IMG/VR virus record: IMGVR_UViG_3300045988_122072
Coordinates: 1-64,000 of that record
Strand: one strand, 5' to 3'
Length of the DNA: 64,000 nucleotides
Origin: a virus
Shown here one piece after another: positions 1-64,000 of this stretch (position 1 is the stretch's first letter; the number at the start of each line of letters is the position of its first letter). A program made the translations under genes and the position numbers. The notes under the pieces were generated by a model. It made no database searches, had not been told where the DNA came from, and saw only the letters and a list, made by a program, of their open reading frames with translations.

Positions 1-1803
1 ATATAACATTGCACTTCTAACTGTGCCATCAAACTTTGGGGATGCATTATCTGCAAAAATTGTTATAGCACCAAGGTATGAATTAGACAAAACATACTGT
101 CTATTACTTGTTGTTACAATAGAATCGCCATCAATTGTCTTCACCCAATCTATTTCATTGGGCAGAGCATCCATAGGCAACTTCTTAAGACTTTTTCTGT
201 AAATATGTGCACTTGTAACGCCATCTGGGAACATTGTTTCTGAAACAGTTAAACTATTAGTACTAGAACCCATGCCAGAGTTAGATATTTTTACTCCAAT
301 AGTATCAATATCTCCAAGAGTAAATGAACCATAAGAGCCAGAAGTATATGTAAGATTTTCAAATCTAGTATTATTTACTTCAAGGCATAATATCGCATTA
401 GCTGCGTTTATAGCTAAATAATGATCGTCTTCAAAACTACTATAAGTAGTTGTCCAAGTACCAAATTCTTCCCAATATGGTACTTCCAAAGATTTATTCT
501 TGATATAATCTTTTGCTGTTTCGTCATTCTGGTTCCAGTCTGGTTGGACTAGTTCACTAGAAGAAATAGCGCCAATATTAGTTCTGGCTGTTGCTTTTTG
601 CTCGTCTGTGAGAGTTTGAGACTCAGAATATTTTACATAATTATTTGCAATATCCGTTGATGTTCCTAGCTCTGTTGTTTGCAGCACCCAACCCTTAGTA
701 TTAATTATACCAGTTAAATCAGCAAGAATATATTGACCATTTGAGGTAGCAACTAAATTAGCAACAACTACATTGTTTTCAAGTGAATAGCCAAAACTTG
801 TAAATGTCAGATTACCATAAGTGTTATCAACATATGTAATAGCAATAGGACGTCCAGCAAGTATTGCTTCTTTAACTTGAGTTGGTGTTACAGTAGTTGT
901 ATTACCTGTTAGTATATCAATACCAAGATTTGTTTTTGCTTGATTTTGTTGATCTTTTGTAAGGGCCTGTTCAGTATAACTAACAAAACTATCGTTAGTT
1001 AGCTCACTGGTCTTGGTGGGGATTTCAACTGTTTGTGCAGTGGAACCATCGAATTTAGTTGTTGTGTCACCTTTGGTAAGAGTTAGGGCATTACTAACTT
1101 GAGTTGCATTGTTTGCCCACTTCGCACTAGACTCAGTAACAGATGTGAAGTCCCACTTTTGTGTGGTTTTATTATACGTGTTTATATTGATTGTACCAGG
1201 AAAAGTTATAACATTGAGAAACTGAACTTTGTATACAGTTAGAGTATCTGTATCTGTATAGTCCACCTGAACAAACACAGATTCAACTTGTTTGTCACCT
1301 GTTAGTGGAGATATTCTAAGAAGATTATCTTGACTAAAAGGGTCTTCTGGAGTTGTTCCGTCTTCTTTTATTTTTTGTGCATAAAGAAATAGTTGTGTTG
1401 CGGTAGTGCCTCGCTTGGGGATATTGAGCTTATAAAATCCTGTTTTACCAAACTGCCATAAACCAATTCTATAATTTACGAATTTAGTATTATCAAATAC
1501 TGATTCAAGTGTCATTTCAATTATAGACTTATCATCAATACCCTTGAGTTTATCATAAATCTTCCCTTGGCTCTCATTCAAATCATTATACAAATATTCA
1601 TCCGTAAAAGGAATTTCATTATAATACAAAAGTCTTCCCTTAGCCGTATCATATCTACCAACTTTGAAGCGAGTTTTCCCCGCTGCGGTGTCAACAATAA
1701 TCAATTCGCCATCAAGCGGTTGGAATGTAGTTGCTACTGCCTCCCAATTAGCAGCAGTATCTCGCTTATTCTTAACGCGAGTATTAAATGTTTTATTCGC
1801 CAC
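1..1803 (-). CDS. Tail fibre-like protein; its C-terminal part lies beyond the window start
   Basis: Minus-strand frame is open from GTG 1801-1803 (AAGGAG 8 nt upstream) to position 1. It is absent from the ORF track because there is no stop in the window. N-terminus VANKTFNTRVKNKRDTAANWE..GELIIVDT..RFKVG parallels ORFs 11238-12767, 15232-16530 and 16554-18158. Fibre motifs QKATARTNIG and PDWNQNDETAKDYIKNK are present. Confidence 0.75.
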   Translation of the reverse strand, partial: MANKTFNTRVKNKRDTAANWEAVATTFQPLDGELIIVDTAAGKTRFKVGRYDTAKGRLLYYNEIPFTDEYLYNDLNESQGKIYDKLKGIDDKSIIEMTLESVFDNTKFVNYRIGLWQFGKTGFYKLNIPKRGTTATQLFLYAQKIKEDGTTPEDPFSQDNLLRISPLTGDKQVESVFVQVDYTDTDTLTVYKVQFLNVITFPGTININTYNKTTQKWDFTSVTESSAKWANNATQVSNALTLTKGDTTTKFDGSTAQTVEIPTKTSELTNDSFVSYTEQALTKDQQNQAKTNLGIDILTGNTTTVTPTQVKEAILAGRPIAITYVDNTYGNLTFTSFGYSLENNVVVANLVATSNGQYILADLTGIINTKGWVLQTTELGTSTDIANNYVKYSESQTLTDEQKATARTNIGAISSSELVQPDWNQNDETAKDYIKNKSLEVPYWEEFGTWTTTYSSFEDDHYLAINAANAILCLEVNNTRFENLTYTSGSYGSFTLGDIDTIGVKISNSGMGSSTNSLTVSETMFPDGVTSAHIYRKSLKKLPMDALPNEIDWVKTIDGDSIVTTSNRQYVLSNSYLGAITIFADNASPKFDGTVRSAMLY

Positions 1804-1865
1804 TATAAACACTCCTTTACAAATTTTGCATACCGACTAAGCCGATAAGCAATATTATTTATTTT

Positions 1866-3218
1866 TTATTTCCATTTTCCTATTACAAAGAAATCCACAG
1901 TCACACTTACAGATGTTGCAGCATCGCCCAAATTATGTATTCCCAATTCCGGTGTCCATGTTGGTGTCCCTGCTTTTTTATTATATTGATAAAACGATTG
2001 AGAGCCATGAAGATATGGGATGCAAATAGGGGTAGAAATAAATAACCCATCTGGATATTTTTTTGCAATAGTCGAATTTATATCTGAATCTGCGGACATG
2101 GCTAAAGTAATTTTTGTTGTAGACCACGCAAGCACAAGCCCACTATCTTTTTTAATGTATGTCCAATCATCACTAGAAACCATTTCTCCATCAAGATAGC
2201 TCAGTAAATCTGCCGCCAGTTTTACTTTAGCAATTGAGCCATCATCAATTGGGGGCTTATAGCTATCAACATATCCTTTTGTTGCAACGTCACTAGCATT
2301 TACAGGAGTTTTAACATTGGAGATTAAAGTTTCGTTCATATCAAGAGAATCTGCAGAAATTGATGCGCTACCAAGTCTGGCGTCTGTTGTTCCAACTTGC
2401 ATTCTTAAAGCGCCATTTGAAGGTGTGCTGACATCAATAAGTGTAGTATTCTTACCTCCAATGTCTACTTCAGCTCCAAGTAATTGGTCATCAACATACT
2501 TCTTATTTGCCGCATCGGTGTCCAATTCCGGTGCCGCAATATTTCTTAGCTTTACCGACTCATCACCGTTCGCACCATAAAACTCTAATGAAGGCTTGGA
2601 AACTGAATTCGTGCTATCAAAACTACCTGTAGCTTGGATATATGTACCAAAATCATTGCCGTTGCCATCAAGCCTACTAAAATCTAATTCTGCACCACCC
2701 AATGTCGCTTTGTCATTGCTAATGCCATCTTTTACAGTCAGGGTACCAGTTACAACACCGCTCATGCTACTAACTTTCGTATCAGCATATTTTTTGGCTT
2801 CCGAAAGAGCGTTATCGCCTTCCGTTCCAGCATATCTCTCCGCTTGCTCTAGTATGTCATCAGCATAACTTTTTGCAGACTCTAATGTATTTGAATCCCC
2901 AGTTGATATATTATCCTTAAGCGTTGCAACTTGCTCTGCAATGTTAGCCTTAAGCTGGTTGATTTCTTTTGTGAGTTCTGTGCCTTGTGTATCAGATTCT
3001 TTCGCTATTTGCGCAATTTTATCATTAAGCATTTTTCCTTGATTTGCAGATAATGGTTTATTTTGATTAGAGCTAGTCAAACTATTTATAACGTCACTTT
3101 GCAATAAAAATACACTATCTTCAGTCAATGTGGGCAAATCAACAACATGCTCACCATCGGTTAGGTTGCCAATATTATATACCTCTCCGTTAATATCAAT
3201 AGTATTTATATATGCCAT
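1866..3218 (-). CDS. Tail fibre / receptor-binding protein with the MAYIN..NLTDG N-terminal module
   Basis: ORF track 1866-3236. ATG at 3218 follows GGAGG. MAYINTIDINGEVYNIGNLTDGEHVVDLP parallels the N-terminus of the 2362-aa protein. The middle part looks coiled-coil. Confidence 0.6.
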   Translation of the reverse strand: MAYINTIDINGEVYNIGNLTDGEHVVDLPTLTEDSVFLLQSDVINSLTSSNQNKPLSANQGKMLNDKIAQIAKESDTQGTELTKEINQLKANIAEQVATLKDNISTGDSNTLESAKSYADDILEQAERYAGTEGDNALSEAKKYADTKVSSMSGVVTGTLTVKDGISNDKATLGGAELDFSRLDGNGNDFGTYIQATGSFDSTNSVSKPSLEFYGANGDESVKLRNIAAPELDTDAANKKYVDDQLLGAEVDIGGKNTTLIDVSTPSNGALRMQVGTTDARLGSASISADSLDMNETLISNVKTPVNASDVATKGYVDSYKPPIDDGSIAKVKLAADLLSYLDGEMVSSDDWTYIKKDSGLVLAWSTTKITLAMSADSDINSTIAKKYPDGLFISTPICIPYLHGSQSFYQYNKKAGTPTWTPELGIHNLGDAATSVSVTVDFFVIGKWK

Positions 3219-3293
3219 TTTTTCACCATCCTCCACAATTTTTTAATTGTGAAATGAGGAGCGCTATATTTCAAACACTCCTCATCAAAATCC

Positions 3294-4037
3294 TTATAAT
3301 CCTAATTTGTTTTTTAATTCAACATATACTGTTGACTGATATTCTTCTGGGATTTCATCACCATAAGATACCGCAGAGATAATCTCCATATCTTGCAATG
3401 ATTCAATATAACTTTTTAATGAATTAAAATATGATATATGATAAGTTTTAAATAGATTCGCCATCTCAATAATTTTACCCATATCATTAATAGAATAATA
3501 TTTACATACACATCCATCTGCATGATATGGAATTTTTTGTACACCATTTGAAATCATCTGGGCAGAAGTAATTAAATTTAATTGGTCTTGTAAAGTCAAA
3601 GAAAAATGATATATATTGTTATCACTTAACTTAATATCAAATCCATCAACTATCATTTTATTACATTTTGAATTCATCTCATTAATTTTGGACTCTTTAA
3701 CATATTCTACAGTAACATCAGGTTCCGTAATGGCTGGTTCTTGCTCTTCTGGCTCATCTAATATTTGGATGTCTTCATTTGCTTCAACTGCCTTATAAAG
3801 AACTTCGTATTCAGATTTGTCAATTTCGACAACGTCTGCTGTCAGAAAATCTTTCGTACCACTTTGACATGGAAGCATCCAACTATCATGATATACCTGT
3901 TCACCACATTGAATATATTGAGCCTCTGATTCATCACAAGATAAAAAAACTTCATGCTTTTTCTGAAATTTTCTTAAATCTATTGTCGATCCAATACCGA
4001 CAAATTTATCATCAATAATTATTTTGTAATATCTCAT
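3294..4037 (-). CDS. Hypothetical protein in the fibre module
   Basis: ORF track 247 aa; GAGGTG upstream of the ATG; lies between two fibre genes; no motif recognised. Confidence 0.7.
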   Translation of the reverse strand: MRYYKIIIDDKFVGIGSTIDLRKFQKKHEVFLSCDESEAQYIQCGEQVYHDSWMLPCQSGTKDFLTADVVEIDKSEYEVLYKAVEANEDIQILDEPEEQEPAITEPDVTVEYVKESKINEMNSKCNKMIVDGFDIKLSDNNIYHFSLTLQDQLNLITSAQMISNGVQKIPYHADGCVCKYYSINDMGKIIEMANLFKTYHISYFNSLKSYIESLQDMEIISAVSYGDEIPEEYQSTVYVELKNKLGL

Positions 4038-4051
4038 AACAGCTCACCTCA

Positions 4052-7000
4052 TTAGATCGAGAAACATGGACAAACGCCATCTTCACGTGATGATACATAA
4101 TAAATGTTATTACAAATACCAGATGATGTGGTATAAACAAAGTACCTATCATAACCAATAACTGGAGATCTACTATAATAGCCATTTGCAACGCCATTTT
4201 TTGTTTTAATTCTAGCGGAATCGCTTGTGAACCACGCAATATGAGTACCTTCGCTATTATATGGTTGCGACTGAATTCCAGATAGCTCAATATAAGAGGG
4301 CAAATACACATAGTCTTTAGAGAATACAATTTCTTGAGATTGTCCACCAGCACTTGCAGGAATTTGAACTTGCTTTATAATTGATTTCCACACTGTTGGG
4401 AATGCATTATATACTCTGCTATTTACAAATTGTCTCATAGAAGAGTCTTCCCAACCACCAACATTTGTCCCAGTATAATTCATCCTATGCGTATAATTTA
4501 ATAGATTTTTGCAAATAAAAGATGCACCAGTTTTTCTACTGGAGTCACTTGCAAATCTATAGCGCTCATCCCCATAATATTCAAAACGAATAGTCTCATG
4601 AGGCCATGCCGCTAAATCTCTTGCAATAGAATCGCCCAAATCCTCAAACCATACTTTGGCCCAGTGGATATAGCCTTTACCAAGGTCGTCGACAGAACCA
4701 TTAGATAAGAACTTGAAACCACCAAGAACAATTGTTGCTTCGGTGCTTGTACTACGGTTACGTGTCAATACATTATATGAGATACTGTCAGCGCATACTC
4801 CGCTACCACCAGCGGCACTATTAAAAGAGTAAATATGCAAATCATCTTCACCTTGTATATGTCTTAAGACAACAAGGTCTCTATTGGTGCCATAACTAAC
4901 TATTTTACTAGTATTACCCCATTGAATCTCGGCATTGCTTCCATTATATTTTAGTCTGAAGCCTTCAGAACCATCATATTCGAAGCAAGACAATAGTGTC
5001 GCGTCTGCCGCAGCATCTTCACACTCAAAGTCAATTGCCATTGTGAAAGATTTAGAGTCCGCACCAAATAGCTTTATACCAGTATCTATGACATTTGCAC
5101 TCGTTCCATCAAAATGTTTTTCATCCGCAAAGAAATTTTCATCAACATTAGTAAACGAATAATCTTGACCCATACGAATATCAATATAATCTTTTTGCTC
5201 GAAATAATCGTTTGCCTTTTTCGCAGTCGCAACAGCATACACTTGAACCGGCGTCATATTTGCCAAATCAGTACCTGCTGCTGGCAAGCCATTCTGAGTA
5301 TCCCACTTAGCATATACATCTGTATCACCAGTAATGAATCCAGTATTCTTATCCCATCCAATAAAGACATTATAAATATAAGCATCTTCGTTATCGTTCA
5401 TAGTGGGGTAATCACCATCATATTCTACGCCAGTTCCATATTCAACACCTGTTTTTGTTGCTAAAATAACACCCGCTTGTTGTAACCAACGAACAGTATA
5501 TGTCCTAATGGTCTCTGTATATTTTGCCGTTACAGTCATAGCGGCAGTAACATTAGTATTGATGCCGTCCCACTCAGAGAATGTATAATTATATTGGGCA
5601 GTACTTGCCATGGTCGGAGTATCAATTTCTCCAGATGCAATTGGATCAACCGCTTTGCTTCCTTGGTCAACATACTGGACATAATCATTACCTTTTTTAT
5701 CTTTAATAGGTGTACCATCAGCATTTAAGAATGTAACTCTGTACTGAGTAATAATGCCATTATAAGTTACAGTTAAATCTGGCCATGCAGCAGCATAGGC
5801 ATCCAACTCTCTCTGTCTTGCCTGACCAGCAATATGAACCTTACCAGCAAGCATATTATTATTCATCTTAAGAATCTTATTTAGCAAATCAGTATTAGAG
5901 ACTGTCCAATCAATTCCAATTAATCTTAAAATCTGTAATGTATCAGCAGCGTCTTCAACAATTGTATATTCATCGACTACAGAATCCTCAACAGTTAAAG
6001 ATTCTAGATTATCATAAGTTGCCTGTAAATCAGTAAGATATCTCAGATTCTTTAAAGTTAAACTATTAATTGTCGCTGGTAGATGTGCCAGAGCAATCTT
6101 ACCATTCGCTGCAAACAATACGCCAGTAATCGAAGTCCCCTCAGCATAAAGCTTTTCTAAGTTTCCACAACTTGAAAGATTAACAGAACCAGTTAGATTC
6201 GGGCAATTACGGATGTCTAGTTCTTCAAGAAGCGCATTATTACCAAGGTTTAGGTTGGTCAAAAATACATTAGAATATCCAGAAGTACTATTGCCGATAA
6301 TTAACTTCTGAAGCTTGGAAGCCTTTGAGAAATCATTATCGTGAATGTAACATGCAGAGATATCATTTAGTGCCTGAATACGAGAAGCACAATAAATTAA
6401 TACTGCCGTATCATCCATCTTTGTAAGTGGGCAAGTAATCTCGTATGTCCGCCCAGCTTTTGCACGAATTTGTTGAGCGCTTGGGGAATTTCCGAACAAT
6501 ACAGACAAGTACATATCAGAATATGGGACAATGTTTAGCGTATAATTAGGTGCAACAACTACGCCAGAAGGAGTATTACACCTAAACATGATTTGGTCTG
6601 CTTTGATATTGGCTGATAGATATTTCGTGCCCATATAAGCAGCTTGATCACGCTCAAATTGTCTACGCTGATATTTCTTGCGACCATTCATCATAGACTC
6701 CAAGAAACGAGGAGTAGGTTCTGGAGTTTCACCAGCGTTTAGACCACCACCTTGGTATGTACGATAATATTTACGTTCAATATCAAGTCTCCAAAGTTCT
6801 TCTGGGAATTGTGCTTGCCAATCATCAAATTCATTGATTAAAGAAGTGGCACTAAAGCATCCTTCACCATCAAGAGTCTGATACATTGTCGCAAGATCAT
6901 TCTTCATTAAATCACGAATACGACACCAAAATACACTGTCTGCCGCATTGAAAATATAGCCAGAAGATTTGTCTCCATCCGTTCTATAATCAGTATCTTC

Positions 7001-10000
7001 CTTACCGTAAGTCATTGTTAATTCACCCGAGTTATTAATTCCCAAACCCGTATCGTTATCATAGTCAAACAGTTCAAAGCGATACTTACCGTCTGCGCAT
7101 TTAGCATAGTGCCAGAAGGTATTCTTTGCCCTGTTATCTATCATAGTATATCTTTCAGTGAATAAGTACCAATATAAAGCGGAATCTTTAATGAACCAAT
7201 TATCGAATTGTGATACAAACTCCTCATCAGTAGACGTAATTACCCATTCATAAAAATCTCGCCATACTTGTTTATTCAATAATCTTTGTGCTTCTTGTTC
7301 TTCCGAAGTGGCAGTAGTCATACCATCTTTTGTTTCTCCGCCCATCTCATAGCGGAATTCAAATGATCCATCCCAATCATTATATAAAGCATCATATGCC
7401 GCATTTCCAGTTTTCCACTGATCTTTAGTAATAGGATAAACCATATTGCCATTACTATCAGTAACGCCAGTTTGGAATGTGCTATTTGCGAGAGTGTTAT
7501 CACTTACTTCAATTACAAATTCCTTTAAATCTGTAACATCATTAACACGAGTAGCATCAGTCTTTTTAGAGTCGCCTATATTTGCCAAGCCATAAAAATG
7601 CCAATCATTATCTTTAAATTCTTTATGCTGAGTCATATCTGGATCTGTTTCCTTAATGAATACTACACAATTTTTAAATTCCATGCTATTCTTACATTTT
7701 GGATCTTTCTCCATAGCAACAGTTTTATACGGCAAATAATCATTATATCTCTTCTGAAGTAAAGCATTGTTTGCATTCTCAGAAGAAGCGATATTTAATT
7801 TTAAATTAAACCAGTTATTAGGCACAGATGTTCTAGATAAACTTATCTTGCCAGACCCATCACTATATTTAGTCCCATCCCCAAGAATAAGCTCCGTAAC
7901 ATATTCTGTATCTAATGGAATTTTACTAATGATTTGATTTTTACCGTCCGCACACATAATAATATCGATGTTTCTACCAGCATAGCCATATTCATTGGAG
8001 GTAGTGCCCTGGCCTGATATATATCCATTTATAAATTTCCAGTTATCAAGAACAGGGTCTCCGCCTTTATAAATACATTCGACATTAGAATTTTTAACAA
8101 AATCCTTTTTGTCTGTAGTAAAACGAGGGCATTCAATCTTAATAATTCTTAACTGAGGGCAAGCCTCTGCTACAGACTCAGGGGTTAAAGCATTGTTCTC
8201 ATCATAAATCTGATTACGATTATATCTTGCAATCATTTCATCGGAATCTCTGGCATCTGCAATGAAGTTAGAAAGAATGTTAGAATCAGTCAGAGCAGAA
8301 GTGTATGCTTTCATACGATAAATATGAACATCACAACCTGTAGAACCAATAGTAATAGGTACAGGCTCATACTGATACAGTCTATGAGTAGAGTCATAAA
8401 TCATTGGTCTTAAACCAACGCCATCCTCATAGCTCATAATAACGGCTGTTGCGTCTGGATTATCTTTATCGAGTGAGTTAATGTTAAACTCAAACTCAAT
8501 AACATCTTCCTCACTATAAGGAATATACAGACTCTTAATACTAGACTTCAAATACGCCTCATGAACATTCATTTCCAAACCAACAACTGTTGCGTCAGCT
8601 TGGCAAGTTAAAAATGTTGCATCGGCTTTTCTAACATTTGTAGTCTTAAAGATGCACTTGAACTCAGAACCATAAGTGCTTGCATCTCTTTCAAATAGGT
8701 TATAATTTATAGTAGCAGTAGTTCCAGCTTTAACACAGAAATACTGATTCCCATCTGTATCCAATTGATAACCGCCATTAACCCAGTCAAAATTATCTGA
8801 AACTGTCATAGAAACATTAGTATTAGAATCTTTCCATAGTCTATCTGCGTCACTATTTGATAATCCCGTTGGATTAAAATCAAACGCAAGATTAGCGGTA
8901 ATTGGCTCAATGGTAATTCCTAACTCTTTAATGTCCATTACTATCGTTAGAGTCGTGTTTCTACAGGTGATTGTTAATGTGTGTTCTCCAATATCGGATG
9001 ACTTATATGCCCAAACATCTGATGTACCAGACATGGTCTGCGTAGCAACAACTTTACCATCGACGCTCCTTGTAACAGTTGGAGTTTCTGTCTTTGGGTC
9101 AAATACATAGAATGGAATATTAGTCGAATTATACTGCTTCGCCTCTACCTTGCCATAATGATCATATCTATAGATACAACCAATGACTGGGGTCTCATTG
9201 CTCTCGTCATACCAAATAATATCCTTGAAAATATGCTCCGTTTCAACATTTTTACCATTAATAGTCGCAGTAATATAACATTCTAACAAATGCGCACCAT
9301 ACGTTTGCGCTGGCAATGTATAAGACTGCAATGTACCAGAAGAACTTGTAGTAACAGTACCAATTTCTGTACCATCAAGAACAAAATGTACTGTTTTGCT
9401 AACAGCACCATATGGCGTATATGTAAAATTCACGGCACTATTTGCCTCATATGCAATCTTATCGCTAAATGAGGATTCGAGCCTAATATCAACCTTTTGC
9501 ACAGTCCAAGACTTAACTGCGACACTGCCAGCAGCATCGACAACTGTCAACGTGAATTTTTGGGTGCCAATATTGACATAATCAGTCATATCAAATGTAT
9601 TAGTACCTTGAACCAATGCTCCAGTAGATAGAACAGTATTTCCAAGTTTCCAAGTATATGTACCATCGACATATTCGCCATCACTGTCTGTTGAAGAATA
9701 ACTAAAACTAATTTCTACTTTATCAGTCGTCGTCACAATAATAGGAGACTCTGTAATACGTTCTACTTTAAGTGTAGTAGTTGTCGTGCTACCTCCGCCT
9801 CCACCAGTAATTACAAACTGACTCTTCACTTCTTCTTTTTCGTTCTTAACTTCATATAGAGTAAATACATTTTCCTTTTCTTCACCAGTAGCAAGAGTTG
9901 TGGTGCCATATGTCGCATAATAAGTATAGCCCTCGGTATCTAAGCCATCTAAATCTTGCCTAAGTGTATCTACGGCTCTACTTAACGAACTAATATTCGT

Positions 10001-11140
10001 CGTGTTAGAATCAATATCAGTTTTTAATGTAGAAATTTTGTTATCTGTCTGTGTTTTAGTATAAGTGTCTCCACCAATAATGCAAAATGCACCATCAATA
10101 TAACGATAATGTATATACAGGCCATCACCATTTTTAACATAATAATCGGAAAATTCATTACCTGTTTCAGGAATGGTGTCTACAATATGTGCAACAGTTC
10201 CTGCAACCATTTTCCAAGAATTATCAATCCACTTATAATAAAAACATCCAGCATCCGAATATAAAATATAATCTGTCTCTTTTTCTCCAGTTTGTGGCAG
10301 TTCGGTTACAACAGTTGTAGAAGATCCTTTAAACTCATCCCACTTCTGTGTGCCAGCTTGATCAGTAATCCACCAATATTTTGTATAGCCAGTATTAGAG
10401 CTATTCGGGATAAGATAAAAAGTCCTTGATTCTCCAGTTGCGGGTAATTCATCAACTACTTCAATGGCATATGGTTCGTAATCTGATATAGACTGATCTG
10501 TATACTCCTTAGCATTATTAAACACAGTATTAACATCAGCAACTTCTGGAATTCCAAATGCTGTGATGTCTTCTTTGGTGACGGCAGAAGTTTGATTAAC
10601 ATGCCCAGTATCGTCTACGGCAATCTTATATAAGCCAATTGCTTTTTGGTCATAAGTAGGATGCTGATATTCTTTAATTCCAAGGGCTGTAATATCTTCT
10701 TTGGTGACATCCTGAACACTACTAATATGTCCGGTATTATCTACAGTAACCTTATAAAGCCCGGATTCTTTTGAGTTATAAACAGGATGGGCGTACTTAT
10801 TTGCACCATTTTCAATGCCAGCTAATTTATTTTTTTCAGTAGTAGTATAATCATTCGTTGATAATCCCTTGCCGCTCACCTTATCGACTTTATTATTATT
10901 AATTTTATCTTGTACACTTTGTACAACAAACGTATCATTTTTTGTTAAGTTATTTGGCAAACTAACAGTATAAGTCCCATTAGTAAGCTCAGATGCAGAT
11001 ATTCCATCTTGTAATGTGTTTTTAGTTACAAATTCATCATCTGCACTCAATTTTGGCAATCTAACAACATACGACCCATCTGTTAAATTTTCTAGATTAT
11101 ATGTTTTGCCCCTAACAGTAACTTTATTTATATAGGCCAT
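4052..11140 (-). CDS. Giant multidomain tail / receptor-binding protein (2362 aa)
   Basis: GGAGG SD. N-terminal module MAYINKVTVRGKTYNLENLTDG. Fibre motif KGLSTNDYTTTEKNKLAGIE. Tandem HP.Y..K..GLYK..VD.TGH....VTKEDITA.GI repeats. CotH-like stretch (NLKLNIASSENANNALLQKRYNDYLP; YTMIDNRAKNTFWHY..FELFDYDNDTGLG). Leucine-rich repeats (LEELDIRNCPNLTGSVNLSSCGNLEKLYAEGTSITGV). Two Listeria-Bacteroides-type repeats (YRVTFLNADG..FSEWDG; YTVRWLQ..FIGWDKNTGFITGDTDVYAKW). C-terminal end NGYYSRSP. Confidence 0.8.
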   Translation of the reverse strand: MAYINKVTVRGKTYNLENLTDGSYVVRLPKLSADDEFVTKNTLQDGISASELTNGTYTVSLPNNLTKNDTFVVQSVQDKINNNKVDKVSGKGLSTNDYTTTEKNKLAGIENGANKYAHPVYNSKESGLYKVTVDNTGHISSVQDVTKEDITALGIKEYQHPTYDQKAIGLYKIAVDDTGHVNQTSAVTKEDITAFGIPEVADVNTVFNNAKEYTDQSISDYEPYAIEVVDELPATGESRTFYLIPNSSNTGYTKYWWITDQAGTQKWDEFKGSSTTVVTELPQTGEKETDYILYSDAGCFYYKWIDNSWKMVAGTVAHIVDTIPETGNEFSDYYVKNGDGLYIHYRYIDGAFCIIGGDTYTKTQTDNKISTLKTDIDSNTTNISSLSRAVDTLRQDLDGLDTEGYTYYATYGTTTLATGEEKENVFTLYEVKNEKEEVKSQFVITGGGGGSTTTTTLKVERITESPIIVTTTDKVEISFSYSSTDSDGEYVDGTYTWKLGNTVLSTGALVQGTNTFDMTDYVNIGTQKFTLTVVDAAGSVAVKSWTVQKVDIRLESSFSDKIAYEANSAVNFTYTPYGAVSKTVHFVLDGTEIGTVTTSSSGTLQSYTLPAQTYGAHLLECYITATINGKNVETEHIFKDIIWYDESNETPVIGCIYRYDHYGKVEAKQYNSTNIPFYVFDPKTETPTVTRSVDGKVVATQTMSGTSDVWAYKSSDIGEHTLTITCRNTTLTIVMDIKELGITIEPITANLAFDFNPTGLSNSDADRLWKDSNTNVSMTVSDNFDWVNGGYQLDTDGNQYFCVKAGTTATINYNLFERDASTYGSEFKCIFKTTNVRKADATFLTCQADATVVGLEMNVHEAYLKSSIKSLYIPYSEEDVIEFEFNINSLDKDNPDATAVIMSYEDGVGLRPMIYDSTHRLYQYEPVPITIGSTGCDVHIYRMKAYTSALTDSNILSNFIADARDSDEMIARYNRNQIYDENNALTPESVAEACPQLRIIKIECPRFTTDKKDFVKNSNVECIYKGGDPVLDNWKFINGYISGQGTTSNEYGYAGRNIDIIMCADGKNQIISKIPLDTEYVTELILGDGTKYSDGSGKISLSRTSVPNNWFNLKLNIASSENANNALLQKRYNDYLPYKTVAMEKDPKCKNSMEFKNCVVFIKETDPDMTQHKEFKDNDWHFYGLANIGDSKKTDATRVNDVTDLKEFVIEVSDNTLANSTFQTGVTDSNGNMVYPITKDQWKTGNAAYDALYNDWDGSFEFRYEMGGETKDGMTTATSEEQEAQRLLNKQVWRDFYEWVITSTDEEFVSQFDNWFIKDSALYWYLFTERYTMIDNRAKNTFWHYAKCADGKYRFELFDYDNDTGLGINNSGELTMTYGKEDTDYRTDGDKSSGYIFNAADSVFWCRIRDLMKNDLATMYQTLDGEGCFSATSLINEFDDWQAQFPEELWRLDIERKYYRTYQGGGLNAGETPEPTPRFLESMMNGRKKYQRRQFERDQAAYMGTKYLSANIKADQIMFRCNTPSGVVVAPNYTLNIVPYSDMYLSVLFGNSPSAQQIRAKAGRTYEITCPLTKMDDTAVLIYCASRIQALNDISACYIHDNDFSKASKLQKLIIGNSTSGYSNVFLTNLNLGNNALLEELDIRNCPNLTGSVNLSSCGNLEKLYAEGTSITGVLFAANGKIALAHLPATINSLTLKNLRYLTDLQATYDNLESLTVEDSVVDEYTIVEDAADTLQILRLIGIDWTVSNTDLLNKILKMNNNMLAGKVHIAGQARQRELDAYAAAWPDLTVTYNGIITQYRVTFLNADGTPIKDKKGNDYVQYVDQGSKAVDPIASGEIDTPTMASTAQYNYTFSEWDGINTNVTAAMTVTAKYTETIRTYTVRWLQQAGVILATKTGVEYGTGVEYDGDYPTMNDNEDAYIYNVFIGWDKNTGFITGDTDVYAKWDTQNGLPAAGTDLANMTPVQVYAVATAKKANDYFEQKDYIDIRMGQDYSFTNVDENFFADEKHFDGTSANVIDTGIKLFGADSKSFTMAIDFECEDAAADATLLSCFEYDGSEGFRLKYNGSNAEIQWGNTSKIVSYGTNRDLVVLRHIQGEDDLHIYSFNSAAGGSGVCADSISYNVLTRNRSTSTEATIVLGGFKFLSNGSVDDLGKGYIHWAKVWFEDLGDSIARDLAAWPHETIRFEYYGDERYRFASDSSRKTGASFICKNLLNYTHRMNYTGTNVGGWEDSSMRQFVNSRVYNAFPTVWKSIIKQVQIPASAGGQSQEIVFSKDYVYLPSYIELSGIQSQPYNSEGTHIAWFTSDSARIKTKNGVANGYYSRSPVIGYDRYFVYTTSSGICNNIYYVSSREDGVCPCFSI

Positions 11141-11169
11141 TAGTTTTCATTCCTCCTTGTATAGAGTCT

Positions 11170-11202
11170 AAAAAAATAGGAGAGGCGTAATGCCCCTCCT
11201 AT
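11170..11202 (-). terminator. Rho-independent terminator
   Basis: Minus strand reads UAGGAGGGGC-auuac-GCCUCUCCUA followed by UUUUUUU, just after the stop of ORF 11238-12767. Confidence 0.75.
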
Positions 11203-11237
11203 TAAATAAACTACTTAATGTGAAGGGGCAATGCCAC

Positions 11238-12767
11238 TTAGACAGTTGGTGTACTAATTACAGTACTAGCACTACCGCAGTCGAAAATAATATAATCAGT
11301 CTGCTCTAGAGCTTCAATCTTATGATTGTGATCTAACTTAGAATAAACGGTATCGTGGTTGTGACCAGCGGCTGCAAACTCAGAAGCGTTATGAGTTAGA
11401 AGGTCGCCAGTAACCTCGGAAGCGTCTAGCTTACCATTAATCTTGGTTGCAAGGGCATCTGCAAGATCAGTCTCGGCAACCTTATCCTTGTTAGCAAGCG
11501 CACCAGTAGGAACGGTAACGTCAACTGCCTTATCAGCAGGAGTTAGTGCAACACCATTAACCTTGACAGTCTCAATTACGTTGACCTGTGCGCCATCAGC
11601 AATACCTTCTAGCTTGGTCTTCTCATCAGTGGTATAGTCATTGGTAGATAGGCCCTTACCTTCTACCTTGTCAACCTTCTTGTCAATGTTACCCTGAAGA
11701 GTAGCCTGTGCTGCCTCAACAGCATCCTTAACAGTCTTCGCTACAGAACCAGCTTCATTATCTTTGCCGTTTAAAGTAGCAATAGCGGTCTTATTAGCCT
11801 GAACTTCACCAGACAGAGTGCTATATTCACCTTGGTGAGAAGCGGCATAATCAATTAGTTCCTTAAAGGTATTGACAGTTTGATCATCGCTAACTTTAGT
11901 GGCAAACTCATTAATAGCATCTGCTACCTTCTTGTCAACAGAACCTTCAACTGCAGAAGTGCCATTTAGCTTAGTAATAGCATCAGCATTGGCCTTGATA
12001 CCGGCCTTAACATCGGCATCATTATAAGTTGCAGCAGCCTGAGCATCGGAAATCATTTCGACAACAGTCTTGTTTTCTGGGACTGTGCCCACCTTACCAG
12101 AAAGAGCATTTACTGCAGCCTGAGCATCAGTACCAGCTTTCTTGGCGGCTGCAATAGCAGAATCCTTACCATCAGCATAAGCCTTAGCGTTGTCTTCTGC
12201 GGTCTGAGCGGCACCATTAGCGTCATAAGCGGTAGACTCAGTATAAGCAGCAGAACCTAGGCCCTTAACAGCTACATCCTCGCCATTAAACTTAACAGTA
12301 CCATTAGCAGTACCAGTGGCTAGAGTATAGACAGTCTCTGGAATAGTGATAGTGCTTACAGGTTGAGCACCCCATTCACCATTAAGAGACTTGGAATACA
12401 GATAAAACTTTCTGCCATTTTCAGCATCAGCTTCAATTTTATATTGAGTGTCAGTATCCTGTATCTCCCCAGAGATATAATCCGCTAGACCCTTAATTTC
12501 AGATGCCTGATATTCTGGCTTAGTAGAAGCCTTTGCCCAGCTGTATACATCTGCAGAAAGTCCAGAAATCCAGTCAAGCTCATTAAATGTCTTAGCGCCA
12601 TCGCCGCACTTCATTAGTACGGTTGGTTCATTGGTTGCCTGATTACTATCAGCAGGAACAACGCAAATTGCTAATTCTCCTGCAAGAAGAACAGGATTCT
12701 TAGTATGCCAATTTGTATAAGTATCGTACTTGAGTTTTAAACGTACATTAAAAGTTTTATTGGCCAT
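11238..12767 (-). CDS. Tail fibre protein (HylP/Mtd_N-like N-terminus)
   Basis: 509 aa. N-terminus MANKTFNVRLKLKYDTYTNW..LLAGELAI..KCGDG..F.ELDW. Fibre motif KGLSTNDYTTDEKTKLEGI. AAGGAG SD. Confidence 0.75.
   Translation of the reverse strand: MANKTFNVRLKLKYDTYTNWHTKNPVLLAGELAICVVPADSNQATNEPTVLMKCGDGAKTFNELDWISGLSADVYSWAKASTKPEYQASEIKGLADYISGEIQDTDTQYKIEADAENGRKFYLYSKSLNGEWGAQPVSTITIPETVYTLATGTANGTVKFNGEDVAVKGLGSAAYTESTAYDANGAAQTAEDNAKAYADGKDSAIAAAKKAGTDAQAAVNALSGKVGTVPENKTVVEMISDAQAAATYNDADVKAGIKANADAITKLNGTSAVEGSVDKKVADAINEFATKVSDDQTVNTFKELIDYAASHQGEYSTLSGEVQANKTAIATLNGKDNEAGSVAKTVKDAVEAAQATLQGNIDKKVDKVEGKGLSTNDYTTDEKTKLEGIADGAQVNVIETVKVNGVALTPADKAVDVTVPTGALANKDKVAETDLADALATKINGKLDASEVTGDLLTHNASEFAAAGHNHDTVYSKLDHNHKIEALEQTDYIIFDCGSASTVISTPTV
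11715..12089. repeat. Fibre shaft module, copy 1 (shared with 13109-13477)
   Basis: Encodes GTVPENKTVVEMISDAQAAATYNDADVK..DKKVADAINEFATKVSDDQTVNTFKELIDYAASHQGEYSTLSGEVQANKTAIATLNG. It is close to the 800-aa protein segment at both protein and DNA level. Confidence 0.8.
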
Positions 12768-12802
12768 TTATATCATTCTCCTTTAAATTGTAATAATAAT
12801 AG

Positions 12803-15205
12803 TTAAGCATTACCGCCATTCATGACAAGTTCAACGCCATCCTCAACAAAGACCTTACTAATGCCAACAGCCTTAACGCTAAGAACGCCATCAGTTGCCT
12901 CAATTGTAGAGCCATCTGCCTGTGCAAGACCAAGCGCTTCAGAAGTAGCGGCTGGAATAGCAATATTTACGCTCTTGTCGGCAGCAATGTCAATAGCAGT
13001 GCCATTTAGCTTAATAGACTCAATAACGTTAGCTTGAGCTGCATCCCACTGCGCAATCTTACCATCGGTAACTTTACCTTCAAGAGTAGAAATACGAACA
13101 ATTACTGGCTCGACGGCATCTTCAACAGTCTTAGCAACAGAACCAGCGCCAGTACCATTGAGTGTAGCAATAGCGGTAGTATTCTTCTGAACCTCACCAG
13201 AAAGAGTACTATATTCGCCTTTGTGAGCAGCGGCATAATCAATTAACTCCTTAAAGGTGTTAACAGTCTGGTCGTCGCTAACCTTAGTCGCAAAGTCATT
13301 AATAGCATCCGCTACTTTCTTATCAACAGAACCGTCAACATTAGAGTCGCCATTTAAAGTATCAATTGCACTCTTGTTGGACTGGATAGAGGCTTTAACT
13401 TCGGCATCGTCATAAGTGGCAGCAGTCTTAGCATCAGCGATCATTTCAACAATGGTCTTACCCTCAGTAACAGTACCGATCTTGGTATTGATGCCAGAGA
13501 TAGCAGTTGCATTCTCAGAAATTAGACCAGCAGCAGTCTTACCATCAGCAATGGTGCCAACCTTGCCACTTAGTGCATCAACTGCATTCTGAGCGGCAAC
13601 GGCCTTGCCGTCTGCGGTAGCAGCAGCCTCATAGGCGCCCTTAACGGTGCCGGAGTAATCAACGCCATCGGTCTGACCGAGAATTGCACTCTTTATGGCG
13701 GCATCCTTGCTAGAGGCATCGTTAATAGCTTCGGTCTTAGCGGTAGAAATTGCAGTGCTAACCTTATCAACATCAACCTTACCTTCAAGTACAGTAACTC
13801 TGGCAGATACACCAGCGTCACCAGTAACTAGACCATCAGCATAAGCCTTTGCATCGGTTAAAGCAGAAGTTGCCTTCTCGTCTGCATACTTCTTAGCGCC
13901 CTTGATAGTGTCAACAGTAGACTTGTCTTCGGCAGTGCCAACGAGAGTATTCTTCGCATCGCCAATATCAGACATAGTCGCAGCCTTATTGGTAGATGCG
14001 TCATAATTAGTTTCGAAAACTAGGTTGTCTTGCTTGCCGCTAAGAGCGGTAACAAGACCATTAACCTGATCCTTCTCAATAGTAGGAATGTCTTCCTTGG
14101 TAAGAGCAGCAAGACCAGTGACTAGACCGTTGCTATCAACGGTAACTTTAATACCAGTGCCAGCCTGAGTTGCAGCGTTCTTTGGAACTGCCTTATCAGC
14201 AGTAGCCTTTACTGCGGTAATAGCATCAGAATTCGTAGTGTCTGCCTCTTCAAGAGCTGCAATCTTAGTGTTATAAGCACTCTGATCGACATAATTACCA
14301 GCGTCCTGCTTTGCATCCCAAGCCTCAATCTGCTTGGCAGTAATGCCAGCAGCAGGCTTCTTCTCAAGAGTGTCCACACGACCAGCAAGAGCAGTCAGAT
14401 CAGCAGCCTTAGCATAGTCACCGATTTGTAGTGCATTAATAGCGTCAGTTACATAGGCAACAACAGTAGCCTTCTCGCCTTCACCGCCAATGCCAGCAAC
14501 AATAGCCTGAAGCTTAGTAACCGCAGCAGAAAGGTCTGCAGCTTCGGTGCCATGAGTGCTAATCCACTCGGCAATTTCCTTTAGTGTGTCAAAGGAAGTG
14601 TCGGCTCCATCGACAATCTTGGCGACTTCCTCGGAAGCAATAGTGCGGACAGACTTAGTGGTGTCTTCACCCTGAAGAGTGGAGATAGCAGTCTCGTTAG
14701 CCTTAATACGTGCACGCAAACCGTTTTCATCATCTGCACCGACGGTGGTTTTAAGAGCATTCACATCAGATTGAGCGGCTTCTGCAGTAGTCTGAGCGTT
14801 GGCAGCATTAGTTACGCCCTTATCTGCTTGTGCCTGAGCGGTAGCAATTAAAGCGTATAAACCAGTTGCGGCGGTCTCACCCTGAGCGGCAGAGCCTACT
14901 TTATCAACAAGACTATCTACTTTTCCTTGTAGTGTAGCAACATCGGACGCAAGGTCTCCAGAAGCGGTTGTTTGAGCGAGTTTCACTAGAGTGCCTGCCT
15001 CACTAGAAATCATGTAAGCTTCGCACTTACCATCTTCGACAAGAGCTAAAACCTGTCCGACATAAGCAGTAGCGCCAGACTGAGCATAAGTTTCAAGTTC
15101 AGTTTTGCTATACCATACAGCAGTGGTGTCAAGAGGGATTGGATTACCACGCTTGATATTCATTGGTAGCGCCATATAGGCAGCATCATTTAAAATTGTA
15201 GCCAT
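12803..15205 (-). CDS. Ala/Thr-rich coiled-coil fibre shaft protein
   Basis: 800 aa; GGAGG SD; long low-complexity A/T/K/D-rich heptad-like sequence; contains FDTLKEIAEWIS and GIKVTVDSNGLVTGLAALTKEDIPTI fibre motifs. Confidence 0.65.
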   Translation of the reverse strand: MATILNDAAYMALPMNIKRGNPIPLDTTAVWYSKTELETYAQSGATAYVGQVLALVEDGKCEAYMISSEAGTLVKLAQTTASGDLASDVATLQGKVDSLVDKVGSAAQGETAATGLYALIATAQAQADKGVTNAANAQTTAEAAQSDVNALKTTVGADDENGLRARIKANETAISTLQGEDTTKSVRTIASEEVAKIVDGADTSFDTLKEIAEWISTHGTEAADLSAAVTKLQAIVAGIGGEGEKATVVAYVTDAINALQIGDYAKAADLTALAGRVDTLEKKPAAGITAKQIEAWDAKQDAGNYVDQSAYNTKIAALEEADTTNSDAITAVKATADKAVPKNAATQAGTGIKVTVDSNGLVTGLAALTKEDIPTIEKDQVNGLVTALSGKQDNLVFETNYDASTNKAATMSDIGDAKNTLVGTAEDKSTVDTIKGAKKYADEKATSALTDAKAYADGLVTGDAGVSARVTVLEGKVDVDKVSTAISTAKTEAINDASSKDAAIKSAILGQTDGVDYSGTVKGAYEAAATADGKAVAAQNAVDALSGKVGTIADGKTAAGLISENATAISGINTKIGTVTEGKTIVEMIADAKTAATYDDAEVKASIQSNKSAIDTLNGDSNVDGSVDKKVADAINDFATKVSDDQTVNTFKELIDYAAAHKGEYSTLSGEVQKNTTAIATLNGTGAGSVAKTVEDAVEPVIVRISTLEGKVTDGKIAQWDAAQANVIESIKLNGTAIDIAADKSVNIAIPAATSEALGLAQADGSTIEATDGVLSVKAVGISKVFVEDGVELVMNGGNA
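13109..13477. repeat. Fibre shaft module, copy 2 (shared with 11715-12089)
   Basis: Encodes GTVTEGKTIVEMIADAKTAATYDDAEVK..DKKVADAINDFATKVSDDQTVNTFKELIDYAAAHKGEYSTLSGEVQKNTTAIATLNG. Confidence 0.8.
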
Positions 15206-15231
15206 ATTATATATCCTCCTTCTTCAATTGA

Positions 15232-16530
15232 TTAACCTAACGTAATTGTATAAGTTTCGGTAGAGTCAATACTAGCAGGCTGATATACCCAAACCTTGTA
15301 AGCCTTCATAAAATCAGTGCCATTCGCACCTGCGACATTAACAGTACTAGGTTGCTTGACGAAGCTTGCTGTTGCGTCAGCATTCATTGCGCTAGGCATG
15401 AGAACCTTAGTTACGTTAATTGCACTATCATTAGGAATTGCAACAATAACACGGGTAGCTCCTGTCTTGCTGGAAGCCGCAATAGTTCCAAGTGTCTTCT
15501 TGGCAGCAGCGCCACCCTTAGTAAGACTACGAATCAGAGCAGAATCAATAGGATCAGTACCATTATCAACGCCATAGAAGAAATTACGGAATGGAGTATA
15601 GATAGCAACAACGGTTTTTCCCTTGCTGCCAGCAGCGATACCAGCAACTGTGGCAGTACCACCAAGGTTATCTTTAGGGGTAGCGCCAGCATCATAAGTA
15701 GCAGTAGCGGAGAAATTGACTGTTACAGCAGTTTCGCCAAGAGTAAAATTATAACTATAAGGAGTACTAGCGGTATCACCTGTAGCAATATTTTCGCCAC
15801 CGCTATACTTAACACTCGTTGCCCAAGTCTTAGCGGTAATTCCTGTTGCCGGGCCATAAGTATAAGAACCAGCATTTAGAGTGGAAGTCATTGTTCCGAT
15901 CTTAGAAACAGCAGTACCAACTTCAAGGTTCTGGCCTGTCTGAGTGCCGCCGAGAGAAACAGAAGGCTGTGTTACGGTGGGCTGAGCCTTTTTAGCAAGA
16001 ATAGAAGCAAGAACTTCTTTTACATTCTTACCTGCCGCTGGAAGGGTTGCAGAGCCAGTAGAACCAACCGCAGGAAGCTCACCAATCTGCTTAGTATAAG
16101 TTAGATCTTCGTTAAAATAAACATTTTCAGCATTGTAGTTGCCATCCATCGCGCCCCAAGCAGTGCCATTATAAACATAACCAGTATAAGACTGCTTATC
16201 TCCGCCAAATGTGCGTTTTACAACAGTAATATCACCCTTTGAAGGAGCGGTAATGACACGAGCAATTGCCTGTGCGTCGGTCTCGCCATCGTTGGGAACA
16301 ACTTCGGTAAAATTATCTTCAGCGGCGGCAATAAGGGAATTGATTTGAGTTTCGTCTGCACCGGCATAACCAAGCTCATCCCATGCAGTAACGCCGTCGC
16401 CAATCTTAAACTTGTTAGTATCATTTTCGACACCAAATTCACCCTTGGCTAGAATTGGCTTTTTAGTGCTCCAATTCTCAGCGGTGTCGTTTCGCATAAT
16501 AATTGTCGTTTTTAGTGTTTTAGTACCCAT
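15232..16530 (-). CDS. Tail fibre protein (HylP/Mtd_N-like N-terminus)
   Basis: 432 aa. RNDTAENW..ILAKGEFGVENDTNKFKIGDGVTAWDELGY. GGAGG SD. Confidence 0.7.
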   Translation of the reverse strand: MGTKTLKTTIIMRNDTAENWSTKKPILAKGEFGVENDTNKFKIGDGVTAWDELGYAGADETQINSLIAAAEDNFTEVVPNDGETDAQAIARVITAPSKGDITVVKRTFGGDKQSYTGYVYNGTAWGAMDGNYNAENVYFNEDLTYTKQIGELPAVGSTGSATLPAAGKNVKEVLASILAKKAQPTVTQPSVSLGGTQTGQNLEVGTAVSKIGTMTSTLNAGSYTYGPATGITAKTWATSVKYSGGENIATGDTASTPYSYNFTLGETAVTVNFSATATYDAGATPKDNLGGTATVAGIAAGSKGKTVVAIYTPFRNFFYGVDNGTDPIDSALIRSLTKGGAAAKKTLGTIAASSKTGATRVIVAIPNDSAINVTKVLMPSAMNADATASFVKQPSTVNVAGANGTDFMKAYKVWVYQPASIDSTETYTITLG

Positions 16531-16553
16531 ATAGATAAAACCTCCTTAAAAAA

Positions 16554-18158
16554 TTAAGCTCCACCACCAGAAAGAATAATTTCATCATCTTCTGATTGCA
16601 GAATTTTATCAAAAGTCAATGAATTGACCTCAAGTGTCCCATCTTCAGCAATAGAAACTTTATTAGCTTCAGAAGAAGACTTAATTAACTCCGAAGCAGT
16701 AATAGTAACCGCTCCAGTTTTACCGTTTACAGACTCTACGCCAGATAAACCTGAACCACTAGGTATATCAACAGCCTCCCATTCGGTAGGGTTGCCGTCT
16801 GCATCAATGGTTTTGATTTTAACAATTTGTCCAGTAGTTGCACCAGTAATATTTAATGGATTCTTTGCCTCGGCCTTCGTCATATACTTGTCAGCAACGC
16901 TCTGCTCCGTCATATAGCCCTTAGCATCAAGTTCACTATCAGTTACATACTCATCTGGAATTTCAGTAATAAACCTACTCACATCTGGGATATCTTCAGT
17001 TTTAGCATAAGAAGCAAGGGCATTACTTACATAATCCTTTGTAGTATAATTCTCTAGACTTTGATGTTCTGTTAAAAACCCACTATCATTAGTTAGCTGA
17101 CTTGTCTTGGTAGGAAGGTCTGCCTTTTGTGCATACTTTGCCATGTAATAAGGTTCTTCAAAACTATGGCAATCTTCATTAGATAGATTAATTCTAATAA
17201 TATCCGAACCAATTAGATTTTTCCCATCATCATACCAATTAGCATGCCAATACCATCCAATGAATTTTCCTGCTAAAGAACTTTTACCAAAATATGTCCA
17301 TGTATCATTATCTAGCGTTGCAATTGGGAGCCATACAAGGCTATATTTACATCCATGCTCGTCAATGCCAGAGAACTCGTAATTTTCAAATTCATAATAT
17401 GTATCATCTGTGATATCTTTGTCCAAAGATTCTCTAAAATATTTTGCATTTGATGGGGCAAATAACTTTACGCTCATATAGTATTGATTATCTCTATTGG
17501 CAGTCCATTCAGTATCGCTTGGAACCATAACACGAACTTCATCTTGATAATAATTAACTAAAGTTCCAGTTGGCACATTGCCAATCTCAACTTTATTACG
17601 AACTGCACGATGGTCAAGAACGTCAATTAATGGACTCTTCTTATTTAAAGCCTCAATATCACTAGCCATTTTTGCAGCGCCAGTCTTATCATTCTTAATC
17701 CAATCAGAAACTTCTTTTAATGTATCAAAGTCTTCAGGCGCACCATTAATAACTTGTGCAATAGCATCTGCAACAGTTTCTTTGACAGAGCCATCTCCAT
17801 CTCCAGTTAACGCAGCAATCGCTGCCTCATTATCGCTTATCCGCTTCTTTAATGCAGAATCATCATATTCAGGCCCACCGCTTGTAGCAGCTTCTTTTAT
17901 TAATTGAATAATAGTTTTATCGTCTGGTATTGTGCCAATTTTATCCTTAAGTTCATTAAATTCTTTTGCAACCTGAGCAGCATCATTTGCATAAGGCAGC
18001 GCACTAAAAACATCTGTGCCATTACCAATTTTAAACAAGCCGGTGTCATTTTCGACAGCAAATTCGCCAGCCAATAAAACAAGAGTAGAATTTTTCCAAT
18101 TTTCCGAAGTGTCATTCTTAAGCTGAATGCGCACATTATTAAAACTTGACTTAGCCAT
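16554..18158 (-). CDS. Tail fibre protein (HylP/Mtd_N-like N-terminus)
   Basis: The ORF track starts at GTG 18167. ATG 18158 lies 8 nt after GGAGG. KNDTSENW..LLAGEFAVENDTGLFKIGNG..LPY. Also FDTLKEVSDWIKND. Confidence 0.7.
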   Translation of the reverse strand: MAKSSFNNVRIQLKNDTSENWKNSTLVLLAGEFAVENDTGLFKIGNGTDVFSALPYANDAAQVAKEFNELKDKIGTIPDDKTIIQLIKEAATSGGPEYDDSALKKRISDNEAAIAALTGDGDGSVKETVADAIAQVINGAPEDFDTLKEVSDWIKNDKTGAAKMASDIEALNKKSPLIDVLDHRAVRNKVEIGNVPTGTLVNYYQDEVRVMVPSDTEWTANRDNQYYMSVKLFAPSNAKYFRESLDKDITDDTYYEFENYEFSGIDEHGCKYSLVWLPIATLDNDTWTYFGKSSLAGKFIGWYWHANWYDDGKNLIGSDIIRINLSNEDCHSFEEPYYMAKYAQKADLPTKTSQLTNDSGFLTEHQSLENYTTKDYVSNALASYAKTEDIPDVSRFITEIPDEYVTDSELDAKGYMTEQSVADKYMTKAEAKNPLNITGATTGQIVKIKTIDADGNPTEWEAVDIPSGSGLSGVESVNGKTGAVTITASELIKSSSEANKVSIAEDGTLEVNSLTFDKILQSEDDEIILSGGGA

Positions 18159-18702
18159 TGCTGTCACCTCCGCTTATTAGTGTTATGTCTATATCTTCAC
18201 AAGTACAACTAATTATATTGTCTTCGCTAATTTTAATTCCATCACCAGCAATAAGTTTATCCTGTTTTTTATCAATTAGAGCAAGTATTTCCGCATTGCC
18301 ACCGGGAGTAGCATCACTCGGGGTAGAACCAATGCAATAACAACCTCTATCGCATTTAAATGCCAGCATATTTGAAACAATACGATTATTATTTTCATAT
18401 ACACCAAATACACCTACTAAAAATTCTCCTTGCCCAGTCATTACTTCTGCCGGGACATAACATTCTCCTTGCTCATTTAACTCGATAATTACTTTCTTCT
18501 CTTCGTTATGTTTTACATAATCACTCATGCTCTGAAAAACTGCCATCTTTTGGATGCCAGCCCAATCGGTGGATTTGAACTCAAATCTGCACATTAAAGT
18601 ATTAATAATTCCGCTTGTACCAACTGCGCTCCTCACTACAGACAATTTATTATGTCGAGCACTAATTATAATGGTTGCAAAAGTAGTTTCGATGTTTGAC
18701 AT
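18151..18702 (-). CDS. Hypothetical structural-module protein
   Basis: 183 aa; GGAGG SD; 8-nt overlap with the downstream fibre gene. Confidence 0.7.
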   Translation of the reverse strand: MSNIETTFATIIISARHNKLSVVRSAVGTSGIINTLMCRFEFKSTDWAGIQKMAVFQSMSDYVKHNEEKKVIIELNEQGECYVPAEVMTGQGEFLVGVFGVYENNNRIVSNMLAFKCDRGCYCIGSTPSDATPGGNAEILALIDKKQDKLIAGDGIKISEDNIISCTCEDIDITLISGGDSNG

Positions 18703-18727
18703 TCAACCACCTCCTTAAAATAAAGAA

Positions 18728-18946
18728 TTATGGTCTGCGTTTCTTCCATTCCTCATAAAGACTTCTTGTTAGTGTATTTCTTTCAAACACAAAAACAAGC
18801 TGATTAGTACGAGTACCACAGCTTAGAATATCAAGAAGTTCCGCGTTATTTTGTAAATACATTTGAACTTGAGGGACACATGTAATATACACGCATTTAT
18901 CTGAATCATATAACAGACCAGGAATAATATTAGATTTTGCTTGCAT
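18728..18946 (-). CDS. Small hypothetical protein
   Basis: ORF track 18728-18952. The second ATG has better spacing to AAGGAG. The pattern ..LVFVFERN.. resembles small phage proteins such as 35496-35723. Confidence 0.55.
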   Translation of the reverse strand: MQAKSNIIPGLLYDSDKCVYITCVPQVQMYLQNNAELLDILSCGTRTNQLVFVFERNTLTRSLYEEWKKRRP

Positions 18947-18968
18947 TTTCATTTCTCCTTTTTGTCCT

Positions 18969-19010
18969 AAAAAAATAAGGTGCTACGCTTTACATGAAGC
19001 TTAACACCTT
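18969..19010 (-). terminator. Rho-independent terminator (imperfect stem)
   Basis: Minus strand: AAGGUG..(inner AAGCUU/AAGC pairing)..CACCUU followed by AUUUUUUU, after the stop of 19053-19352. Confidence 0.5.
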
Positions 19011-19052
19011 AATATTGTATTTAATTGTAAAACTACTTCATGTGATTGCAGA

Positions 19053-19352
19053 TTATTCTGCCTTTTTGACAGGAAACTCAATCTTCTTTGGTTCCTGCAT
19101 AATGACGCCAAGATCGCGCTTGATGCATTTATTAAAATTCTTAGTATCAGAAATATCACAGGCGGATAGAAGCTCCTTTGCCTCTTCCTTAGTGATTAGC
19201 TCGAAATTGAAATTTGTACAAGTTTCAAAAATATCTTTGCAGTTATCGCTGCAGAATGAATTCATCCACAGTGGGAGGGCACGGTAGTCCCAACAGCTAC
19301 TGCAATATGAATAGGTCTTGCCACAGCACAGACATGTACGAGGATATCTCAT
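19053..19352 (-). CDS. Cys-rich (MYND/HIT-like) Zn-finger ORF. It is either an independent gene or exon 2 of the 255-aa upstream gene
   Basis: 99 aa, CLCCGKTYSYCSSC...FCSDNCKDIF. AAGGAG lies 9 nt upstream of the ATG. It is also in frame with a predicted intron 3' splice site at 19357/19356. Confidence 0.6.
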   Translation of the reverse strand: MRYPRTCLCCGKTYSYCSSCWDYRALPLWMNSFCSDNCKDIFETCTNFNFELITKEEAKELLSACDISDTKNFNKCIKRDLGVIMQEPKKIEFPVKKAE

Positions 19353-19358
19353 GAGACG

Positions 19359-20435
19359 TCACTCCTTTATGTTAGTTTTAGTTGTAAGAGATAATATTTT
19401 AGGATGTGTTTCAAAAATATCGATATTAGATTTATTTAAAATATATTCACGAAGTTGTTCTAGAGTATTATTGTGAGTACCATATAGGTTGTGGAAGGAG
19501 CCATCTTTTGTAGAATCGTGGCAATCCTTACATAATGTTATACCATTATCTACCGAATATCTGAGCTCATCATGTTCTGAAAACGAGTATACATGATGGG
19601 CATTTAGTCTACCACCAACTTTGCCACAACACTGGCATGTATAATTATCACGTTCGTATACTAGAGTACGCCAATTTTTATATTCACTACGATGTCGAAG
19701 AGTATCATTTTCTCCATTTATGCCGCCCTTCCAAAAATGATTGTTAGCGCCTCTACGCTCAATGCCAGCCCGTTCATTTTCGCATTTTCTGCATGTAAAA
19801 CCATAAATTGCTGCATTTGCTATCTTCTGAAGATAGTCTTCATGCACTTTATTTGGGCAAGTGAACCAGACCTTTTCTTCTGAATGCGGAGCGTATTCAT
19901 ATGGTGTTTTATCATTTTTCTCAGACCAACGGTCAAGAATTTCTGGATACTTAGCTCCAAGGCTATCTAATGGATGAACTTTTCTATTGATACAATAAGG
20001 GCATCCAATCCCATTAACAAAAGATCGTGGAGCTTGACCATAAACATGATACTCATGCTTTTGGCATTGAATAATAATTTCGCCACATATACGACCAGCG
20101 GGAACTTCCCATGGAGAAACATCATTACTACTATGCCAACGTGACCACAAATAATCTTCTCCATATTTATCAATGACTACTTGTGCAACACTATTGCATT
20201 TCCTACACTTTCCAGAAGAATGGCTTCTAGTTAAAACGGTAATATAAAATTCTTCGCTTTCATGAATACCGCGAGGACATTTAAACCAATATTTTTTATT
20301 ACTTTGATAACCCACATCTTTAGTAGTACACCCATTTTTATCAACATCAAATCTTTCATTCAAATCTAATCTATTGTTTTCTACACACCACTCATAAAAT
20401 GTTTTAGTAACACTAAACTGATTACCATATTCCAT
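19359..20435 (-). CDS. HNH homing endonuclease (intron A-encoded)
   Basis: C-terminal HNH motif CQCCGKVGGRLNAHHVYSF..NGITLCKDCHD. Repeated Zn-ribbon units (YWFKCPRGIHE, VWFTCPNKVHE). ATG 20435 lies 5 nt after GGAGG. Confidence 0.85.
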   Translation of the reverse strand: MEYGNQFSVTKTFYEWCVENNRLDLNERFDVDKNGCTTKDVGYQSNKKYWFKCPRGIHESEEFYITVLTRSHSSGKCRKCNSVAQVVIDKYGEDYLWSRWHSSNDVSPWEVPAGRICGEIIIQCQKHEYHVYGQAPRSFVNGIGCPYCINRKVHPLDSLGAKYPEILDRWSEKNDKTPYEYAPHSEEKVWFTCPNKVHEDYLQKIANAAIYGFTCRKCENERAGIERRGANNHFWKGGINGENDTLRHRSEYKNWRTLVYERDNYTCQCCGKVGGRLNAHHVYSFSEHDELRYSVDNGITLCKDCHDSTKDGSFHNLYGTHNNTLEQLREYILNKSNIDIFETHPKILSLTTKTNIKE

Positions 20436-20549
20436 AAATATTACCTCCATAATAACATCTCCACTTTTAAACATCGCAAGAAGGTAGGGTGTGGAGGCAC
20501 CCTACCTTGTCAAAAGAGCCAATTACCTCTCTTTCTATCTTGCGTTGAT

Positions 20550-20578
20550 ATTATATCACATTAATTTTGTTTTGTCAA
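20550..20578 (-). promoter_or_regulatory. Consensus sigma-70-type promoter inside intron A
   Basis: Minus strand TTGACA (20573-20578), 17 nt, TATAAT (20550-20555). The -35 is part of the palindrome TTGTCAAGGACTTGACAA (20572-20589). The spacer contains an ACAAAATTAA box (20561-20570). Confidence 0.65.
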
Positions 20579-21000
20579 GTCCTTGACAAATTATTCCTCG
20601 CTAGGAATAACGATGGAGAATACTATTGCGTTTAAGCAAGGCGCTACACTTGCCCGGTCTTATGACCCTTTATCTTTCGATAAAGTACAGACTATATCTT
20701 CACCCACATAAGTGGGGCACACCACTTCCATAACCAATCGCTTGTTATGTACTTCTCTTAACGAGAATAGTCGTTGAGGTTTTCTCTATTCGAGACTTAC
20801 CTGCTGATTTCCCATTATAACAGATACTTAGGATTTAACCATATATCTATCTCATAACTTTTTTCTACTTTCGTGACCATTACGTTTAAGCATGTTTCAT
20901 CTTTCCGCTTTGGTATATGAGCTTTAGGGATTTCCAGCATTTCAATGTGTTATTTATCATATAAATTACTTTATACGGAAACTATTCGTAGAAAGCCACA

Positions 21001-21768
21001 TTATGCAGCCATCACTTCTAATTTCTTTTCCTTGTCGCAGTATGCCTGTTGAGCCTTACCACTGAAAGGATGAGCGCCATCTGTCGCAACAGACCAGTCG
21101 AAGTCAGGACTAAGCTTAAAGTTGGGGAAGATGAGATAACAGTGAATTAAAGTAGTCTGATCACATACGTCGCAGCCAAGAACTTCCATGACGAACTTAC
21201 AGCCGACAGGGAATTCAGTAGCGGAGTTGACAACTTCAACAGCATTCTCAGTCTCATAGTCATACATAACGAATAGCTCGTCACTAGCATTTAGACCGGT
21301 AGGCAGCTTCATATTCTGGCCAGCAATGGAGAACTCTGTCTCAGAGGCAGCAGTACCCTTGGTGTACTTCTTACCAAAAGTGCTATCGCCATTTAGAACA
21401 TAAATTTCCTTAACTTCGCCCTTGGGAGCATGCTTTAGCTCATAAGAACCAGTGCCATATTCGAAGCTCTCCATAGCAGGAGCAGTAATCTTAGCAGAAG
21501 AGCTGGCAACCTTCTTGGAAGTACCAAGCTGAGTAGCCATTAGATTCATATCGAAAATAGCGTTCTCAGCAGAGAACTCGGCACTCTTAGCACGATAGAA
21601 CGTAGCAATAGGAGTACCTAGAGCGTCAACAGCATCAGTGGATTCAGATGCGCAGTTTAGAGAAACATTCTGCATCTGGTTGATAGAGAATAGTATGGAA
21701 TCGTCCTTCTGAGATAGAGCAATACCACGAGTAACTCTATTGATAACAAAGTTATTAATGTCAAACAT
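21001..21768 (-). CDS. Structural-module protein (possible tail/neck component). The 3' end may be remodelled by splicing of intron A
   Basis: 255 aa; GGAGG SD; the stop lies 11 nt downstream of the predicted 5' splice site (21014/21013). Confidence 0.7.
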   Translation of the reverse strand: MFDINNFVINRVTRGIALSQKDDSILFSINQMQNVSLNCASESTDAVDALGTPIATFYRAKSAEFSAENAIFDMNLMATQLGTSKKVASSSAKITAPAMESFEYGTGSYELKHAPKGEVKEIYVLNGDSTFGKKYTKGTAASETEFSIAGQNMKLPTGLNASDELFVMYDYETENAVEVVNSATEFPVGCKFVMEVLGCDVCDQTTLIHCYLIFPNFKLSPDFDWSVATDGAHPFSGKAQQAYCDKEKKLEVMAA

Positions 21769-21813
21769 AATAATTTCCTCCTAAAAATAATAATTTTAAT
21801 ATTAAAGAGATAA

Positions 21814-22548
21814 TTAAATCTCCTTTAACCAATTCAAATCCGCCTTATTTATTTTCTTTGTATCTATCATGCCAGAATAACATCCAGCAAGTAGATGGTC
21901 TGCATTATTGATAATTTGTAGGCGAGCCAAATCATCAAAAAATTCTACAAATCCCTCATTTCTCACATAATCCTTCGTATATCCCATACGAACCTTTACA
22001 GAAGAAATAAGCGGCAACAGATATGATTTAAAAGGCTTTTCTTGATTTAACCTAATTTTCATTCTGTCTTCATCTATAAGGATTTGTTTGGTTGTCTTAT
22101 TTGCCGCACGTTCTATTTTTGGCGTAATATTATGAACCTTTCTTAAATAATTTACAATTCTTAAATAAATTAATTTATCAATCTTTATACCAGATTCTAA
22201 ATCCGCCAAAACAATATCGCCATTTTCCTTATTTCTATATGGTTTTAATTTAGTAAAATCTAAATCACCAAACAGCAATTCAGTATTTTCTTTTGATAAC
22301 GTCGGGGCAAGCATCATAAACAACTCAAAATCTTCAATCTCCATCCAATCTAACCCCATATCCCAAAGTTTGGACTTAAGGTCGCTCGGAATAGCAGTTA
22401 AAGTATGAACAACACTAAAATATTTTGCTTCACCAAAATCTACAATATCTCCAATTTTCGCCTGTTTAATTTTTATTTTATCATTAATAATATAATCGTC
22501 TCCAAAATATAATTGGAGAGGATCTACTTCAAAAATATCAGAACTCAT
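21814..22548 (-). CDS. Hypothetical structural-module protein
   Basis: 244 aa; overlaps the upstream gene by 11 nt; GAGGAA upstream. Confidence 0.7.
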   Translation of the reverse strand: MSSDIFEVDPLQLYFGDDYIINDKIKIKQAKIGDIVDFGEAKYFSVVHTLTAIPSDLKSKLWDMGLDWMEIEDFELFMMLAPTLSKENTELLFGDLDFTKLKPYRNKENGDIVLADLESGIKIDKLIYLRIVNYLRKVHNITPKIERAANKTTKQILIDEDRMKIRLNQEKPFKSYLLPLISSVKVRMGYTKDYVRNEGFVEFFDDLARLQIINNADHLLAGCYSGMIDTKKINKADLNWLKEI

Positions 22549-23050
22549 ATTTGTTCCTCGTTACAGCTTTATTTAGAGAATTAGTTCTGGTAAGCTCAAA
22601 TTTTAAAGTACGAGTGGAGTACGCAGTGTCCGTTACCCCCTCTTTGTTGTATATCAATTTTGCTTGCATACCGAACATATTAGACCATCCAAAAATATCA
22701 CGAATTAAATACCCAAGTAAATCATGTCGCTCAATTCCATATGGAGTTTTAATATCATCCGCATGACAAAACACAACAAATTGTACATATTGAATTTTCA
22801 TGACACTATTATATTGATGGTCTTCTATGTCATCCACACTAAAGCATATAAAATTTCTTGCAACATCCTGCACCTCTGGCACTCGAATATATGCAAAGAT
22901 ATTTGTGTTTAAATAATCATCTGGGCTTGAAGGATCTAGTTCACGATTATTTAACGCCTCAATAATATCTGGATCTGATGTAAGTTTTTGACGAATTAAA
23001 CGTTTCATGCTAGACACATCATCATCAATATTTTGAATATCTCTAATCAT
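22538..23050 (-). CDS. Hypothetical structural-module protein
   Basis: 170 aa; GGAGG SD; TAATG overlap with the upstream stop. Confidence 0.7.
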   Translation of the reverse strand: MIRDIQNIDDDVSSMKRLIRQKLTSDPDIIEALNNRELDPSSPDDYLNTNIFAYIRVPEVQDVARNFICFSVDDIEDHQYNSVMKIQYVQFVVFCHADDIKTPYGIERHDLLGYLIRDIFGWSNMFGMQAKLIYNKEGVTDTAYSTRTLKFELTRTNSLNKAVTRNKYEF

Positions 23051-24345
23051 TAACTAACCACCTCCATAACCGTTTCTGCTGCGTACTTACCGTCTTTGTT
23101 TGCGGCCGACACAACAATTTTTTTACCAACCATGCTATACAATTGTAAACAACGTAATTTAAGAGCATTCCAATTATCTTCTGCTGGTGCAACATTAATT
23201 TTAAATATTTCTTCTCCATTGACACTACACGTAACATCACATGCATCAACATCCGATGGCGTAGAAACATCGTCTCTAAAACTTAAATCAGATAGCATGA
23301 CATTAGAAGGGCAATCGTCAGATGGTTCAATTTCCCAATCATCATTATGATAATGAAGATTAATAGAGCATAATAACTGGTTATCATTCATAAATGACAA
23401 TTTCCATATTGGCTTATCTGCAACATATACCAAATTAAATGCATCCCAAAACTCTGCCGTAAATACCTTAGAACTACCGCCAACACGCAATGTAGCATCT
23501 TTGCCATTATAAGTAATTCTCCCCGTCGGGGATTCTTCCTCTGGCATTTCAAGTCCGGCATCAATATAATGAGGCTCTTTTAATCTACAATATTGACAAA
23601 TTTCGTTTTTAGTAATGTCGTGCTCTTTATTCGTACACCAATTTGCTAAGCCATATTTTCCACAGTCTTCCTGCATTGTCGCTTGGACTTGTTTAAATGT
23701 CAAACGTGTAATACCAACCGGGATTGTATCTAATACCTTAGATAATTCCCACGCTAAAGGCACCTTCCTTCCACTATCATAAATCAATACGCGTTGATTA
23801 TAACTAAGCGTTTGCGTATATGGAGTTGTTGGTAATAGCATGATGGTTTGATCTTCTGGCGTAGTAAAAATATAATCAGTCCAAAGACCAGAGTTATAAG
23901 AACTCTGCGTTCTCTGTACGCACTCACACTTATAAACTTTATCTTCATGTACCCATTTTAATGTCCAGTTACACTTTAATACATAATACATATGAAACTG
24001 CGGTTGATGATCATCAAGAATGACGAGCCATCTTTGTAATTCACCCGCATCATCTGGGATATCAACATATGACCCAACAGGAATCTTAACATGAGGTCGA
24101 AATTGTAGCTTATATACTTCTTCGTCACCGCTTATTGAACGGCGCGTATCAATAATAAACTTAGCGTCTAGTTTTTTTAATTCAATTTCGTTTGGCACAG
24201 AAGTGACAAAAACCTCACGATATGCAGGGTCTCGTTTGAAGGTGGCGTTGATCGTACTATCGGCATTGCGCAAATAAGCATCGCATTGACATTTCCCTAA
24301 TCTTTCCATACGAGTTTTAAATGAATCAAGCATTATCATCACCAT
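23050..24345 (-). CDS. Hypothetical structural-module protein (431 aa)
   Basis: Long ORF translationally coupled to both neighbours; exact start uncertain among three close ATGs. Confidence 0.7.
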   Translation of the reverse strand: MVMIMLDSFKTRMERLGKCQCDAYLRNADSTINATFKRDPAYREVFVTSVPNEIELKKLDAKFIIDTRRSISGDEEVYKLQFRPHVKIPVGSYVDIPDDAGELQRWLVILDDHQPQFHMYYVLKCNWTLKWVHEDKVYKCECVQRTQSSYNSGLWTDYIFTTPEDQTIMLLPTTPYTQTLSYNQRVLIYDSGRKVPLAWELSKVLDTIPVGITRLTFKQVQATMQEDCGKYGLANWCTNKEHDITKNEICQYCRLKEPHYIDAGLEMPEEESPTGRITYNGKDATLRVGGSSKVFTAEFWDAFNLVYVADKPIWKLSFMNDNQLLCSINLHYHNDDWEIEPSDDCPSNVMLSDLSFRDDVSTPSDVDACDVTCSVNGEEIFKINVAPAEDNWNALKLRCLQLYSMVGKKIVVSAANKDGKYAAETVMEVVS

Positions 24346-24628
24346 CTTTCAAGGCATTAACTAAATTAGCCGCATCAAGTATAGCCTTGCGGAACTGAGA
24401 AGGATCCCTTCGTGCTGTCTCTAAACAACTAATAATAGTCAATATTTCTGGCTGATAATTAAACATTTTATTTAATCCACTTATTTGATTAATCAATGAT
24501 TGCATATGGGCATCTAAAAAAGGGTGTTCATTCTCTTTTTGATAAAGACAACTAATAATTGCTCCATATAAATAACGTTTTTGCTCTATAATCTGCATTT
24601 GAGGGATATCTCCATAAATAGTATTCAT
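24326..24628 (-). CDS. Small head/neck-module protein
   Basis: ORF track 24326-24679; ATG 24628 is preceded by GGGAGG. Confidence 0.6.
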   Translation of the reverse strand: MNTIYGDIPQMQIIEQKRYLYGAIISCLYQKENEHPFLDAHMQSLINQISGLNKMFNYQPEILTIISCLETARRDPSQFRKAILDAANLVNALKDGDDNA

Positions 24629-24641
24629 AGTAATTCCTCCC

Positions 24642-25061
24642 TCAAGTCCAATACGAACCATATCCATATGTATAATCACGGCTTAGCCTTTGCGCTTCTA
24701 ACTTCATTTTTTCATCCAACGCTATTAATTCCGCAAGATGCTGAGACTGAGAATAATATTTCTGCTCTTTATCAGCAAAAACTTGCTTGGTCAATAAAAC
24801 AGAATTAACTTGCGGCTCAAGCCACTGCCTCACAACTAAAATTGCAAGAATTTCCTTCTCTACATCTAATAAATCTACGTTAAATTGCTTATTCTCTTCA
24901 TCTCGATTAGAAAGGTCATTTTTGCATTTTCTAAATTGTGAAATAGCGCTCATAAGCCATCCATGGAACATATCTTCCAAATCTTCCTCTGGAAGTAATG
25001 CAAGATCTGGGTCTTCAATTTTAGAAGCAGCTCTTTCATAAATTTCAGAAAAAGGAGTCAT
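24642..25061 (-). CDS. Putative head-tail connector/adaptor protein
   Basis: 139 aa, acidic N-terminus DPDLALLPEEDLEDMFHGWL. Size and position right after the capsid gene cluster are typical of gp6/gp15-like adaptors. Assignment is by position only. Confidence 0.4.
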   Translation of the reverse strand: MTPFSEIYERAASKIEDPDLALLPEEDLEDMFHGWLMSAISQFRKCKNDLSNRDEENKQFNVDLLDVEKEILAILVVRQWLEPQVNSVLLTKQVFADKEQKYYSQSQHLAELIALDEKMKLEAQRLSRDYTYGYGSYWT

Positions 25062-25075
25062 TTAAATAACCCCCT

Positions 25076-25609
25076 TTACTCAATCATTAATTTTAACTCT
25101 GTGCCAAGAATTTCATCCAGTGCGTTAATCTTTGCAATACTATCTAAAGAACCATTACGAATTTTATCCCCAGCAATATTCTTGATAGAATCTTTAAATC
25201 CAACAGGAATCTCACGGAGTCTTTTCTTAAACTGATTAATAGGTAGATTGAATAAATTATCGACATCTAGTGCAGCAACCTTTGCGTAAAGGGCCTTAAG
25301 TTCGGGCCACTGTTCAAGTAACTCTTCGTCCTCAATTACAAAATACGGGGCATTTAGATAAGCAGACCTAGTAGACCTAAGAGCTTGGAGATCTTGAAAT
25401 TCTACCTCAGTAGCATCACCATAATCTGCCCATGTGTATAGTAATTGAGACTTCTTGCCGGGTAATAGCAGTTCTCCGAACGTCACAGACTTGCACAAAA
25501 TAACATCATCTTGCGCAAATTTACGAGGAGCCTTCTTCTTGGGTTCTTCCTTGATAATTTCTTCAGTAGGAGCCTCGGCCTCTACCTTCTTGGTTCTTGT
25601 ATTTGCCAT
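25076..25609 (-). CDS. Hypothetical head-module protein
   Basis: 177 aa; AAGGAG SD; basic Lys-rich N-terminus. Confidence 0.7.
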   Translation of the reverse strand: MANTRTKKVEAEAPTEEIIKEEPKKKAPRKFAQDDVILCKSVTFGELLLPGKKSQLLYTWADYGDATEVEFQDLQALRSTRSAYLNAPYFVIEDEELLEQWPELKALYAKVAALDVDNLFNLPINQFKKRLREIPVGFKDSIKNIAGDKIRNGSLDSIAKINALDEILGTELKLMIE

Positions 25610-25656
25610 ATTAAATTTCTCCTTTTATCCTAATAATTAATTTTATATTGTTTAAA

Positions 25657-25906
25657 TTACTTAACAATCTTCCACATACCAAACTTCTGGTTAGTAATAA
25701 CACTAAGGCCCATCTTAGTCTGAACCTCGTAATCATACGTAAGATCCATATGAGTACCAGCGTCCTGAACCTGATACATCTGAGTGTCGCCTTCATAAAC
25801 TAGCTTGATGAAAGGCTCGACACCAACGGGCATGATAAACAGAATATCATTAGCAATTAGATACTGAGTGGTATCATTAAGCTTAAAGCCCTGCTTTAAC
25901 TCAACA
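25657..25906 (-). CDS. Major capsid protein, exon 2 (predicted)
   Basis: An 83-codon open frame with no start codon or SD ends at TAA 25657-25659. It encodes VELKQGFKLNDTTQYLIANDILFIMPVGVEPFIKLVYEGDTQMYQVQDAGTHMDLTYDYEVQTKMGLSVITNQKFGMWKIVK. Joined to exon 1 it gives a 1089-nt, in-frame, 362-aa product. Confidence 0.7.
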
Positions 25907-25915
25907 CCTTTATGT

Positions 25916-26734
25916 TTAACAATTTTTATTTTCCAACATTACCCATGATAATGGCTCTCCGGTAACTGGGTGCTTACCGGCATGTTTTTGTTCTCCAACT
26001 AAACAGGCTTTAATACAACCTTTACAAATATTATATTTATTTTCTGCTTCTCTCATTGTTATAAAACATTCATCAAGTTGTGGGCAATATACACTTATGC
26101 CATTCTTTTTTCTTGCCGCTCCGATTTTCTTACGGGTTTCTTCTGAACGGAATGTACTCCCGCCCCTTCCAGATTTTTTAGCAGCTTTACTACGATTAGT
26201 ATGACACACTTCATCCCAATTAATGGATTTTATTTCTTGAAGCTTAGATTCGGATGTATTAATATATTCGTCGTAATACATAAAATCACGATGTATCTTT
26301 AACATTTCCCACATTGTGGTATTGCTAATATTATTGTCAATATAACAATCTTTGACTGTATCATATATTTTATCATCACATAATCTTATAACACGTCTTG
26401 CAGATGGATTTTTATAACCAGAAAATTTTTCTGAATATACCTTCCTTGCTTCTTCGTATTCTTCTGGAGTTAATTCATATCTTTTTTGATTCTTATCTTT
26501 CACAAACGCCATTAACGTATATGCATGTGCCAGCTTATCATCATCAGGATTTTCTTCGGCAAGTAATTTATGTGCAATAAAATGTTCCCTAGCAAACAAA
26601 TCAATTAAATTTTCTTCTTTGTCAGATCCATTTTTACACTTAGGAATAATATGATGTCTTTCGTGATATTCATCATCATACATAAAACGTCCACGAGTTT
26701 GTAAAATGTTATCAATAAATTCTTTATAACTCAT
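25916..26734 (-). CDS. HNH homing endonuclease with NUMOD-like DNA-binding modules (intron B-encoded)
   Basis: HERHHIIPKCKNGSDKEENLIDLFAREHFIAHKLL (HNH). SEETRKKIGAARKKNG (NUMOD3-like). ATG 26734 follows AGAGG. The ORF-track start 26815 lies inside the intron core. Confidence 0.85.
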   Translation of the reverse strand: MSYKEFIDNILQTRGRFMYDDEYHERHHIIPKCKNGSDKEENLIDLFAREHFIAHKLLAEENPDDDKLAHAYTLMAFVKDKNQKRYELTPEEYEEARKVYSEKFSGYKNPSARRVIRLCDDKIYDTVKDCYIDNNISNTTMWEMLKIHRDFMYYDEYINTSESKLQEIKSINWDEVCHTNRSKAAKKSGRGGSTFRSEETRKKIGAARKKNGISVYCPQLDECFITMREAENKYNICKGCIKACLVGEQKHAGKHPVTGEPLSWVMLENKNC

Positions 26735-26946
26735 ATTTACCTCTTTTAAAAAATATTGTTGGAAAATAAAAATACAGAACGCTACTTCTGTGTTGTTGAA
26801 AAATTCAACCTCCATCTTTCAATAGAGAGCAGACTATATCTTCATTCTTTCGAATGCGCACCACTTCGAACGCCAACCACTTGCGTCCTACTCCCATTAC
26901 GGGATAGTCGTTGAACCTTCATCTTAACATTAATTTTGTATTATAC

Positions 26947-26974
26947 ATTATACCTTAAAATTTTAATTTGTCAA
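26947..26974 (-). promoter_or_regulatory. Consensus sigma-70-type promoter inside intron B
   Basis: Minus strand TTGACA (26969-26974), 16 nt, TATAAT (26947-26952). A second TATAAT lies at 26940-26945, followed by an ACAAAATTA box (26931-26939). Confidence 0.6.
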
Positions 26975-27171
26975 GATACTTGGCTGCTGATTGTCCATTA
27001 TTACAACATTTAGGATTTAACCATGTGTCATCTGTATTTGTTTTTTCTACTTTCGTAGCATTCACGCTCGACTTTACAGTCCACGTTGTAGCCAATACAG
27101 TTTTAGGATTTTCCAGCAATTCAATGCGTTATTTTTCGAACAGTTTTCACTGTACGCGACCTATTTATTTA

Positions 27172-28010
27172 AGTCTAATTCCTTCCCAATAACCAAACTT
27201 ACCAGTGGTGTGCTTCTCATCCTTCATGCTACCAGAAGCCCATTCAACCTTAGTAAGATCAAACACACTAGCAAGAGCAGCGCGAGTACCCATAATAACG
27301 ACTTCGGAATCAGATGCCATACCAACATCCATACATAGAGTACGTAAGGTTTCCTTGGTTGCATCACTTAGAGCAGAAGACTTATACCACTGAGCGCCTA
27401 GAGTAGTACCAACACCCATTAGAGCCTCATATAGAGCCTGATTGACATAACGATCAAAAGCTTCAGTAATCTTACCAACTAGAGTTGCAAAATCTTCAAC
27501 GCCAGTAAGTAGTCTTTCAAATTCTGCGTAAACCTTAAGACCATACCAGCTAGTCTCAACACTAAAGGTCTTGCCAGCTCCTAGTCTCTGTCTAATAATG
27601 TCGTGATGGTTGCCAGAGACTTTCATTACAGAAAGAACACTCTGATCTGGGCAATAGAACTCGTTCTTATCACCAAGTGCTAGATTACGAATTTCAACAA
27701 ACTCCTTGAAGAAAGGATTCTCCTGCCAGCCACTAACTAGAGCATCATCAATAACGACCTCAATTAGATCAAAAAGAACTGCCTGATTTCTACGAATACC
27801 TCTACGAATTTCTGCCTTGGTGGACTTTTCGTCGCAACCAATAACATTGCGGAAAATCTCAACAATCTTCTGATTTGCTTCCTTTACGGAAATGCCATCT
27901 AGAGCATTGTGAGCATAGTCAAGCATTAGCTTATTAAAAGCATTATAATCATTCTCATTATTATCAAATACATTCTTAACATTCATATCAAACTGCATAA
28001 ACTTAGCCAT
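27172..28010 (-). CDS. Major capsid protein, exon 1 (predicted)
   Basis: ATG 28010 lies 8 nt after GGAGG. The ORF runs to ..GKFGYWEGIRL. An in-frame TAA lies 2 codons past the predicted 5' splice site. Its position after portal and scaffold supports a capsid call. Confidence 0.7.
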
Positions 28011-28039
28011 AATTATTTCCTCCTTTCTCAATTTTCAAA

Positions 28040-28567
28040 TTACGCGCCTAGACTTACGACATGGAGTCTGTAAGAAACGCTATTAGTGTAGTTAACCTTC
28101 TCAACGATCTGAAGAACAACGCCAGTCTTAGGAGCGGCATTAGCCTCCTTATAAAGACCATTCTCAATCTCTACATAATTACCAACAACAGGAGCGGTAG
28201 CTAGAGCAGCAATAGCATTGGCAGAAACGGTGAAAATATCATCAACGTATAGTTCATAAGCTCTTGCAACTTCACCAGCAGCATTATAGAAATATCTTTC
28301 CTCTTGGTAAGAACGTCTATCGGAATTATATCCAATAGGAGGAGTGAGCACTAGGTAGGGCTTCTTGCCAGCAGCATAATCTGCGGAATCAAAAACCTGT
28401 GCCTCAACCCATGCACCTCTAGTAACAATAGAACCATTGTCTAAATCCTTGTGGCACTTCATAGACAGAATATGACCAGCGCCGGTGGCTTTTAGTAGAG
28501 AACTTTCAGCAACAACGTGCTCAGCTCCGACAATTTTATCAAAAACATTTGCCATAACTAATTTCAT
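28040..28567 (-). CDS. Hypothetical head-module protein (possible decoration/accessory protein)
   Basis: 175 aa, between the scaffold-like gene and the capsid gene. The start is ambiguous (ATG 28567 or 28555). Confidence 0.65.
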   Translation of the reverse strand: MKLVMANVFDKIVGAEHVVAESSLLKATGAGHILSMKCHKDLDNGSIVTRGAWVEAQVFDSADYAAGKKPYLVLTPPIGYNSDRRSYQEERYFYNAAGEVARAYELYVDDIFTVSANAIAALATAPVVGNYVEIENGLYKEANAAPKTGVVLQIVEKVNYTNSVSYRLHVVSLGA

Positions 28568-28594
28568 CCTTTCATAATTAAAAATTGTTTAATA

Positions 28595-28620
28595 TAACAA
28601 AAGTCGTTATGAATAACGAC
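28595..28620 (-). terminator. Rho-independent terminator
   Basis: Minus strand GUCGUUA-uuca-UAACGAC followed by UUUUGUU, after the stop of 28645-30366. Confidence 0.55.
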
Positions 28621-28644
28621 CTTAGTTTAATAATTTTATATTGT

Positions 28645-30366
28645 TTAATCTTTCTTAAATAAATTACCATAAGCAGAAGCCTTTTTATCTTCCTTCTTAC
28701 TAAAATTAAATCCAAGACTATGAGACTTCTTGTCCTTCGCAGCAAACTGTGCTTTCTTTACACTGGCAGCGAATAGCAAATCACACTTATTCTGAATCTC
28801 TTCAACAGAATACTTTTCGGAATCGTTCACAAGTGTCTTAAATTCATCAGACTCACGGATACTATCATATGCTTCATCTGCAAAAATAGCATCTTTTGCG
28901 GCTTTCTGCTCTGCGGCATCATAACTATCCTTAAATGTCTTAAGCTCATTATATTTTGCCTCAAGTTCAGCATAATCTCCACGTAGTTTGTCTACGGCTA
29001 TTTTTTCAGATTCAGTCAATAGCATCTGGAACACTTCTGTACGCTCACCATCAAGAGATACATTTTCTCCGTCAATAGCATAACCCTGTTTATAAAATTT
29101 TCCATTGCACCATCCCTGCATTATGAAGTAATTATCATAAACAGCATAAATTCCATACCATTCATTGTCTGCCTCTTCATATTCTCCAAGAAGATTATAA
29201 AGAGCATATCTGATATCCTCATGAGAAATTTCAATCTTAAAATTCTTTACAAAATTTTCACCCTTCTTCTTAGACTCATCATCTTCAGTAGAAGCGCCTT
29301 CACCATCTTCTGGATCTTCATCTTCGCTTGGTTCTGGTTCTGTTGGCTGTGGATCTGTAGTGCCTGTGCCTTCGCCATCGCCTTCACCAACGCTAGGATC
29401 TGTTTCTCCGGCATCACCAGTATCAGAACCCGCACCACCATCATCATCTGCATACTTCTTATTCTTAAATTCCTCAAATGCGACATCAAGCTCATCATCT
29501 GACATGTTTTCATAATCAAAATCCAGCTCTTCTGCAGTAAAATCATACTTCTCTAGAAGTTCCTCAAAATGATTCATTTCTCTTCTCACTCCCTTCTCTG
29601 TATTGTTTTTATTGAAATTAGACAATGTACTGTCAAGCTTGTCTAATATTTCAACCAATTTTTCTTGATAATTAAATACAGGCTCCTTTTGACAGAAATC
29701 TGCAATATCAGCTCTTGCGCCAAGCATTCCTTCGCCTATTTCATTACCATGTTCATCACAGCCTAATAAAGTGCAACCGCCGAAATAAAAATCTGTCAAA
29801 TCAAGATATTTCTCTTTGGCATTATAAGAAAGCTCATTGATAACCAATTCGCAGCTTACTTTTGTTCCATTCTTTCTACGAATGATATTCGCAGCTTCAG
29901 TATATTCTTCTGGAATAACAGCATATGCATTAACATATGTCTTATCCTTTTCTTCATCATACTCAAGATAAGGATCTTCTGCCGTAAAACAACCAACTTG
30001 CTTTTCTGTATAAACTATCTTTTCATCACCATTTTCATCTTCTTCAATTTCCATATTGTGAGCATAAAAATCATATGTTCCATCATCAAGTTGATGAATA
30101 TATGCTAAGACAGGTCTATATTTTAAAGTAGGCATAGCGGTCTCCATATTCTCTTTAGAAATATGACTTCCGTTTCTATTGGTTTCGGTGTGACAAACTT
30201 TAAATTTTAATTTAAGCATCCCAGGCATATAATTATCAGATACTTCAAAATTTGCAGGAGTAGAAACAACAATCGGGTTGCCTTTTTCTTTTGAACTAAA
30301 ATTAACAGACTTATTTTGTTCTACAAAGAACTGATATAAATTATCAAGCGTTAAAATTTTATGCAT
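28645..30366 (-). CDS. Prohead protease-like / scaffold-like fusion protein
   Basis: 573 aa. The N-terminal part (RPVLAYIHQ.., TKVSCELVI) is loosely reminiscent of HK97-type prohead protease. A central highly acidic tract reads DDDGGAGSDTGDAGETDPSVGEGDGEG..EDEDPEDGEG. The C-terminus looks coiled-coil. It lies between the portal and capsid genes. Confidence 0.45.
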   Translation of the reverse strand: MHKILTLDNLYQFFVEQNKSVNFSSKEKGNPIVVSTPANFEVSDNYMPGMLKLKFKVCHTETNRNGSHISKENMETAMPTLKYRPVLAYIHQLDDGTYDFYAHNMEIEEDENGDEKIVYTEKQVGCFTAEDPYLEYDEEKDKTYVNAYAVIPEEYTEAANIIRRKNGTKVSCELVINELSYNAKEKYLDLTDFYFGGCTLLGCDEHGNEIGEGMLGARADIADFCQKEPVFNYQEKLVEILDKLDSTLSNFNKNNTEKGVRREMNHFEELLEKYDFTAEELDFDYENMSDDELDVAFEEFKNKKYADDDGGAGSDTGDAGETDPSVGEGDGEGTGTTDPQPTEPEPSEDEDPEDGEGASTEDDESKKKGENFVKNFKIEISHEDIRYALYNLLGEYEEADNEWYGIYAVYDNYFIMQGWCNGKFYKQGYAIDGENVSLDGERTEVFQMLLTESEKIAVDKLRGDYAELEAKYNELKTFKDSYDAAEQKAAKDAIFADEAYDSIRESDEFKTLVNDSEKYSVEEIQNKCDLLFAASVKKAQFAAKDKKSHSLGFNFSKKEDKKASAYGNLFKKD

Positions 30367-30414
30367 GTAATTTCCTCCTTTCTTGCAGAATAACTATAAA
30401 CTCTAAAAAAGAGA

Positions 30415-30591
30415 TTACAGACATAAAATATTAGTAAATGCTATCTTCTTGCCATATTCAGCAAAATTAAAATTCGTAGGCGCATTTATAAATACCCACG
30501 AATCATTTGTCTTATTTACCAGTTTAAAGATGGAAGCAAGTTTCTTTGCCACTTCTGGATCTTTTGTAACAATAAATTTTTTAGTATTCAT
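30415..30591 (-). CDS. Small hypothetical protein (58 aa, below the ORF-track cutoff)
   Basis: ATG 30591 lies 6 nt after GGAGGA. MNTKKFIVTKDPEVAKKLASIFKLVNKTNDSWVFINAP.. The stop is TAA at 30415-30417. Confidence 0.55.
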   Translation of the reverse strand: MNTKKFIVTKDPEVAKKLASIFKLVNKTNDSWVFINAPTNFNFAEYGKKIAFTNILCL

Positions 30592-30603
30592 GGCAGCTCC
30601 TCC

Positions 30604-32148
30604 TTACTTTACATTCTTTTCGCCATCTCTTGTAGCTTGACCTTCGTCACTTAATGGCTCATCACTTGTCGGTCTACCATCAGAACCATCTCCGTTTTCT
30701 GACAATCCGCTCTGCACATTGCTAGATACCAACGGAGCAACCCACTTCGTCCTTGCTAATCCAAGTTTATCTTCTAGATACTCTAAAGAACGGCACTGAG
30801 CAGGGTTAATTCCTAATAATGATGCCATTTGCATTTTAACTGGTAAGCCATATTGCCCCAACTTTAATAATTGGTCAATTTTGTCATCCTTAAAATATTT
30901 ACTAACATCAGAAAATTCAACAATTACATCTTCTATGCTAAGATTCTGTTTAATATAAAAATTAATCCATACATTGAACTGATTCACGACAGCCATAGCC
31001 GTCATACTCTCTGCCATCATAGCAAATTTAAAACTTGTGCTGTTAGTAATCTTATTAGAATTTAAAACAATATCACCATTGGCTTCAATAAGGTTTTGAT
31101 ATGCCTTATTAACAACATTAGTATCCTCAGCGGCATTTTGATTAAAATCAATACTATCCAAATCCATTGGAGATAGACCAATAGCAATACCTTCTGGAAT
31201 GATACCTAATAACTTTTCATAAAACTGATTTGCAAGCTCCAAATCTATAGCAAAATCATCTACTTCTTTCGAACCAGAAATAGTAGGGATCTTTGCCCAA
31301 ATTAATTTATAAGCACTTAACTCATCCTTAACCGCCTGAATTTGAGATAAATCAACAAGATCAATTAAAGAGTTGAACATCCCTGAAAATGGTGGTACAG
31401 GATAAGCCAAATTATCTTCATTAATCTTTAAACAAAAAGTTTGTTCTGGAGGTAACTCCTGCCAACGTAACTTACTATCAGATTTATAAGAATTATACAT
31501 CTTCTTAAAAACGGGATCATACACGTCAAGATAAAAACTATTAGAACCATCAAAAAATGAAAAGTTAAATGCAAAATTTATTTTTCCGCTATAATAATCC
31601 ACGCTTGAAATTTTACAATAATCAGGATCTAATATATGTATAAAAAACATATCTTCTTCTGGATTACCGTAACAGAATCCAAATACAACATCATCCAGCC
31701 ATGCTTTAATTAAACATTTACGAATTTGTGTGTCTAAATGCATCCCTTGAACATAATTGCTTGTCTTAATATAATTTTGATAAGAAGATTCTTCAACCTC
31801 ACCATTATCATTTAATTTAGGATAAACAATATAACTTTTTGCATCAAATTGATTGGCCTTATTTAATACCAACCTTCTATATACATGACTAACGGTATAT
31901 AAAAATTCAGATAAATTCCTTAAATTTTTCTGATTGGCTTCCGTGGAAGGATTCTGAAGATAGCTTCTAAGATTGTCCTTAGAATATACCGTATAAGACC
32001 TAGATTGATTCTGAGTTAGATCAATTAACTGCAAAATATCTTTAACTGCAGCAAATCTCGCTCTGGCTTTTTCGTCTTTTTGGAGAGCCGCTATGCGCTC
32101 TTGTTCTGTTAGCTCTTTCTTTTTCTGTTCAAAACTTTCCAAAGGCAT
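30604..32148 (-). CDS. Portal protein (by position and size)
   Basis: 514 aa, immediately downstream of the large terminase; GGAGG SD; no specific motif verified. Confidence 0.6.
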   Translation of the reverse strand: MPLESFEQKKKELTEQERIAALQKDEKARARFAAVKDILQLIDLTQNQSRSYTVYSKDNLRSYLQNPSTEANQKNLRNLSEFLYTVSHVYRRLVLNKANQFDAKSYIVYPKLNDNGEVEESSYQNYIKTSNYVQGMHLDTQIRKCLIKAWLDDVVFGFCYGNPEEDMFFIHILDPDYCKISSVDYYSGKINFAFNFSFFDGSNSFYLDVYDPVFKKMYNSYKSDSKLRWQELPPEQTFCLKINEDNLAYPVPPFSGMFNSLIDLVDLSQIQAVKDELSAYKLIWAKIPTISGSKEVDDFAIDLELANQFYEKLLGIIPEGIAIGLSPMDLDSIDFNQNAAEDTNVVNKAYQNLIEANGDIVLNSNKITNSTSFKFAMMAESMTAMAVVNQFNVWINFYIKQNLSIEDVIVEFSDVSKYFKDDKIDQLLKLGQYGLPVKMQMASLLGINPAQCRSLEYLEDKLGLARTKWVAPLVSSNVQSGLSENGDGSDGRPTSDEPLSDEGQATRDGEKNVK

Positions 32149-32160
32149 CGGCCTCCTTTC

Positions 32161-34209
32161 TTATCCAAATATTTTTTCAATTTGTTTGCGTGGAGTAACA
32201 GGTAGCATGTCTATAAGTTTATAATTTGTTGTACGTTTTTTATTACGAATACGCTCTGCACGTTTTTCTGAAAGTGCCCATGCACATAACGCCGCACAAT
32301 AGCTTCTATCGTCGTGCAACTTATTTGCTTTTTCTGGTATTAAGTCAAAAGAGTCTTTCCCAGAATCTCTTTTTTTACGAACCATATTCACCATTTCTTC
32401 TTTCATTGCATCAATATTTTTCAGTGCAATTTCTTGATATGGATCAAGTTTTACAATTTTTGTTTTAATACAAGAAGATTTTTTCATTTCTTCTTCGACC
32501 TTTTGAGCAAATTCTATTTCTGGAATGTTTTGCTTTTTCAGTTCTTCAGAAATGCGTTTCTTCTCTGAATTATATAATTTATCATCGACCTCAAATAACG
32601 TTAAATAGCCCTTATTATCATAATCATTCGTGAAACTAATGCAATCAAGATTCATCATTTCAATAAGTGCTTCATATATAATCGACTTATATTGAGTAGG
32701 GGAGACAAGCTTTAATTTATTAATAGCATTAGGATATTTACTAACATAATCAGCGCTATATTCCTTATCTATTAAGCCTCTATGTTTATTTCCCTTATCA
32801 TCTACCCAATCTTCCATCAGATAGTCAGCAATATTTACGCCGCCACCACCAGAACCAGCATCTATTAAAATTGCTTCTATGTTTTCATAATCTGGAGCGT
32901 TTCCATTATAATCCAATATAAGTTCTTTTAAATATTTAATCTGATCTGGTGTCTGCATTGGGCTTTTACGTTTTTTACCAACATCTAATAAATTAACACA
33001 ATTTACAATACGCCCTTTATAATTACCATGTTCGTCAACATAAAGTTCCATTATAAGAATAACGCTATTATCTCTGGAACGAGCAGGGTCATATGCAAAT
33101 ATAAATTTCTTTTTACCCGTATCATTATATAACAACGGGACACGAGTTTCGCTATTACGAGCAATAGTGCCGCGCTTAATAATAGCATTTAGCCCAGCAT
33201 CGGTAGTAAATTCACAATAATACTCACGACGTGCCTTTTCTGGGTTCGTTGCCATTTCGGTTTCAACTGTACTACGCATAAGCAAAGGAGCGATAACCTT
33301 ACCATGCATAGTCGGTTTAAAAGCAACCTCACAATCTATATGAGCAACAAAATAATCTTGGTCTCCCATAAGTTGTCGCTTAGCAAATTCTCTATATAAG
33401 CGATAAAATTCAGTATCAGTACTCGATGCTGAACTAATATAAAATTTTTGGTTTGGAATATTTGTAGGAAATGTACGAAGTCTAATTGGGTCAATAAGAT
33501 TGCCATCTCTGTCTTTACCAGTTTTAAAGCTTTTATTGACAATAGCAAATGCGCCATAAACCTTCATCATTTCTGCCGACAAGAAACCAGATTCATCAAA
33601 TATTACAGTTCCACGCATACCTCTCTTGGCGTCTATATTACTATTTAAAGTTTGAGTCATTGAACCATTATATAAAGAATACGTAAAACCATTGCTTGAA
33701 TGACTGAATCCATCTCCTGCAGCATTTTTAATTTCAACTTCGTGCTTAAAAATATATCCAGTTGAACCAACCATTTCATCAATATTGTCATTTGCCAGAC
33801 GTTCGAGCGTTGTAAATGTTTGTTCAGCCTGTCCGCCTGATCCTGACGCTATATAACTCCAAAAGTTATTGAATAACATACCTTTAGACATAAGAATTAA
33901 ATCAATTACCGTAGATTTTCCTAATCCACGAGTTGCCACAACAAGAACATTTGGGCAATTCCAAGACCTTTGAACTATCCATGCTTGTGCATCAATTAAT
34001 TCTATACCGAAAAAATCACTTATAAATCTAACAGGATTACATTGATAATATTTTTGTAATTCTGCAATTTTTATAAGTGATTCTATTTTACGAGTTGACA
34101 TTGCATATACACCGGGTTTTACATACACAGTGTTACTTTCATTCATTATATCCGAAAGATATCTGTCATTCATTTCATCAATTATTTTGATCTTCATCTG
34201 ACTGCTCAT
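32161..34209 (-). CDS. terL: Terminase large subunit
   Basis: Walker A-like VVATRGLGKST. Walker B-like VIFDESGF. C-terminal nuclease-like acidic motifs (AYDPARSRDNSV, ILIDAGSGGGG). ATG 34209 lies about 9 nt after GGAGG. Confidence 0.8.
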   Translation of the reverse strand: MSSQMKIKIIDEMNDRYLSDIMNESNTVYVKPGVYAMSTRKIESLIKIAELQKYYQCNPVRFISDFFGIELIDAQAWIVQRSWNCPNVLVVATRGLGKSTVIDLILMSKGMLFNNFWSYIASGSGGQAEQTFTTLERLANDNIDEMVGSTGYIFKHEVEIKNAAGDGFSHSSNGFTYSLYNGSMTQTLNSNIDAKRGMRGTVIFDESGFLSAEMMKVYGAFAIVNKSFKTGKDRDGNLIDPIRLRTFPTNIPNQKFYISSASSTDTEFYRLYREFAKRQLMGDQDYFVAHIDCEVAFKPTMHGKVIAPLLMRSTVETEMATNPEKARREYYCEFTTDAGLNAIIKRGTIARNSETRVPLLYNDTGKKKFIFAYDPARSRDNSVILIMELYVDEHGNYKGRIVNCVNLLDVGKKRKSPMQTPDQIKYLKELILDYNGNAPDYENIEAILIDAGSGGGGVNIADYLMEDWVDDKGNKHRGLIDKEYSADYVSKYPNAINKLKLVSPTQYKSIIYEALIEMMNLDCISFTNDYDNKGYLTLFEVDDKLYNSEKKRISEELKKQNIPEIEFAQKVEEEMKKSSCIKTKIVKLDPYQEIALKNIDAMKEEMVNMVRKKRDSGKDSFDLIPEKANKLHDDRSYCAALCAWALSEKRAERIRNKKRTTNYKLIDMLPVTPRKQIEKIFG

Positions 34210-35449
34210 TTTCGGATACCTCCTCGTCAACAGGTTCTATTTCACTAAGAGGGGAGAAGAGTTCATTTAAATTGATAAGATTCTCTTGCGGCAATAAATC
34301 ATGCTCAGACAGCGTATCTTTCAAATCTAAATTTTCTCTCAATAAAATCCTACATATCTCTTTATAATTTTCTCTTTCGCTAGTAAGTTGAGTTACAAGT
34401 TTTCTTTGCTCTGCGACAATATCAGAATATTCAGATTCATCAAGAGCAAGTTGCTTTAAAATAGAAGCATTGCTCAAATCCATAACCTGTTGCATGCCTT
34501 TACATGTTGCAATGTCAAATCCGTTGACTTCTCCCTCACGGAGATTTAATTCTTTAATTTTCTTAATTTTACCAGTCCAAGTATTTTCGCCCTTACTCTG
34601 ATTTTTATTATGTTTTAAACTTAAACAAGATTGTTCTGCCAACAAAGAAACAGTAGAGGCTACATTTTTCTTAGAATCTAAATAAGATTTAATTTCACCA
34701 GATTTATTGGAAACATTTGGAGAAGACATAGCTTTAGCAATCATATCATCTAATTTTGCTTGTTGTAAAAAACCACGAACAATAGTAATTGCGGAAGAGG
34801 TTCTCATCATGTCATCATTTTCTCCACTTGCATCCAAATATCCAATCAACTGAGAGTAGAGTAGTGGTTTATCTTCTTCTTGTTCATGCTCAAAAGGATC
34901 ATATCCAAGTAATCTAACAACGTCTACACGGTTCTTTTCATACTCTTCATTGATTTCTTGATTTTTTGGGCGTTGGTCTTCTGATAATTCCTTACCAATA
35001 TCTTGTTTAGCTTGCTTAATTGCTTCCTCTTTATAATTTGCAAATAAATCTCCATCACGCCAACGCATTGTCTTATATTGTGGCATACTAATATTTTTAA
35101 TATATGCCGCCCATATATTGCTACGTTGCTTTGGATTTTTATCATTTATATACTCAAAATAACTAGAATTCCAAATATTTTCGAGGAAGGGTTTATCAAG
35201 ACGTTCAAGTGCTTCTTGGACGGACGCCTTCGTACAATCGCCATATGTCTTAGTCCTAGCGTTATAATTTCTTGCAATTTTTTCCGCACAGTCCTTACAC
35301 ATTACCGTTTTGCCAGTCATCACAAGTGGGTCAGAGCTCATATAAAAATCTCCAGCTTTTTTAATGGTATTACAATATGGGCATAAGTATTTTTCAATTT
35401 GACAAGCCTTAGAAGTTGCCTTTCTACCCGCACTTTTACCTGTTGCCAT
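34178..35449 (-). CDS. Hypothetical protein upstream of terL (possible small terminase / packaging accessory)
   Basis: About 423 aa. N-terminal Zn-ribbon CPYCN..CKDC. Acidic C-terminus. Function assigned by position only. Confidence 0.35.
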   Translation of the reverse strand: MATGKSAGRKATSKACQIEKYLCPYCNTIKKAGDFYMSSDPLVMTGKTVMCKDCAEKIARNYNARTKTYGDCTKASVQEALERLDKPFLENIWNSSYFEYINDKNPKQRSNIWAAYIKNISMPQYKTMRWRDGDLFANYKEEAIKQAKQDIGKELSEDQRPKNQEINEEYEKNRVDVVRLLGYDPFEHEQEEDKPLLYSQLIGYLDASGENDDMMRTSSAITIVRGFLQQAKLDDMIAKAMSSPNVSNKSGEIKSYLDSKKNVASTVSLLAEQSCLSLKHNKNQSKGENTWTGKIKKIKELNLREGEVNGFDIATCKGMQQVMDLSNASILKQLALDESEYSDIVAEQRKLVTQLTSERENYKEICRILLRENLDLKDTLSEHDLLPQENLINLNELFSPLSEIEPVDEEVSENEQSDEDQNN

Positions 35450-35495
35450 CACTCTTCCTCCCTTCTACTTAGCATTTTGTAACGAATATTATATA

Positions 35496-35723
35496 TTATT
35501 CCGTACAAATCTCAACGGATTCATCAGTTGCCTGTTTCTTAAGACTGTCATTCAGCTCTGCAAACGCAGCCTCGAAAGCCTCATCACGTTTAAAAACAAA
35601 AATAGTCTTATCTGGATTTTCTTTAGACTGCTTAATATCTGCAATGGTACATCCAGCGCGTAGTAAACGTCTGGCGCATCCGGGGTTAAAAACTAGCTTA
35701 AAATTCTTTTTAATATCTTCCAT
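35496..35723 (-). CDS. Small hypothetical protein
   Basis: ATG 35723 follows AAGGAG. MEDIKKNFKLVFNPGCARRLLRAGCTIADIKQSKENPDKTIFVFKRD. Confidence 0.6.
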   Translation of the reverse strand: MEDIKKNFKLVFNPGCARRLLRAGCTIADIKQSKENPDKTIFVFKRDEAFEAAFAELNDSLKKQATDESVEICTE

Positions 35724-35760
35724 TTTATTATGTTCTCCTTTATTTTTTCTTGTTTTCAAT

Positions 35761-35792
35761 ATAAAAGCGGCAGTAATTATATATTACTGCCG
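35761..35792 (-). terminator. Hairpin terminator (possibly bidirectional)
   Basis: A roughly 10-bp palindromic stem CGGCAGTAAT-(TATA)-ATTACTGCCG spans 35767-35792, flanked by A- and T-rich runs, right after the stop of 35798-36994. Confidence 0.55.
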
Positions 35793-35797
35793 TTTTA

Positions 35798-36994
35798 TTA
35801 AAGTTTTATATTATATTCTACGACGTTTCCTTTGCCTTTCTCTAAAACGAATAGGGTAGCACCAGGATCAGACGCTTTATTTAAAGATAACGAATAATCA
35901 TCAACACCTATAATGCTAGGAACACTAATAATATCAGATTCAATTCCGACATTGCTACTTGACTTATGATGCTTGTGTCCACCAATTAAATAATCAATAT
36001 GTACCTTATAAATTCTAGAAAAGTCTTTAATCGCTTGTTCAAGGGACTTTCCTTCACCATGATACCCAAAAATATTATATCCGGCAATTTGATCAAATAC
36101 ATAGCCAGTAGGATTCTGAATGAATTCAAAATTAGGATTATCTCCAAGTCTATCCATAAGCTTATCTGTAATAATATATGATACATTTTCATCCTTGAAT
36201 GTATTTTTAGGTTGTCCCAACATCCTAAGTTGACAATGATTAGAATCTTTCACCATTTGATATCTAACTTTTACATACTTGGTTAATTCATTTAACCACT
36301 CTGTAATAAAACGTCCATATCTCGCGGTGCTTTCGATAACTCCATATCTTAATTTCATAAGTGCAGAGACTCTTAAACATCCCTCAATTTCGTCGCCAAG
36401 ATCATAAACATTTAGTATATCAAAGCCTTCTTTATTACAAATCTGAAGAACTTGATTAAGTAAATTCCACATTCTTTTTTCAAAAATTTCAGGAGAATAT
36501 TCATTTAAAATTTCCCCAAAAAGTCCTTGAATACATAAATCTTTCCCATAATGAGGATCTGCAAAAACTAAGTTTCCAAACCTTGTATTATATTTTGGCT
36601 CAATGACACGAGGAATATCTAGCTTTGGCATTTCTCTAATTGCCTCGGCAATATGTTCTGCGATAAGTTCTTCTCTTGCTTCTTCTCTAAGCCATCTATT
36701 ATATTCCACTTTTTCTGTCTGCAGCTTTTTACGTTCCTTTTCAATGCCTTTACGTTCAGAACGAATTTTTTCAAGATATTCATCTTCTGTAAAAAATGCA
36801 CCTTCATTTGCTTCCATCATTTTATTAAAACTCTGCACTTTTTTTCTATATGCACTCTCACCGTAGTTATATCCAAGAGATTCATTTAATATGTCTGCAA
36901 TATTTTGCCACGTCCATCCTTGTGACTCTTTCATGGAGCATATGCGCAGTATATATTGCTCTTCGTTTTCATTACTTAATTTATCATAACTCAT
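35798..36994 (-). CDS. Calcineurin-like metallophosphoesterase with N-terminal HTH-like region
   Basis: Motifs FADPHYG, VYDLGDEIEG, KDSNHCQ, GYHGEG and GGHKHH, in the canonical order of the Mre11/SbcD-type phosphoesterase fold. Confidence 0.75.
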   Translation of the reverse strand: MSYDKLSNENEEQYILRICSMKESQGWTWQNIADILNESLGYNYGESAYRKKVQSFNKMMEANEGAFFTEDEYLEKIRSERKGIEKERKKLQTEKVEYNRWLREEAREELIAEHIAEAIREMPKLDIPRVIEPKYNTRFGNLVFADPHYGKDLCIQGLFGEILNEYSPEIFEKRMWNLLNQVLQICNKEGFDILNVYDLGDEIEGCLRVSALMKLRYGVIESTARYGRFITEWLNELTKYVKVRYQMVKDSNHCQLRMLGQPKNTFKDENVSYIITDKLMDRLGDNPNFEFIQNPTGYVFDQIAGYNIFGYHGEGKSLEQAIKDFSRIYKVHIDYLIGGHKHHKSSSNVGIESDIISVPSIIGVDDYSLSLNKASDPGATLFVLEKGKGNVVEYNIKL

Positions 36995-37006
36995 AAAACC
37001 ACCCCA

Positions 37007-37312
37007 TTATTCACCATTAATTCTATATCTAAATGGCTGGCTAAATTTAGCATATGGGATGACTCTTTCTGGTGCCATCAAAGTTGTATTATCATGTGGG
37101 TTTCTTACTTCACGCGGAGCAACTCTACGAGCACCAATTGTAACACCGGGAATTAACTTCATCTCAGCATTTTCATCAAAGTTTGCTTCCTGCATAACGT
37201 CCGTAACTAGCGCCTCTAAAGCAGTCAGAAACTCTTCAATATTATACTTATAAAAGCCTGTACGGTCTGCGAGTTCATTAATTATATCTTGCTTTTTTAG
37301 TATTTTATTCAT
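37007..37312 (-). CDS. HU/IHF-family DNA-binding protein
   Basis: 101 aa. The helical N-terminus and the arm region GARRVAPREVRNPHDNTTLMAPERVIPYAKFS fit the HU/IHF beta-arm pattern. Confidence 0.7.
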   Translation of the reverse strand: MNKILKKQDIINELADRTGFYKYNIEEFLTALEALVTDVMQEANFDENAEMKLIPGVTIGARRVAPREVRNPHDNTTLMAPERVIPYAKFSQPFRYRINGE

Positions 37313-37336
37313 TTTTTGTTCCTCCTAATTTGTATT

Positions 37337-37525
37337 TTATTCATAATCCTCATCATACGAAATAGACATAGATACTGGCTTTTCTAGAAAATCTACAAAC
37401 AATCTAGATAATTCAATAAATTCACCAGTATCAGGGTTCTCAATACCAATAATGCCATCCTCGTCTAATCCAAGCACTCCCTTTGCAGAGAGTTTATAAT
37501 TCTTATTAATACTTGCCTTTGCCAT
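37337..37525 (-). CDS. Small hypothetical protein
   Basis: 62 aa; GGAGG SD. Confidence 0.65.
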   Translation of the reverse strand: MAKASINKNYKLSAKGVLGLDEDGIIGIENPDTGEFIELSRLFVDFLEKPVSMSISYDEDYE

Positions 37526-37541
37526 ATTATGTTCCTCCTAA

Positions 37542-38252
37542 TCATTCAAGTTCGTCGGCTTTTGTTGAAACAATACCTCTATGATTGGTCGTTAAATGAC
37601 AAATCTGTGCATATGGTTCATCTTTGAAATGTTCAATATATTTAACAAAACCACTATTTTCTGGATGGTGGTACAAATCACATTGTCCACTATGTCCGAT
37701 TACAATAGTTTTAGAAGTATCAGAAATTCTTGTTAAAACCTTTTTTAATTCATCTGTATACATATTTTGTGATTCTTCAATAATAACAACTTTATTTTCT
37801 AAATTGCATCCTCTTAGATAAACATGAGAAATGCAATCAATATATCCAGTTCCATTCTTTTGATTTTCTACTCCTTCTTGGATGACAGAAGTAAATGGAT
37901 TAATTCCAAGCTTCGCAAGTGCATCATATAATGGAGTAGTGTAAATAGATACTTTTTCATCAGCGCTACCCGGAAGAAATCCAAGTTTTTCTTCCTGAAC
38001 AGGGCTAACTATATACACGATGCCATCATACTCGCCATGTTGCACTAAAAGATTTGCAGCAGCTACAGCCATTAACGTCTTGCCTGTACCAGCTCTCGCG
38101 TTCGCAAATACGATTAATTTATCTGGATTCAAAATGGCATTTACAAATTCCTTTTGCTCGTTATCTAATTTAAGACCATAAAAAGGGTGCCCTTCAACAG
38201 TTTTTGGGGCGTCCCCGTACTCATTTGTAACAGTCTTTTTCTTTGTAGCCAT
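37542..38252 (-). CDS. phoH: PhoH-like ATPase
   Basis: Walker A ARAGTGKT. VVIIEESQNMY..LTRISDTSKTIVIGHSGQCDL matches the PhoH IvDEaQN..TRig..sk.v.tGD..Q.DL pattern. Confidence 0.8.
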   Translation of the reverse strand: MATKKKTVTNEYGDAPKTVEGHPFYGLKLDNEQKEFVNAILNPDKLIVFANARAGTGKTLMAVAAANLLVQHGEYDGIVYIVSPVQEEKLGFLPGSADEKVSIYTTPLYDALAKLGINPFTSVIQEGVENQKNGTGYIDCISHVYLRGCNLENKVVIIEESQNMYTDELKKVLTRISDTSKTIVIGHSGQCDLYHHPENSGFVKYIEHFKDEPYAQICHLTTNHRGIVSTKADELE

Positions 38253-38266
38253 ATAGTCCCTCCAAA

Positions 38267-38881
38267 TTATAGAATTTCATCAATATCTTTAATAATTCCA
38301 TCAACCATGCCAAGAGTAACAGCCTCTTCACATGTGATATACCATTCTGTACTCTTTTTTTTATTAAAAGTCTTAGAGTCAATGGATGTTTTATCTAAAA
38401 TATAATTTCTCATCTTGTCAACAAGGGCTTTATATTGTTTCATTTGCTCAGTTGTTTGCTCAAATGAACCACCACAGCCACCACTTCCGCTATGAAGCAA
38501 ATAATTAGTATTTGGCATAGCAAAACGCTTATGTCCAGATAATGCAATTAAACATGCTGCGGAATATGCCCATCCCATATTAACAGTTATAATTGGTGTC
38601 TTACTGGTTTCTACAAGTCCAACAAAAGACAATGTATCTTCTAATGTACCGCCAGGAGAATTAATAAATATCTTAATTGGCTTTCTATCCTCTGGTGGAG
38701 TACCTTTGTCTTCTCTGTTCCAATTCATAATCAGCTTTGATGCTTCAAATAGACTTTCATCAATTTCGCCCTCGATCCAAATACTACGATTTTCTACATC
38801 CTTATAGAACTGTAGGAGTTCTGGGTTTGGCAACGAAAGATTCTCAATTGAATTTGGAATTGCGATTGCTAATTGTTCCAT
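38267..38881 (-). CDS. clpP: ClpP-family serine protease
   Basis: IFINSPGGTLEDTLSFVGL..TVNMGWAYSAACLIALSG..NTNYLLHSG fits the ClpP (S14) Ser/His context. Confidence 0.75.
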   Translation of the reverse strand: MEQLAIAIPNSIENLSLPNPELLQFYKDVENRSIWIEGEIDESLFEASKLIMNWNREDKGTPPEDRKPIKIFINSPGGTLEDTLSFVGLVETSKTPIITVNMGWAYSAACLIALSGHKRFAMPNTNYLLHSGSGGCGGSFEQTTEQMKQYKALVDKMRNYILDKTSIDSKTFNKKKSTEWYITCEEAVTLGMVDGIIKDIDEIL

Positions 38882-38978
38882 GTTTTGTACCTCCCTGTTG
38901 TGTGTTTTATTTAATAAAATATAAGCTTTTTTCTTATATCATTACTATTTTGTTCTAACTTTAGTTTACTGAAATGCC

Positions 38979-39007
38979 AAAAATGCAAGAGAATTCCTTG
39001 CATTTTT
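38979..39007 (-). terminator. Bidirectional rho-independent terminator
   Basis: AAAAATGCAAG-7 nt-CTTGCATTTTT: a perfect 11-bp stem including the A/T tracts, after the stop of the GIY-YIG gene. Confidence 0.7.
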
Positions 39008-39012
39008 GACAT

Positions 39013-39021
39013 TAATTTTGT
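39013..39021 (-). promoter_or_regulatory. ACAAAATTA box
   Basis: An exact 9-mer lies between the inverted TTGACA/TGTCAA pair (39005-39029), immediately upstream of the terminator hairpin. Confidence 0.35.
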
Positions 39022-39038
39022 GTTGTCAAATTAACAAA

Positions 39039-39752
39039 TCACTTCACATTTTTATTGTACCATCGCTTTTGCCTCTCTCTATTAATCAATTTGTTATGCT
39101 CTGTTTGACATTTTTCACATCTACAAATTGCTGTTGCCAATGGATTAATAACTACATCAATTCCACAATCAATACAAACAATCACTTTATTTTGAGCTGG
39201 CGCACGCTTTCTGCAATCTTCACATCTTTTAATTTTATTAGAATATGGGATCTTCTTAGTATGAGATTTGTTCCACTTTAATTTAATTTCAAATAATGCT
39301 CCGCATTGTGAACACTTTCTTATGGCAGGATCTCCATTGTTAAATCTTTCTTGATATTTTTCAAAAGACTGCTCTTTATGCCTTCTTCTTATTGTATTTT
39401 GCATAGAAGAAATTTGCTTTAATATAGAAGATTTAGAACGAATATGATTCTCTCCGCCAGATTTTAAATTATATCCCTTATCTGGATTTGTAGTTTCTAA
39501 TTTTTCTATTAATAATTCTTCAAAATGATTAGCTTCTTCCTGAGTTAAATTTGAAGCAATGACTTCATGCTCAAAATTATCCCAACCATATTTTTGAATA
39601 GCATGATAAAAATATGAAGATAATTCATACCCTAATCCATTGCGCCAACGTTTATTTGGATCGTCTCCATATTTCGTTTGTCCAACATATTTTTTTTCAT
39701 TTATCTTATTAATATGCATATAAACACAATAAGTATCATTGTAAATTTCCAT
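39039..39752 (-). CDS. GIY-YIG homing endonuclease (free-standing) with C-terminal Zn-ribbons
   Basis: YCVYMHINKINEKKYVGQT..RWRNG..HAIQKYGWDNFEHEVI..EEANHFEELLIEKL..GYNLKSGG. C-terminal Zn-ribbons CSQCG..CEDC..CIDCG..CRCEKCQ. Confidence 0.8.
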   Translation of the reverse strand: MEIYNDTYCVYMHINKINEKKYVGQTKYGDDPNKRWRNGLGYELSSYFYHAIQKYGWDNFEHEVIASNLTQEEANHFEELLIEKLETTNPDKGYNLKSGGENHIRSKSSILKQISSMQNTIRRRHKEQSFEKYQERFNNGDPAIRKCSQCGALFEIKLKWNKSHTKKIPYSNKIKRCEDCRKRAPAQNKVIVCIDCGIDVVINPLATAICRCEKCQTEHNKLINRERQKRWYNKNVK

Positions 39753-40635
39753 TATCACTCATTGCAACCCTCCTATTTTTCATCATCGCATTTCTCTGAT
39801 ATTCTAACTGCTTTTGATGTTGGCATTCTTCACATCTACAACTTCTCTTATTAGAAGATGCTACAATAAAATGAGTTCCACATTCAATACATTCAATTTC
39901 TTTAGTACCCATTGGTTCATAATTTTCTCTATGAATACCGCAATATTGCATAGCATTATTTCTTACACGGAACCATCTTCCGCACGCCTTACATCTTTTA
40001 TATCCACCATTTTTATAATTCAAAAATGCATAAGCAAGTTCCAAATAATCATATTCATCAAGCGTAAGAATAACTTCGCCCTCATCATGATCTACAAAAG
40101 CGGCAGTCAAGGCATTATAACCTATGCTAAAATTCTGTTTGAGCAATCCTTCCTTATATGCAAACCCAAAATATAAATCTCTATCTTTAGCTGGAATAAC
40201 AACCCTTGCAAACTTAAATATTTCAGAAGTCTTTGCATAGAATGTATCATTATCTCTTTGACTTTCGGCATTTTGATATTTTGCTAATGCTAAAATGACA
40301 AATGCAATTTTTTCTTTCCTTATATCATTTAAAGACATAATTTTGTCCATTTCTCTTTTTGTAATATTAATAGTATTTACATCTTTAATTTTATATTTAT
40401 AAGCCTTATTAATATCCTTATTAATGGTATTTATATACCCCTGATACATAAAACCATTATAATTTTGAGCCATAAAGTCAACAATTTTCCAAAATACATC
40501 ATTCTTATCTGCAGGATTTAATTGTGTATAATAAATTGCTGCATTCCAAATTGCTTGAGTTATACTAACTCCATCAATATTTTTATCCTCTATAATGCTA
40601 TAAATCCTACTTTTTTCATTAAAATTAAATCTCAT
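39736..40635 (-). CDS. Hypothetical protein with C-terminal double Zn-ribbon
   Basis: 299 aa. Its C-terminus CKACGRWFRV..CIECGTHFIV..CRCEECQ parallels the C-terminus of the adjacent GIY-YIG protein. Confidence 0.7.
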   Translation of the reverse strand: MRFNFNEKSRIYSIIEDKNIDGVSITQAIWNAAIYYTQLNPADKNDVFWKIVDFMAQNYNGFMYQGYINTINKDINKAYKYKIKDVNTINITKREMDKIMSLNDIRKEKIAFVILALAKYQNAESQRDNDTFYAKTSEIFKFARVVIPAKDRDLYFGFAYKEGLLKQNFSIGYNALTAAFVDHDEGEVILTLDEYDYLELAYAFLNYKNGGYKRCKACGRWFRVRNNAMQYCGIHRENYEPMGTKEIECIECGTHFIVASSNKRSCRCEECQHQKQLEYQRNAMMKNRRVAMSDNGNLQ

Positions 40636-43456
40636 CTATAATTTCACCTCCAATTCTAATAGTTTTATTAGAAAATTTCGTACCACAACAACAAAAATCT
40701 GCATTTTCACTCTTTTCTGGATATGTAAGAGTATTATCATGTTTTTCTAACATATTTTTAATAATTTGAGTACCGCAAACATCCCAAACTATAGTTTTAC
40801 TCATTTTCCCAGTATAACAAATATCTAATAAAATATCACAAAGAGACTCTTCATTCGGGCAAATAGACGTCATATCTTCTATGAGAGTTTCGAGAAGTCT
40901 GTCTTTGTCCTCTAATAATATCTTTCTTTCTTCTTCATTATTAATTTTTCTACTATTTAAAGCCTTCAAATTCATTAAATAATGCTCGCACAAACCTTTT
41001 ATTTCTGCATAAGAGCTTCTTCTTACATTATTTTTTGATTTATAAATACTATAGTCAAATTCTAATTCTTCACAAGAAAAATTTCCGTCAAATTTCTCTT
41101 CTATTTTTCTACAAATACGATTCATAGTAGAAGGAGACATATCAATAGGGCATTTTGCAGAACAATATTGAACAAATTTAGCCTCATCTTCACTTAAATT
41201 ATCCATTTTTAGCATATCTTCAAACGAAATACCATATAGACCAATTGATTTTGAATTAACTTCTTCAATAAATTTTTGATAATTAATTCTTTCTGTATCG
41301 TAGTTATACATAAAGAAATACGGCTTTTTATTTGCACAAATTGTTTGATTAAATGCTTTTTTCTCTTGAATTTCCTCAGAATCATCAGGCTTTATGATAT
41401 TTGCGCCATATTGATACCATTCTTTTGGCATCGGAATAGGTAAAATCCCCTTTGCTTTATCAATTTCTCTTTGTTGCAGTGCTTGACCACATTGAGTTCT
41501 ATATCTTAATGTTTCATATTCTTTACTATTTGGGGCATAATTTGCCATCAAACTTGTCATTTGTGTAATTTTATTTGTTATGGAACCAATTTTACTGCCA
41601 AATCCAGCCTTATTTGAAGCAATTATATCCTCTTCTTTAACTACTTTTTTAGGAGCCTTTGTCTGTATACAATTCAATGCAGGAAGATTAGTTTGTCTTC
41701 TTATCAATGACACATTATTTGTTGTAAATAATAAATCACCATCAAAATCAAAGCCATTTAATGCAGCGGGCATTGTGTCCCACCCATTTACAACTATACA
41801 AGTATCAATATATTGAAACCAATCAAGAGCTTTTTTATCTTTACATATATTTTGAGCAACTATAGAATGAGCATTACTCATTGGAGCTCTAAAACAAAGA
41901 ACTCTATCTACGCCTTCATCATACCAATATTTACTATAAATTTCACCAGCCTTTAAAATTCCATGTGGTTCCAGCCCAAACATACTTTCACAAAGGGCAT
42001 ATAAATCCCCAGAAAGGATTTGGAAGTTCCCATGCAGATCCAAAACGCCAATTTTAGCATCTTTTATTCGTCTATTTATCATTTTTTTGATTTTTGAGCG
42101 AATATAAGGATCATTTATAGCAATTTTATCAATCATAAGCGCTTTTGCAATATTTTCAGCAAAGATTACATTTTTCTCATTTAATCCCTTGCCACATAAA
42201 TATGCAACGCTTTTTCTTGGATCTAACTCCATAATATCTTTAATTTCATTAACTGTTAGTGCAATAAGCTCATCTATATCATCATCTGTAAGGTCTAAAG
42301 ACTGTATAAATTGATAATTTAATTGCCTTATATCATCATTTTCTTCTTCAGATGTCTTTGTAACTCTTAAAGTATAATGATTCGCAATACATTTTTCATA
42401 ATAATCTTCCCATGAAGAATAACTGCCGCACAACTTAAGCTGGCTTTCAGTTAATATTAAATCAGCATCGCGTATATCTCTTTCTTTCCCCCAATAATCT
42501 TTAATTAAATACTTTTCTGGATGTTCTGCAGACGCACCAATAATTTCTTCTGCGAATCTAATAAAATCAAAAGTAAGAGCCATGCCTTTTGTAAAAGCAC
42601 AACGCATATTACATCCGCTCATTGTATGTTCTGAGTTTCCATTTAGCTCTCCATTCCACCTTTTAGACAAGTGGGGGAGCATCATTGAACATCCATCCGA
42701 CATATTATTTTCAAAATCTTCATTATGTTTTTCTGTTACTTTTGGTTCTACCGTTGGATCACTGTCATCTATTTCAATAAAATTCGTCTTAAAATGAACA
42801 ACACAGTCTTTTACAACAATAATGCCTCCGGGAATATTACTTTCACGAGATCTAGGCCAGCTAACTGGGATTGATGCACTAGCGGCAAGTGATTCATAGG
42901 CTCCATACTTAGCAGGAGAGAGCTTTACATCTGTATTTCTGCCATTTGCTATGCGTCTCTTTAACTCATCATGAATATTTACACTTTGCCCATTGTACTC
43001 AACGAATCTATCTGCGGCATATACAACACTGGATGTTTTTACTCCATTGGTAGTGCAAATCAATCTTTTATATGCAATTCCATTTACTTTAAACCCTTTA
43101 TTTGCTCTATCATAATCAGACTTTTTATCAAAAACCACACATAAATAGTCCTTTTTGAACTGTAAATCATATAATTCTGTATATTTTTCTGAAACTTTTT
43201 TCTTATTGTCATCACTATTTGGCTGTTTTTTAATTTCTTTTATGTCTTTTTTAATTTGTTTTGCTCTTGAATCATAATCCTCGGTTCCATTTAGCTCATT
43301 AATCCAAGTTAAAATTTGCGAATCAGCCAAAGAAACAACAACCCCAGGAATTTTTCTTGCGTCTGACAATGGTAATTCTAATTCCCAATTATTTTGCTTG
43401 AGCAGACTTGAATTAATTTTATATATATACTGTTGTGTTTTTTGCTGTTTTGCCAA
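40625..43456 (-). CDS. YonO/RdRP-like single-subunit two-barrel RNA polymerase
   Basis: Metal-binding loop NGFDFDGDLLF is encoded at 41735-41749 (gat ttt gat ggt gat). It is preceded by VLCFRAPMSNAHSIV. N-terminal barrel motifs are NMSDGCSMML and MRCAFTKGMALTFD. There is no ATG near the 5' end; the likely start is TTG 43456, 7 nt after GGAGG. Confidence 0.75.
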   Translation of the reverse strand: MAKQQKTQQYIYKINSSLLKQNNWELELPLSDARKIPGVVVSLADSQILTWINELNGTEDYDSRAKQIKKDIKEIKKQPNSDDNKKKVSEKYTELYDLQFKKDYLCVVFDKKSDYDRANKGFKVNGIAYKRLICTTNGVKTSSVVYAADRFVEYNGQSVNIHDELKRRIANGRNTDVKLSPAKYGAYESLAASASIPVSWPRSRESNIPGGIIVVKDCVVHFKTNFIEIDDSDPTVEPKVTEKHNEDFENNMSDGCSMMLPHLSKRWNGELNGNSEHTMSGCNMRCAFTKGMALTFDFIRFAEEIIGASAEHPEKYLIKDYWGKERDIRDADLILTESQLKLCGSYSSWEDYYEKCIANHYTLRVTKTSEEENDDIRQLNYQFIQSLDLTDDDIDELIALTVNEIKDIMELDPRKSVAYLCGKGLNEKNVIFAENIAKALMIDKIAINDPYIRSKIKKMINRRIKDAKIGVLDLHGNFQILSGDLYALCESMFGLEPHGILKAGEIYSKYWYDEGVDRVLCFRAPMSNAHSIVAQNICKDKKALDWFQYIDTCIVVNGWDTMPAALNGFDFDGDLLFTTNNVSLIRRQTNLPALNCIQTKAPKKVVKEEDIIASNKAGFGSKIGSITNKITQMTSLMANYAPNSKEYETLRYRTQCGQALQQREIDKAKGILPIPMPKEWYQYGANIIKPDDSEEIQEKKAFNQTICANKKPYFFMYNYDTERINYQKFIEEVNSKSIGLYGISFEDMLKMDNLSEDEAKFVQYCSAKCPIDMSPSTMNRICRKIEEKFDGNFSCEELEFDYSIYKSKNNVRRSSYAEIKGLCEHYLMNLKALNSRKINNEEERKILLEDKDRLLETLIEDMTSICPNEESLCDILLDICYTGKMSKTIVWDVCGTQIIKNMLEKHDNTLTYPEKSENADFCCCGTKFSNKTIRIGGEIIDEI

Positions 43457-43480
43457 ACGCACCGCCTCCAAACCACAAAA

Positions 43481-43720
43481 TTATTCGCCAACTTCTCTTA
43501 TTTCATAACAATTTTCACAATATTTATTACCATTTTCAACTTCTACATATGTTCCACAGAGCCAGTCATTACATCCATCACATTTATATGTTTCTGCATA
43601 GGCTCCACCACAAGATGGGCACCCATCCCATTCTTCATATGGAGGGGAGTCCAAACCGTGTGTTTCTATCCAATGTTTAGGCTCGTCAAAAACACATCCA
43701 CAATCCAAGCAAATAAACAT
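43481..43720 (-). CDS. Small Zn-ribbon protein
   Basis: CLDCG..CPSCGG..CDGC..CENC; the start is probably ATG 43720. Confidence 0.6.
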   Translation of the reverse strand: MFICLDCGCVFDEPKHWIETHGLDSPPYEEWDGCPSCGGAYAETYKCDGCNDWLCGTYVEVENGNKYCENCYEIREVGE

Positions 43721-43741
43721 AATTATCACCACCATCCAAAA

Positions 43742-44086
43742 TTACTCAACCGTCATTGTCATAAGATTTCCATTTTGATCTGAAATGCCAATAAAACTTA
43801 TATTTGTCGTTAATGATTTATTAGATATATAACTTGCAACCTTACCATTATGAGAATAACAATCAACCGTATCTGTTGACATTTCAATTGTATTCAATAT
43901 TGGTTTTACTAATTGAGTAATATATACTTGTTGGCCATTCATATTTGTACGTATTTTCAAATAAAATAGTTCACCACTTTCAAAATCAACGGCACTCATA
44001 TCATAATAAGAAGTCCCACAATACGGGCATTTATTCTTATCAATATCATATGGAGCTCCGCAATTAGGGCAGTTTCTTCTTCGCAT
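43742..44086 (-). CDS. Small protein with N-terminal Zn-ribbon
   Basis: CPNCGAPYDIDKNKCPYCG; AAGGAG SD before ATG 44086. Confidence 0.65.
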   Translation of the reverse strand: MRRRNCPNCGAPYDIDKNKCPYCGTSYYDMSAVDFESGELFYLKIRTNMNGQQVYITQLVKPILNTIEMSTDTVDCYSHNGKVASYISNKSLTTNISFIGISDQNGNLMTMTVE

Positions 44087-44097
44087 CAAACCACTCC

Positions 44098-44394
44098 TTA
44101 ATAGGCTGCTTCTTCTTTAATAAATTTTAAAATTTCTTTTGCGCAACCATCATCATCTGTATGGCACTCAAAGCATCTAAACGTAGTCGCACAATCATGA
44201 TATACGAGCTTAGAAAACCAAGATGCAAGCTCTTCATCAGACATAGAACGAAATTTATCACCATTCGTCATTGGAACTTCAATTTCACCAGTTCCATTAC
44301 ATTCAAAACATTTTTCACTCCAGATGGAGCAACTATTAAATTTTGAAATAAAACCATGCCCATCACAAGCAGGGCAATTAATTTTCTTTTTCAT
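44098..44394 (-). CDS. Small protein with DnaJ-type CxxCxGxG Zn finger
   Basis: CPACDGHG...CFECNGTGE. Confidence 0.65.
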   Translation of the reverse strand: MKKKINCPACDGHGFISKFNSCSIWSEKCFECNGTGEIEVPMTNGDKFRSMSDEELASWFSKLVYHDCATTFRCFECHTDDDGCAKEILKFIKEEAAY

Positions 44395-44402
44395 AATTCA
44401 CC

Positions 44403-44798
44403 TCAACCAAATTGATATTCTACATGACCGCATCTATCACAACAATATTCATATTTCGCAGGATAAGAAGTTAGCACTACCATTTCATTGCGACGCATAC
44501 CGCCTTTATGACATTTAGGGCAAATATACTTTGGTTCTGACCATTCTTGTGGATAGCACATAGAATCTTCAATAAATTTACGATATTCATCCGCAGTAGG
44601 GAGCCCTGTATTTAATTCACTCACAGATACATCACCGGTATTTTTACAATAAATAATTTGCAATGTCTTCATATCAGTGGTCGTAGTAGTGGTTACAGTC
44701 TTATTAATAGGAAAATCATTATTCTGACAATTCTCACAAGGGTTAATGATACTCCAATATGGCCCGTTATATGGACAATTCTCACATAATTTATTCAT
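44403..44798 (-). CDS. Cys-rich small protein
   Basis: 131 aa; CENCP..CENCQ..CPKCH..CDRCG; GGAGG SD. Confidence 0.65.
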   Translation of the reverse strand: MNKLCENCPYNGPYWSIINPCENCQNNDFPINKTVTTTTTTDMKTLQIIYCKNTGDVSVSELNTGLPTADEYRKFIEDSMCYPQEWSEPKYICPKCHKGGMRRNEMVVLTSYPAKYEYCCDRCGHVEYQFG

Positions 44799-44803
44799 AT
44801 ATT

Positions 44804-44902
44804 TTACCTCCGTATATTTTTTAAATTATTTTTATCAAAACGGTTAATAGCGAAAAGTCCTACAATAAATGCTAGAACAATCACGCATACTTCTAAAGAC
44901 AT
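44804..44902 (-). CDS. 32-aa hydrophobic peptide (single predicted TM)
   Basis: GGAGG lies 8 nt before ATG 44902. MSLEVCVIVLAFIVGLFAINRFDKNNLKNIRR. Its stop overlaps the SD of the next gene. Confidence 0.5.
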   Translation of the reverse strand: MSLEVCVIVLAFIVGLFAINRFDKNNLKNIRR

Positions 44903-45031
44903 AATAAAACCTCCAAAATTTAATCATTATACAATTGAAATACAATACTAATTTAAATATCAATACATGCACCCATGAGTTTATACTATTAAAATTTTCA
45001 TTTGAATTAATATTGTATTGTAATAAAAATA

Positions 45032-45304
45032 TTACTTATTTCTGCTTGCCTGTAGACGAGCGGCAATTGCAGCCCTTTGCTCATCTGATAGATTTACCTG
45101 CTTAGGAGGAGAAACCTTAATCCAAGACTTAGGCACCTCAAACTTCGACATTTCATCTGAACTACGAATAACATGAATATCCGGATTCACACCAACAAGT
45201 TTATTAAGCTTATTTTTCAAAGCTTTGTTGAAAGTATAAACAGAAGCAGTCTTTTCTTCTTCGTTAAAATTAATAATTGTTTCGCGTTCATAAGATGTTA
45301 ACAT
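45032..45304 (-). CDS. Small hypothetical protein
   Basis: 90 aa; GGAGG SD. Confidence 0.65.
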   Translation of the reverse strand: MLTSYERETIINFNEEEKTASVYTFNKALKNKLNKLVGVNPDIHVIRSSDEMSKFEVPKSWIKVSPPKQVNLSDEQRAAIAARLQASRNK

Positions 45305-45345
45305 AGATATACAACCTCCATTAATATCATATTATTCTTACTTCT

Positions 45346-45771
45346 TTAATCCCACAACGAAAAGAAGTATTCGCTAAAGAGTTTAAAAAACTCATTTTTA
45401 GCATTTGTCTGTGTTTCATATTCTGTTTTCCAATCCATATTGTCATAAATTTCATTATTTTCGTCCATTTTATCAAGAAGGTCAATCATTTTATCAAGGA
45501 TAGTATCATATGCCTTTTCATTTTCTTCACTCCATGTTTCGTAATCATTGAATTCAACAACACATGGACTACCGAGTCTATTATGACGATAATTTATTAA
45601 AATCTCTCGCATCATATCTATAAAATATGCAAAGGTTTCCCATTTGGCAACAGGAGAGTAGCCATGCTTGAGCGTAAAGAAAATGCGTTTAAAAAGAATA
45701 TGGATATCTCTGAAATTTTTCCAGAAATACTTACCACGGTACATAAAAAGGCCACAAGTAATTTTATTCAT
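45346..45771 (-). CDS. Hypothetical protein
   Basis: ATG 45771 lies 7 nt after GGAGG; the ORF-track start 45777 is TTG. Confidence 0.65.
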   Translation of the reverse strand: MNKITCGLFMYRGKYFWKNFRDIHILFKRIFFTLKHGYSPVAKWETFAYFIDMMREILINYRHNRLGSPCVVEFNDYETWSEENEKAYDTILDKMIDLLDKMDENNEIYDNMDWKTEYETQTNAKNEFFKLFSEYFFSLWD

Positions 45772-45773
45772 AG

Positions 45774-46094
45774 TCAATCCTCCATTTTACGCATATCATC
45801 ATTGAACCTCTTTTCTGTAGCTTCAACATCTGCCAAAACATCCTCTTTTGTCTTACCAAGCTTCTTGATGGTGCGTTCAATTGTATCTTTGGCCCAAACT
45901 GCTAGATTGTCCCAGCCAACGCACCAAACAATACCTACAATATCACTATAAGGCTCTAGACCTTCTTTCAAACATTCTTCACAATAAGCAGAACTGCAAG
46001 AACTTAGTGTAGATGCCGCAACGGCCACAGGAGCTTCCTTACCACATACTTCACAAGTGCCCATATGGGCAACATCATTAAATGTCTTTTTCAT
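45774..46094 (-). CDS. Small Cys-containing hypothetical protein
   Basis: 106 aa. Confidence 0.6.
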   Translation of the reverse strand: MKKTFNDVAHMGTCEVCGKEAPVAVAASTLSSCSSAYCEECLKEGLEPYSDIVGIVWCVGWDNLAVWAKDTIERTIKKLGKTKEDVLADVEATEKRFNDDMRKMED

Positions 46095-46185
46095 TATAAT
46101 TCAACCTTCCCTTATCAAATTTAATTTCTCCATGTATGTTTTTGTCTCTTAGATTCTTTAGTTCATCAGCATCAATTGGGCGCAT
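46078..46185 (-). CDS. 35-aa ORF, possibly a fragment of the neighbouring paralogue family
   Basis: GGAGGG lies 7 nt before ATG 46185. MRPIDADELKNLRD resembles MRLIDANELRD of 46189-46437. Confidence 0.35.
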   Translation of the reverse strand: MRPIDADELKNLRDKNIHGEIKFDKGRLNYNEKDI

Positions 46186-46188
46186 TAG

Positions 46189-46437
46189 TCAGCCCTCCAG
46201 TTCACCATACTTGCAGAAAAATTCTGAATCGTCTGGGCATTTCGTTTTGAGCACCCAGCAGTAGATATAATATTCTCCTTCATCATGATATTTGCAGTCC
46301 TTACACCGTACTACAGGTACAGCATCTACGGTAGGTGCTGTATCAATGCAATAAAATGTCGTTTCCTTATCATCATATTCACCGAAGTGTTCATTCTCAA
46401 TAGTGTCTCTTAGCTCATTAGCGTCAATCAGCCGCAT
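46189..46437 (-). CDS. Small Cys-rich protein (IDANEL / VPVVRCKDCK family)
   Basis: ATG 46437 follows GGAGG. MRLIDANELRD..APTVDAVPVVRCKDCKYH. Confidence 0.6.
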   Translation of the reverse strand: MRLIDANELRDTIENEHFGEYDDKETTFYCIDTAPTVDAVPVVRCKDCKYHDEGEYYIYCWVLKTKCPDDSEFFCKYGELEG

Positions 46438-46723
46438 CACCGTCACCTCCGTCCATCTTCGCGCCGCATCGCCAGCAATATCCGCCTATAATTGCCGTAT
46501 GCGGGTTTTCGTGTGCACCGCATTTTGAGCACTCAAAATATTTGCCCACAGGTACCGTTTTCTCAATCCACCGCCCATGTCTCACCGGGGCCACATCGGC
46601 AACGGGTGCATTTTTAATTCGCTGGATTGCGTCTTCTGTTCTATCTCTTTGATATGGATATTCGACAGATTTCAGCCATTCAAATTCTGCAAGCAACGCT
46701 TCCCGATCTATATATTCAGGCAT
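46424..46723 (-). CDS. Small Zn-ribbon protein (DVAPVRHGRW family)
   Basis: YIDREALL..ADVAPVRHGRWI..CSKCG..CWRCGAKMDG; start uncertain (46738, 46732 or 46723). Confidence 0.6.
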   Translation of the reverse strand: MPEYIDREALLAEFEWLKSVEYPYQRDRTEDAIQRIKNAPVADVAPVRHGRWIEKTVPVGKYFECSKCGAHENPHTAIIGGYCWRCGAKMDGGDGDAAD

Positions 46724-46991
46724 TATATTCATCTCCATCCATTTTTGCGCCGCAATTGGGGCAGTATGACGACCTTACTTTATTTTTTCTATTACACCAA
46801 GCGTAATCTTCCTTGTATACTTTTTTATGACAAATTGAACAATATACCCCCGCATTCGAGCAATCGGTTAACGATATCCAATGTCCATGTCGTACCGGAG
46901 CAACATCAGTTATAAATGAATTCATACAAGAATAGCAGACTTGTATGCCTTCTGGAATAATTTCTCCGCAGCATACGCAACGATTCTCCAT
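46716..46991 (-). CDS. Small Zn-ribbon protein (DVAPVRHGHW family)
   Basis: CVCCG..TDVAPVRHGHWI..CSICH..CPNCGAKMDG; GGAGG SD. Confidence 0.65.
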   Translation of the reverse strand: MENRCVCCGEIIPEGIQVCYSCMNSFITDVAPVRHGHWISLTDCSNAGVYCSICHKKVYKEDYAWCNRKNKVRSSYCPNCGAKMDGDEYNA

Positions 46992-47004
46992 ATTTAAGCA
47001 CCTC

Positions 47005-47247
47005 CTATAATTTTGTATTGTTATTAAAATATTTTTCCCAAGTAGAAGTAGGGCAGTCTAGATAATTTAGATCAATGTCGTCATTCCATTCAACTTGTGG
47101 CCCAGTCTGTTCATCTGCAAAATGACAAACACAATTTACAGCAACACCATCTAATGCATCTTGCTTGATTAGAGTCTTAATTTCGTCCAGAGATAGGTCG
47201 TCTTCTAGGTCGCAGACATATAACGTCATTTTATAAAGTTGTGCCAT
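47005..47247 (-). CDS. Small acidic hypothetical protein
   Basis: ATG 47247 follows GGAGG. The ORF-track start 47289 would overlap the promoter. Confidence 0.6.
   Translation of the reverse strand: MAQLYKMTLYVCDLEDDLSLDEIKTLIKQDALDGVAVNCVCHFADEQTGPQVEWNDDIDLNYLDCPTSTWEKYFNNNTKL
47008..47016 (-). promoter_or_regulatory. ACAAAATTA box
   Basis: AATACAAAATTATAGGAGG lies directly upstream of the SD of 46716-46991 and overlaps the last codons of 47005-47247. Confidence 0.35.
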
Positions 47248-47262
47248 TTTCTGTACCTCCAT

Positions 47263-47271
47263 TAATTTTGT
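47263..47271 (-). promoter_or_regulatory. ACAAAATTA box
   Basis: GTACAAAATTAATGGAGG lies between the -10 at 47278-47283 and the SD of 47005-47247. Confidence 0.35.
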
Positions 47272-47277
47272 ACTGTT

Positions 47278-47305
47278 ATTATAACACATTTTCCCAATTT
47301 GTCAA
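47278..47305 (-). promoter_or_regulatory. Consensus sigma-70-type promoter
   Basis: Minus strand TTGACA (47300-47305), 16 nt, TATAAT (47278-47283). Confidence 0.7.
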
Positions 47306-47309
47306 TAGG

Positions 47310-47672
47310 TTATAGCTCATCAAAATCATCTTCCTGTAGTGCTCTTTGTACAGTTCTTAGACTACAGCCAAGCGCATTTGCGATTTCTTGATTATCCATG
47401 CCCTGTTCATTTAGTTCTTTAATTTTGTCACTTGAGTATTTTGGCTGCCTTCCTTTTGCTTTAAGGGCAGAATTATATCTTTCCTTTGCTTTATTCATAC
47501 TGCACTCAATAGCTCCTTTAATAATTGCTTGAATCATTGGATCGTCTGTAGTAATTTCTCCAGATGTACCAAAAGACATAATTTGCCATAAAATTTCTTT
47601 TGCAGTAGTTTCATCAAAACCCTCTATCAATGTTCTCCATTTGCCATAGAATACAAAATTTTCATATTCCAT
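47310..47672 (-). CDS. HTH DNA-binding protein (first gene of the minus arm)
   Basis: 120 aa. C-terminal NQEIANALGCSLRTVQRAL is a helix-turn-helix. GGAGG SD. Confidence 0.7.
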   Translation of the reverse strand: MEYENFVFYGKWRTLIEGFDETTAKEILWQIMSFGTSGEITTDDPMIQAIIKGAIECSMNKAKERYNSALKAKGRQPKYSSDKIKELNEQGMDNQEIANALGCSLRTVQRALQEDDFDEL

Positions 47673-47689
47673 TTTTCACACCTCCTCAT

Positions 47690-47698
47690 TAATTTTGT
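47690..47698 (-). promoter_or_regulatory. ACAAAATTA box
   Basis: AAAACAAAATTAATGAGGAGG lies in the leader of 47310-47672. Confidence 0.35.
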
Positions 47699-47710
47699 TT
47701 TGTTGAGTGG

Positions 47711-47739
47711 ATTATATCATAGGATGTAAAATTTGTCAA
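47711..47739 (-). promoter_or_regulatory. Consensus sigma-70-type promoter of the minus arm
   Basis: Minus strand TTGACA (47734-47739), 17 nt, TATAAT (47711-47716). Confidence 0.75.
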
Positions 47740-47820
47740 GACATAAATGACAAAAACTTTTGTCGTTGTCGCGACATAAATGACAAAATAGCGACAGACA
47801 ACGACGACACGACATAAAGT
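47740..47820. repeat. Iteron-like boxes GACATAAATGACAAAA x2 plus a partial third, with a flanking imperfect inverted repeat
   Basis: Exact 16-mers lie at 47740-47755 and 47773-47788. GACATAAAGT lies at 47811-47820. GTCGTTGTCGC and GCGACAGACAACGAC flank the second box. Confidence 0.7.
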
Positions 47821-47880
47821 TAATATAAATAATAATAATAATATAAATATTAATAAGAATAACAATATTAATAAGAATAA
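47821..47880. repeat. Nearly pure A/T tract with direct repeats
   Basis: ATATTAATAAGAATAA occurs at 47847-47862 and 47865-47880. AATATAAATA occurs twice. An (AAT)n run is present. Only 3 G/C bases in 60 nt. Confidence 0.7.
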
Positions 47881-47883
47881 TAC

Positions 47884-47908
47884 GGATTTACTATGTAAAT
47901 CCTTTTTT
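47884..47908 (+). terminator. Rho-independent terminator-like hairpin
   Basis: GGATTTA-ctatg-TAAATCC followed by TTTTTT. Confidence 0.5.
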
Positions 47909-48034
47909 ACATTTTGTCATTATATTTTGGCTAGGTATGATTCGCATTGATACATGTCTTTGGATGGTTAGAAGTAGCCCCATATATGGTACGTTTGTTT
48001 TATAATATATGTATGTGTATTATATCAACCCTCT

Positions 48035-48123
48035 AGCGAGTTTTTGCCGACTCGTTTCACTTCGTCTGCAAAAAGCGTCCCAGTCATGGGACTCTCGCTT
48101 TGTCTGGCTTGCTAAAGCAAACC
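48035..48123 (+). ncRNA. Candidate small structured RNA (strand and extent uncertain)
   Basis: Nested helices: AGCGAG (48035-40) with CUCGCU (48094-99); UUUUUGC (48041-47) with GCAAAAA (48068-74); GUCCCA-guca-UGGGAC (48077-92); then GGCUUGC-uaaa-GCAAACC (48106-23). It is a GC-richer island in an AT-rich non-coding region. A possible promoter is TTGTTT-17-TATTAT at 47995-48023. Confidence 0.25.
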
Positions 48124-48661
48124 ATCCAAAATAAGATTTGAAACGGATTTGGGCAATGATTAGTTGGTGTGTAAATGTTTGTATAGTAATTGGACAGATA
48201 TTTTTGATGAATTTTATATATTCTGGATTGAATTATAAAGAAATTGTTGGTTAAATTAGCTGTTTTACAATTTTGATGCCGTAATAATTAAGAGAAAATT
48301 TATAGCAAAAGTTTAATATATAGGTAATTATATGTTGTTATTTTACGATTCATATTGTTAATTTAATCTGATAAATGATTTGTTTTATAATTTATATAAT
48401 GGATAATTTTGTATAAAGAGACGTGTAAAATGGGTTTGATGATAGAAGATTATTAGAAAAGAGTGCCGTTTTATGTGGTAGTGGTTAACGATATTTAGAT
48501 GATATTTAGGTAATATTTGACACAATGATAGTGAAAAAGTTTAGAGAAATTTTTCTGAGTTAGTGTATATGATAACCTCGTGTACCCAACATTGAAAAAA
48601 CCATTGCAAACGCTAGTTTTATGTACCCCGGATGCGTGATTACACGTCGAAAAAATCAATT

Positions 48662-48698
48662 TTCTCAAAATATCAATTTTGAGAAGTTTTTTGCTTTT
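48662..48698 (+). terminator. Rho-independent terminator
   Basis: TTCTCAAAA-tatcaa-TTTTGAGAA followed by GTTTTTTGCTTTT. Confidence 0.55.
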
Positions 48699-48724
48699 CT
48701 GGCTGTCAAAACACAAAAAAATTG

Positions 48725-48733
48725 TGCTATGTT
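48725..48733 (+). promoter_or_regulatory. Possible extended -10 promoter for the plus arm
   Basis: TGcTATGTT lies about 75 nt upstream of the first plus-strand gene; there is no good -35. Confidence 0.25.
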
Positions 48734-48809
48734 GGTGGTGGGCAACGGCTCAGCGGTTGACTGAGTTTGTTAGCTTTAGCTACTTAACTGTAGCAGATTG
48801 GAGTTAATC

Positions 48810-49175
48810 ATGTTGAAAGTTACTTTGGCAAATGGTACTGTTATCGAGGCTTCTACCGTTGAAGAATTGGCTGCTGTTCAGTCTCTTCTTTCTTCTTCTG
48901 TTCCTAGTAAACCTACCAGGACTACTGGAATGAGTGCTGCTGAAAAGTGGGAAAAGAACAAAGCTGACAGAGCCGCTGAACGTGAGGCATTTTACAAGAC
49001 ACATAAATGTGTCAAGACAGCTGACGAAAATAGGGCTATGGTCTATGAAGCTATGGGCTATGTTCCTAAGTCTGGAATGTACTTTGACAAGGCACTTTAC
49101 AAGGCTACTGCAAAGAAACTTGGCGTTCTTGGTAAGTCCGGCAAGGTTGTCGGCACTTATGAAGAGATCAAGTAA
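48810..49175 (+). CDS. Hypothetical protein (first gene of the plus arm)
   Basis: ATG 48810 lies 6 nt after GGAG; followed by a strong terminator. Confidence 0.7.
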   Translation: MLKVTLANGTVIEASTVEELAAVQSLLSSSVPSKPTRTTGMSAAEKWEKNKADRAAEREAFYKTHKCVKTADENRAMVYEAMGYVPKSGMYFDKALYKATAKKLGVLGKSGKVVGTYEEIK

Positions 49176-49193
49176 CGCGACCTGATCCCTATA

Positions 49194-49229
49194 GCCTCTC
49201 ACCCTTCGGGGTGAGGGGCTTATTTTTTT
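49194..49229 (+). terminator. Rho-independent terminator
   Basis: GCCTCTCACCC-ttcg-GGGTGAGGGGC followed by TTATTTTTTT. Confidence 0.8.
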
Positions 49230-49423
49230 GTGTGAACGGTTTTGTATTTTTTCAAGCCGTTCACTTTTCTTATGTTCTCGTGTCTATGTGTTTTTGCATA
49301 GATGCGTTTTTATATATTTCACCGGGCTATGAGGTGTGAGTCCCCATAGCTCAACAAACAAACACCCAGTGTGAAACAGACGAGCATTATATGCGAGTCA
49401 ATAATATTTAGGAGGTACAAATT

Positions 49424-49627
49424 ATGAAAAAGTCCATTATCATCTTCTCTGCTATCTGTCTCATGCTCATTGCCTATATCATTGGTGTCAAGGTTGGTCG
49501 CAACGAGGCTATTCATAATGCTTACTTGGTGAGTGACGACGGCGATACCTACGTCATTGGTTACGGCTACAATAATGACGACGAGCTTGACGATGAATAT
49601 CATGAGTACATTCGAGAGGAGGAATAA
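49424..49627 (+). CDS. Small membrane-anchored acidic protein
   Basis: GGAGG SD; MKKSIIIFSAICLMLIAYIIGV hydrophobic N-terminus; acidic C-terminus. Confidence 0.7.
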   Translation: MKKSIIIFSAICLMLIAYIIGVKVGRNEAIHNAYLVSDDGDTYVIGYGYNNDDELDDEYHEYIREEE

Positions 49628-49630
49628 CCT

Positions 49631-49834
49631 ATGAACAAACTAACCCTTATCCAATTGCTCAACGTAGCAAACATCCCTTTCTTATCTTACACTGACAAGG
49701 TTGTCTTTGTGGTTGAGGATGAACTTCACAAATGCTTTCTCGATGAGAATGACTGTGTAGCCGCAGAAGAAACATGGTCTGACGGATGCACACTTGATGA
49801 TTATGTCAAAGAAGCTGGGAGGAATGATTTATGA
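49631..49834 (+). CDS. Small hypothetical protein
   Basis: 67 aa; GGAGGA SD. Confidence 0.65.
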   Translation: MNKLTLIQLLNVANIPFLSYTDKVVFVVEDELHKCFLDENDCVAAEETWSDGCTLDDYVKEAGRNDL

Positions 49835-49953
49835 AATGTATCGATTGTTGTTACTGTTGGAAGGACGAGGATGATAAATATCCTTGTTGTCATTGGGCAT
49901 CCAAATGTCCTGATGACATTCCACCATGTGAGGATGAGGAGGCTGATGAATAA
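49831..49953 (+). CDS. 40-aa Cys-rich peptide
   Basis: ATGA overlap with the upstream stop. GGGAGG lies 8 nt upstream. MKCIDCCYCWKDEDDKYPCCHWASKCPDDIPPCEDEEADE. Confidence 0.5.
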   Translation: MKCIDCCYCWKDEDDKYPCCHWASKCPDDIPPCEDEEADE

Positions 49954-49955
49954 AT

Positions 49956-50171
49956 ATGAGCGTTGAATTCCTACTTAAAACTCTTGCACTCAAGTGCAAA
50001 AATATCATTTGCACCGACCTTAGCATTGTGTTTGAGGTCGGTAATGTTTTGCATGAAGCAATGTATGCACATGGTCATGTCTATCAGGAGTACATCTTGG
50101 ATGACATGACGCTCAACGACTACATTGCACTTTGCAAAACTTATCATGTTCACTATCAACAAATTGCTTAG
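49956..50171 (+). CDS. Small hypothetical protein
   Basis: 71 aa, tightly packed after the previous stop. Confidence 0.6.
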   Translation: MSVEFLLKTLALKCKNIICTDLSIVFEVGNVLHEAMYAHGHVYQEYILDDMTLNDYIALCKTYHVHYQQIA

Positions 50172-50327
50172 TAGGAACACAAAATGACATTTACATTCAC
50201 TGACCTGAAGAATCTCTACTGAAGTGATAGTTATGACATCTACCAAAAAGGTATCCACTACACATTGAGTACCAAATCACTTAACTGTGATGGTATTTAT
50301 GCTCGACTCAAATTTGGAGGTAATGAT

Positions 50328-50459
50328 ATGAATGTCAACTGGGATGAGCAGTATGCTCAGCTTGAGATGGATGAGGCTTATGACAAGTATCTTGACAGGT
50401 GTGCCATACTCGGCATGCCTCCAATGCCTTTCGGTGTGTGGAAGAAGTACTACAAATAA
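50328..50459 (+). CDS. Small hypothetical protein
   Basis: ATG 50328 follows GGAGG; MNVNWDEQYAQLEMDEAYDKYL.. Confidence 0.55.
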   Translation: MNVNWDEQYAQLEMDEAYDKYLDRCAILGMPPMPFGVWKKYYK

Positions 50460-50470
50460 ACCTGTAGCAA

Positions 50471-50509
50471 AAGCCCTTGACTTATGTCGAGGGCTTCTCT
50501 ATGGGCTTA
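50471..50509 (+). repeat. Conserved intergenic hairpin element, copy 1
   Basis: AAGCCCTTGAC-ttat-GTCGAGGGCTT followed by CTCTATGGGCTTA; paralogous to 51116-51155. Confidence 0.65.
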
Positions 50510-50568
50510 TTTAATGACCACCCACTAGCAATAGGGGTTAAGGTCAAGCTCATAGGAAGGAGCAAACA

Positions 50569-50766
50569 ATGACTAAGTTTGAGCAAAGAGGTATCAATTT
50601 CCAGTATGATGCAACAACTAAGGAGCAAGCACAAAAATCTTTCCAATATTCTTGCGACTGCTGCTGCAACAAGGGTATGCGCATTGATTGCGACCACTGC
50701 GCAATCAGCTACACCCACAAAATGGTTGTGGCGTATTTTGAAACTAAGGAGGAAGAAGCCCACTAA
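50569..50766 (+). CDS. Small Cys-rich protein
   Basis: 65 aa; AGGAG SD; CDCCCNKGMRIDCDHC. Confidence 0.65.
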   Translation: MTKFEQRGINFQYDATTKEQAQKSFQYSCDCCCNKGMRIDCDHCAISYTHKMVVAYFETKEEEAH

Positions 50767-50818
50767 CAATTAAATGTCACTGGTCAAATCAACAAGTATA
50801 AAACAGGAGGATTGCAAT

Positions 50819-51013
50819 ATGACTAAACAGCAGCGAGACATCATTGACGCCAAGAAAGAAGTATTCCGTGGTTTCTGCCTCAAGTGGGACAAGGACATTG
50901 AGCGCCGCTTCCTTGATGAGTGCTCCCGGCGTCCTAATGCCGACCATCAAATCATCATGGACAGGCTGACTCATGACAAAATTCAGGAGCGTTTCGATGA
51001 GTTCTACGGATGA
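50819..51013 (+). CDS. Small hypothetical protein
   Basis: ATG 50819 follows AGGAGG. Confidence 0.6.
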   Translation: MTKQQRDIIDAKKEVFRGFCLKWDKDIERRFLDECSRRPNADHQIIMDRLTHDKIQERFDEFYG

Positions 51014-51115
51014 CTAGTTACAACCCATGCTGGCTAAGCAACGAGGTGTGCAACGTCAATAAGTCACAATTTTTCCGATGAGCCGCGCCAGTTCCAACTG
51101 AATAAAACCTATATG

Positions 51116-51155
51116 AAGCCCTTGACCTTGCGTCGAGGGTTTCCTTATGGGCTTT
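51116..51155 (+). repeat. Conserved intergenic hairpin element, copy 2
   Basis: AAGCCCTTGAC-cttgc-GTCGAGGGTTT followed by CCTTATGGGCTTT. Confidence 0.65.
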
Positions 51156-51170
51156 GCTCAGAGACTTGCA

Positions 51171-51212
51171 TAAAACACGAATCAAACAGACAAGTGTAAA
51201 ACACGAGTCAAA
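51171..51212 (+). repeat. Direct repeats TAAAACACGA(A/G)TCAAA x2
   Basis: Copies lie at 51171-51186 and 51197-51212. A partial TAAAACGTGG lies at 51231-51240. All are upstream of 51249-51746. Confidence 0.6.
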
Positions 51213-51248
51213 TTTAATAGCCGACGGGCTTAAAACGTGGAGGTTTTT

Positions 51249-51746
51249 ATGAATAAGCAGGAAGTTATGAAGGCTCTGGCTATCTGCGGTGGTATCAATC
51301 GTGTGGGCTGTGAGGAGTGTCCTTACTATGGTGTGGAGAGCTGTGATGCTCGTATGAACAACGATGCTATTGCTCTGCTCAATTCTGAGCCTGAGCATAA
51401 CTCCAAACCCGCTTATCACACCGCTTACATCTACACCAAGCACGACAACCTGAGCAAGTGGTTCAATGTGAATTGCAGCAAGTTCATTGTTGACGGCAAC
51501 ATGGAGTACTCCGCACACTTCGTAAGAGCCGAAGCACATTATGCTCAGGAGCGTATCGTTAAGCTCGTTATCCTTGTTCGTCATGAGGCTGGCAAGTGCA
51601 TTTGCCGCATCAAGTGTCCCATCAATCCTCTGCCCATTAAGGGCGAGTTTGAAACTACTGCTGCCGCTGATGTTGGCAGACTGATTATGTCCATGGGCTG
51701 GAACTTCAGCCACAAGATTGAACTCAACTCTCCGCTTTACAAATAA
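51249..51746 (+). CDS. Hypothetical protein with N-terminal Cys motif
   Basis: ATG 51249 follows GGAGG; ALAICGGINRVGCEECPYYGVESCDARMNNDAIALL. Confidence 0.7.
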   Translation: MNKQEVMKALAICGGINRVGCEECPYYGVESCDARMNNDAIALLNSEPEHNSKPAYHTAYIYTKHDNLSKWFNVNCSKFIVDGNMEYSAHFVRAEAHYAQERIVKLVILVRHEAGKCICRIKCPINPLPIKGEFETTAAADVGRLIMSMGWNFSHKIELNSPLYK

Positions 51747-51822
51747 GGCGGAGCGCAAGAAAGGGGGTGATGCCAAAACAATTATATCCACGCAAATCAT
51801 TAAATTTTAGGAGGTAAATCAA

Positions 51823-52071
51823 ATGAAACTCAAAAGCGAAATTCCTTTCATCAAGGCAAACTTCAGTAAAATCCCCAACTTGCCCGAGTATGCCGAAAGA
51901 CTCAAGGCAAATGGGAACTACAAGGACTTCGGCACTCGTCTTGCTTGGGATTGCATCCACGCAACCATCCCAAGCGAAATTGTTTGCGGCTGGTACGACA
52001 AGTACAACTGCCATGACGACCATATCACAACCGCAGCAAAAGCTGCATTAAGGGAAATGGGGGTACTCTAA
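51823..52071 (+). CDS. Small hypothetical protein
   Basis: 82 aa; GGAGG SD. Confidence 0.7.
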   Translation: MKLKSEIPFIKANFSKIPNLPEYAERLKANGNYKDFGTRLAWDCIHATIPSEIVCGWYDKYNCHDDHITTAAKAALREMGVL

Positions 52072-52244
52072 TGAAGGCAAATGAATATATGCGCCAGCTT
52101 AAAGCCGCGTTCCCAAAGGCAGATGCAATTTATGAGGACACAATCATTGATATCTGTGGCATGGAAGGGTTTCTTTCTTTAAGGGAAAGCCGCCTGATCG
52201 AACTGTGCGGTGTTCTCGAATGCAGACGACTTTATGCCATTTAA
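52071..52244 (+). CDS. 57-aa hypothetical protein
   Basis: TAATG overlap with the upstream stop; MKANEYMRQLKAAFPKADAIYEDTIIDICGMEGF.. Confidence 0.5.
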   Translation: MKANEYMRQLKAAFPKADAIYEDTIIDICGMEGFLSLRESRLIELCGVLECRRLYAI

Positions 52245-52268
52245 GGCAAATGGAAAGGAGAATGTAAA

Positions 52269-52781
52269 ATGACTGAATATCAAGCTCAAGCGAAATCATT
52301 CCTTGCTAACTGCAAGGCAACAATGGAAATCAACTTTGTTGGAAGGGAAATTCCTTCCCACTGGTTGGGCGAAACCAAGCCGCACAACAAGTATCAGTTC
52401 ACCATCACAACTCCCAAAGGCAAATACACAAGTTACTTCTGGGACAGTCTGCACAACACCGAGGTAAGCGAAATGACTGCCGATAATCTTGCGTGTAAGA
52501 AATACAAGGCACACTATGATGTGCTCAGGATGCATGAAAGAACCAATGTGTTGCGTGAACTCAGAAAACTCAAGGCAAACGCAATTCCTACCGAATACGA
52601 CATCCTTGCAGCCGTAGAGAAGTACAGCTACGACAGCTTCAGCGACTTCTGCTCCGAGTCTGGCTACAGTACCGACAGTATCTCTGCAAGGGAAACATTC
52701 CTTGCTTGTGGTGAGGAATATGCAGGGCTTCGCCGTATCTTTACGGAGGAGCAAATGGAAATGTTAAGGGAAATTAATTAA
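52269..52781 (+). CDS. Hypothetical protein
   Basis: 170 aa; AAGGAG SD. Confidence 0.7.
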   Translation: MTEYQAQAKSFLANCKATMEINFVGREIPSHWLGETKPHNKYQFTITTPKGKYTSYFWDSLHNTEVSEMTADNLACKKYKAHYDVLRMHERTNVLRELRKLKANAIPTEYDILAAVEKYSYDSFSDFCSESGYSTDSISARETFLACGEEYAGLRRIFTEEQMEMLREIN

Positions 52782-52794
52782 GGAGGTAAGGCAA

Positions 52795-53028
52795 ATGACA
52801 TTCAAGGAATTTATGCACACACCTAACTCGCACCTTGACAATCTTGCAAGGGAAGCAGAAGCTCAGAGAACTGCTGACGAGGAAGCCATCTTTGATGAAC
52901 GAATCAGCAAGGCAGAACAGTGTCTGATTGACAACGGAATTGAACCAGATGAAGCACCTGTTGTTCTTCAGGCATTGGGTTACATTCTGCTCGATGAAGA
53001 ACTTTATCCAGAGGAGGAATCAAAATGA
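52795..53028 (+). CDS. Small acidic hypothetical protein
   Basis: 77 aa; GGAGG SD. Confidence 0.7.
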   Translation: MTFKEFMHTPNSHLDNLAREAEAQRTADEEAIFDERISKAEQCLIDNGIEPDEAPVVLQALGYILLDEELYPEEESK

Positions 53029-53231
53029 CCATTCAAGATAAACTCGGCATTATTTATGCTATTTCTGATTGTTCGGGTAGGTCATGCAATAATTGTGTCG
53101 CAGGGAAAACATGTCGTGGCGGACAAAAAACCTTTGTCATTGACCTGGTAAACGAAGTTAAAGCTCTTATCAAAGAGCGAGATGAGGCAGTTGCTGAACT
53201 TGCCGCCCTCAAAGAAAAACCCGAAAATTAA
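53025..53231 (+). CDS. Small hypothetical protein
   Basis: 68 aa; ATGA overlap; CSGRSCNNCVAGKTC motif followed by a coiled coil. Confidence 0.65.
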   Translation: MTIQDKLGIIYAISDCSGRSCNNCVAGKTCRGGQKTFVIDLVNEVKALIKERDEAVAELAALKEKPEN

Positions 53232-53236
53232 ACAAT

Positions 53237-53245
53237 ACAAAATTA
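53237..53245 (+). promoter_or_regulatory. ACAAAATTA box
   Basis: AACAATACAAAATTATTA lies in the 35-nt gap before the lipoprotein gene. Confidence 0.35.
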
Positions 53246-53266
53246 TTACTGAAAGGAAATAAAACC

Positions 53267-53686
53267 ATGAAAAAGATTCTTGCTATCGTTCTTGCCCTGC
53301 TCGTTATCCTGTCCATGACTGCTTGCGCCAACTCTACCATGAAGGCAACTGAGCCTACCGAAAAGGAAAGCGATATCATTGAAGATGCATTCGTAAGCGA
53401 AATTGATGCAGAGTTCAAGTTGATTTTCGGAGATGATATGCTCTTCTCCATGTACGAGGACGAATGCTACTCCATCGTAATTAGCTTTGAAGGAATTCAG
53501 GATATCTATGATTATTATCACAGAATCCCTGACGAAGTATCTGACTCCATCGCGGAAATGAGCAACGCAACTTGTGAAGCAGGTCTTGACAATATGTTTG
53601 TGGTGGTGAGTGACATTGACCAGACAGAGCTACTCATCATCTACAACGGGACTGATGTAACGGAGGAGGTGCTCAATGCAGACTGA
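53267..53686 (+). CDS. Putative lipoprotein
   Basis: MKKILAIVLALLVILSMTAC: signal peptide with a lipobox-like MTAC. Confidence 0.7.
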   Translation: MKKILAIVLALLVILSMTACANSTMKATEPTEKESDIIEDAFVSEIDAEFKLIFGDDMLFSMYEDECYSIVISFEGIQDIYDYYHRIPDEVSDSIAEMSNATCEAGLDNMFVVVSDIDQTELLIIYNGTDVTEEVLNAD

Positions 53687-53789
53687 AATCAAATGTGAAC
53701 ATGGGCATTACGTTGTCTATGTGAATGGAAAATTCTATTGCAGCGCTGATACATACAGCGAGGCAGAAAGAGAAATTGAGGAGGATTAA
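53676..53789 (+). CDS. 37-aa small protein
   Basis: GGAGGAGG lies 6 nt upstream; MQTEIKCEHGHYVVYVNGKFYCSADTYSEAEREIEED. Confidence 0.5.
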   Translation: MQTEIKCEHGHYVVYVNGKFYCSADTYSEAEREIEED

Positions 53790-53792
53790 ATC

Positions 53793-55607
53793 ATGTTCAA
53801 TGTTGGTGACAAGGTAATTGGCGTTCCTTGTTCTCCATACAGCATCACAGGATGTGGATGGATTGGCGTTGTAACTAAAATTATAGGCGAACACACCATG
53901 AAGGTGTTCGATGAAACATCCGGCGAATTTATTGTTGAGAAAAAATATTTCAAACTGTTCAAGGCAGAAGAAAAGGAGGAAAATAAAATGGATGTAAAAG
54001 AAATTATCACTGAGGAAGAAAAGGAAATGCTTCTTGAGGACATGAAGCATCTGCTTGATGAGTATGACTACGACTACACCGAGGAAGCGCTCGACAGGAT
54101 CATTAACACATGGGCAGAAAACAAGGCAGACCTTATCACCGCTTTCAAGAAGCATCCGAACTATCTCAAAGGCAAATTCATGATTGTATTCAGCCACAAT
54201 TTTGCACGCGAGACAAGCACCAATGCGCTTAGAGACTTTGCCAAATGGCTTCTGGATTTGGACAATACACTTGCAGTAAGGGAATTCATGCCTGATGACA
54301 TGAAAGACTATTGCACGTCTTATGGTAAAAAACTTCCTGAAGCTATCTTCAATTTCGTTATCAATCTGTACCAATTTTCTGACCAGTACATTGACGAGGC
54401 AACCGCAGGTAAATTTAATGAAATGTTGCCTGACATTCACGCTCACAACGGACAGAAGATGAGCCGCGTTATGAGCAAGCTGCTCACATACATTGGCTAC
54501 AATAAGCTGCCCGACTACAATAGGGAATTTGCAAAGTATGCTGATGCAATCAATCCGCTTCAGATTGTAAGGCATACCGTTCTTTCTGTGAACCCGCTTG
54601 ATTATCTCACCATGTCGTTTGGTAATTCGTGGGCAAGCTGCCATACCATCGACAAGACCAATAAGAGAAATATGCCGAACAGTTATGAGGGGATGTATTC
54701 CTCTGGCACTGTAAGCTACATGTTGGATAAGCCTTCCATGGTATTCTATACTGTGGACGCAGCCTACGGAGGGAAAGATTTCTGGCATGAGCCTAAGATT
54801 AACCGTCAGATGTTCCATTGGGCAGAAGACAAACTCGTACAGGGCAGACTGTACCCGCAAGACAATGACGGAAACGGTGGTGCATATGCTCCTTACAGAG
54901 AAATTGTCCAAAAGATTATGTCCGAAATCTTTGAGTTTCCGAATCTGTGGACTGTCTCAAAGGGAACTGATGCGGCAAGCAAATATGTGGTATCCGAAGG
55001 CACTCACTATAGAGACTATGAGAGCTACAGTAATTGCACACTTTCTCGTCCGAAGGGAAGCGAGAATGAAGAATACTTCACCGTTGGTCATGCACCGATT
55101 TGTATCAAGTGCGGCTATGAACATGACAAACAGGGAAATATTTCTTGCTGCGCTAGTAAAGTAACTTGCGCAAATTGCGGTTGTCTCATTGAAAGTGATA
55201 GCGAAGAAGTCGTTTGGATTAACGGAGAACCGTATTGCAGCGATTGTGTAAGCTGGTGCGACTGCTGTGATAGCTACGTTGTTGGCGGTGTAACAGAAGT
55301 AGATGGTGGCAATTTTGTGTGTGACGATTGTTTGGAAGATTACTACAGACAGTGTCACGATTGTGGAGAGTACCATAGGGAAATCCGCATGGTATATGTA
55401 GATTCCATTGAAGATTATGTTTGCCGCGATTGTCTTGAAGAGAATTATTGTTTCTGCGATGACTGTGGAGAATACTTCAGAAGCGGAGACTTGACAGAGC
55501 ATAACGGACGTTGGCTATGTGATAGTTGTCTTGAAGGAGCGGAAGCACAGGAAGAAGACGATGAAGAAGAAAACTCCGAGGCAAACGCCGAAGAACAGGC
55601 TATTTAA
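53793..55607 (+). CDS. Large protein of unknown function, paralogue 1 (WASCHTIDK core, four C-terminal Zn-ribbon repeats, acidic tail)
   Basis: 604 aa; GGAGGA SD. The core NPLDYLTMSFGNSWASCHTIDKTNKRNMPNSYEGMYSSGTVSYMLD..LVQGRLYPQDNDGN aligns with 58943-60484. Confidence 0.85.
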   Translation: MFNVGDKVIGVPCSPYSITGCGWIGVVTKIIGEHTMKVFDETSGEFIVEKKYFKLFKAEEKEENKMDVKEIITEEEKEMLLEDMKHLLDEYDYDYTEEALDRIINTWAENKADLITAFKKHPNYLKGKFMIVFSHNFARETSTNALRDFAKWLLDLDNTLAVREFMPDDMKDYCTSYGKKLPEAIFNFVINLYQFSDQYIDEATAGKFNEMLPDIHAHNGQKMSRVMSKLLTYIGYNKLPDYNREFAKYADAINPLQIVRHTVLSVNPLDYLTMSFGNSWASCHTIDKTNKRNMPNSYEGMYSSGTVSYMLDKPSMVFYTVDAAYGGKDFWHEPKINRQMFHWAEDKLVQGRLYPQDNDGNGGAYAPYREIVQKIMSEIFEFPNLWTVSKGTDAASKYVVSEGTHYRDYESYSNCTLSRPKGSENEEYFTVGHAPICIKCGYEHDKQGNISCCASKVTCANCGCLIESDSEEVVWINGEPYCSDCVSWCDCCDSYVVGGVTEVDGGNFVCDDCLEDYYRQCHDCGEYHREIRMVYVDSIEDYVCRDCLEENYCFCDDCGEYFRSGDLTEHNGRWLCDSCLEGAEAQEEDDEEENSEANAEEQAI

Positions 55608-55622
55608 GGGAGGTAAATGAAT

Positions 55623-56534
55623 ATGAATAAAGAGTTTGAAAAAATCTGCCGCATGTCTCAGAAATCACTAAAGAATCATGTGAAACAGAAACTGGTAAAA
55701 ACACACGGCGAAATTGTCAGCGGGGATGGTTTTGTGTTTGCACAAGGCAAATTCCCCGTGCTCTTGATGGCACATCTTGACACAGTGCACAAAAGCTTGC
55801 CGACCATGGTTGAATATGATACAGAACAGAACATTATTTCTTCTCCTAATGGAATTGGAGGGGATGATCGATGTGGTGTATACATGATTTTTAAGATTCT
55901 CAAAAAATATAACTGCTCAGTCCTTTTCTGCGAGGATGAGGAGATTGGATGTGTTGGCGCAGGGAAATTCATTAAAACAGAACTTGCAAAGGAACTTGAT
56001 TTTAATTACATCATTGAGTTCGACCGTGCCAACGCAAACGACGCAGTATTTTATCAGTGCGCAAATGATGAGTTCGAAAAATTCATCACAAAGGAATTCT
56101 ATAAGACAGCATTCGGTTCGTTCTCTGATATTTGCGAGGTTGCGCCATTCATTGGGTGTGCGGCAGTGAATCTCAGCTGTGGATATTACAGAGCGCATAC
56201 CACAAGCGAATATGTGGTGATTTCTGAAATGGAAAGGAGTATTCAGGAAGCATGCAAGATTCTTGAAAGGACAACGGAAAACGACAAATTCAATTATGTG
56301 GAAAGCTATTGCAGTGCCGCAGCAGATTGGATTGATGATATGTATGATGACTATTATGGCAGCAAGTATTATGTTGTCGAATATGTAGACAAAAATAATA
56401 TTATGTGCTGGTATGATACGATTGCACATTCCAAGGCAGAGGCAGTCGGCAAATTCGTTATGGAATGCCCCGACATTCCTTTCGAAAACGTAATTGACGT
56501 CATGGTTGACAGTAACGTATATAACTATATCTAA
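55623..56534 (+). CDS. M20/M28/M42-type zinc metallopeptidase-like protein
   Basis: LLMAHLDTVH, GIGGDDRCGV and FCEDEEIGCVGA, in the order expected for co-catalytic metallopeptidases. ATG 55623 has better SD spacing than 55617. Confidence 0.65.
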   Translation: MNKEFEKICRMSQKSLKNHVKQKLVKTHGEIVSGDGFVFAQGKFPVLLMAHLDTVHKSLPTMVEYDTEQNIISSPNGIGGDDRCGVYMIFKILKKYNCSVLFCEDEEIGCVGAGKFIKTELAKELDFNYIIEFDRANANDAVFYQCANDEFEKFITKEFYKTAFGSFSDICEVAPFIGCAAVNLSCGYYRAHTTSEYVVISEMERSIQEACKILERTTENDKFNYVESYCSAAADWIDDMYDDYYGSKYYVVEYVDKNNIMCWYDTIAHSKAEAVGKFVMECPDIPFENVIDVMVDSNVYNYI

Positions 56535-56542
56535 TAACAAAA

Positions 56543-56551
56543 ACAAAATTA
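56543..56551 (+). promoter_or_regulatory. ACAAAATTA box
   Basis: AACAAAAACAAAATTATT lies just after the peptidase stop. Confidence 0.35.
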
Positions 56552-56581
56552 TTGCCAACTGGCAGAAAGGGAATTGACATT

Positions 56582-56941
56582 ATGAAAAACATCACCATCA
56601 TCAAGGCTAAGTACATTGTGGAGAGCGACCGTCGTAAAGGTAAGGCAGTCATGTGTCTTGACACTGGTGAGGTATTCACTAGTGCAAAGGAATGTGCAGA
56701 TAAAAAGCATATGCCGTATGATAATTTTGCATATAAACTGCGCGATGGCAAGATTGCCGTGGATGGCAAACTGTATTGCTATGTCGAAGACATGAGCTAC
56801 TATGCAAACGCTATTCAGTCCAGAATCTATGCAAAGGCAAAGATGGAGTATGATGCGGCGGTGCTCCAGTTGGCAGAGATTGAGCGCAAAAAGACAGTTG
56901 CAAAGGCAAAGGTTGATAAGCTGAAAATGATTGTTGAATGA
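56582..56941 (+). CDS. Hypothetical protein
   Basis: ATG 56582 (the ORF-track start is TTG 56552); C-terminal coiled coil. Confidence 0.6.
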   Translation: MKNITIIKAKYIVESDRRKGKAVMCLDTGEVFTSAKECADKKHMPYDNFAYKLRDGKIAVDGKLYCYVEDMSYYANAIQSRIYAKAKMEYDAAVLQLAEIERKKTVAKAKVDKLKMIVE

Positions 56942-56955
56942 GGAGGTAAAGTAAA

Positions 56956-57150
56956 ATGAAAAAATTTCGCAAATGGTTCTTCAAACTGCTCACGGGCTAT
57001 GATCTGGTTGAATATGAAGATATATTGAATGAATGGGGCAAAACACTCAAGATTGCAAAGGAAGTACAACAAACTAATGAAGCAGTTTGCAAACATTCTG
57101 GTGAAGTTATAGATCTACTGAAGCGTTATGTTAATGAGGTGGCAAAGTAA
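56956..57150 (+). CDS. Small hypothetical protein
   Basis: 64 aa; GGAGG SD. Confidence 0.65.
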   Translation: MKKFRKWFFKLLTGYDLVEYEDILNEWGKTLKIAKEVQQTNEAVCKHSGEVIDLLKRYVNEVAK

Positions 57151-57156
57151 AGCAAG

Positions 57157-57185
57157 TTGACACAGCAGTATAATAAGGGTAAAAT
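57157..57185 (+). promoter_or_regulatory. Sigma-70-type promoter
   Basis: TTGACA (57157-57162), 17 nt, TAAAAT (57180-57185). Confidence 0.6.
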
Positions 57186-57231
57186 AATTACGAATAATGT
57201 ATAGGTCTTGTTAATAAAGGGAGGTAAACAA

Positions 57232-57378
57232 ATGGTTGTTATTTTACTTATTATCATTGCTTGTGTACTACTATTCGGAAAGGACGAAACAAAAGACGGG
57301 ATTATTGCTCTCATTGGAACTATCGTAGTCTTTGCAATTATTGCAATGATTGCAAATGCATGTGGATTTTTAGACTAA
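57232..57378 (+). CDS. 48-aa peptide with two hydrophobic segments
   Basis: GGGAGG SD; MVVILLIIIACVLLFGKDETKDGIIALIGTIVVFAIIAMIANACGFLD. Confidence 0.55.
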   Translation: MVVILLIIIACVLLFGKDETKDGIIALIGTIVVFAIIAMIANACGFLD

Positions 57379-57384
57379 ACAAAA

Positions 57385-57411
57385 TAGTTTGTCCTATAAT
57401 AGGGCAAACTA
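57385..57411 (+). promoter_or_regulatory. 11-bp palindrome enclosing a TATAAT box (operator-like)
   Basis: TAGTTTGTCCT-ATAAT-AGGGCAAACTA. TATAAT lies at 57395-57400, with TAGACT 18 nt upstream. Confidence 0.4.
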
Positions 57412-57455
57412 ACACGAAACGAAAATACAATACGAAATTAAAGGGAGGAATAAAT

Positions 57456-57878
57456 ATGAACGTATCAAAAGAAATCAAAAAGGCAGAGGCAATTAACCGC
57501 ATGAAAGAGCTTGGGCTGTTTGCTCCGTGTATCAAGGCATTCAAGAGAGGCGAGGTGCAGCTTTCTGAACAGACTGGAGGTTTGTATGAGTTCAGCAGCG
57601 ACAAGGAACTTACTGCAAAGGTGCAGGAGTTTGAAAAGGAAAACAATGCGCTTGTGTATCATGTAATTCATACTCCTGTAATGATTGACGGTGAAGTAAT
57701 GGATATGTACAATTTCTTGTATGTATCGGATTATCAAGAGGAATACGAAATGGACAATGCCGACATTAAGGAGGGATATGTGCTTGCATATGTATGGAAC
57801 AAAACTATTGACTACTTCAGCGAGTTTGGCAGCATTGCTGTCAAGGAAAGGTTCGGTGGGCTTGTGCGAATCGGCTAA
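57456..57878 (+). CDS. Hypothetical protein
   Basis: ATG 57456 follows GGGAGG; 140 aa. Confidence 0.7.
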   Translation: MNVSKEIKKAEAINRMKELGLFAPCIKAFKRGEVQLSEQTGGLYEFSSDKELTAKVQEFEKENNALVYHVIHTPVMIDGEVMDMYNFLYVSDYQEEYEMDNADIKEGYVLAYVWNKTIDYFSEFGSIAVKERFGGLVRIG

Positions 57879-57901
57879 GAAAATTTGTTGAATATGACAT
57901 A

Positions 57902-57929
57902 TTGAATTTTGAGAAAGAGGTGATATAAT
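57902..57929 (+). promoter_or_regulatory. Sigma-70-type promoter with extended -10
   Basis: TTGAAT (57902-57907), 16 nt, TGaTATAAT (-10 at 57924-57929). Confidence 0.55.
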
Positions 57930-57946
57930 AAAGGCAAAAGGGGCTG

Positions 57947-58084
57947 ATGCGAATGGAAAACAAAGAGTTACAAGAAGTGGTTGATGTAATACTTCAGGCG
58001 CTACTTGAAATGGAAGAAAGATTAAATAAGAAGTTCGATGAAATAGACAAGTGGTTCGACAAGTTTGAAGAAAAGTCAAAGTAA
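57947..58084 (+). CDS. 45-aa coiled-coil peptide
   Basis: MRMENKELQEVVDVILQALLEMEERLNKKFDEIDKWFDKFEEKSK; followed by a hairpin. Confidence 0.45.
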   Translation: MRMENKELQEVVDVILQALLEMEERLNKKFDEIDKWFDKFEEKSK

Positions 58085-58087
58085 GCG

Positions 58088-58109
58088 AGGGGCATTTGCC
58101 CCTTGTCTT
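58088..58109 (+). terminator. Weak terminator-like hairpin
   Basis: AGGGGC-attt-GCCCCT followed by TGTCTTA (poor U tract). Confidence 0.35.
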
Positions 58110-58116
58110 ACGCAAT

Positions 58117-58125
58117 ACAAAATTA
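58117..58125 (+). promoter_or_regulatory. ACAAAATTA box
   Basis: GCAATACAAAATTAACGGAGG lies directly upstream of the SD of 58139-58927. Confidence 0.35.
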
Positions 58126-58138
58126 ACGGAGGCATCTT

Positions 58139-58927
58139 ATGAAACTTTTACTTAGACAGTTTGGAGACGAATGCTACGTATGGAAAAATGCAGAAATGAA
58201 TGATGAAAAAACATTTATTGTAAATGGGAGAACTGTAAATCAGGGAAACGTCGTATCTATTTATAGAGACAATAGAAATAAATTCGTCAAATGTTCGCAT
58301 TGTGGCACTATTCTCAAGAACGCGGATGTGGAAATCAAGGAACATAGACTTAAAAGTACAACTTCTACAACATGTTTTGGATGCCCGAACTTAAGAACAT
58401 GTGAAGAAATTACAAAGTCGATTAAATATGTGTTGCAAGATGACGGTAAGTATATTGCAACGGTCAAAAGTGAAATGCAGCTCAAGTGCCGTCAGGGATG
58501 GGGCAGATTGTACGACATTAACTCCGAAGATGCAAGAACTGGTTGTAAATATAGGGGATGTATTGATGCAACGATGAAAAGCATTCAGGATATTTTCACA
58601 GAGTACCCCGGTATTTTTGATGACATTATTACCATTGACTGTATTCTGGATACAAATTTCGAAGACAGAACTTCACATAGAAACGGCATGACATATAAAC
58701 TCAAGGGAAGAGACAACATTGTGGCGGTTGTAAACAAGATTGGTATTGTTGACCATTTTAATATCAGTCGTTATTCGCACTGCTGGGATGTTGTATATTC
58801 AAAAAAGTATAATGAATTTTATAAAATTTGGAACGGTTTATATATTAAATGGAATCCAGATGACGAGGATATGCCGCACGGAACCTTGCAAAGAATCAAA
58901 GACAGAATTGCAAAGCTGTATGCTTAA
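58139..58927 (+). CDS. Hypothetical protein
   Basis: 262 aa; GGAGG SD; CSHCG..CFGCP Cys pairs. Confidence 0.75.
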   Translation: MKLLLRQFGDECYVWKNAEMNDEKTFIVNGRTVNQGNVVSIYRDNRNKFVKCSHCGTILKNADVEIKEHRLKSTTSTTCFGCPNLRTCEEITKSIKYVLQDDGKYIATVKSEMQLKCRQGWGRLYDINSEDARTGCKYRGCIDATMKSIQDIFTEYPGIFDDIITIDCILDTNFEDRTSHRNGMTYKLKGRDNIVAVVNKIGIVDHFNISRYSHCWDVVYSKKYNEFYKIWNGLYIKWNPDDEDMPHGTLQRIKDRIAKLYA

Positions 58928-58942
58928 AGGAGGACATAAATT

Positions 58943-60484
58943 ATGGCAAGATACAATGTTGGTGATCGCGTAGTTGTAAGAGAAGGCCTGGGGACTCGTT
59001 CCAGTAATTATGCATATGGATATGGCGACGGGATGGAGCAATATAATGGGCGGACTGTTACGATTGCAAGTTCCAGTGGAAATCAATACCGTATTGAAGA
59101 AGACAACCGTCGGTATTTTTGGGGTGATTCTGATTTTGTTGGTTTAGCAGATGGCTCTAGTGTTCCAGTAGCTCAGCACGCCACTTTCACAAAGGCAAAT
59201 CTGAAAGAAGCATGGGGTCAGTATTGTGACACCGACAAACTCGTTGATGATGTGATGACATTGCTCACTAAGTATAATCACAGAAATAGTGAGCACGGCG
59301 TTTGCACTATGCTTAATGAATACTTCACCAACAAGAAAGACTTGATTGAGCTGTTACAGAAATCTGAGCATTACATGGGAGATATGCGCATGATGATTGA
59401 CATTGAACTTGCAAGAGAAAATAATGCAAGGGACATTTGTGATTTCTGTGATAATTTCTATGTCAATGTAGGTGCAAGTAAACTGTTACTAAAGTACGAA
59501 GATGAGAACGGAAAGAAACTTGAGGATTATCTTAGAACTGGAGTAAAGTACATTACGGCAAAAGATTTGATGAAGCGCGAAGTAGTTTCCAAGTTGAAGA
59601 AAATAACGGATGTACAAAGTAAGTTCGCAGATGATGGGGCAACGATTGCATCTCATGCAAATGAAGATGAATGCTACAATGTGGTACGTAAATTTAGAGG
59701 GGTAAGTCTTTCTACTATTAGCAAAGAATTTTCTGATAGCATGGACGAGAAATATAAAGTAAGAGAAGGTATGAAAACCAGCCGCGCCTTTAACCGCGTG
59801 TGTGGCTTTTATGGAGTAGATAAATTACCTGAATATAACAAACTCTTTGCTCAGTATGCAGACATGGTGAGCAGTCTTAAGCGAAAGCTAAAGTTCTTCA
59901 TCAGTGTGAATCCTATTGACTACTTAACTATGAGTTTTGGCGTAAACTGGGCGAGTTGTCATACGATTGATAAAGAGAATCGTAGACATATAGAAAATAG
60001 TTATCATGGTATGTACTGCGCAGGTACTGTGAGCTATATGCTTGATGCAACATCGATTATCACATTTGTCCATGACCATGTACCCACTGACTGGGAAGAC
60101 GGTAAGATTTATCGCTGCATGTTCCATTATGGACAAAACATTCTTGTGCAAGGACGTGTCTATCCACAAGGGAATGATGGTAATACAGATTTGTACAAAG
60201 TATTCCGTAATTATGTTCAGAATGAGATTACGCCGCTGATTGGGATTACTGATACTACGTGGACGAAAAAGACAAGTGGAGATGTTGCATGTAATGTTAG
60301 CTCTTGCGGGTTGCATTATAAAGATTATGTTCAATTTAGTTATTGTAATGTGTCTTATCCAAGAGAAAGAAGTTTGGCAAAAGACAACGTGATTATGATT
60401 GGTCATACTGGCATCTGTCCTTATTGTGGAAGGGAATTTAGTGCAGATAAGGGAGCAATTAGCCATGCAAATTGTGTAATTTGA
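58943..60484 (+). CDS. Large protein of unknown function, paralogue 2 (WASCHTIDK core)
   Basis: 513 aa; GGAGGA SD. NPIDYLTMSFGVNWASCHTIDKENRRHIENSYHGMYCAGTVSYMLD..LVQGRVYPQGNDGN. A single C-terminal CPYCG..H..C. Confidence 0.85.
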   Translation: MARYNVGDRVVVREGLGTRSSNYAYGYGDGMEQYNGRTVTIASSSGNQYRIEEDNRRYFWGDSDFVGLADGSSVPVAQHATFTKANLKEAWGQYCDTDKLVDDVMTLLTKYNHRNSEHGVCTMLNEYFTNKKDLIELLQKSEHYMGDMRMMIDIELARENNARDICDFCDNFYVNVGASKLLLKYEDENGKKLEDYLRTGVKYITAKDLMKREVVSKLKKITDVQSKFADDGATIASHANEDECYNVVRKFRGVSLSTISKEFSDSMDEKYKVREGMKTSRAFNRVCGFYGVDKLPEYNKLFAQYADMVSSLKRKLKFFISVNPIDYLTMSFGVNWASCHTIDKENRRHIENSYHGMYCAGTVSYMLDATSIITFVHDHVPTDWEDGKIYRCMFHYGQNILVQGRVYPQGNDGNTDLYKVFRNYVQNEITPLIGITDTTWTKKTSGDVACNVSSCGLHYKDYVQFSYCNVSYPRERSLAKDNVIMIGHTGICPYCGREFSADKGAISHANCVI

Positions 60485-60499
60485 AAGGAGAAAGAATAA

Positions 60500-60655
60500 A
60501 TGTCATACAACATGCTGGATATGGAACTTGATTATAAGGATCAGATTAAGTATCTTGAGTCCGAAGTCAAAAGGCTGAAAGCAAAGTGCGATAGGCTTAT
60601 CCGAGAGAATAGAGAATTGAAAGGAGATAACAATGAGAGATCCAAAGAGAATTGA
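60500..60655 (+). CDS. 51-aa coiled-coil peptide
   Basis: AAGGAG SD; MSYNMLDMELDYKDQIKYLESEVKRLKAKCDRLIRENRELKGD..; overlaps the next gene by 23 nt. Confidence 0.45.
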   Translation: MSYNMLDMELDYKDQIKYLESEVKRLKAKCDRLIRENRELKGDNNERSKEN

Positions 60656-60815
60656 CAAGTTTTGTAATATGCTCAAGGCATACTTGTATACGGGTGACGA
60701 CCGGAGGGCTATGCAGTTAGTGTGTAATCTTCAGGCACAGATTGAAAGTGATGGATTCTATCTGGAAGACGATAAGGCAATGGAACTGATTGGGCAGATG
60801 TTAAAAGGAGAATAA
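60633..60815 (+). CDS. Small hypothetical protein
   Basis: 60 aa; AAGGAG SD. Confidence 0.6.
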   Translation: MRDPKRIDKFCNMLKAYLYTGDDRRAMQLVCNLQAQIESDGFYLEDDKAMELIGQMLKGE

Positions 60816-60816
60816 A

Positions 60817-61149
60817 ATGCTGATTAATTATAACAATAATGAAACTAATCATGTAAAGTTTGTTTCTTATACTGGGAAATATCCAAATCTTTGCACTGGA
60901 GATTTAACACTTGAAATTGATGGAGAGATTGCAACGTTTGGCTATGGCTTTGAGTCTAAAGAGAAACCGAAATACCATCGGTTTTGGAGTAGCGGCGGTG
61001 GTCTAAATCCCAATTATGAGGGAGCGTGGCAAGGCGAATGGAAAATTGATATTAATGATATTCCCGAACAGTTCCGTAAATATGCAACGGAAATTAATGA
61101 AGTGTTCAATGATAACGTTGAGTGGGGATGTTGTGGAGGATGTATCTAA
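60817..61149 (+). CDS. Small hypothetical protein ending in WGCCGGCI
   Basis: 110 aa; AAGGAG SD. Confidence 0.7.
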   Translation: MLINYNNNETNHVKFVSYTGKYPNLCTGDLTLEIDGEIATFGYGFESKEKPKYHRFWSSGGGLNPNYEGAWQGEWKIDINDIPEQFRKYATEINEVFNDNVEWGCCGGCI

Positions 61150-61155
61150 AACGAT

Positions 61156-61164
61156 ACAAAATTA
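61156..61164 (+). promoter_or_regulatory. ACAAAATTA box
   Basis: ACGATACAAAATTAAAGGAGG lies directly upstream of the SD of 61180-61608. Confidence 0.35.
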
Positions 61165-61179
61165 AAGGAGGATTTCATT

Positions 61180-61608
61180 ATGGGTAACAGAGCTGTAATC
61201 ACTACGAGGGAGAACTTTAATAACGATGGAGTAGGTGTATACCTGCACTGGAACGGAGGTCGAGATAGTGTACAAGCATTCTTAACCTATTGCAAAATGA
61301 AAGGATATAGAGAGCCGACAAGTGATAATTATGGGTGGGCAAGACTCTGCCAGGTGATTGGAAACTTCTTTGGCGGGGAACTTTCTATTGGGATTGATAA
61401 GTGTAGTCATCTTGACTATGATAACTACGATAACGGAACTTATATCATTGATGGGTGGGACATTGTAGACAGAGAATATTTTAATGAAAACGAGCAGTAT
61501 AATTACGACTTGTATGGAATGCTTTGCGACATTGATGATGCACAGCCAACAAGAGAACAGCTTGGCGCAAATAAAATTAAAGAGATGATTAATAAAGGAG
61601 GATTTTAA
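61180..61608 (+). CDS. Hypothetical protein (YLHWNGG motif)
   Basis: 142 aa; GGAGGA SD; GVGVYLHWNGGRDSVQAFLTYC. Confidence 0.75.
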   Translation: MGNRAVITTRENFNNDGVGVYLHWNGGRDSVQAFLTYCKMKGYREPTSDNYGWARLCQVIGNFFGGELSIGIDKCSHLDYDNYDNGTYIIDGWDIVDREYFNENEQYNYDLYGMLCDIDDAQPTREQLGANKIKEMINKGGF

Positions 61609-61609
61609 T

Positions 61610-62203
61610 ATGGGACAGAGGCTTGTAGTAACAGTAAAAAGTACAGGAGAAGATTTATGTAAAATGTATTTTCATTGGAGTGCATACACAATCTCAGCTC
61701 TAATTGAAGTGAGAGATATGATGGCTGAGTTTCAAATGGAAACAAATAGTAAAGAAGATGCAATTCTTTACTTCATCAGATATTGTGAAGAGTATGGTGG
61801 AGGTATTGATGGTGGTATGGACGGCAAGGAATGGAATTATATCACCAATAAGTATCCGCATTATAAGTTCAAAAGCGAAAACATTAACAGAAATAGAGGG
61901 TTGATTGCAATTTCTGAAGATGGGATGGATGAAATGCAAAGTTGGAGCGAGGGAGATATTTATATCAATCTTGATGAAATGACTGTGCATAATGAACTTT
62001 TCTGGTATTATGACGATATTGATGAATATAATCGAGAGCTGGCAGACCGAGAAGATGAATCTATTACGCTGGACAAAATTCCAGAAGTAGGAGAGATTTG
62101 TGATTTTGATCTTGAAGATATTGACGATGTAATTGCAAATCTTGAAGATATTCCAGGTCATGTTTGTCGTAATGGAAATGAAATTTATGAACTGATTGCT
62201 TAA
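61610..62203 (+). CDS. Hypothetical protein (MYFHWSAYT motif), likely a distant paralogue of 61180-61608
   Basis: 197 aa; GGAGGA SD. It has the same N-terminal layout (beta-strand, H-W, helix) as the upstream gene. Confidence 0.75.
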   Translation: MGQRLVVTVKSTGEDLCKMYFHWSAYTISALIEVRDMMAEFQMETNSKEDAILYFIRYCEEYGGGIDGGMDGKEWNYITNKYPHYKFKSENINRNRGLIAISEDGMDEMQSWSEGDIYINLDEMTVHNELFWYYDDIDEYNRELADREDESITLDKIPEVGEICDFDLEDIDDVIANLEDIPGHVCRNGNEIYELIA

Positions 62204-62216
62204 GGAGGATTTAAAA

Positions 62217-62690
62217 ATGAATAATCAATATGAAGTAACTGCTACTGCTATCAAACAGGCAGAAGAAGCATTAGAAACATTAAAAGATTTTTCAGAAAGT
62301 CAATATAAGGCAAAAGGCAAAACAATGATGGAACAAATTATTGATTATATCACTCGTACGCTATCCAACGCAGATTATATGTTTTGTGGTTGTAAGCATT
62401 ATCATCTTGCATTAAGCAATACTAGAAAACAATTCACTTTTTATATTTATGATAATAGTGCGATTGGTTCTGGTTATCCAGTCTTTTCAATTACGACTAA
62501 TGGAGAGGTAAAAAATGTTTGCACCTTAAGCGAATGGATGATACTTACTCTTGTAAAAGAATGGGGAGAATTCAAAAAAGAACTCGACTTTTCAATTAAG
62601 ACAACAATGAAAATGCGTACAAAAAGTATTAATGATCGACTTGCTCATATTGGATATGTAAATGAGCAGTTATCAAAATGGCATGTATAA
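62217..62690 (+). CDS. Hypothetical protein
   Basis: ATG 62217 follows GGAGGA. Confidence 0.7.
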   Translation: MNNQYEVTATAIKQAEEALETLKDFSESQYKAKGKTMMEQIIDYITRTLSNADYMFCGCKHYHLALSNTRKQFTFYIYDNSAIGSGYPVFSITTNGEVKNVCTLSEWMILTLVKEWGEFKKELDFSIKTTMKMRTKSINDRLAHIGYVNEQLSKWHV

Positions 62691-62712
62691 ATAATTAAAG
62701 GAGGATTTTATT

Positions 62713-63099
62713 ATGAAAGAAATTAAAAAGGAAACTATTGTATATCAAGCATGTGATGGGAAAGAGTTTGTGAATAAAAATGATTGTATGGAATATGAAG
62801 CAAAAGTATTTAAGGATATTAATTTAAAACATTTTGATATTAATATTCCATATGGAGATGATGGATTATATAGCTGGATTGTTTACAAGGTAAATTCTGA
62901 AAATGAGTTTAATATGTTACACGCATATCTTGATTATAACTATGATGATATCTATGGCATTGATGGATATGAAGGAAATGGTTGGTACATTGTACAGGAA
63001 TCTGAATTTGCATGGGCAGATTTACGTCTTATGAATGATGTTGTAAGAGATTTTACAAATATGCTTGCAGAAATTGCAGAAAACACTTTGAAATTTTAA
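62713..63099 (+). CDS. Hypothetical protein
   Basis: 128 aa; GGAGGA SD. Confidence 0.75.
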   Translation: MKEIKKETIVYQACDGKEFVNKNDCMEYEAKVFKDINLKHFDINIPYGDDGLYSWIVYKVNSENEFNMLHAYLDYNYDDIYGIDGYEGNGWYIVQESEFAWADLRLMNDVVRDFTNMLAEIAENTLKF

Positions 63100-63111
63100 G
63101 GAGGAAATCAA

Positions 63112-63378
63112 ATGGATAAGATTAAAATTGACCTTGGATTTGCAACATTAGTTGCCGAAAAGGGAATTGATAATAACTATCGTGAAATATATCTCAGTCT
63201 TGAAGATAAAAACGGTGTATGGCTGCAAGACCTTGCGATTGTTGGACAGCAATATCATTATGACGCAAATGATGGTATTGTACATGACAAGGGAATTGAC
63301 GTAAAAGTATATACGGACTGTGGCAATGAAGATTTCACAGAGGAATTTGAAATTGATGTCTATGAGGAGGAAAATTAA
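63112..63378 (+). CDS. Small acidic hypothetical protein
   Basis: 88 aa; GGAGGA SD. Confidence 0.7.
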   Translation: MDKIKIDLGFATLVAEKGIDNNYREIYLSLEDKNGVWLQDLAIVGQQYHYDANDGIVHDKGIDVKVYTDCGNEDFTEEFEIDVYEEEN

Positions 63379-63723
63379 ATGACTCGTAAAAAGTATTACA
63401 AACTCGTTAATGAATTTTTCCGCATTAAAAATTGGGAGGAAACTTTGGACAAGTATCCAAAAATGTTTAATGCAATTTGCATTTATTGCTTTAAGCTTCC
63501 AAAGAGAGTTCGCAAAGACCTGTTCACAAATCTTGTACAGGGAAATTGGATTCATCTTTGGGAAACGGATGAAGAAAAAGAAATGAACATTGTAGAATTG
63601 TGTAATGACCTTAGAACAGAAGTATTTTATTGCAGCGACAGAATGTCTTGGGACAGACTTTGCCGGATTCATTGGTATTGGCAGAGAATCCAAGATAGAT
63701 TGCGAATGCAGAACAAGGCGTAG
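63379..63723 (+). CDS. Hypothetical protein
   Basis: 114 aa; GGAGGA SD; abuts the upstream stop. Confidence 0.7.
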   Translation: MTRKKYYKLVNEFFRIKNWEETLDKYPKMFNAICIYCFKLPKRVRKDLFTNLVQGNWIHLWETDEEKEMNIVELCNDLRTEVFYCSDRMSWDRLCRIHWYWQRIQDRLRMQNKA

Positions 63724-63743
63724 AGAAATCTGCGTCTTTTCTA

Positions 63744-63771
63744 TTGACAGAATACAAAATTAATGTATAAT
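63744..63771 (+). promoter_or_regulatory. Consensus sigma-70-type promoter
   Basis: TTGACA (63744-63749), 16 nt, TATAAT (63766-63771). The spacer contains an ACAAAATTA box (63754-63762). Confidence 0.7.
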
Positions 63772-63788
63772 TAGAAAGGAAGAAAATT

Positions 63789-64000
63789 ATGGAAAAGAAA
63801 ACAAGAGAAGAATTAAAGGCATTAAGTTATGCTGAAAAGATTGATTATTATGCGCACATTAACGATTTGATTTCTGTTAACAATGGAAATCACAAAACAG
63901 GTATTGGTTGCTTAACAATGTCTATGCCAGTACTTACCTGTAGACCTGACGCTCCATGTCGCAACAACGGAATTTGTTATTGTATGCGTGGACATCAAGC
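63789..64000 (+). CDS. Cys-rich protein, truncated by the window end
   Basis: AAGGAAG upstream. MEKKTREELKALSYAEKIDYY..GIGCLTMSMPVLTCRPDAPCRNNGICYCMRG. The frame is open to position 64000. Confidence 0.6.
   Translation, partial: MEKKTREELKALSYAEKIDYYAHINDLISVNNGNHKTGIGCLTMSMPVLTCRPDAPCRNNGICYCMRGHQ

What the first reader, a model, noticed from the sequence alone, without database searches (positions are those of the whole stretch)
53793..60484. Two large paralogues share an unrecognised NP(L/I)DYLTMSFG-NWASCHTIDK core, and they bracket a peptidase
The 604-aa and 513-aa proteins align over about 200 aa:
- KLP(D/E)YN..FA.YAD;
- NP(L/I)DYLTMSFG.(S/N)WASCHTIDK.N.R...NSY.GMY..GTVSYMLD;
- (K/N)(L/I)LVQGR(L/V)YPQ.NDGN;
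- a shared Y(R/K)DY..(Y/F)S(N/Y)C tail.

Both begin with a short beta-rich, SH3/KOW-like N-terminus (NVGD(K/R)V(I/V)). The invariant Cys-His in WASCH could be catalytic.

I cannot match this to any family I know. They are the largest proteins of an otherwise small-gene early arm. Between them lie a metallopeptidase, two promoters and small membrane peptides. This makes them candidates for a host-takeover or anti-defence function.
Basis: partly seen in the sequence, partly recalled or inferred. Interest (0 to 1): 0.7.

Follow-up and report, generated by a model that had tools for sequence, protein, structure and literature searches.

The report
Unnamed mobile-element protein paired with peptidase
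The two big phage proteins are real, ancient paralogues of a very large, unnamed protein family with no recognisable relatives, and this family is almost always encoded next to (or fused with) a small zinc peptidase in gut phages and conjugative elements, so it is a widespread two-gene module whose function is unknown.

Summary
P1 (53793-55607, 604 aa) and P2 (58943-60484, 513 aa) are paralogues (BLASTP E 1e-62). They match over about 400 aa, not 200.

The shared core has no match in Pfam, NCBIfam, PADLOC or PDB sequences. A confident AlphaFold model (pLDDT 86.5) has no PDB fold neighbour. Yet the family is very large: 1,044 clusters at 50% identity with E<=1e-30, all named "hypothetical".

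The main new result is that the peptidase is not merely bracketed. It is the conserved partner of the core.
- A homologue starts just downstream of the core gene, or is fused to it, in 41/41 bacterial-element copies and 70/92 phage copies.
- In 4/4 reciprocal tests, starting from the peptidase, a core gene lies directly upstream.
- 800-aa natural fusions exist.
- In the window, P1's stop codon, a GGGAGG ribosome-binding site and the peptidase ATG lie within 12 nt.

The peptidase is a minimal M20/M28-type domain with all di-zinc residues 100% conserved. P2 is an orphan paralogue.

Cys283 is essentially universal. The adjacent His is not (SCM, SCQ and SCP variants occur).

The N-terminal Tudor/SH3-like barrel and the C-terminal LIM-like zinc-finger arrays are variable add-ons.

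The context is a phage early-type arm and a pcfK-pcfJ accessory operon of conjugative elements. This fits an entry or establishment effector, but the biochemical function is still inferred.

The parts
53793..55607 (+). P1: 604-aa member of the unnamed core family, the peptidase-linked copy
   Evidence: ORF. Paralogue of P2, E 1e-62. My family HMM scores 718 bits. AF2 full-length model has pLDDT 83.6.
53793..53957 (+). P1 residues 1-55: small five-stranded beta-barrel (Tudor/SH3-like), a lineage-specific add-on
   Evidence: Strands at 7-10, 24-31, 35-40, 44-49 and 53-55. Foldseek matches: PHF1 and PHF20 Tudor domains (TM 0.76-0.78, rmsd about 2.2 A) and Lyn SH3 (TM 0.67). Absent from the bacterial-element members, where the median N-terminal extension is 2 aa.
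53994..55085 (+). P1 residues 68-431: the constant core, made of a helical half and an alpha/beta half, with no known relative
   Evidence: AF2 pLDDT 86.5. No PDB fold match: best E 0.9, TM <= 0.17. No Pfam, NCBIfam or PDB sequence match. Invariant across 71 diverse members: D251, S265, D270, W280, S282, C283, G300, G305, S308, Y309, D312, K335, R338, Q350, Y354, R369, N384, W386, Y406, D408.
54585..54656 (+). P1 signature motif SVNPLDYLTMSFGNSWASCHTIDK (residues 265-288), with near-universal Cys283
   Evidence: Coordinates. Conservation. Cys is kept and His replaced in remote members. The only Cys loss seen is P0077, WASYH, a single-member cluster. Part of the motif and the ~20 residues after it (about 276-305) form the least confident, coil-like stretch of the core model: pLDDT 61-69 in the core-only model and 67-79 in the full-length model.
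55086..55517 (+). P1 residues 432-575: array of CxxC zinc ribbons (LIM-like tandem zinc fingers). The first knuckle (C437/C440) is universal; the rest vary.
   Evidence: Nine CxxC motifs. Foldseek matches LMO2 2xjy_A (E 4e-4) and PINCH 7d2t_B (E 1.3e-3). Profile search against PDB gives LIM proteins at E 2e-3. CxxC count ranges from 0 to 12 across the family.
55521..55604 (+). P1 residues 577-604: acidic C-terminal helix
   Evidence: Helix 577-603. 13 of the last 30 residues are D or E in close orthologues, fewer in more distant ones.
55608..55613 (+). GGGAGG ribosome-binding site between the P1 stop (55605-55607) and the peptidase ATG (55617)
   Evidence: Read directly from the sequence.
55617..56534 (+). 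Partner enzyme: 305-aa minimal M20/M28-type (MH clan) di-zinc exopeptidase domain
   Evidence: Pfam Peptidase_M28 scores 23.5 bits (cut-off 21.3); M20 scores 24.4 (cut-off 24.6). phrog_34186 E 5e-43 and phrog_4191 'peptidase' E 7e-30. H53, D55, D83, D84, E108, E109, D136 and H194 are 100% conserved in 110 homologues. Nearest PDB entries: PepT 3gb0 (E 6e-8), tripeptidase 3rza (E 1e-7), CPG2 (E 1e-3). 38% identical (E 8e-67) to the C-terminal half of the 800-aa fusion P0135.
58943..60484 (+). P2: 513-aa orphan paralogue of the core family. It has a longer N-terminal beta-domain, a single C2HC-type zinc knuckle, and no peptidase of its own.
   Evidence: ORF. Family HMM scores 478 bits. One CxxC after the core in the near-identical P2-type proteins, and P2's tail ICPYCG...ISHANC read directly. 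N-terminus hits phrog_7488 and phrog_17705, both of unknown function. No peptidase remnant elsewhere in the window. A related phage (L005) does have a peptidase after its P2-type copy.
59903..59974 (+). P2 signature motif SVNPIDYLTMSFGVNWASCHTIDK (residues 321-344, Cys339)

Best explanation
P1 and P2 belong to a very large, unnamed protein family of phages and conjugative elements.

Anatomy:
- The constant part is about 360 aa. It has a helical half, then an alpha/beta half carrying the NPxD(Y/F)LxMS...WxSC motif, then one zinc knuckle. It has no detectable relative of known function.
- It works as a two-gene unit with the protein encoded directly behind it, a minimal M20/M28-type di-zinc exopeptidase that lacks the lid domain of its nearest relatives.
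- In the window this unit is P1 plus the 305-aa peptidase, which are translationally coupled. P2 is an ancient extra copy that either borrows that peptidase in trans or acts alone.

Most likely mode of action (inferred, not shown):
- The mobile element makes the pair soon after its DNA enters a cell.
- The core is the specificity and first-step catalytic subunit. It uses the near-universal Cys283 and the surrounding invariant Asp, Arg, Tyr and His residues.
- The variable Tudor/SH3-like and LIM-like modules recruit a protein or peptidyl substrate.
- The exopeptidase then trims or deacylates the product.
- The purpose is establishment of the element, meaning counter-defence or remodelling of a host factor.

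Shown: paralogy, family size, lack of known relatives, obligate linkage and fusion with the peptidase, intact peptidase active site, variable accessory domains, and the mobile-element context.

Inferred: that the core is an enzyme, that Cys283 is catalytic, that the two proteins form a complex, the timing of expression, and the target.
For: - Paralogy: E 1e-62.
- Family size: 4,154, 2,404 and 1,044 clusters at E<=1e-3, 1e-10 and 1e-30. All named members are 'hypothetical'.
- No known relatives.
- Linkage with the peptidase:
  - 40 adjacent plus 1 fused of 41 bacterial copies, and 70 of 92 viral copies. The exceptions are second paralogues or truncated genes.
  - It is the only universally linked neighbour family.
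  - 4/4 reciprocal look-ups from the peptidase find a core gene directly upstream.
  - Natural 800-aa fusions occur on up to 292 contigs.
  - A stop-SD-ATG junction couples the genes in the window.
- Peptidase catalytic residues are 100% conserved. It is PepT/CPG2-like. In those relatives the two matching stretches of the catalytic domain lie about 150-200 residues further apart than in this 305-aa protein, which fits the missing lid domain.
- About 20 invariant, mostly polar residues survive at under 30% identity.
- Accessory domains vary while the core stays constant.
- Paralogue expansion occurs in 21/73 phage loci and 0/47 bacterial loci.
- Context:
  - a phage small-gene arm divergent from the structural genes;
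  - conjugative-element operons with a RecD-like helicase, DnaG-Zn/YodL, PcfK-like (named 'Cas9 inhibitor AcrIIA9 family' in RefSeq), PcfJ, LigA and ParM;
  - SprT-like and RadC neighbours;
  - YodL and RadC are typical of conjugative-element conflict proteins (PMC5512222).
Against: - No biochemical or genetic data exist for any member.
- The most conserved motif lies in the least confident part of the model (pLDDT 61-69). I could not inspect coordinates, so the geometry around Cys283 is unknown.
- Remote members in Enterococcus myophages have no peptidase nearby, and P2-type copies lack one. The core can therefore function without an adjacent peptidase.
- M20/M28 enzymes mostly act on small peptides or N-acyl amino acids, which fits a small-molecule role as well as a protein-directed one.
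- The anti-defence reading rests only on neighbourhood.
- NCBI's 'AcrIIA9 family' name was not reproduced by NCBIfam HMMs.
Confidence: 0.4

Rival explanations
1. Small-molecule or peptide-conjugate chemistry. The alpha/beta half of the core is a diverged GNAT-like (acyl- or aminoacyl-transferase superfamily) domain. With the M20-type amidohydrolase it makes, edits or destroys an N-acyl or peptidyl compound, such as a signalling peptide or a cell-wall or cofactor conjugate. It could also add or remove N-terminal residues of proteins.
For: - The predicted strand and helix order of residues 256-420 is b1-a1-a2-b2-b3-b4-a3-b5-a4-b6-b7, as in GNAT folds (the topology comparison is from my knowledge of the fold).
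- GNAT acetyltransferases recur among the sub-threshold Foldseek hits: 6 of the top 50 in PDB and 8 of the top 50 in BFVD.
- Many M20 enzymes are deacylases, e.g. acetylornithine deacetylase and CPG2.
Against: - All GNAT hits have E about 1 and TM about 0.3.
- The Q/RxxGxG/A acetyl-CoA loop is not conserved. The bacterial clade has no glycines there, read from the L001 ORF.
- No Pfam GNAT hit appears in 71 members.
- LIM-like and Tudor/SH3-like modules suggest macromolecular partners.
Confidence: 0.15
2. A defence or exclusion system carried by mobile elements. The core senses a competing phage or plasmid, and the peptidase is the effector.
For: - It is a two-gene module on phages, plasmids and ICE-like elements, which often carry defence cargo.
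- The peptidase gives a weak PADLOC hit to candidate system PDC-S15 (E 7e-4).
- Paralogue diversification occurs in phages.
Against: - The core has no PADLOC hit.
- The module sits inside co-directional early or establishment operons with PcfK/PcfJ/YodL/primase genes rather than in defence islands.
- It occurs in ~140-kb Enterococcus phages, which I believe from general knowledge, not tested here, to be virulent myophages.
- A lid-less exopeptidase is an unusual toxic effector.
Confidence: 0.12
3. Two independent Cys-His hydrolases act as host-takeover or anti-defence proteins, and they happen to flank an unrelated peptidase.
For: WASCH is conserved in 115 of the first 120 homologues. The genes lie in an early-type arm.
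Against: - The His is Met, Gln or Pro in remote members.
- No cysteine-peptidase fold or family match was found.
- The peptidase is the near-obligate, sometimes fused, partner.
Confidence: 0.08
4. A DNA replication or processing accessory factor. The zinc ribbons and the Tudor/SH3-like barrel bind nucleic acid, and the protein works with the neighbouring ligase, primase and partition genes.
For: LigA lies immediately upstream, with a primase-type Zn ribbon, a RecD-like helicase and ParM nearby, in the bacterial elements. Zinc ribbons are abundant.
Against: - None of these neighbours is conserved in phages. Only the peptidase is.
- A dedicated exopeptidase partner is unexplained.
- The zinc arrays resemble protein-binding LIM modules.
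Confidence: 0.08
5. A non-enzymatic scaffold or regulator, for example a chaperone or inhibitor of the peptidase, or a structural early protein.
For: No catalytic family could be assigned. Protein-interaction-type modules sit at both ends.
Against: About 20 invariant polar residues are kept at under 30% identity across thousands of clusters. This is more typical of an active or ligand-binding site than of a scaffold.
Confidence: 0.1

Closest known systems
M20/M28 (MH clan) di-zinc peptidases: PepT tripeptidase, carboxypeptidase G2, acetylornithine deacetylase (for the partner gene only)
   Same: The H-x-D, D, E-E, D and H metal and catalytic residues are all present and 100% conserved. Pfam M28 scores above its cut-off. 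The profile hits PepT and CPG2 structures.
   Different: - The catalytic domain is only about 230 aa, with no lid or dimerisation domain.
- NCBIfam scores lie far below every equivalog cut-off.
- It is always paired or fused with the unnamed core.
- The subfamily itself is unnamed.
ArdC-type and SprT-like entry proteins of conjugative elements, which combine a binding domain with a metallopeptidase (analogy recalled from the literature, not tested here)
   Same: They are carried by mobile elements, sit in establishment or leading-type gene sets, and couple a recognition module to a metallopeptidase. A SprT-like gene lies in one related locus.
   Different: Those peptidases are zincins, not MH clan. 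The recognition part here is a novel fold, not ArdC-N. No sequence or fold similarity was found.
PcfJ-like proteins (PF14284)
   Same: PcfJ is a frequent neighbour, within 8 kb upstream in 32/44 bacterial loci. It also carries zinc ribbons and an (H/S)C-containing motif, and its function is also unknown.
   Different: They are not homologous at testable sensitivity. hhalign probability is 5% and covers a zinc ribbon only. No PF14284 hit appears in any member. PcfJ is rarely nearby in phages (4/73 loci).
GNAT / acyl-CoA N-acyltransferase fold
   Same: The order of secondary-structure elements in the alpha/beta half is the same, and weak Foldseek hits recur.
   Different: Scores are not significant (E about 1, TM about 0.3). 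The cofactor loop motif is not conserved. A 30-residue loop carrying the WxSC motif is inserted between helices a1 and a2.
LIM domains and Tudor/SH3-like barrels (accessory modules only)
   Same: Fold-level matches: LMO2 and PINCH at E 4e-4 to 1e-3, and PHF1/PHF20 Tudor domains at TM 0.76-0.78.
   Different: No Pfam LIM, Tudor or SH3 hit. The modules are present or absent, and vary in number, by lineage. They are add-ons and do not define the family.

Membership tests
Any curated protein family (Pfam-A 2025, NCBIfam 20, PADLOC 2.0) for the core | hmmscan score above the family cut-off | tested here: not met
   P1 and P2 have no hit above any cut-off. 71 diverse members give only weak zinc-ribbon hits. 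Remote members give none. PHROGs gives only phrog_29713, of unknown function, at E 4e-6.
Any solved structure (core) | Sequence or fold similarity to a PDB chain | tested here: not met
   phmmer and profile searches give nothing for the core. Foldseek with a pLDDT 86.5 model gives a best E of 0.9 and TM <= 0.17. The same holds for the full-length model.
PcfJ-like (PF14284) | Profile match to the PcfJ domain | tested here: not met
   No hmmscan hit. hhalign of 139 core sequences against 39 PcfJ sequences gives probability 5.4%.
Papain-like or other Cys-His dyad hydrolases | Conserved catalytic Cys and His, and a cysteine-peptidase fold | tested here: not met
   Cys283 is conserved, but His284 is replaced by Met, Gln or Pro. 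No such fold appears among Foldseek hits.
Thymidylate synthase / dCMP hydroxymethylase superfamily. Considered because of an NPxD..M..(P/S)CH motif resemblance recalled from memory. | Profile or fold similarity to TS structures, which are abundant in the PDB | tested here: not met
   No TS chain appears in the PDB profile search at E<=10 or among the listed top 50 Foldseek PDB hits.
GNAT / NAT superfamily | Significant fold match | tested here: inconclusive
   The topology is compatible, and GNAT hits recur (6/50 in PDB, 8/50 in BFVD). All have E about 1 and TM about 0.3.
GNAT / NAT superfamily | Q/RxxGxG/A acyl-CoA pyrophosphate-binding loop after strand b4 | tested here: not met
   P1 has QDNDGNGG, but the bacterial clade has TDLEDQKT at the same place, read from the ORFs. 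The position is not among the conserved columns.
MH clan peptidases, M20/M28 (partner gene) | Two-zinc ligand set H, D, E, D/E, H plus a catalytic Asp/Glu | tested here: met
   H53, D55, D83/D84, E108/E109, D136 and H194 are 100% conserved in 110 homologues.
MH clan peptidases, M20/M28 (partner gene) | Pfam gathering score | tested here: met
   Peptidase_M28 scores 23.5 bits against a cut-off of 21.3. Peptidase_M20 scores 24.4 against 24.6, just below.
M20 peptidases proper (PepT, CPG2) | Lid / dimerisation domain inserted in the catalytic domain | tested here: not met
   The protein has only 305 aa. The two halves of the catalytic domain align to PepT 71-158 and 320-370, with no counterpart of the insert between them.
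Known anti-defence or defence systems | Match to a catalogued defence protein (PADLOC), or experimental anti-defence activity | tested here: not met
   No PADLOC hit for the core. The peptidase gives only a weak hit to candidate PDC-S15 (E 7e-4). Anti-defence catalogues (dbAPIS, AntiDefenseFinder) were not available, and activity cannot be tested with these tools.
SH3-like/Tudor small beta-barrel (P1 N-terminus) | Five-stranded barrel with a fold match | tested here: met
   TM 0.67-0.78 on the target and rmsd about 2.2 A over about 56 residues. The E-values are weak (0.07-0.2), as expected for a domain this small.
LIM-like tandem zinc fingers (P1 C-terminus) | Paired CxxC zinc knuckles with a fold match to LIM domains | tested here: met
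   Nine CxxC motifs. Foldseek gives LMO2 at E 4e-4 with probability 1.00. The profile search gives E 2e-3. This is fold-level only: there is no Pfam LIM hit.

The most novel reading that the evidence does not exclude
The core is a new enzyme fold. Together with its lid-less M20-type exopeptidase, it forms a previously unrecognised class of mobile-element entry effector shared by phages and conjugative plasmids/ICEs. It would be a two-step protein- or peptide-processing machine, for example cleaving or re-tagging and then trimming the N-termini of host defence or regulatory proteins. The variable LIM-like and Tudor/SH3-like modules would supply target specificity.
Probability: 0.25. Interest if true: 0.85.

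Novelty: categorically new. Interest (0 to 1): 0.66.

Why it matters
This is one of the larger protein families without any name. There are over 1,000 clusters at 50% identity with strong matches, in human-gut phages, Oscillospiraceae/Lachnospiraceae conjugative elements and cultured Enterococcus phages. It has a confidently predicted fold with no counterpart among solved structures.

Its strict coupling or fusion with an active-looking exopeptidase gives a concrete, testable handle on function. A module shared between phages and conjugative elements, sitting next to PcfK/AcrIIA9-like and PcfJ genes, is the kind of place where new counter-defence or establishment mechanisms have been found.

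If the pair proves to be an effector, it would add a new biochemical activity to the phage-host and plasmid-host arms race. It would also annotate thousands of 'hypothetical' genes in gut metagenomes. If it proves to be mundane, for example peptide scavenging, the family would still gain a first functional assignment.

Tried and rejected
- **Near-identical DNA in catalogued phages:** none (megablast). tblastn found only an unannotated 4.4-kb faecal contig and remote Enterococcus phage genes.
- **YTH domain:** the P2 hit (E 0.003, 17.8 bits against a cut-off of 22.1) is below threshold, absent from P1 and from 71 relatives, and treated as chance.
- **PcfJ remote homology:** my own idea, from the HHCV/SCH motif resemblance and the neighbourhood. 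Rejected by hhalign (probability 5%).
- **Thymidylate-synthase-like motif (NPxD..M..PCH):** no TS hit in PDB profile or fold searches.
- **Cys-His dyad protease:** the His is not conserved.
- **Informative domain fusions:** among 71 diverse, mostly long members only zinc ribbons appear. Among 120 peptidase homologues there is no other partner.
- **Other conserved neighbours:** none is universal. The 262-aa gene before P2 is restricted mainly to the close phage relatives (25 loci).
- **Promoter enrichment between the genes:** none.
- **Remnant of a second peptidase after P2:** none.
- **Literature:** searches on PcfJ, PcfK, YodL, AcrIIA9, and leading region plus peptidase found nothing describing this family.
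- **NCBIfam confirmation of the 'AcrIIA9 family' name:** not reproduced. Pfam calls that neighbour PcfK-like.

Full report
**1. The observation**

ORFs of 604 aa (P1, 53793-55607, +) and 513 aa (P2, 58943-60484, +) exist as stated. BLASTP between them gives E 1e-62 and 32% identity over P1 76-462 / P2 96-511. The paralogy is far beyond chance and spans about 400 aa, not 200.

All quoted motifs are present. The signature SVNP(L/I)DYLTMSFG..WASCHTIDK lies at P1 265-288 (nt 54585-54656) and P2 321-344 (nt 59903-59974).

The genes are the largest of a + strand arm of small genes. This arm diverges, at a GC-skew switch near 48 kb, from a - strand block of large genes. That block includes tail-fibre-repeat, Mtd_N and RdRP-type polymerase hits.

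Promoter-like sites between the genes are not enriched: 25 found against 23.1 +/- 4.9 in shuffles. Only one small two-segment hydrophobic peptide is evident, at 57208-57378.

**2. No known relatives, but a very large family**

Neither protein reaches any Pfam, NCBIfam or PADLOC cut-off. PHROGs gives only families of unknown function. PDB sequence searches with single sequences and with a 45-sequence profile find nothing for the core.

An AlphaFold2 model of P1 76-445 is confident (pLDDT 86.5, pTM 0.69). Even so, Foldseek finds no PDB neighbour: best E 0.9, TM <= 0.17. In BFVD it matches only uncharacterised phage proteins. The best has E 7.5e-13, and the hits include proteins of Dickeya phage JA29 and Agrobacterium phage Atu_ph07.

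Yet the family is large.
- A word-indexed search found 1,635 clusters at 90% identity.
- An exhaustive profile search of 1.84 billion representatives found 4,154, 2,404 and 1,044 clusters at E<=1e-3, 1e-10 and 1e-30.
- Every source name is 'hypothetical protein'.

Members occur in several settings.
- ~150-170-kb human-gut viral contigs.
- Clostridia genomes and MAGs, mostly Oscillospiraceae and Lachnospiraceae.
- One Vescimonas plasmid.
- Remotely, ~140-kb Enterococcus phages such as EF1 (E 7e-24 and 1e-19 for two paralogues).

**3. The peptidase is the partner, not a bystander**

A distant clade first seen in a faecal contig (L001) led to 799-800-aa relatives. The C-terminal half of these is 38% identical (E 8e-67) to the window's 305-aa peptidase. 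These fusions are seen on 78 to 292 contigs, so they are not assembly artefacts.

I then scanned about 120 fetched loci with my own HMMs.
- In bacterial elements, 40 of 41 core genes have a peptidase homologue starting within 200 nt downstream (from about 110 nt of apparent overlap to a 118-nt gap), and 1 is fused.
- In viral contigs, 70 of 92 do.
- The 22 exceptions are second paralogues (like P2) or truncated genes.
- One related phage (L005) has a peptidase after both paralogues.
- The window has no remnant of a second peptidase.

Clustering of all neighbours shows that no other family is universally linked. In the reverse direction, four peptidases were chosen from a peptidase-profile search. 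All four have a core-family gene (E<=1e-142) immediately upstream.

In the window, the P1 stop codon (55605-55607), GGGAGG (55608-55613) and the peptidase ATG (55617) are contiguous.

**4. The peptidase**

Pfam Peptidase_M28 scores above its cut-off and M20 just below. Across 110 homologues, H53, D55, D83, D84, E108, E109, D136 and H194 are 100% conserved. These are the di-zinc ligands and catalytic acid/base residues of the MH clan, by established knowledge of M20/M28 enzymes.

Its nearest solved relatives are PepT, another tripeptidase and carboxypeptidase G2. They align only through the two halves of the catalytic domain, and the lid/dimerisation insert is missing.

The core may supply substrate recognition in place of that lid. 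This is my inference.

**5. Anatomy of the core proteins**

The full-length P1 model (pLDDT 83.6) and Foldseek give the following layout.
- Residues 1-55: a five-stranded barrel matching Tudor/Agenet/SH3-type domains (TM 0.67-0.78, rmsd about 2.2 A).
- Residues 59-64: disordered.
- Residues 68-431: the novel core.
- Residues 432-575: zinc-ribbon hairpins matching tandem LIM domains (LMO2 at E 4e-4).
- Residues 577-603: an acidic helix.

Across the family these end modules vary.
- Bacterial copies have no N-terminal extension (median 2 aa); viral copies have 0-294 aa.
- CxxC counts range from 0 to 12.
- P1-type copies have 9 CxxC, P2-type 1, and bacterial copies 6-7.

Invariant across 71 diverse members are D251, S265, D270, W280, S282, C283, G300, G305, S308, Y309, D312, K335, R338, Q350, Y354, R369, N384, W386, Y406 and D408. 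The first zinc knuckle, C437/C440, is nearly invariant.

The Cys is lost only in one single-member cluster. The His after it is Met, Gln or Pro in remote members. A Cys-His dyad is therefore not a family feature.

The WxSC end of the motif and the residues after it form a long loop of lower confidence, pLDDT 61-69.

The alpha/beta half has the strand and helix order of a GNAT fold. GNAT proteins recur among sub-threshold hits: 6/50 in PDB and 8/50 in BFVD. These have E about 1 and TM about 0.3, and the acyl-CoA loop motif is not conserved. I treat this as a hint only.

**6. Context**

In bacterial elements the pair lies at the end of a co-directional operon. The gene order is as follows.
1. 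RecD-like helicase
2. A hypothetical gene
3. DnaG-Zn-ribbon/YodL protein
4. PcfK-like protein
5. PcfJ
6. LigA or a remnant of it
7. Core
8. Peptidase
9. ParM-like partition gene (not annotated at this position in the Vescimonas plasmid)

The PcfK-like protein hits PF14058 at E 2e-14, and RefSeq names it 'Cas9 inhibitor AcrIIA9 family protein'. NCBIfam HMMs did not reproduce that name.

PcfJ lies within 8 kb in 32/44 bacterial loci but only 4/73 viral loci. SprT-like and RadC genes occur nearby in other loci.

YodL, RadC and primase domains are described as typical of conjugative-element conflict ('polyvalent') proteins in PMC5512222. That paper does not describe this family.

Phage loci often carry 2-3 core paralogues (21/73 loci), whereas bacterial loci never do (0/47).

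**7. Interpretation**

The following points are firmly shown.
- A two-gene (sometimes one-gene) module consists of a novel-fold core and a lid-less MH-clan exopeptidase.
- It is shared by large gut phages and conjugative elements.
- It has a constant catalytic-looking centre and variable binding modules.

The rest is inferred. I read the pair as an entry or establishment effector acting on a protein or peptidyl substrate, with Cys283 in the first step and the exopeptidase in the second. I put about 0.4 on this overall picture.

Lesser weight goes to four rivals:
- a GNAT-like small-molecule or N-terminal-modification reading;
- a defence or exclusion system;
- a DNA-processing accessory factor;
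- a non-enzymatic scaffold.

**8. Novelty**

The core has no detectable sequence relative in curated libraries and no fold relative in the PDB. The module has not been described in the literature I could search. The partner enzyme is a new, unnamed subfamily of a known clan.

Noticed in passing
window 40625-43471 (-): A 948-aa protein hits Pfam RdRP PF05183 (E 7.5e-15, above cut-off) and phrog_25339 (E 2e-153, unknown function). It is probably a YonO-like single-subunit, two-barrel RNA polymerase encoded by the phage.
   Followed up: partly
window 4052-11140 (-), 16554-18167 (-) and 1866-3236 (-): There is a giant 2,362-aa protein with a C-terminal DUF6273. There is also a 537-aa protein with an Mtd_N (major tropism determinant N-terminal) domain, and a tail-fibre-repeat protein. 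The Mtd_N hit raises the question of a diversity-generating retroelement target. This was not examined.
   Followed up: no
window 50000-58000 versus 58000-64000: The block holding P1, the peptidase and their upstream neighbours is richer in GC (0.40-0.45; GC3 0.44-0.54). The block holding the 262-aa gene, P2 and the downstream genes is lower (GC 0.35-0.39; GC3 0.27-0.38). The two blocks may have different acquisition histories.
   Followed up: partly
L005 (ena:ERZ27271080 k141_786128, 169.6 kb) 14022-16317: In this related phage the P2-type paralogue (449 aa) is also followed by its own peptidase (310 aa). The window's lineage seems to have lost, or never gained, the second peptidase.
   Followed up: yes
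L130 (Enterococcus phage EF1, MF001358.1) 3578-5449 and 6676-7875: A cultured ~142-kb Enterococcus phage carries two remote paralogues of the core (623 and 399 aa; the 623-aa copy has the motif WRSCM) about 1.2 kb apart, with no peptidase within 4 kb. This is a tractable system for genetics.
   Followed up: partly
L131 (Vescimonas fastidiosa plasmid pMM35_02, NZ_AP023417.1) 3830-4678; L002 3793-4560: The gene upstream of PcfJ is PcfK-like (PF14058), and RefSeq names it 'Cas9 inhibitor AcrIIA9 family protein'. The NCBIfam HMM library did not reproduce that name.
   Followed up: partly
L006 7720-9915; L131 6910-8907; L002 6786-6992: A full NAD-dependent DNA ligase (LigA) sits immediately upstream of the core gene in two bacterial elements. 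In a third it is reduced to a 68-aa Nlig-Ia remnant.
   Followed up: no
window 57208-57378 (+): A 56-aa ORF with two hydrophobic segments has no homologue in any of the ~130 related loci. Its reality as a gene is uncertain.
   Followed up: partly
L008 (Paludibacteraceae MAG, 165.6-kb contig) and L011 (Absconditabacterales MAG, 125-kb contig): These contigs are binned as Bacteroidota and CPR genomes. They carry close or moderately close core and peptidase pairs and have phage-like sizes, so they are likely phage contigs mis-binned into MAGs.
   Followed up: no
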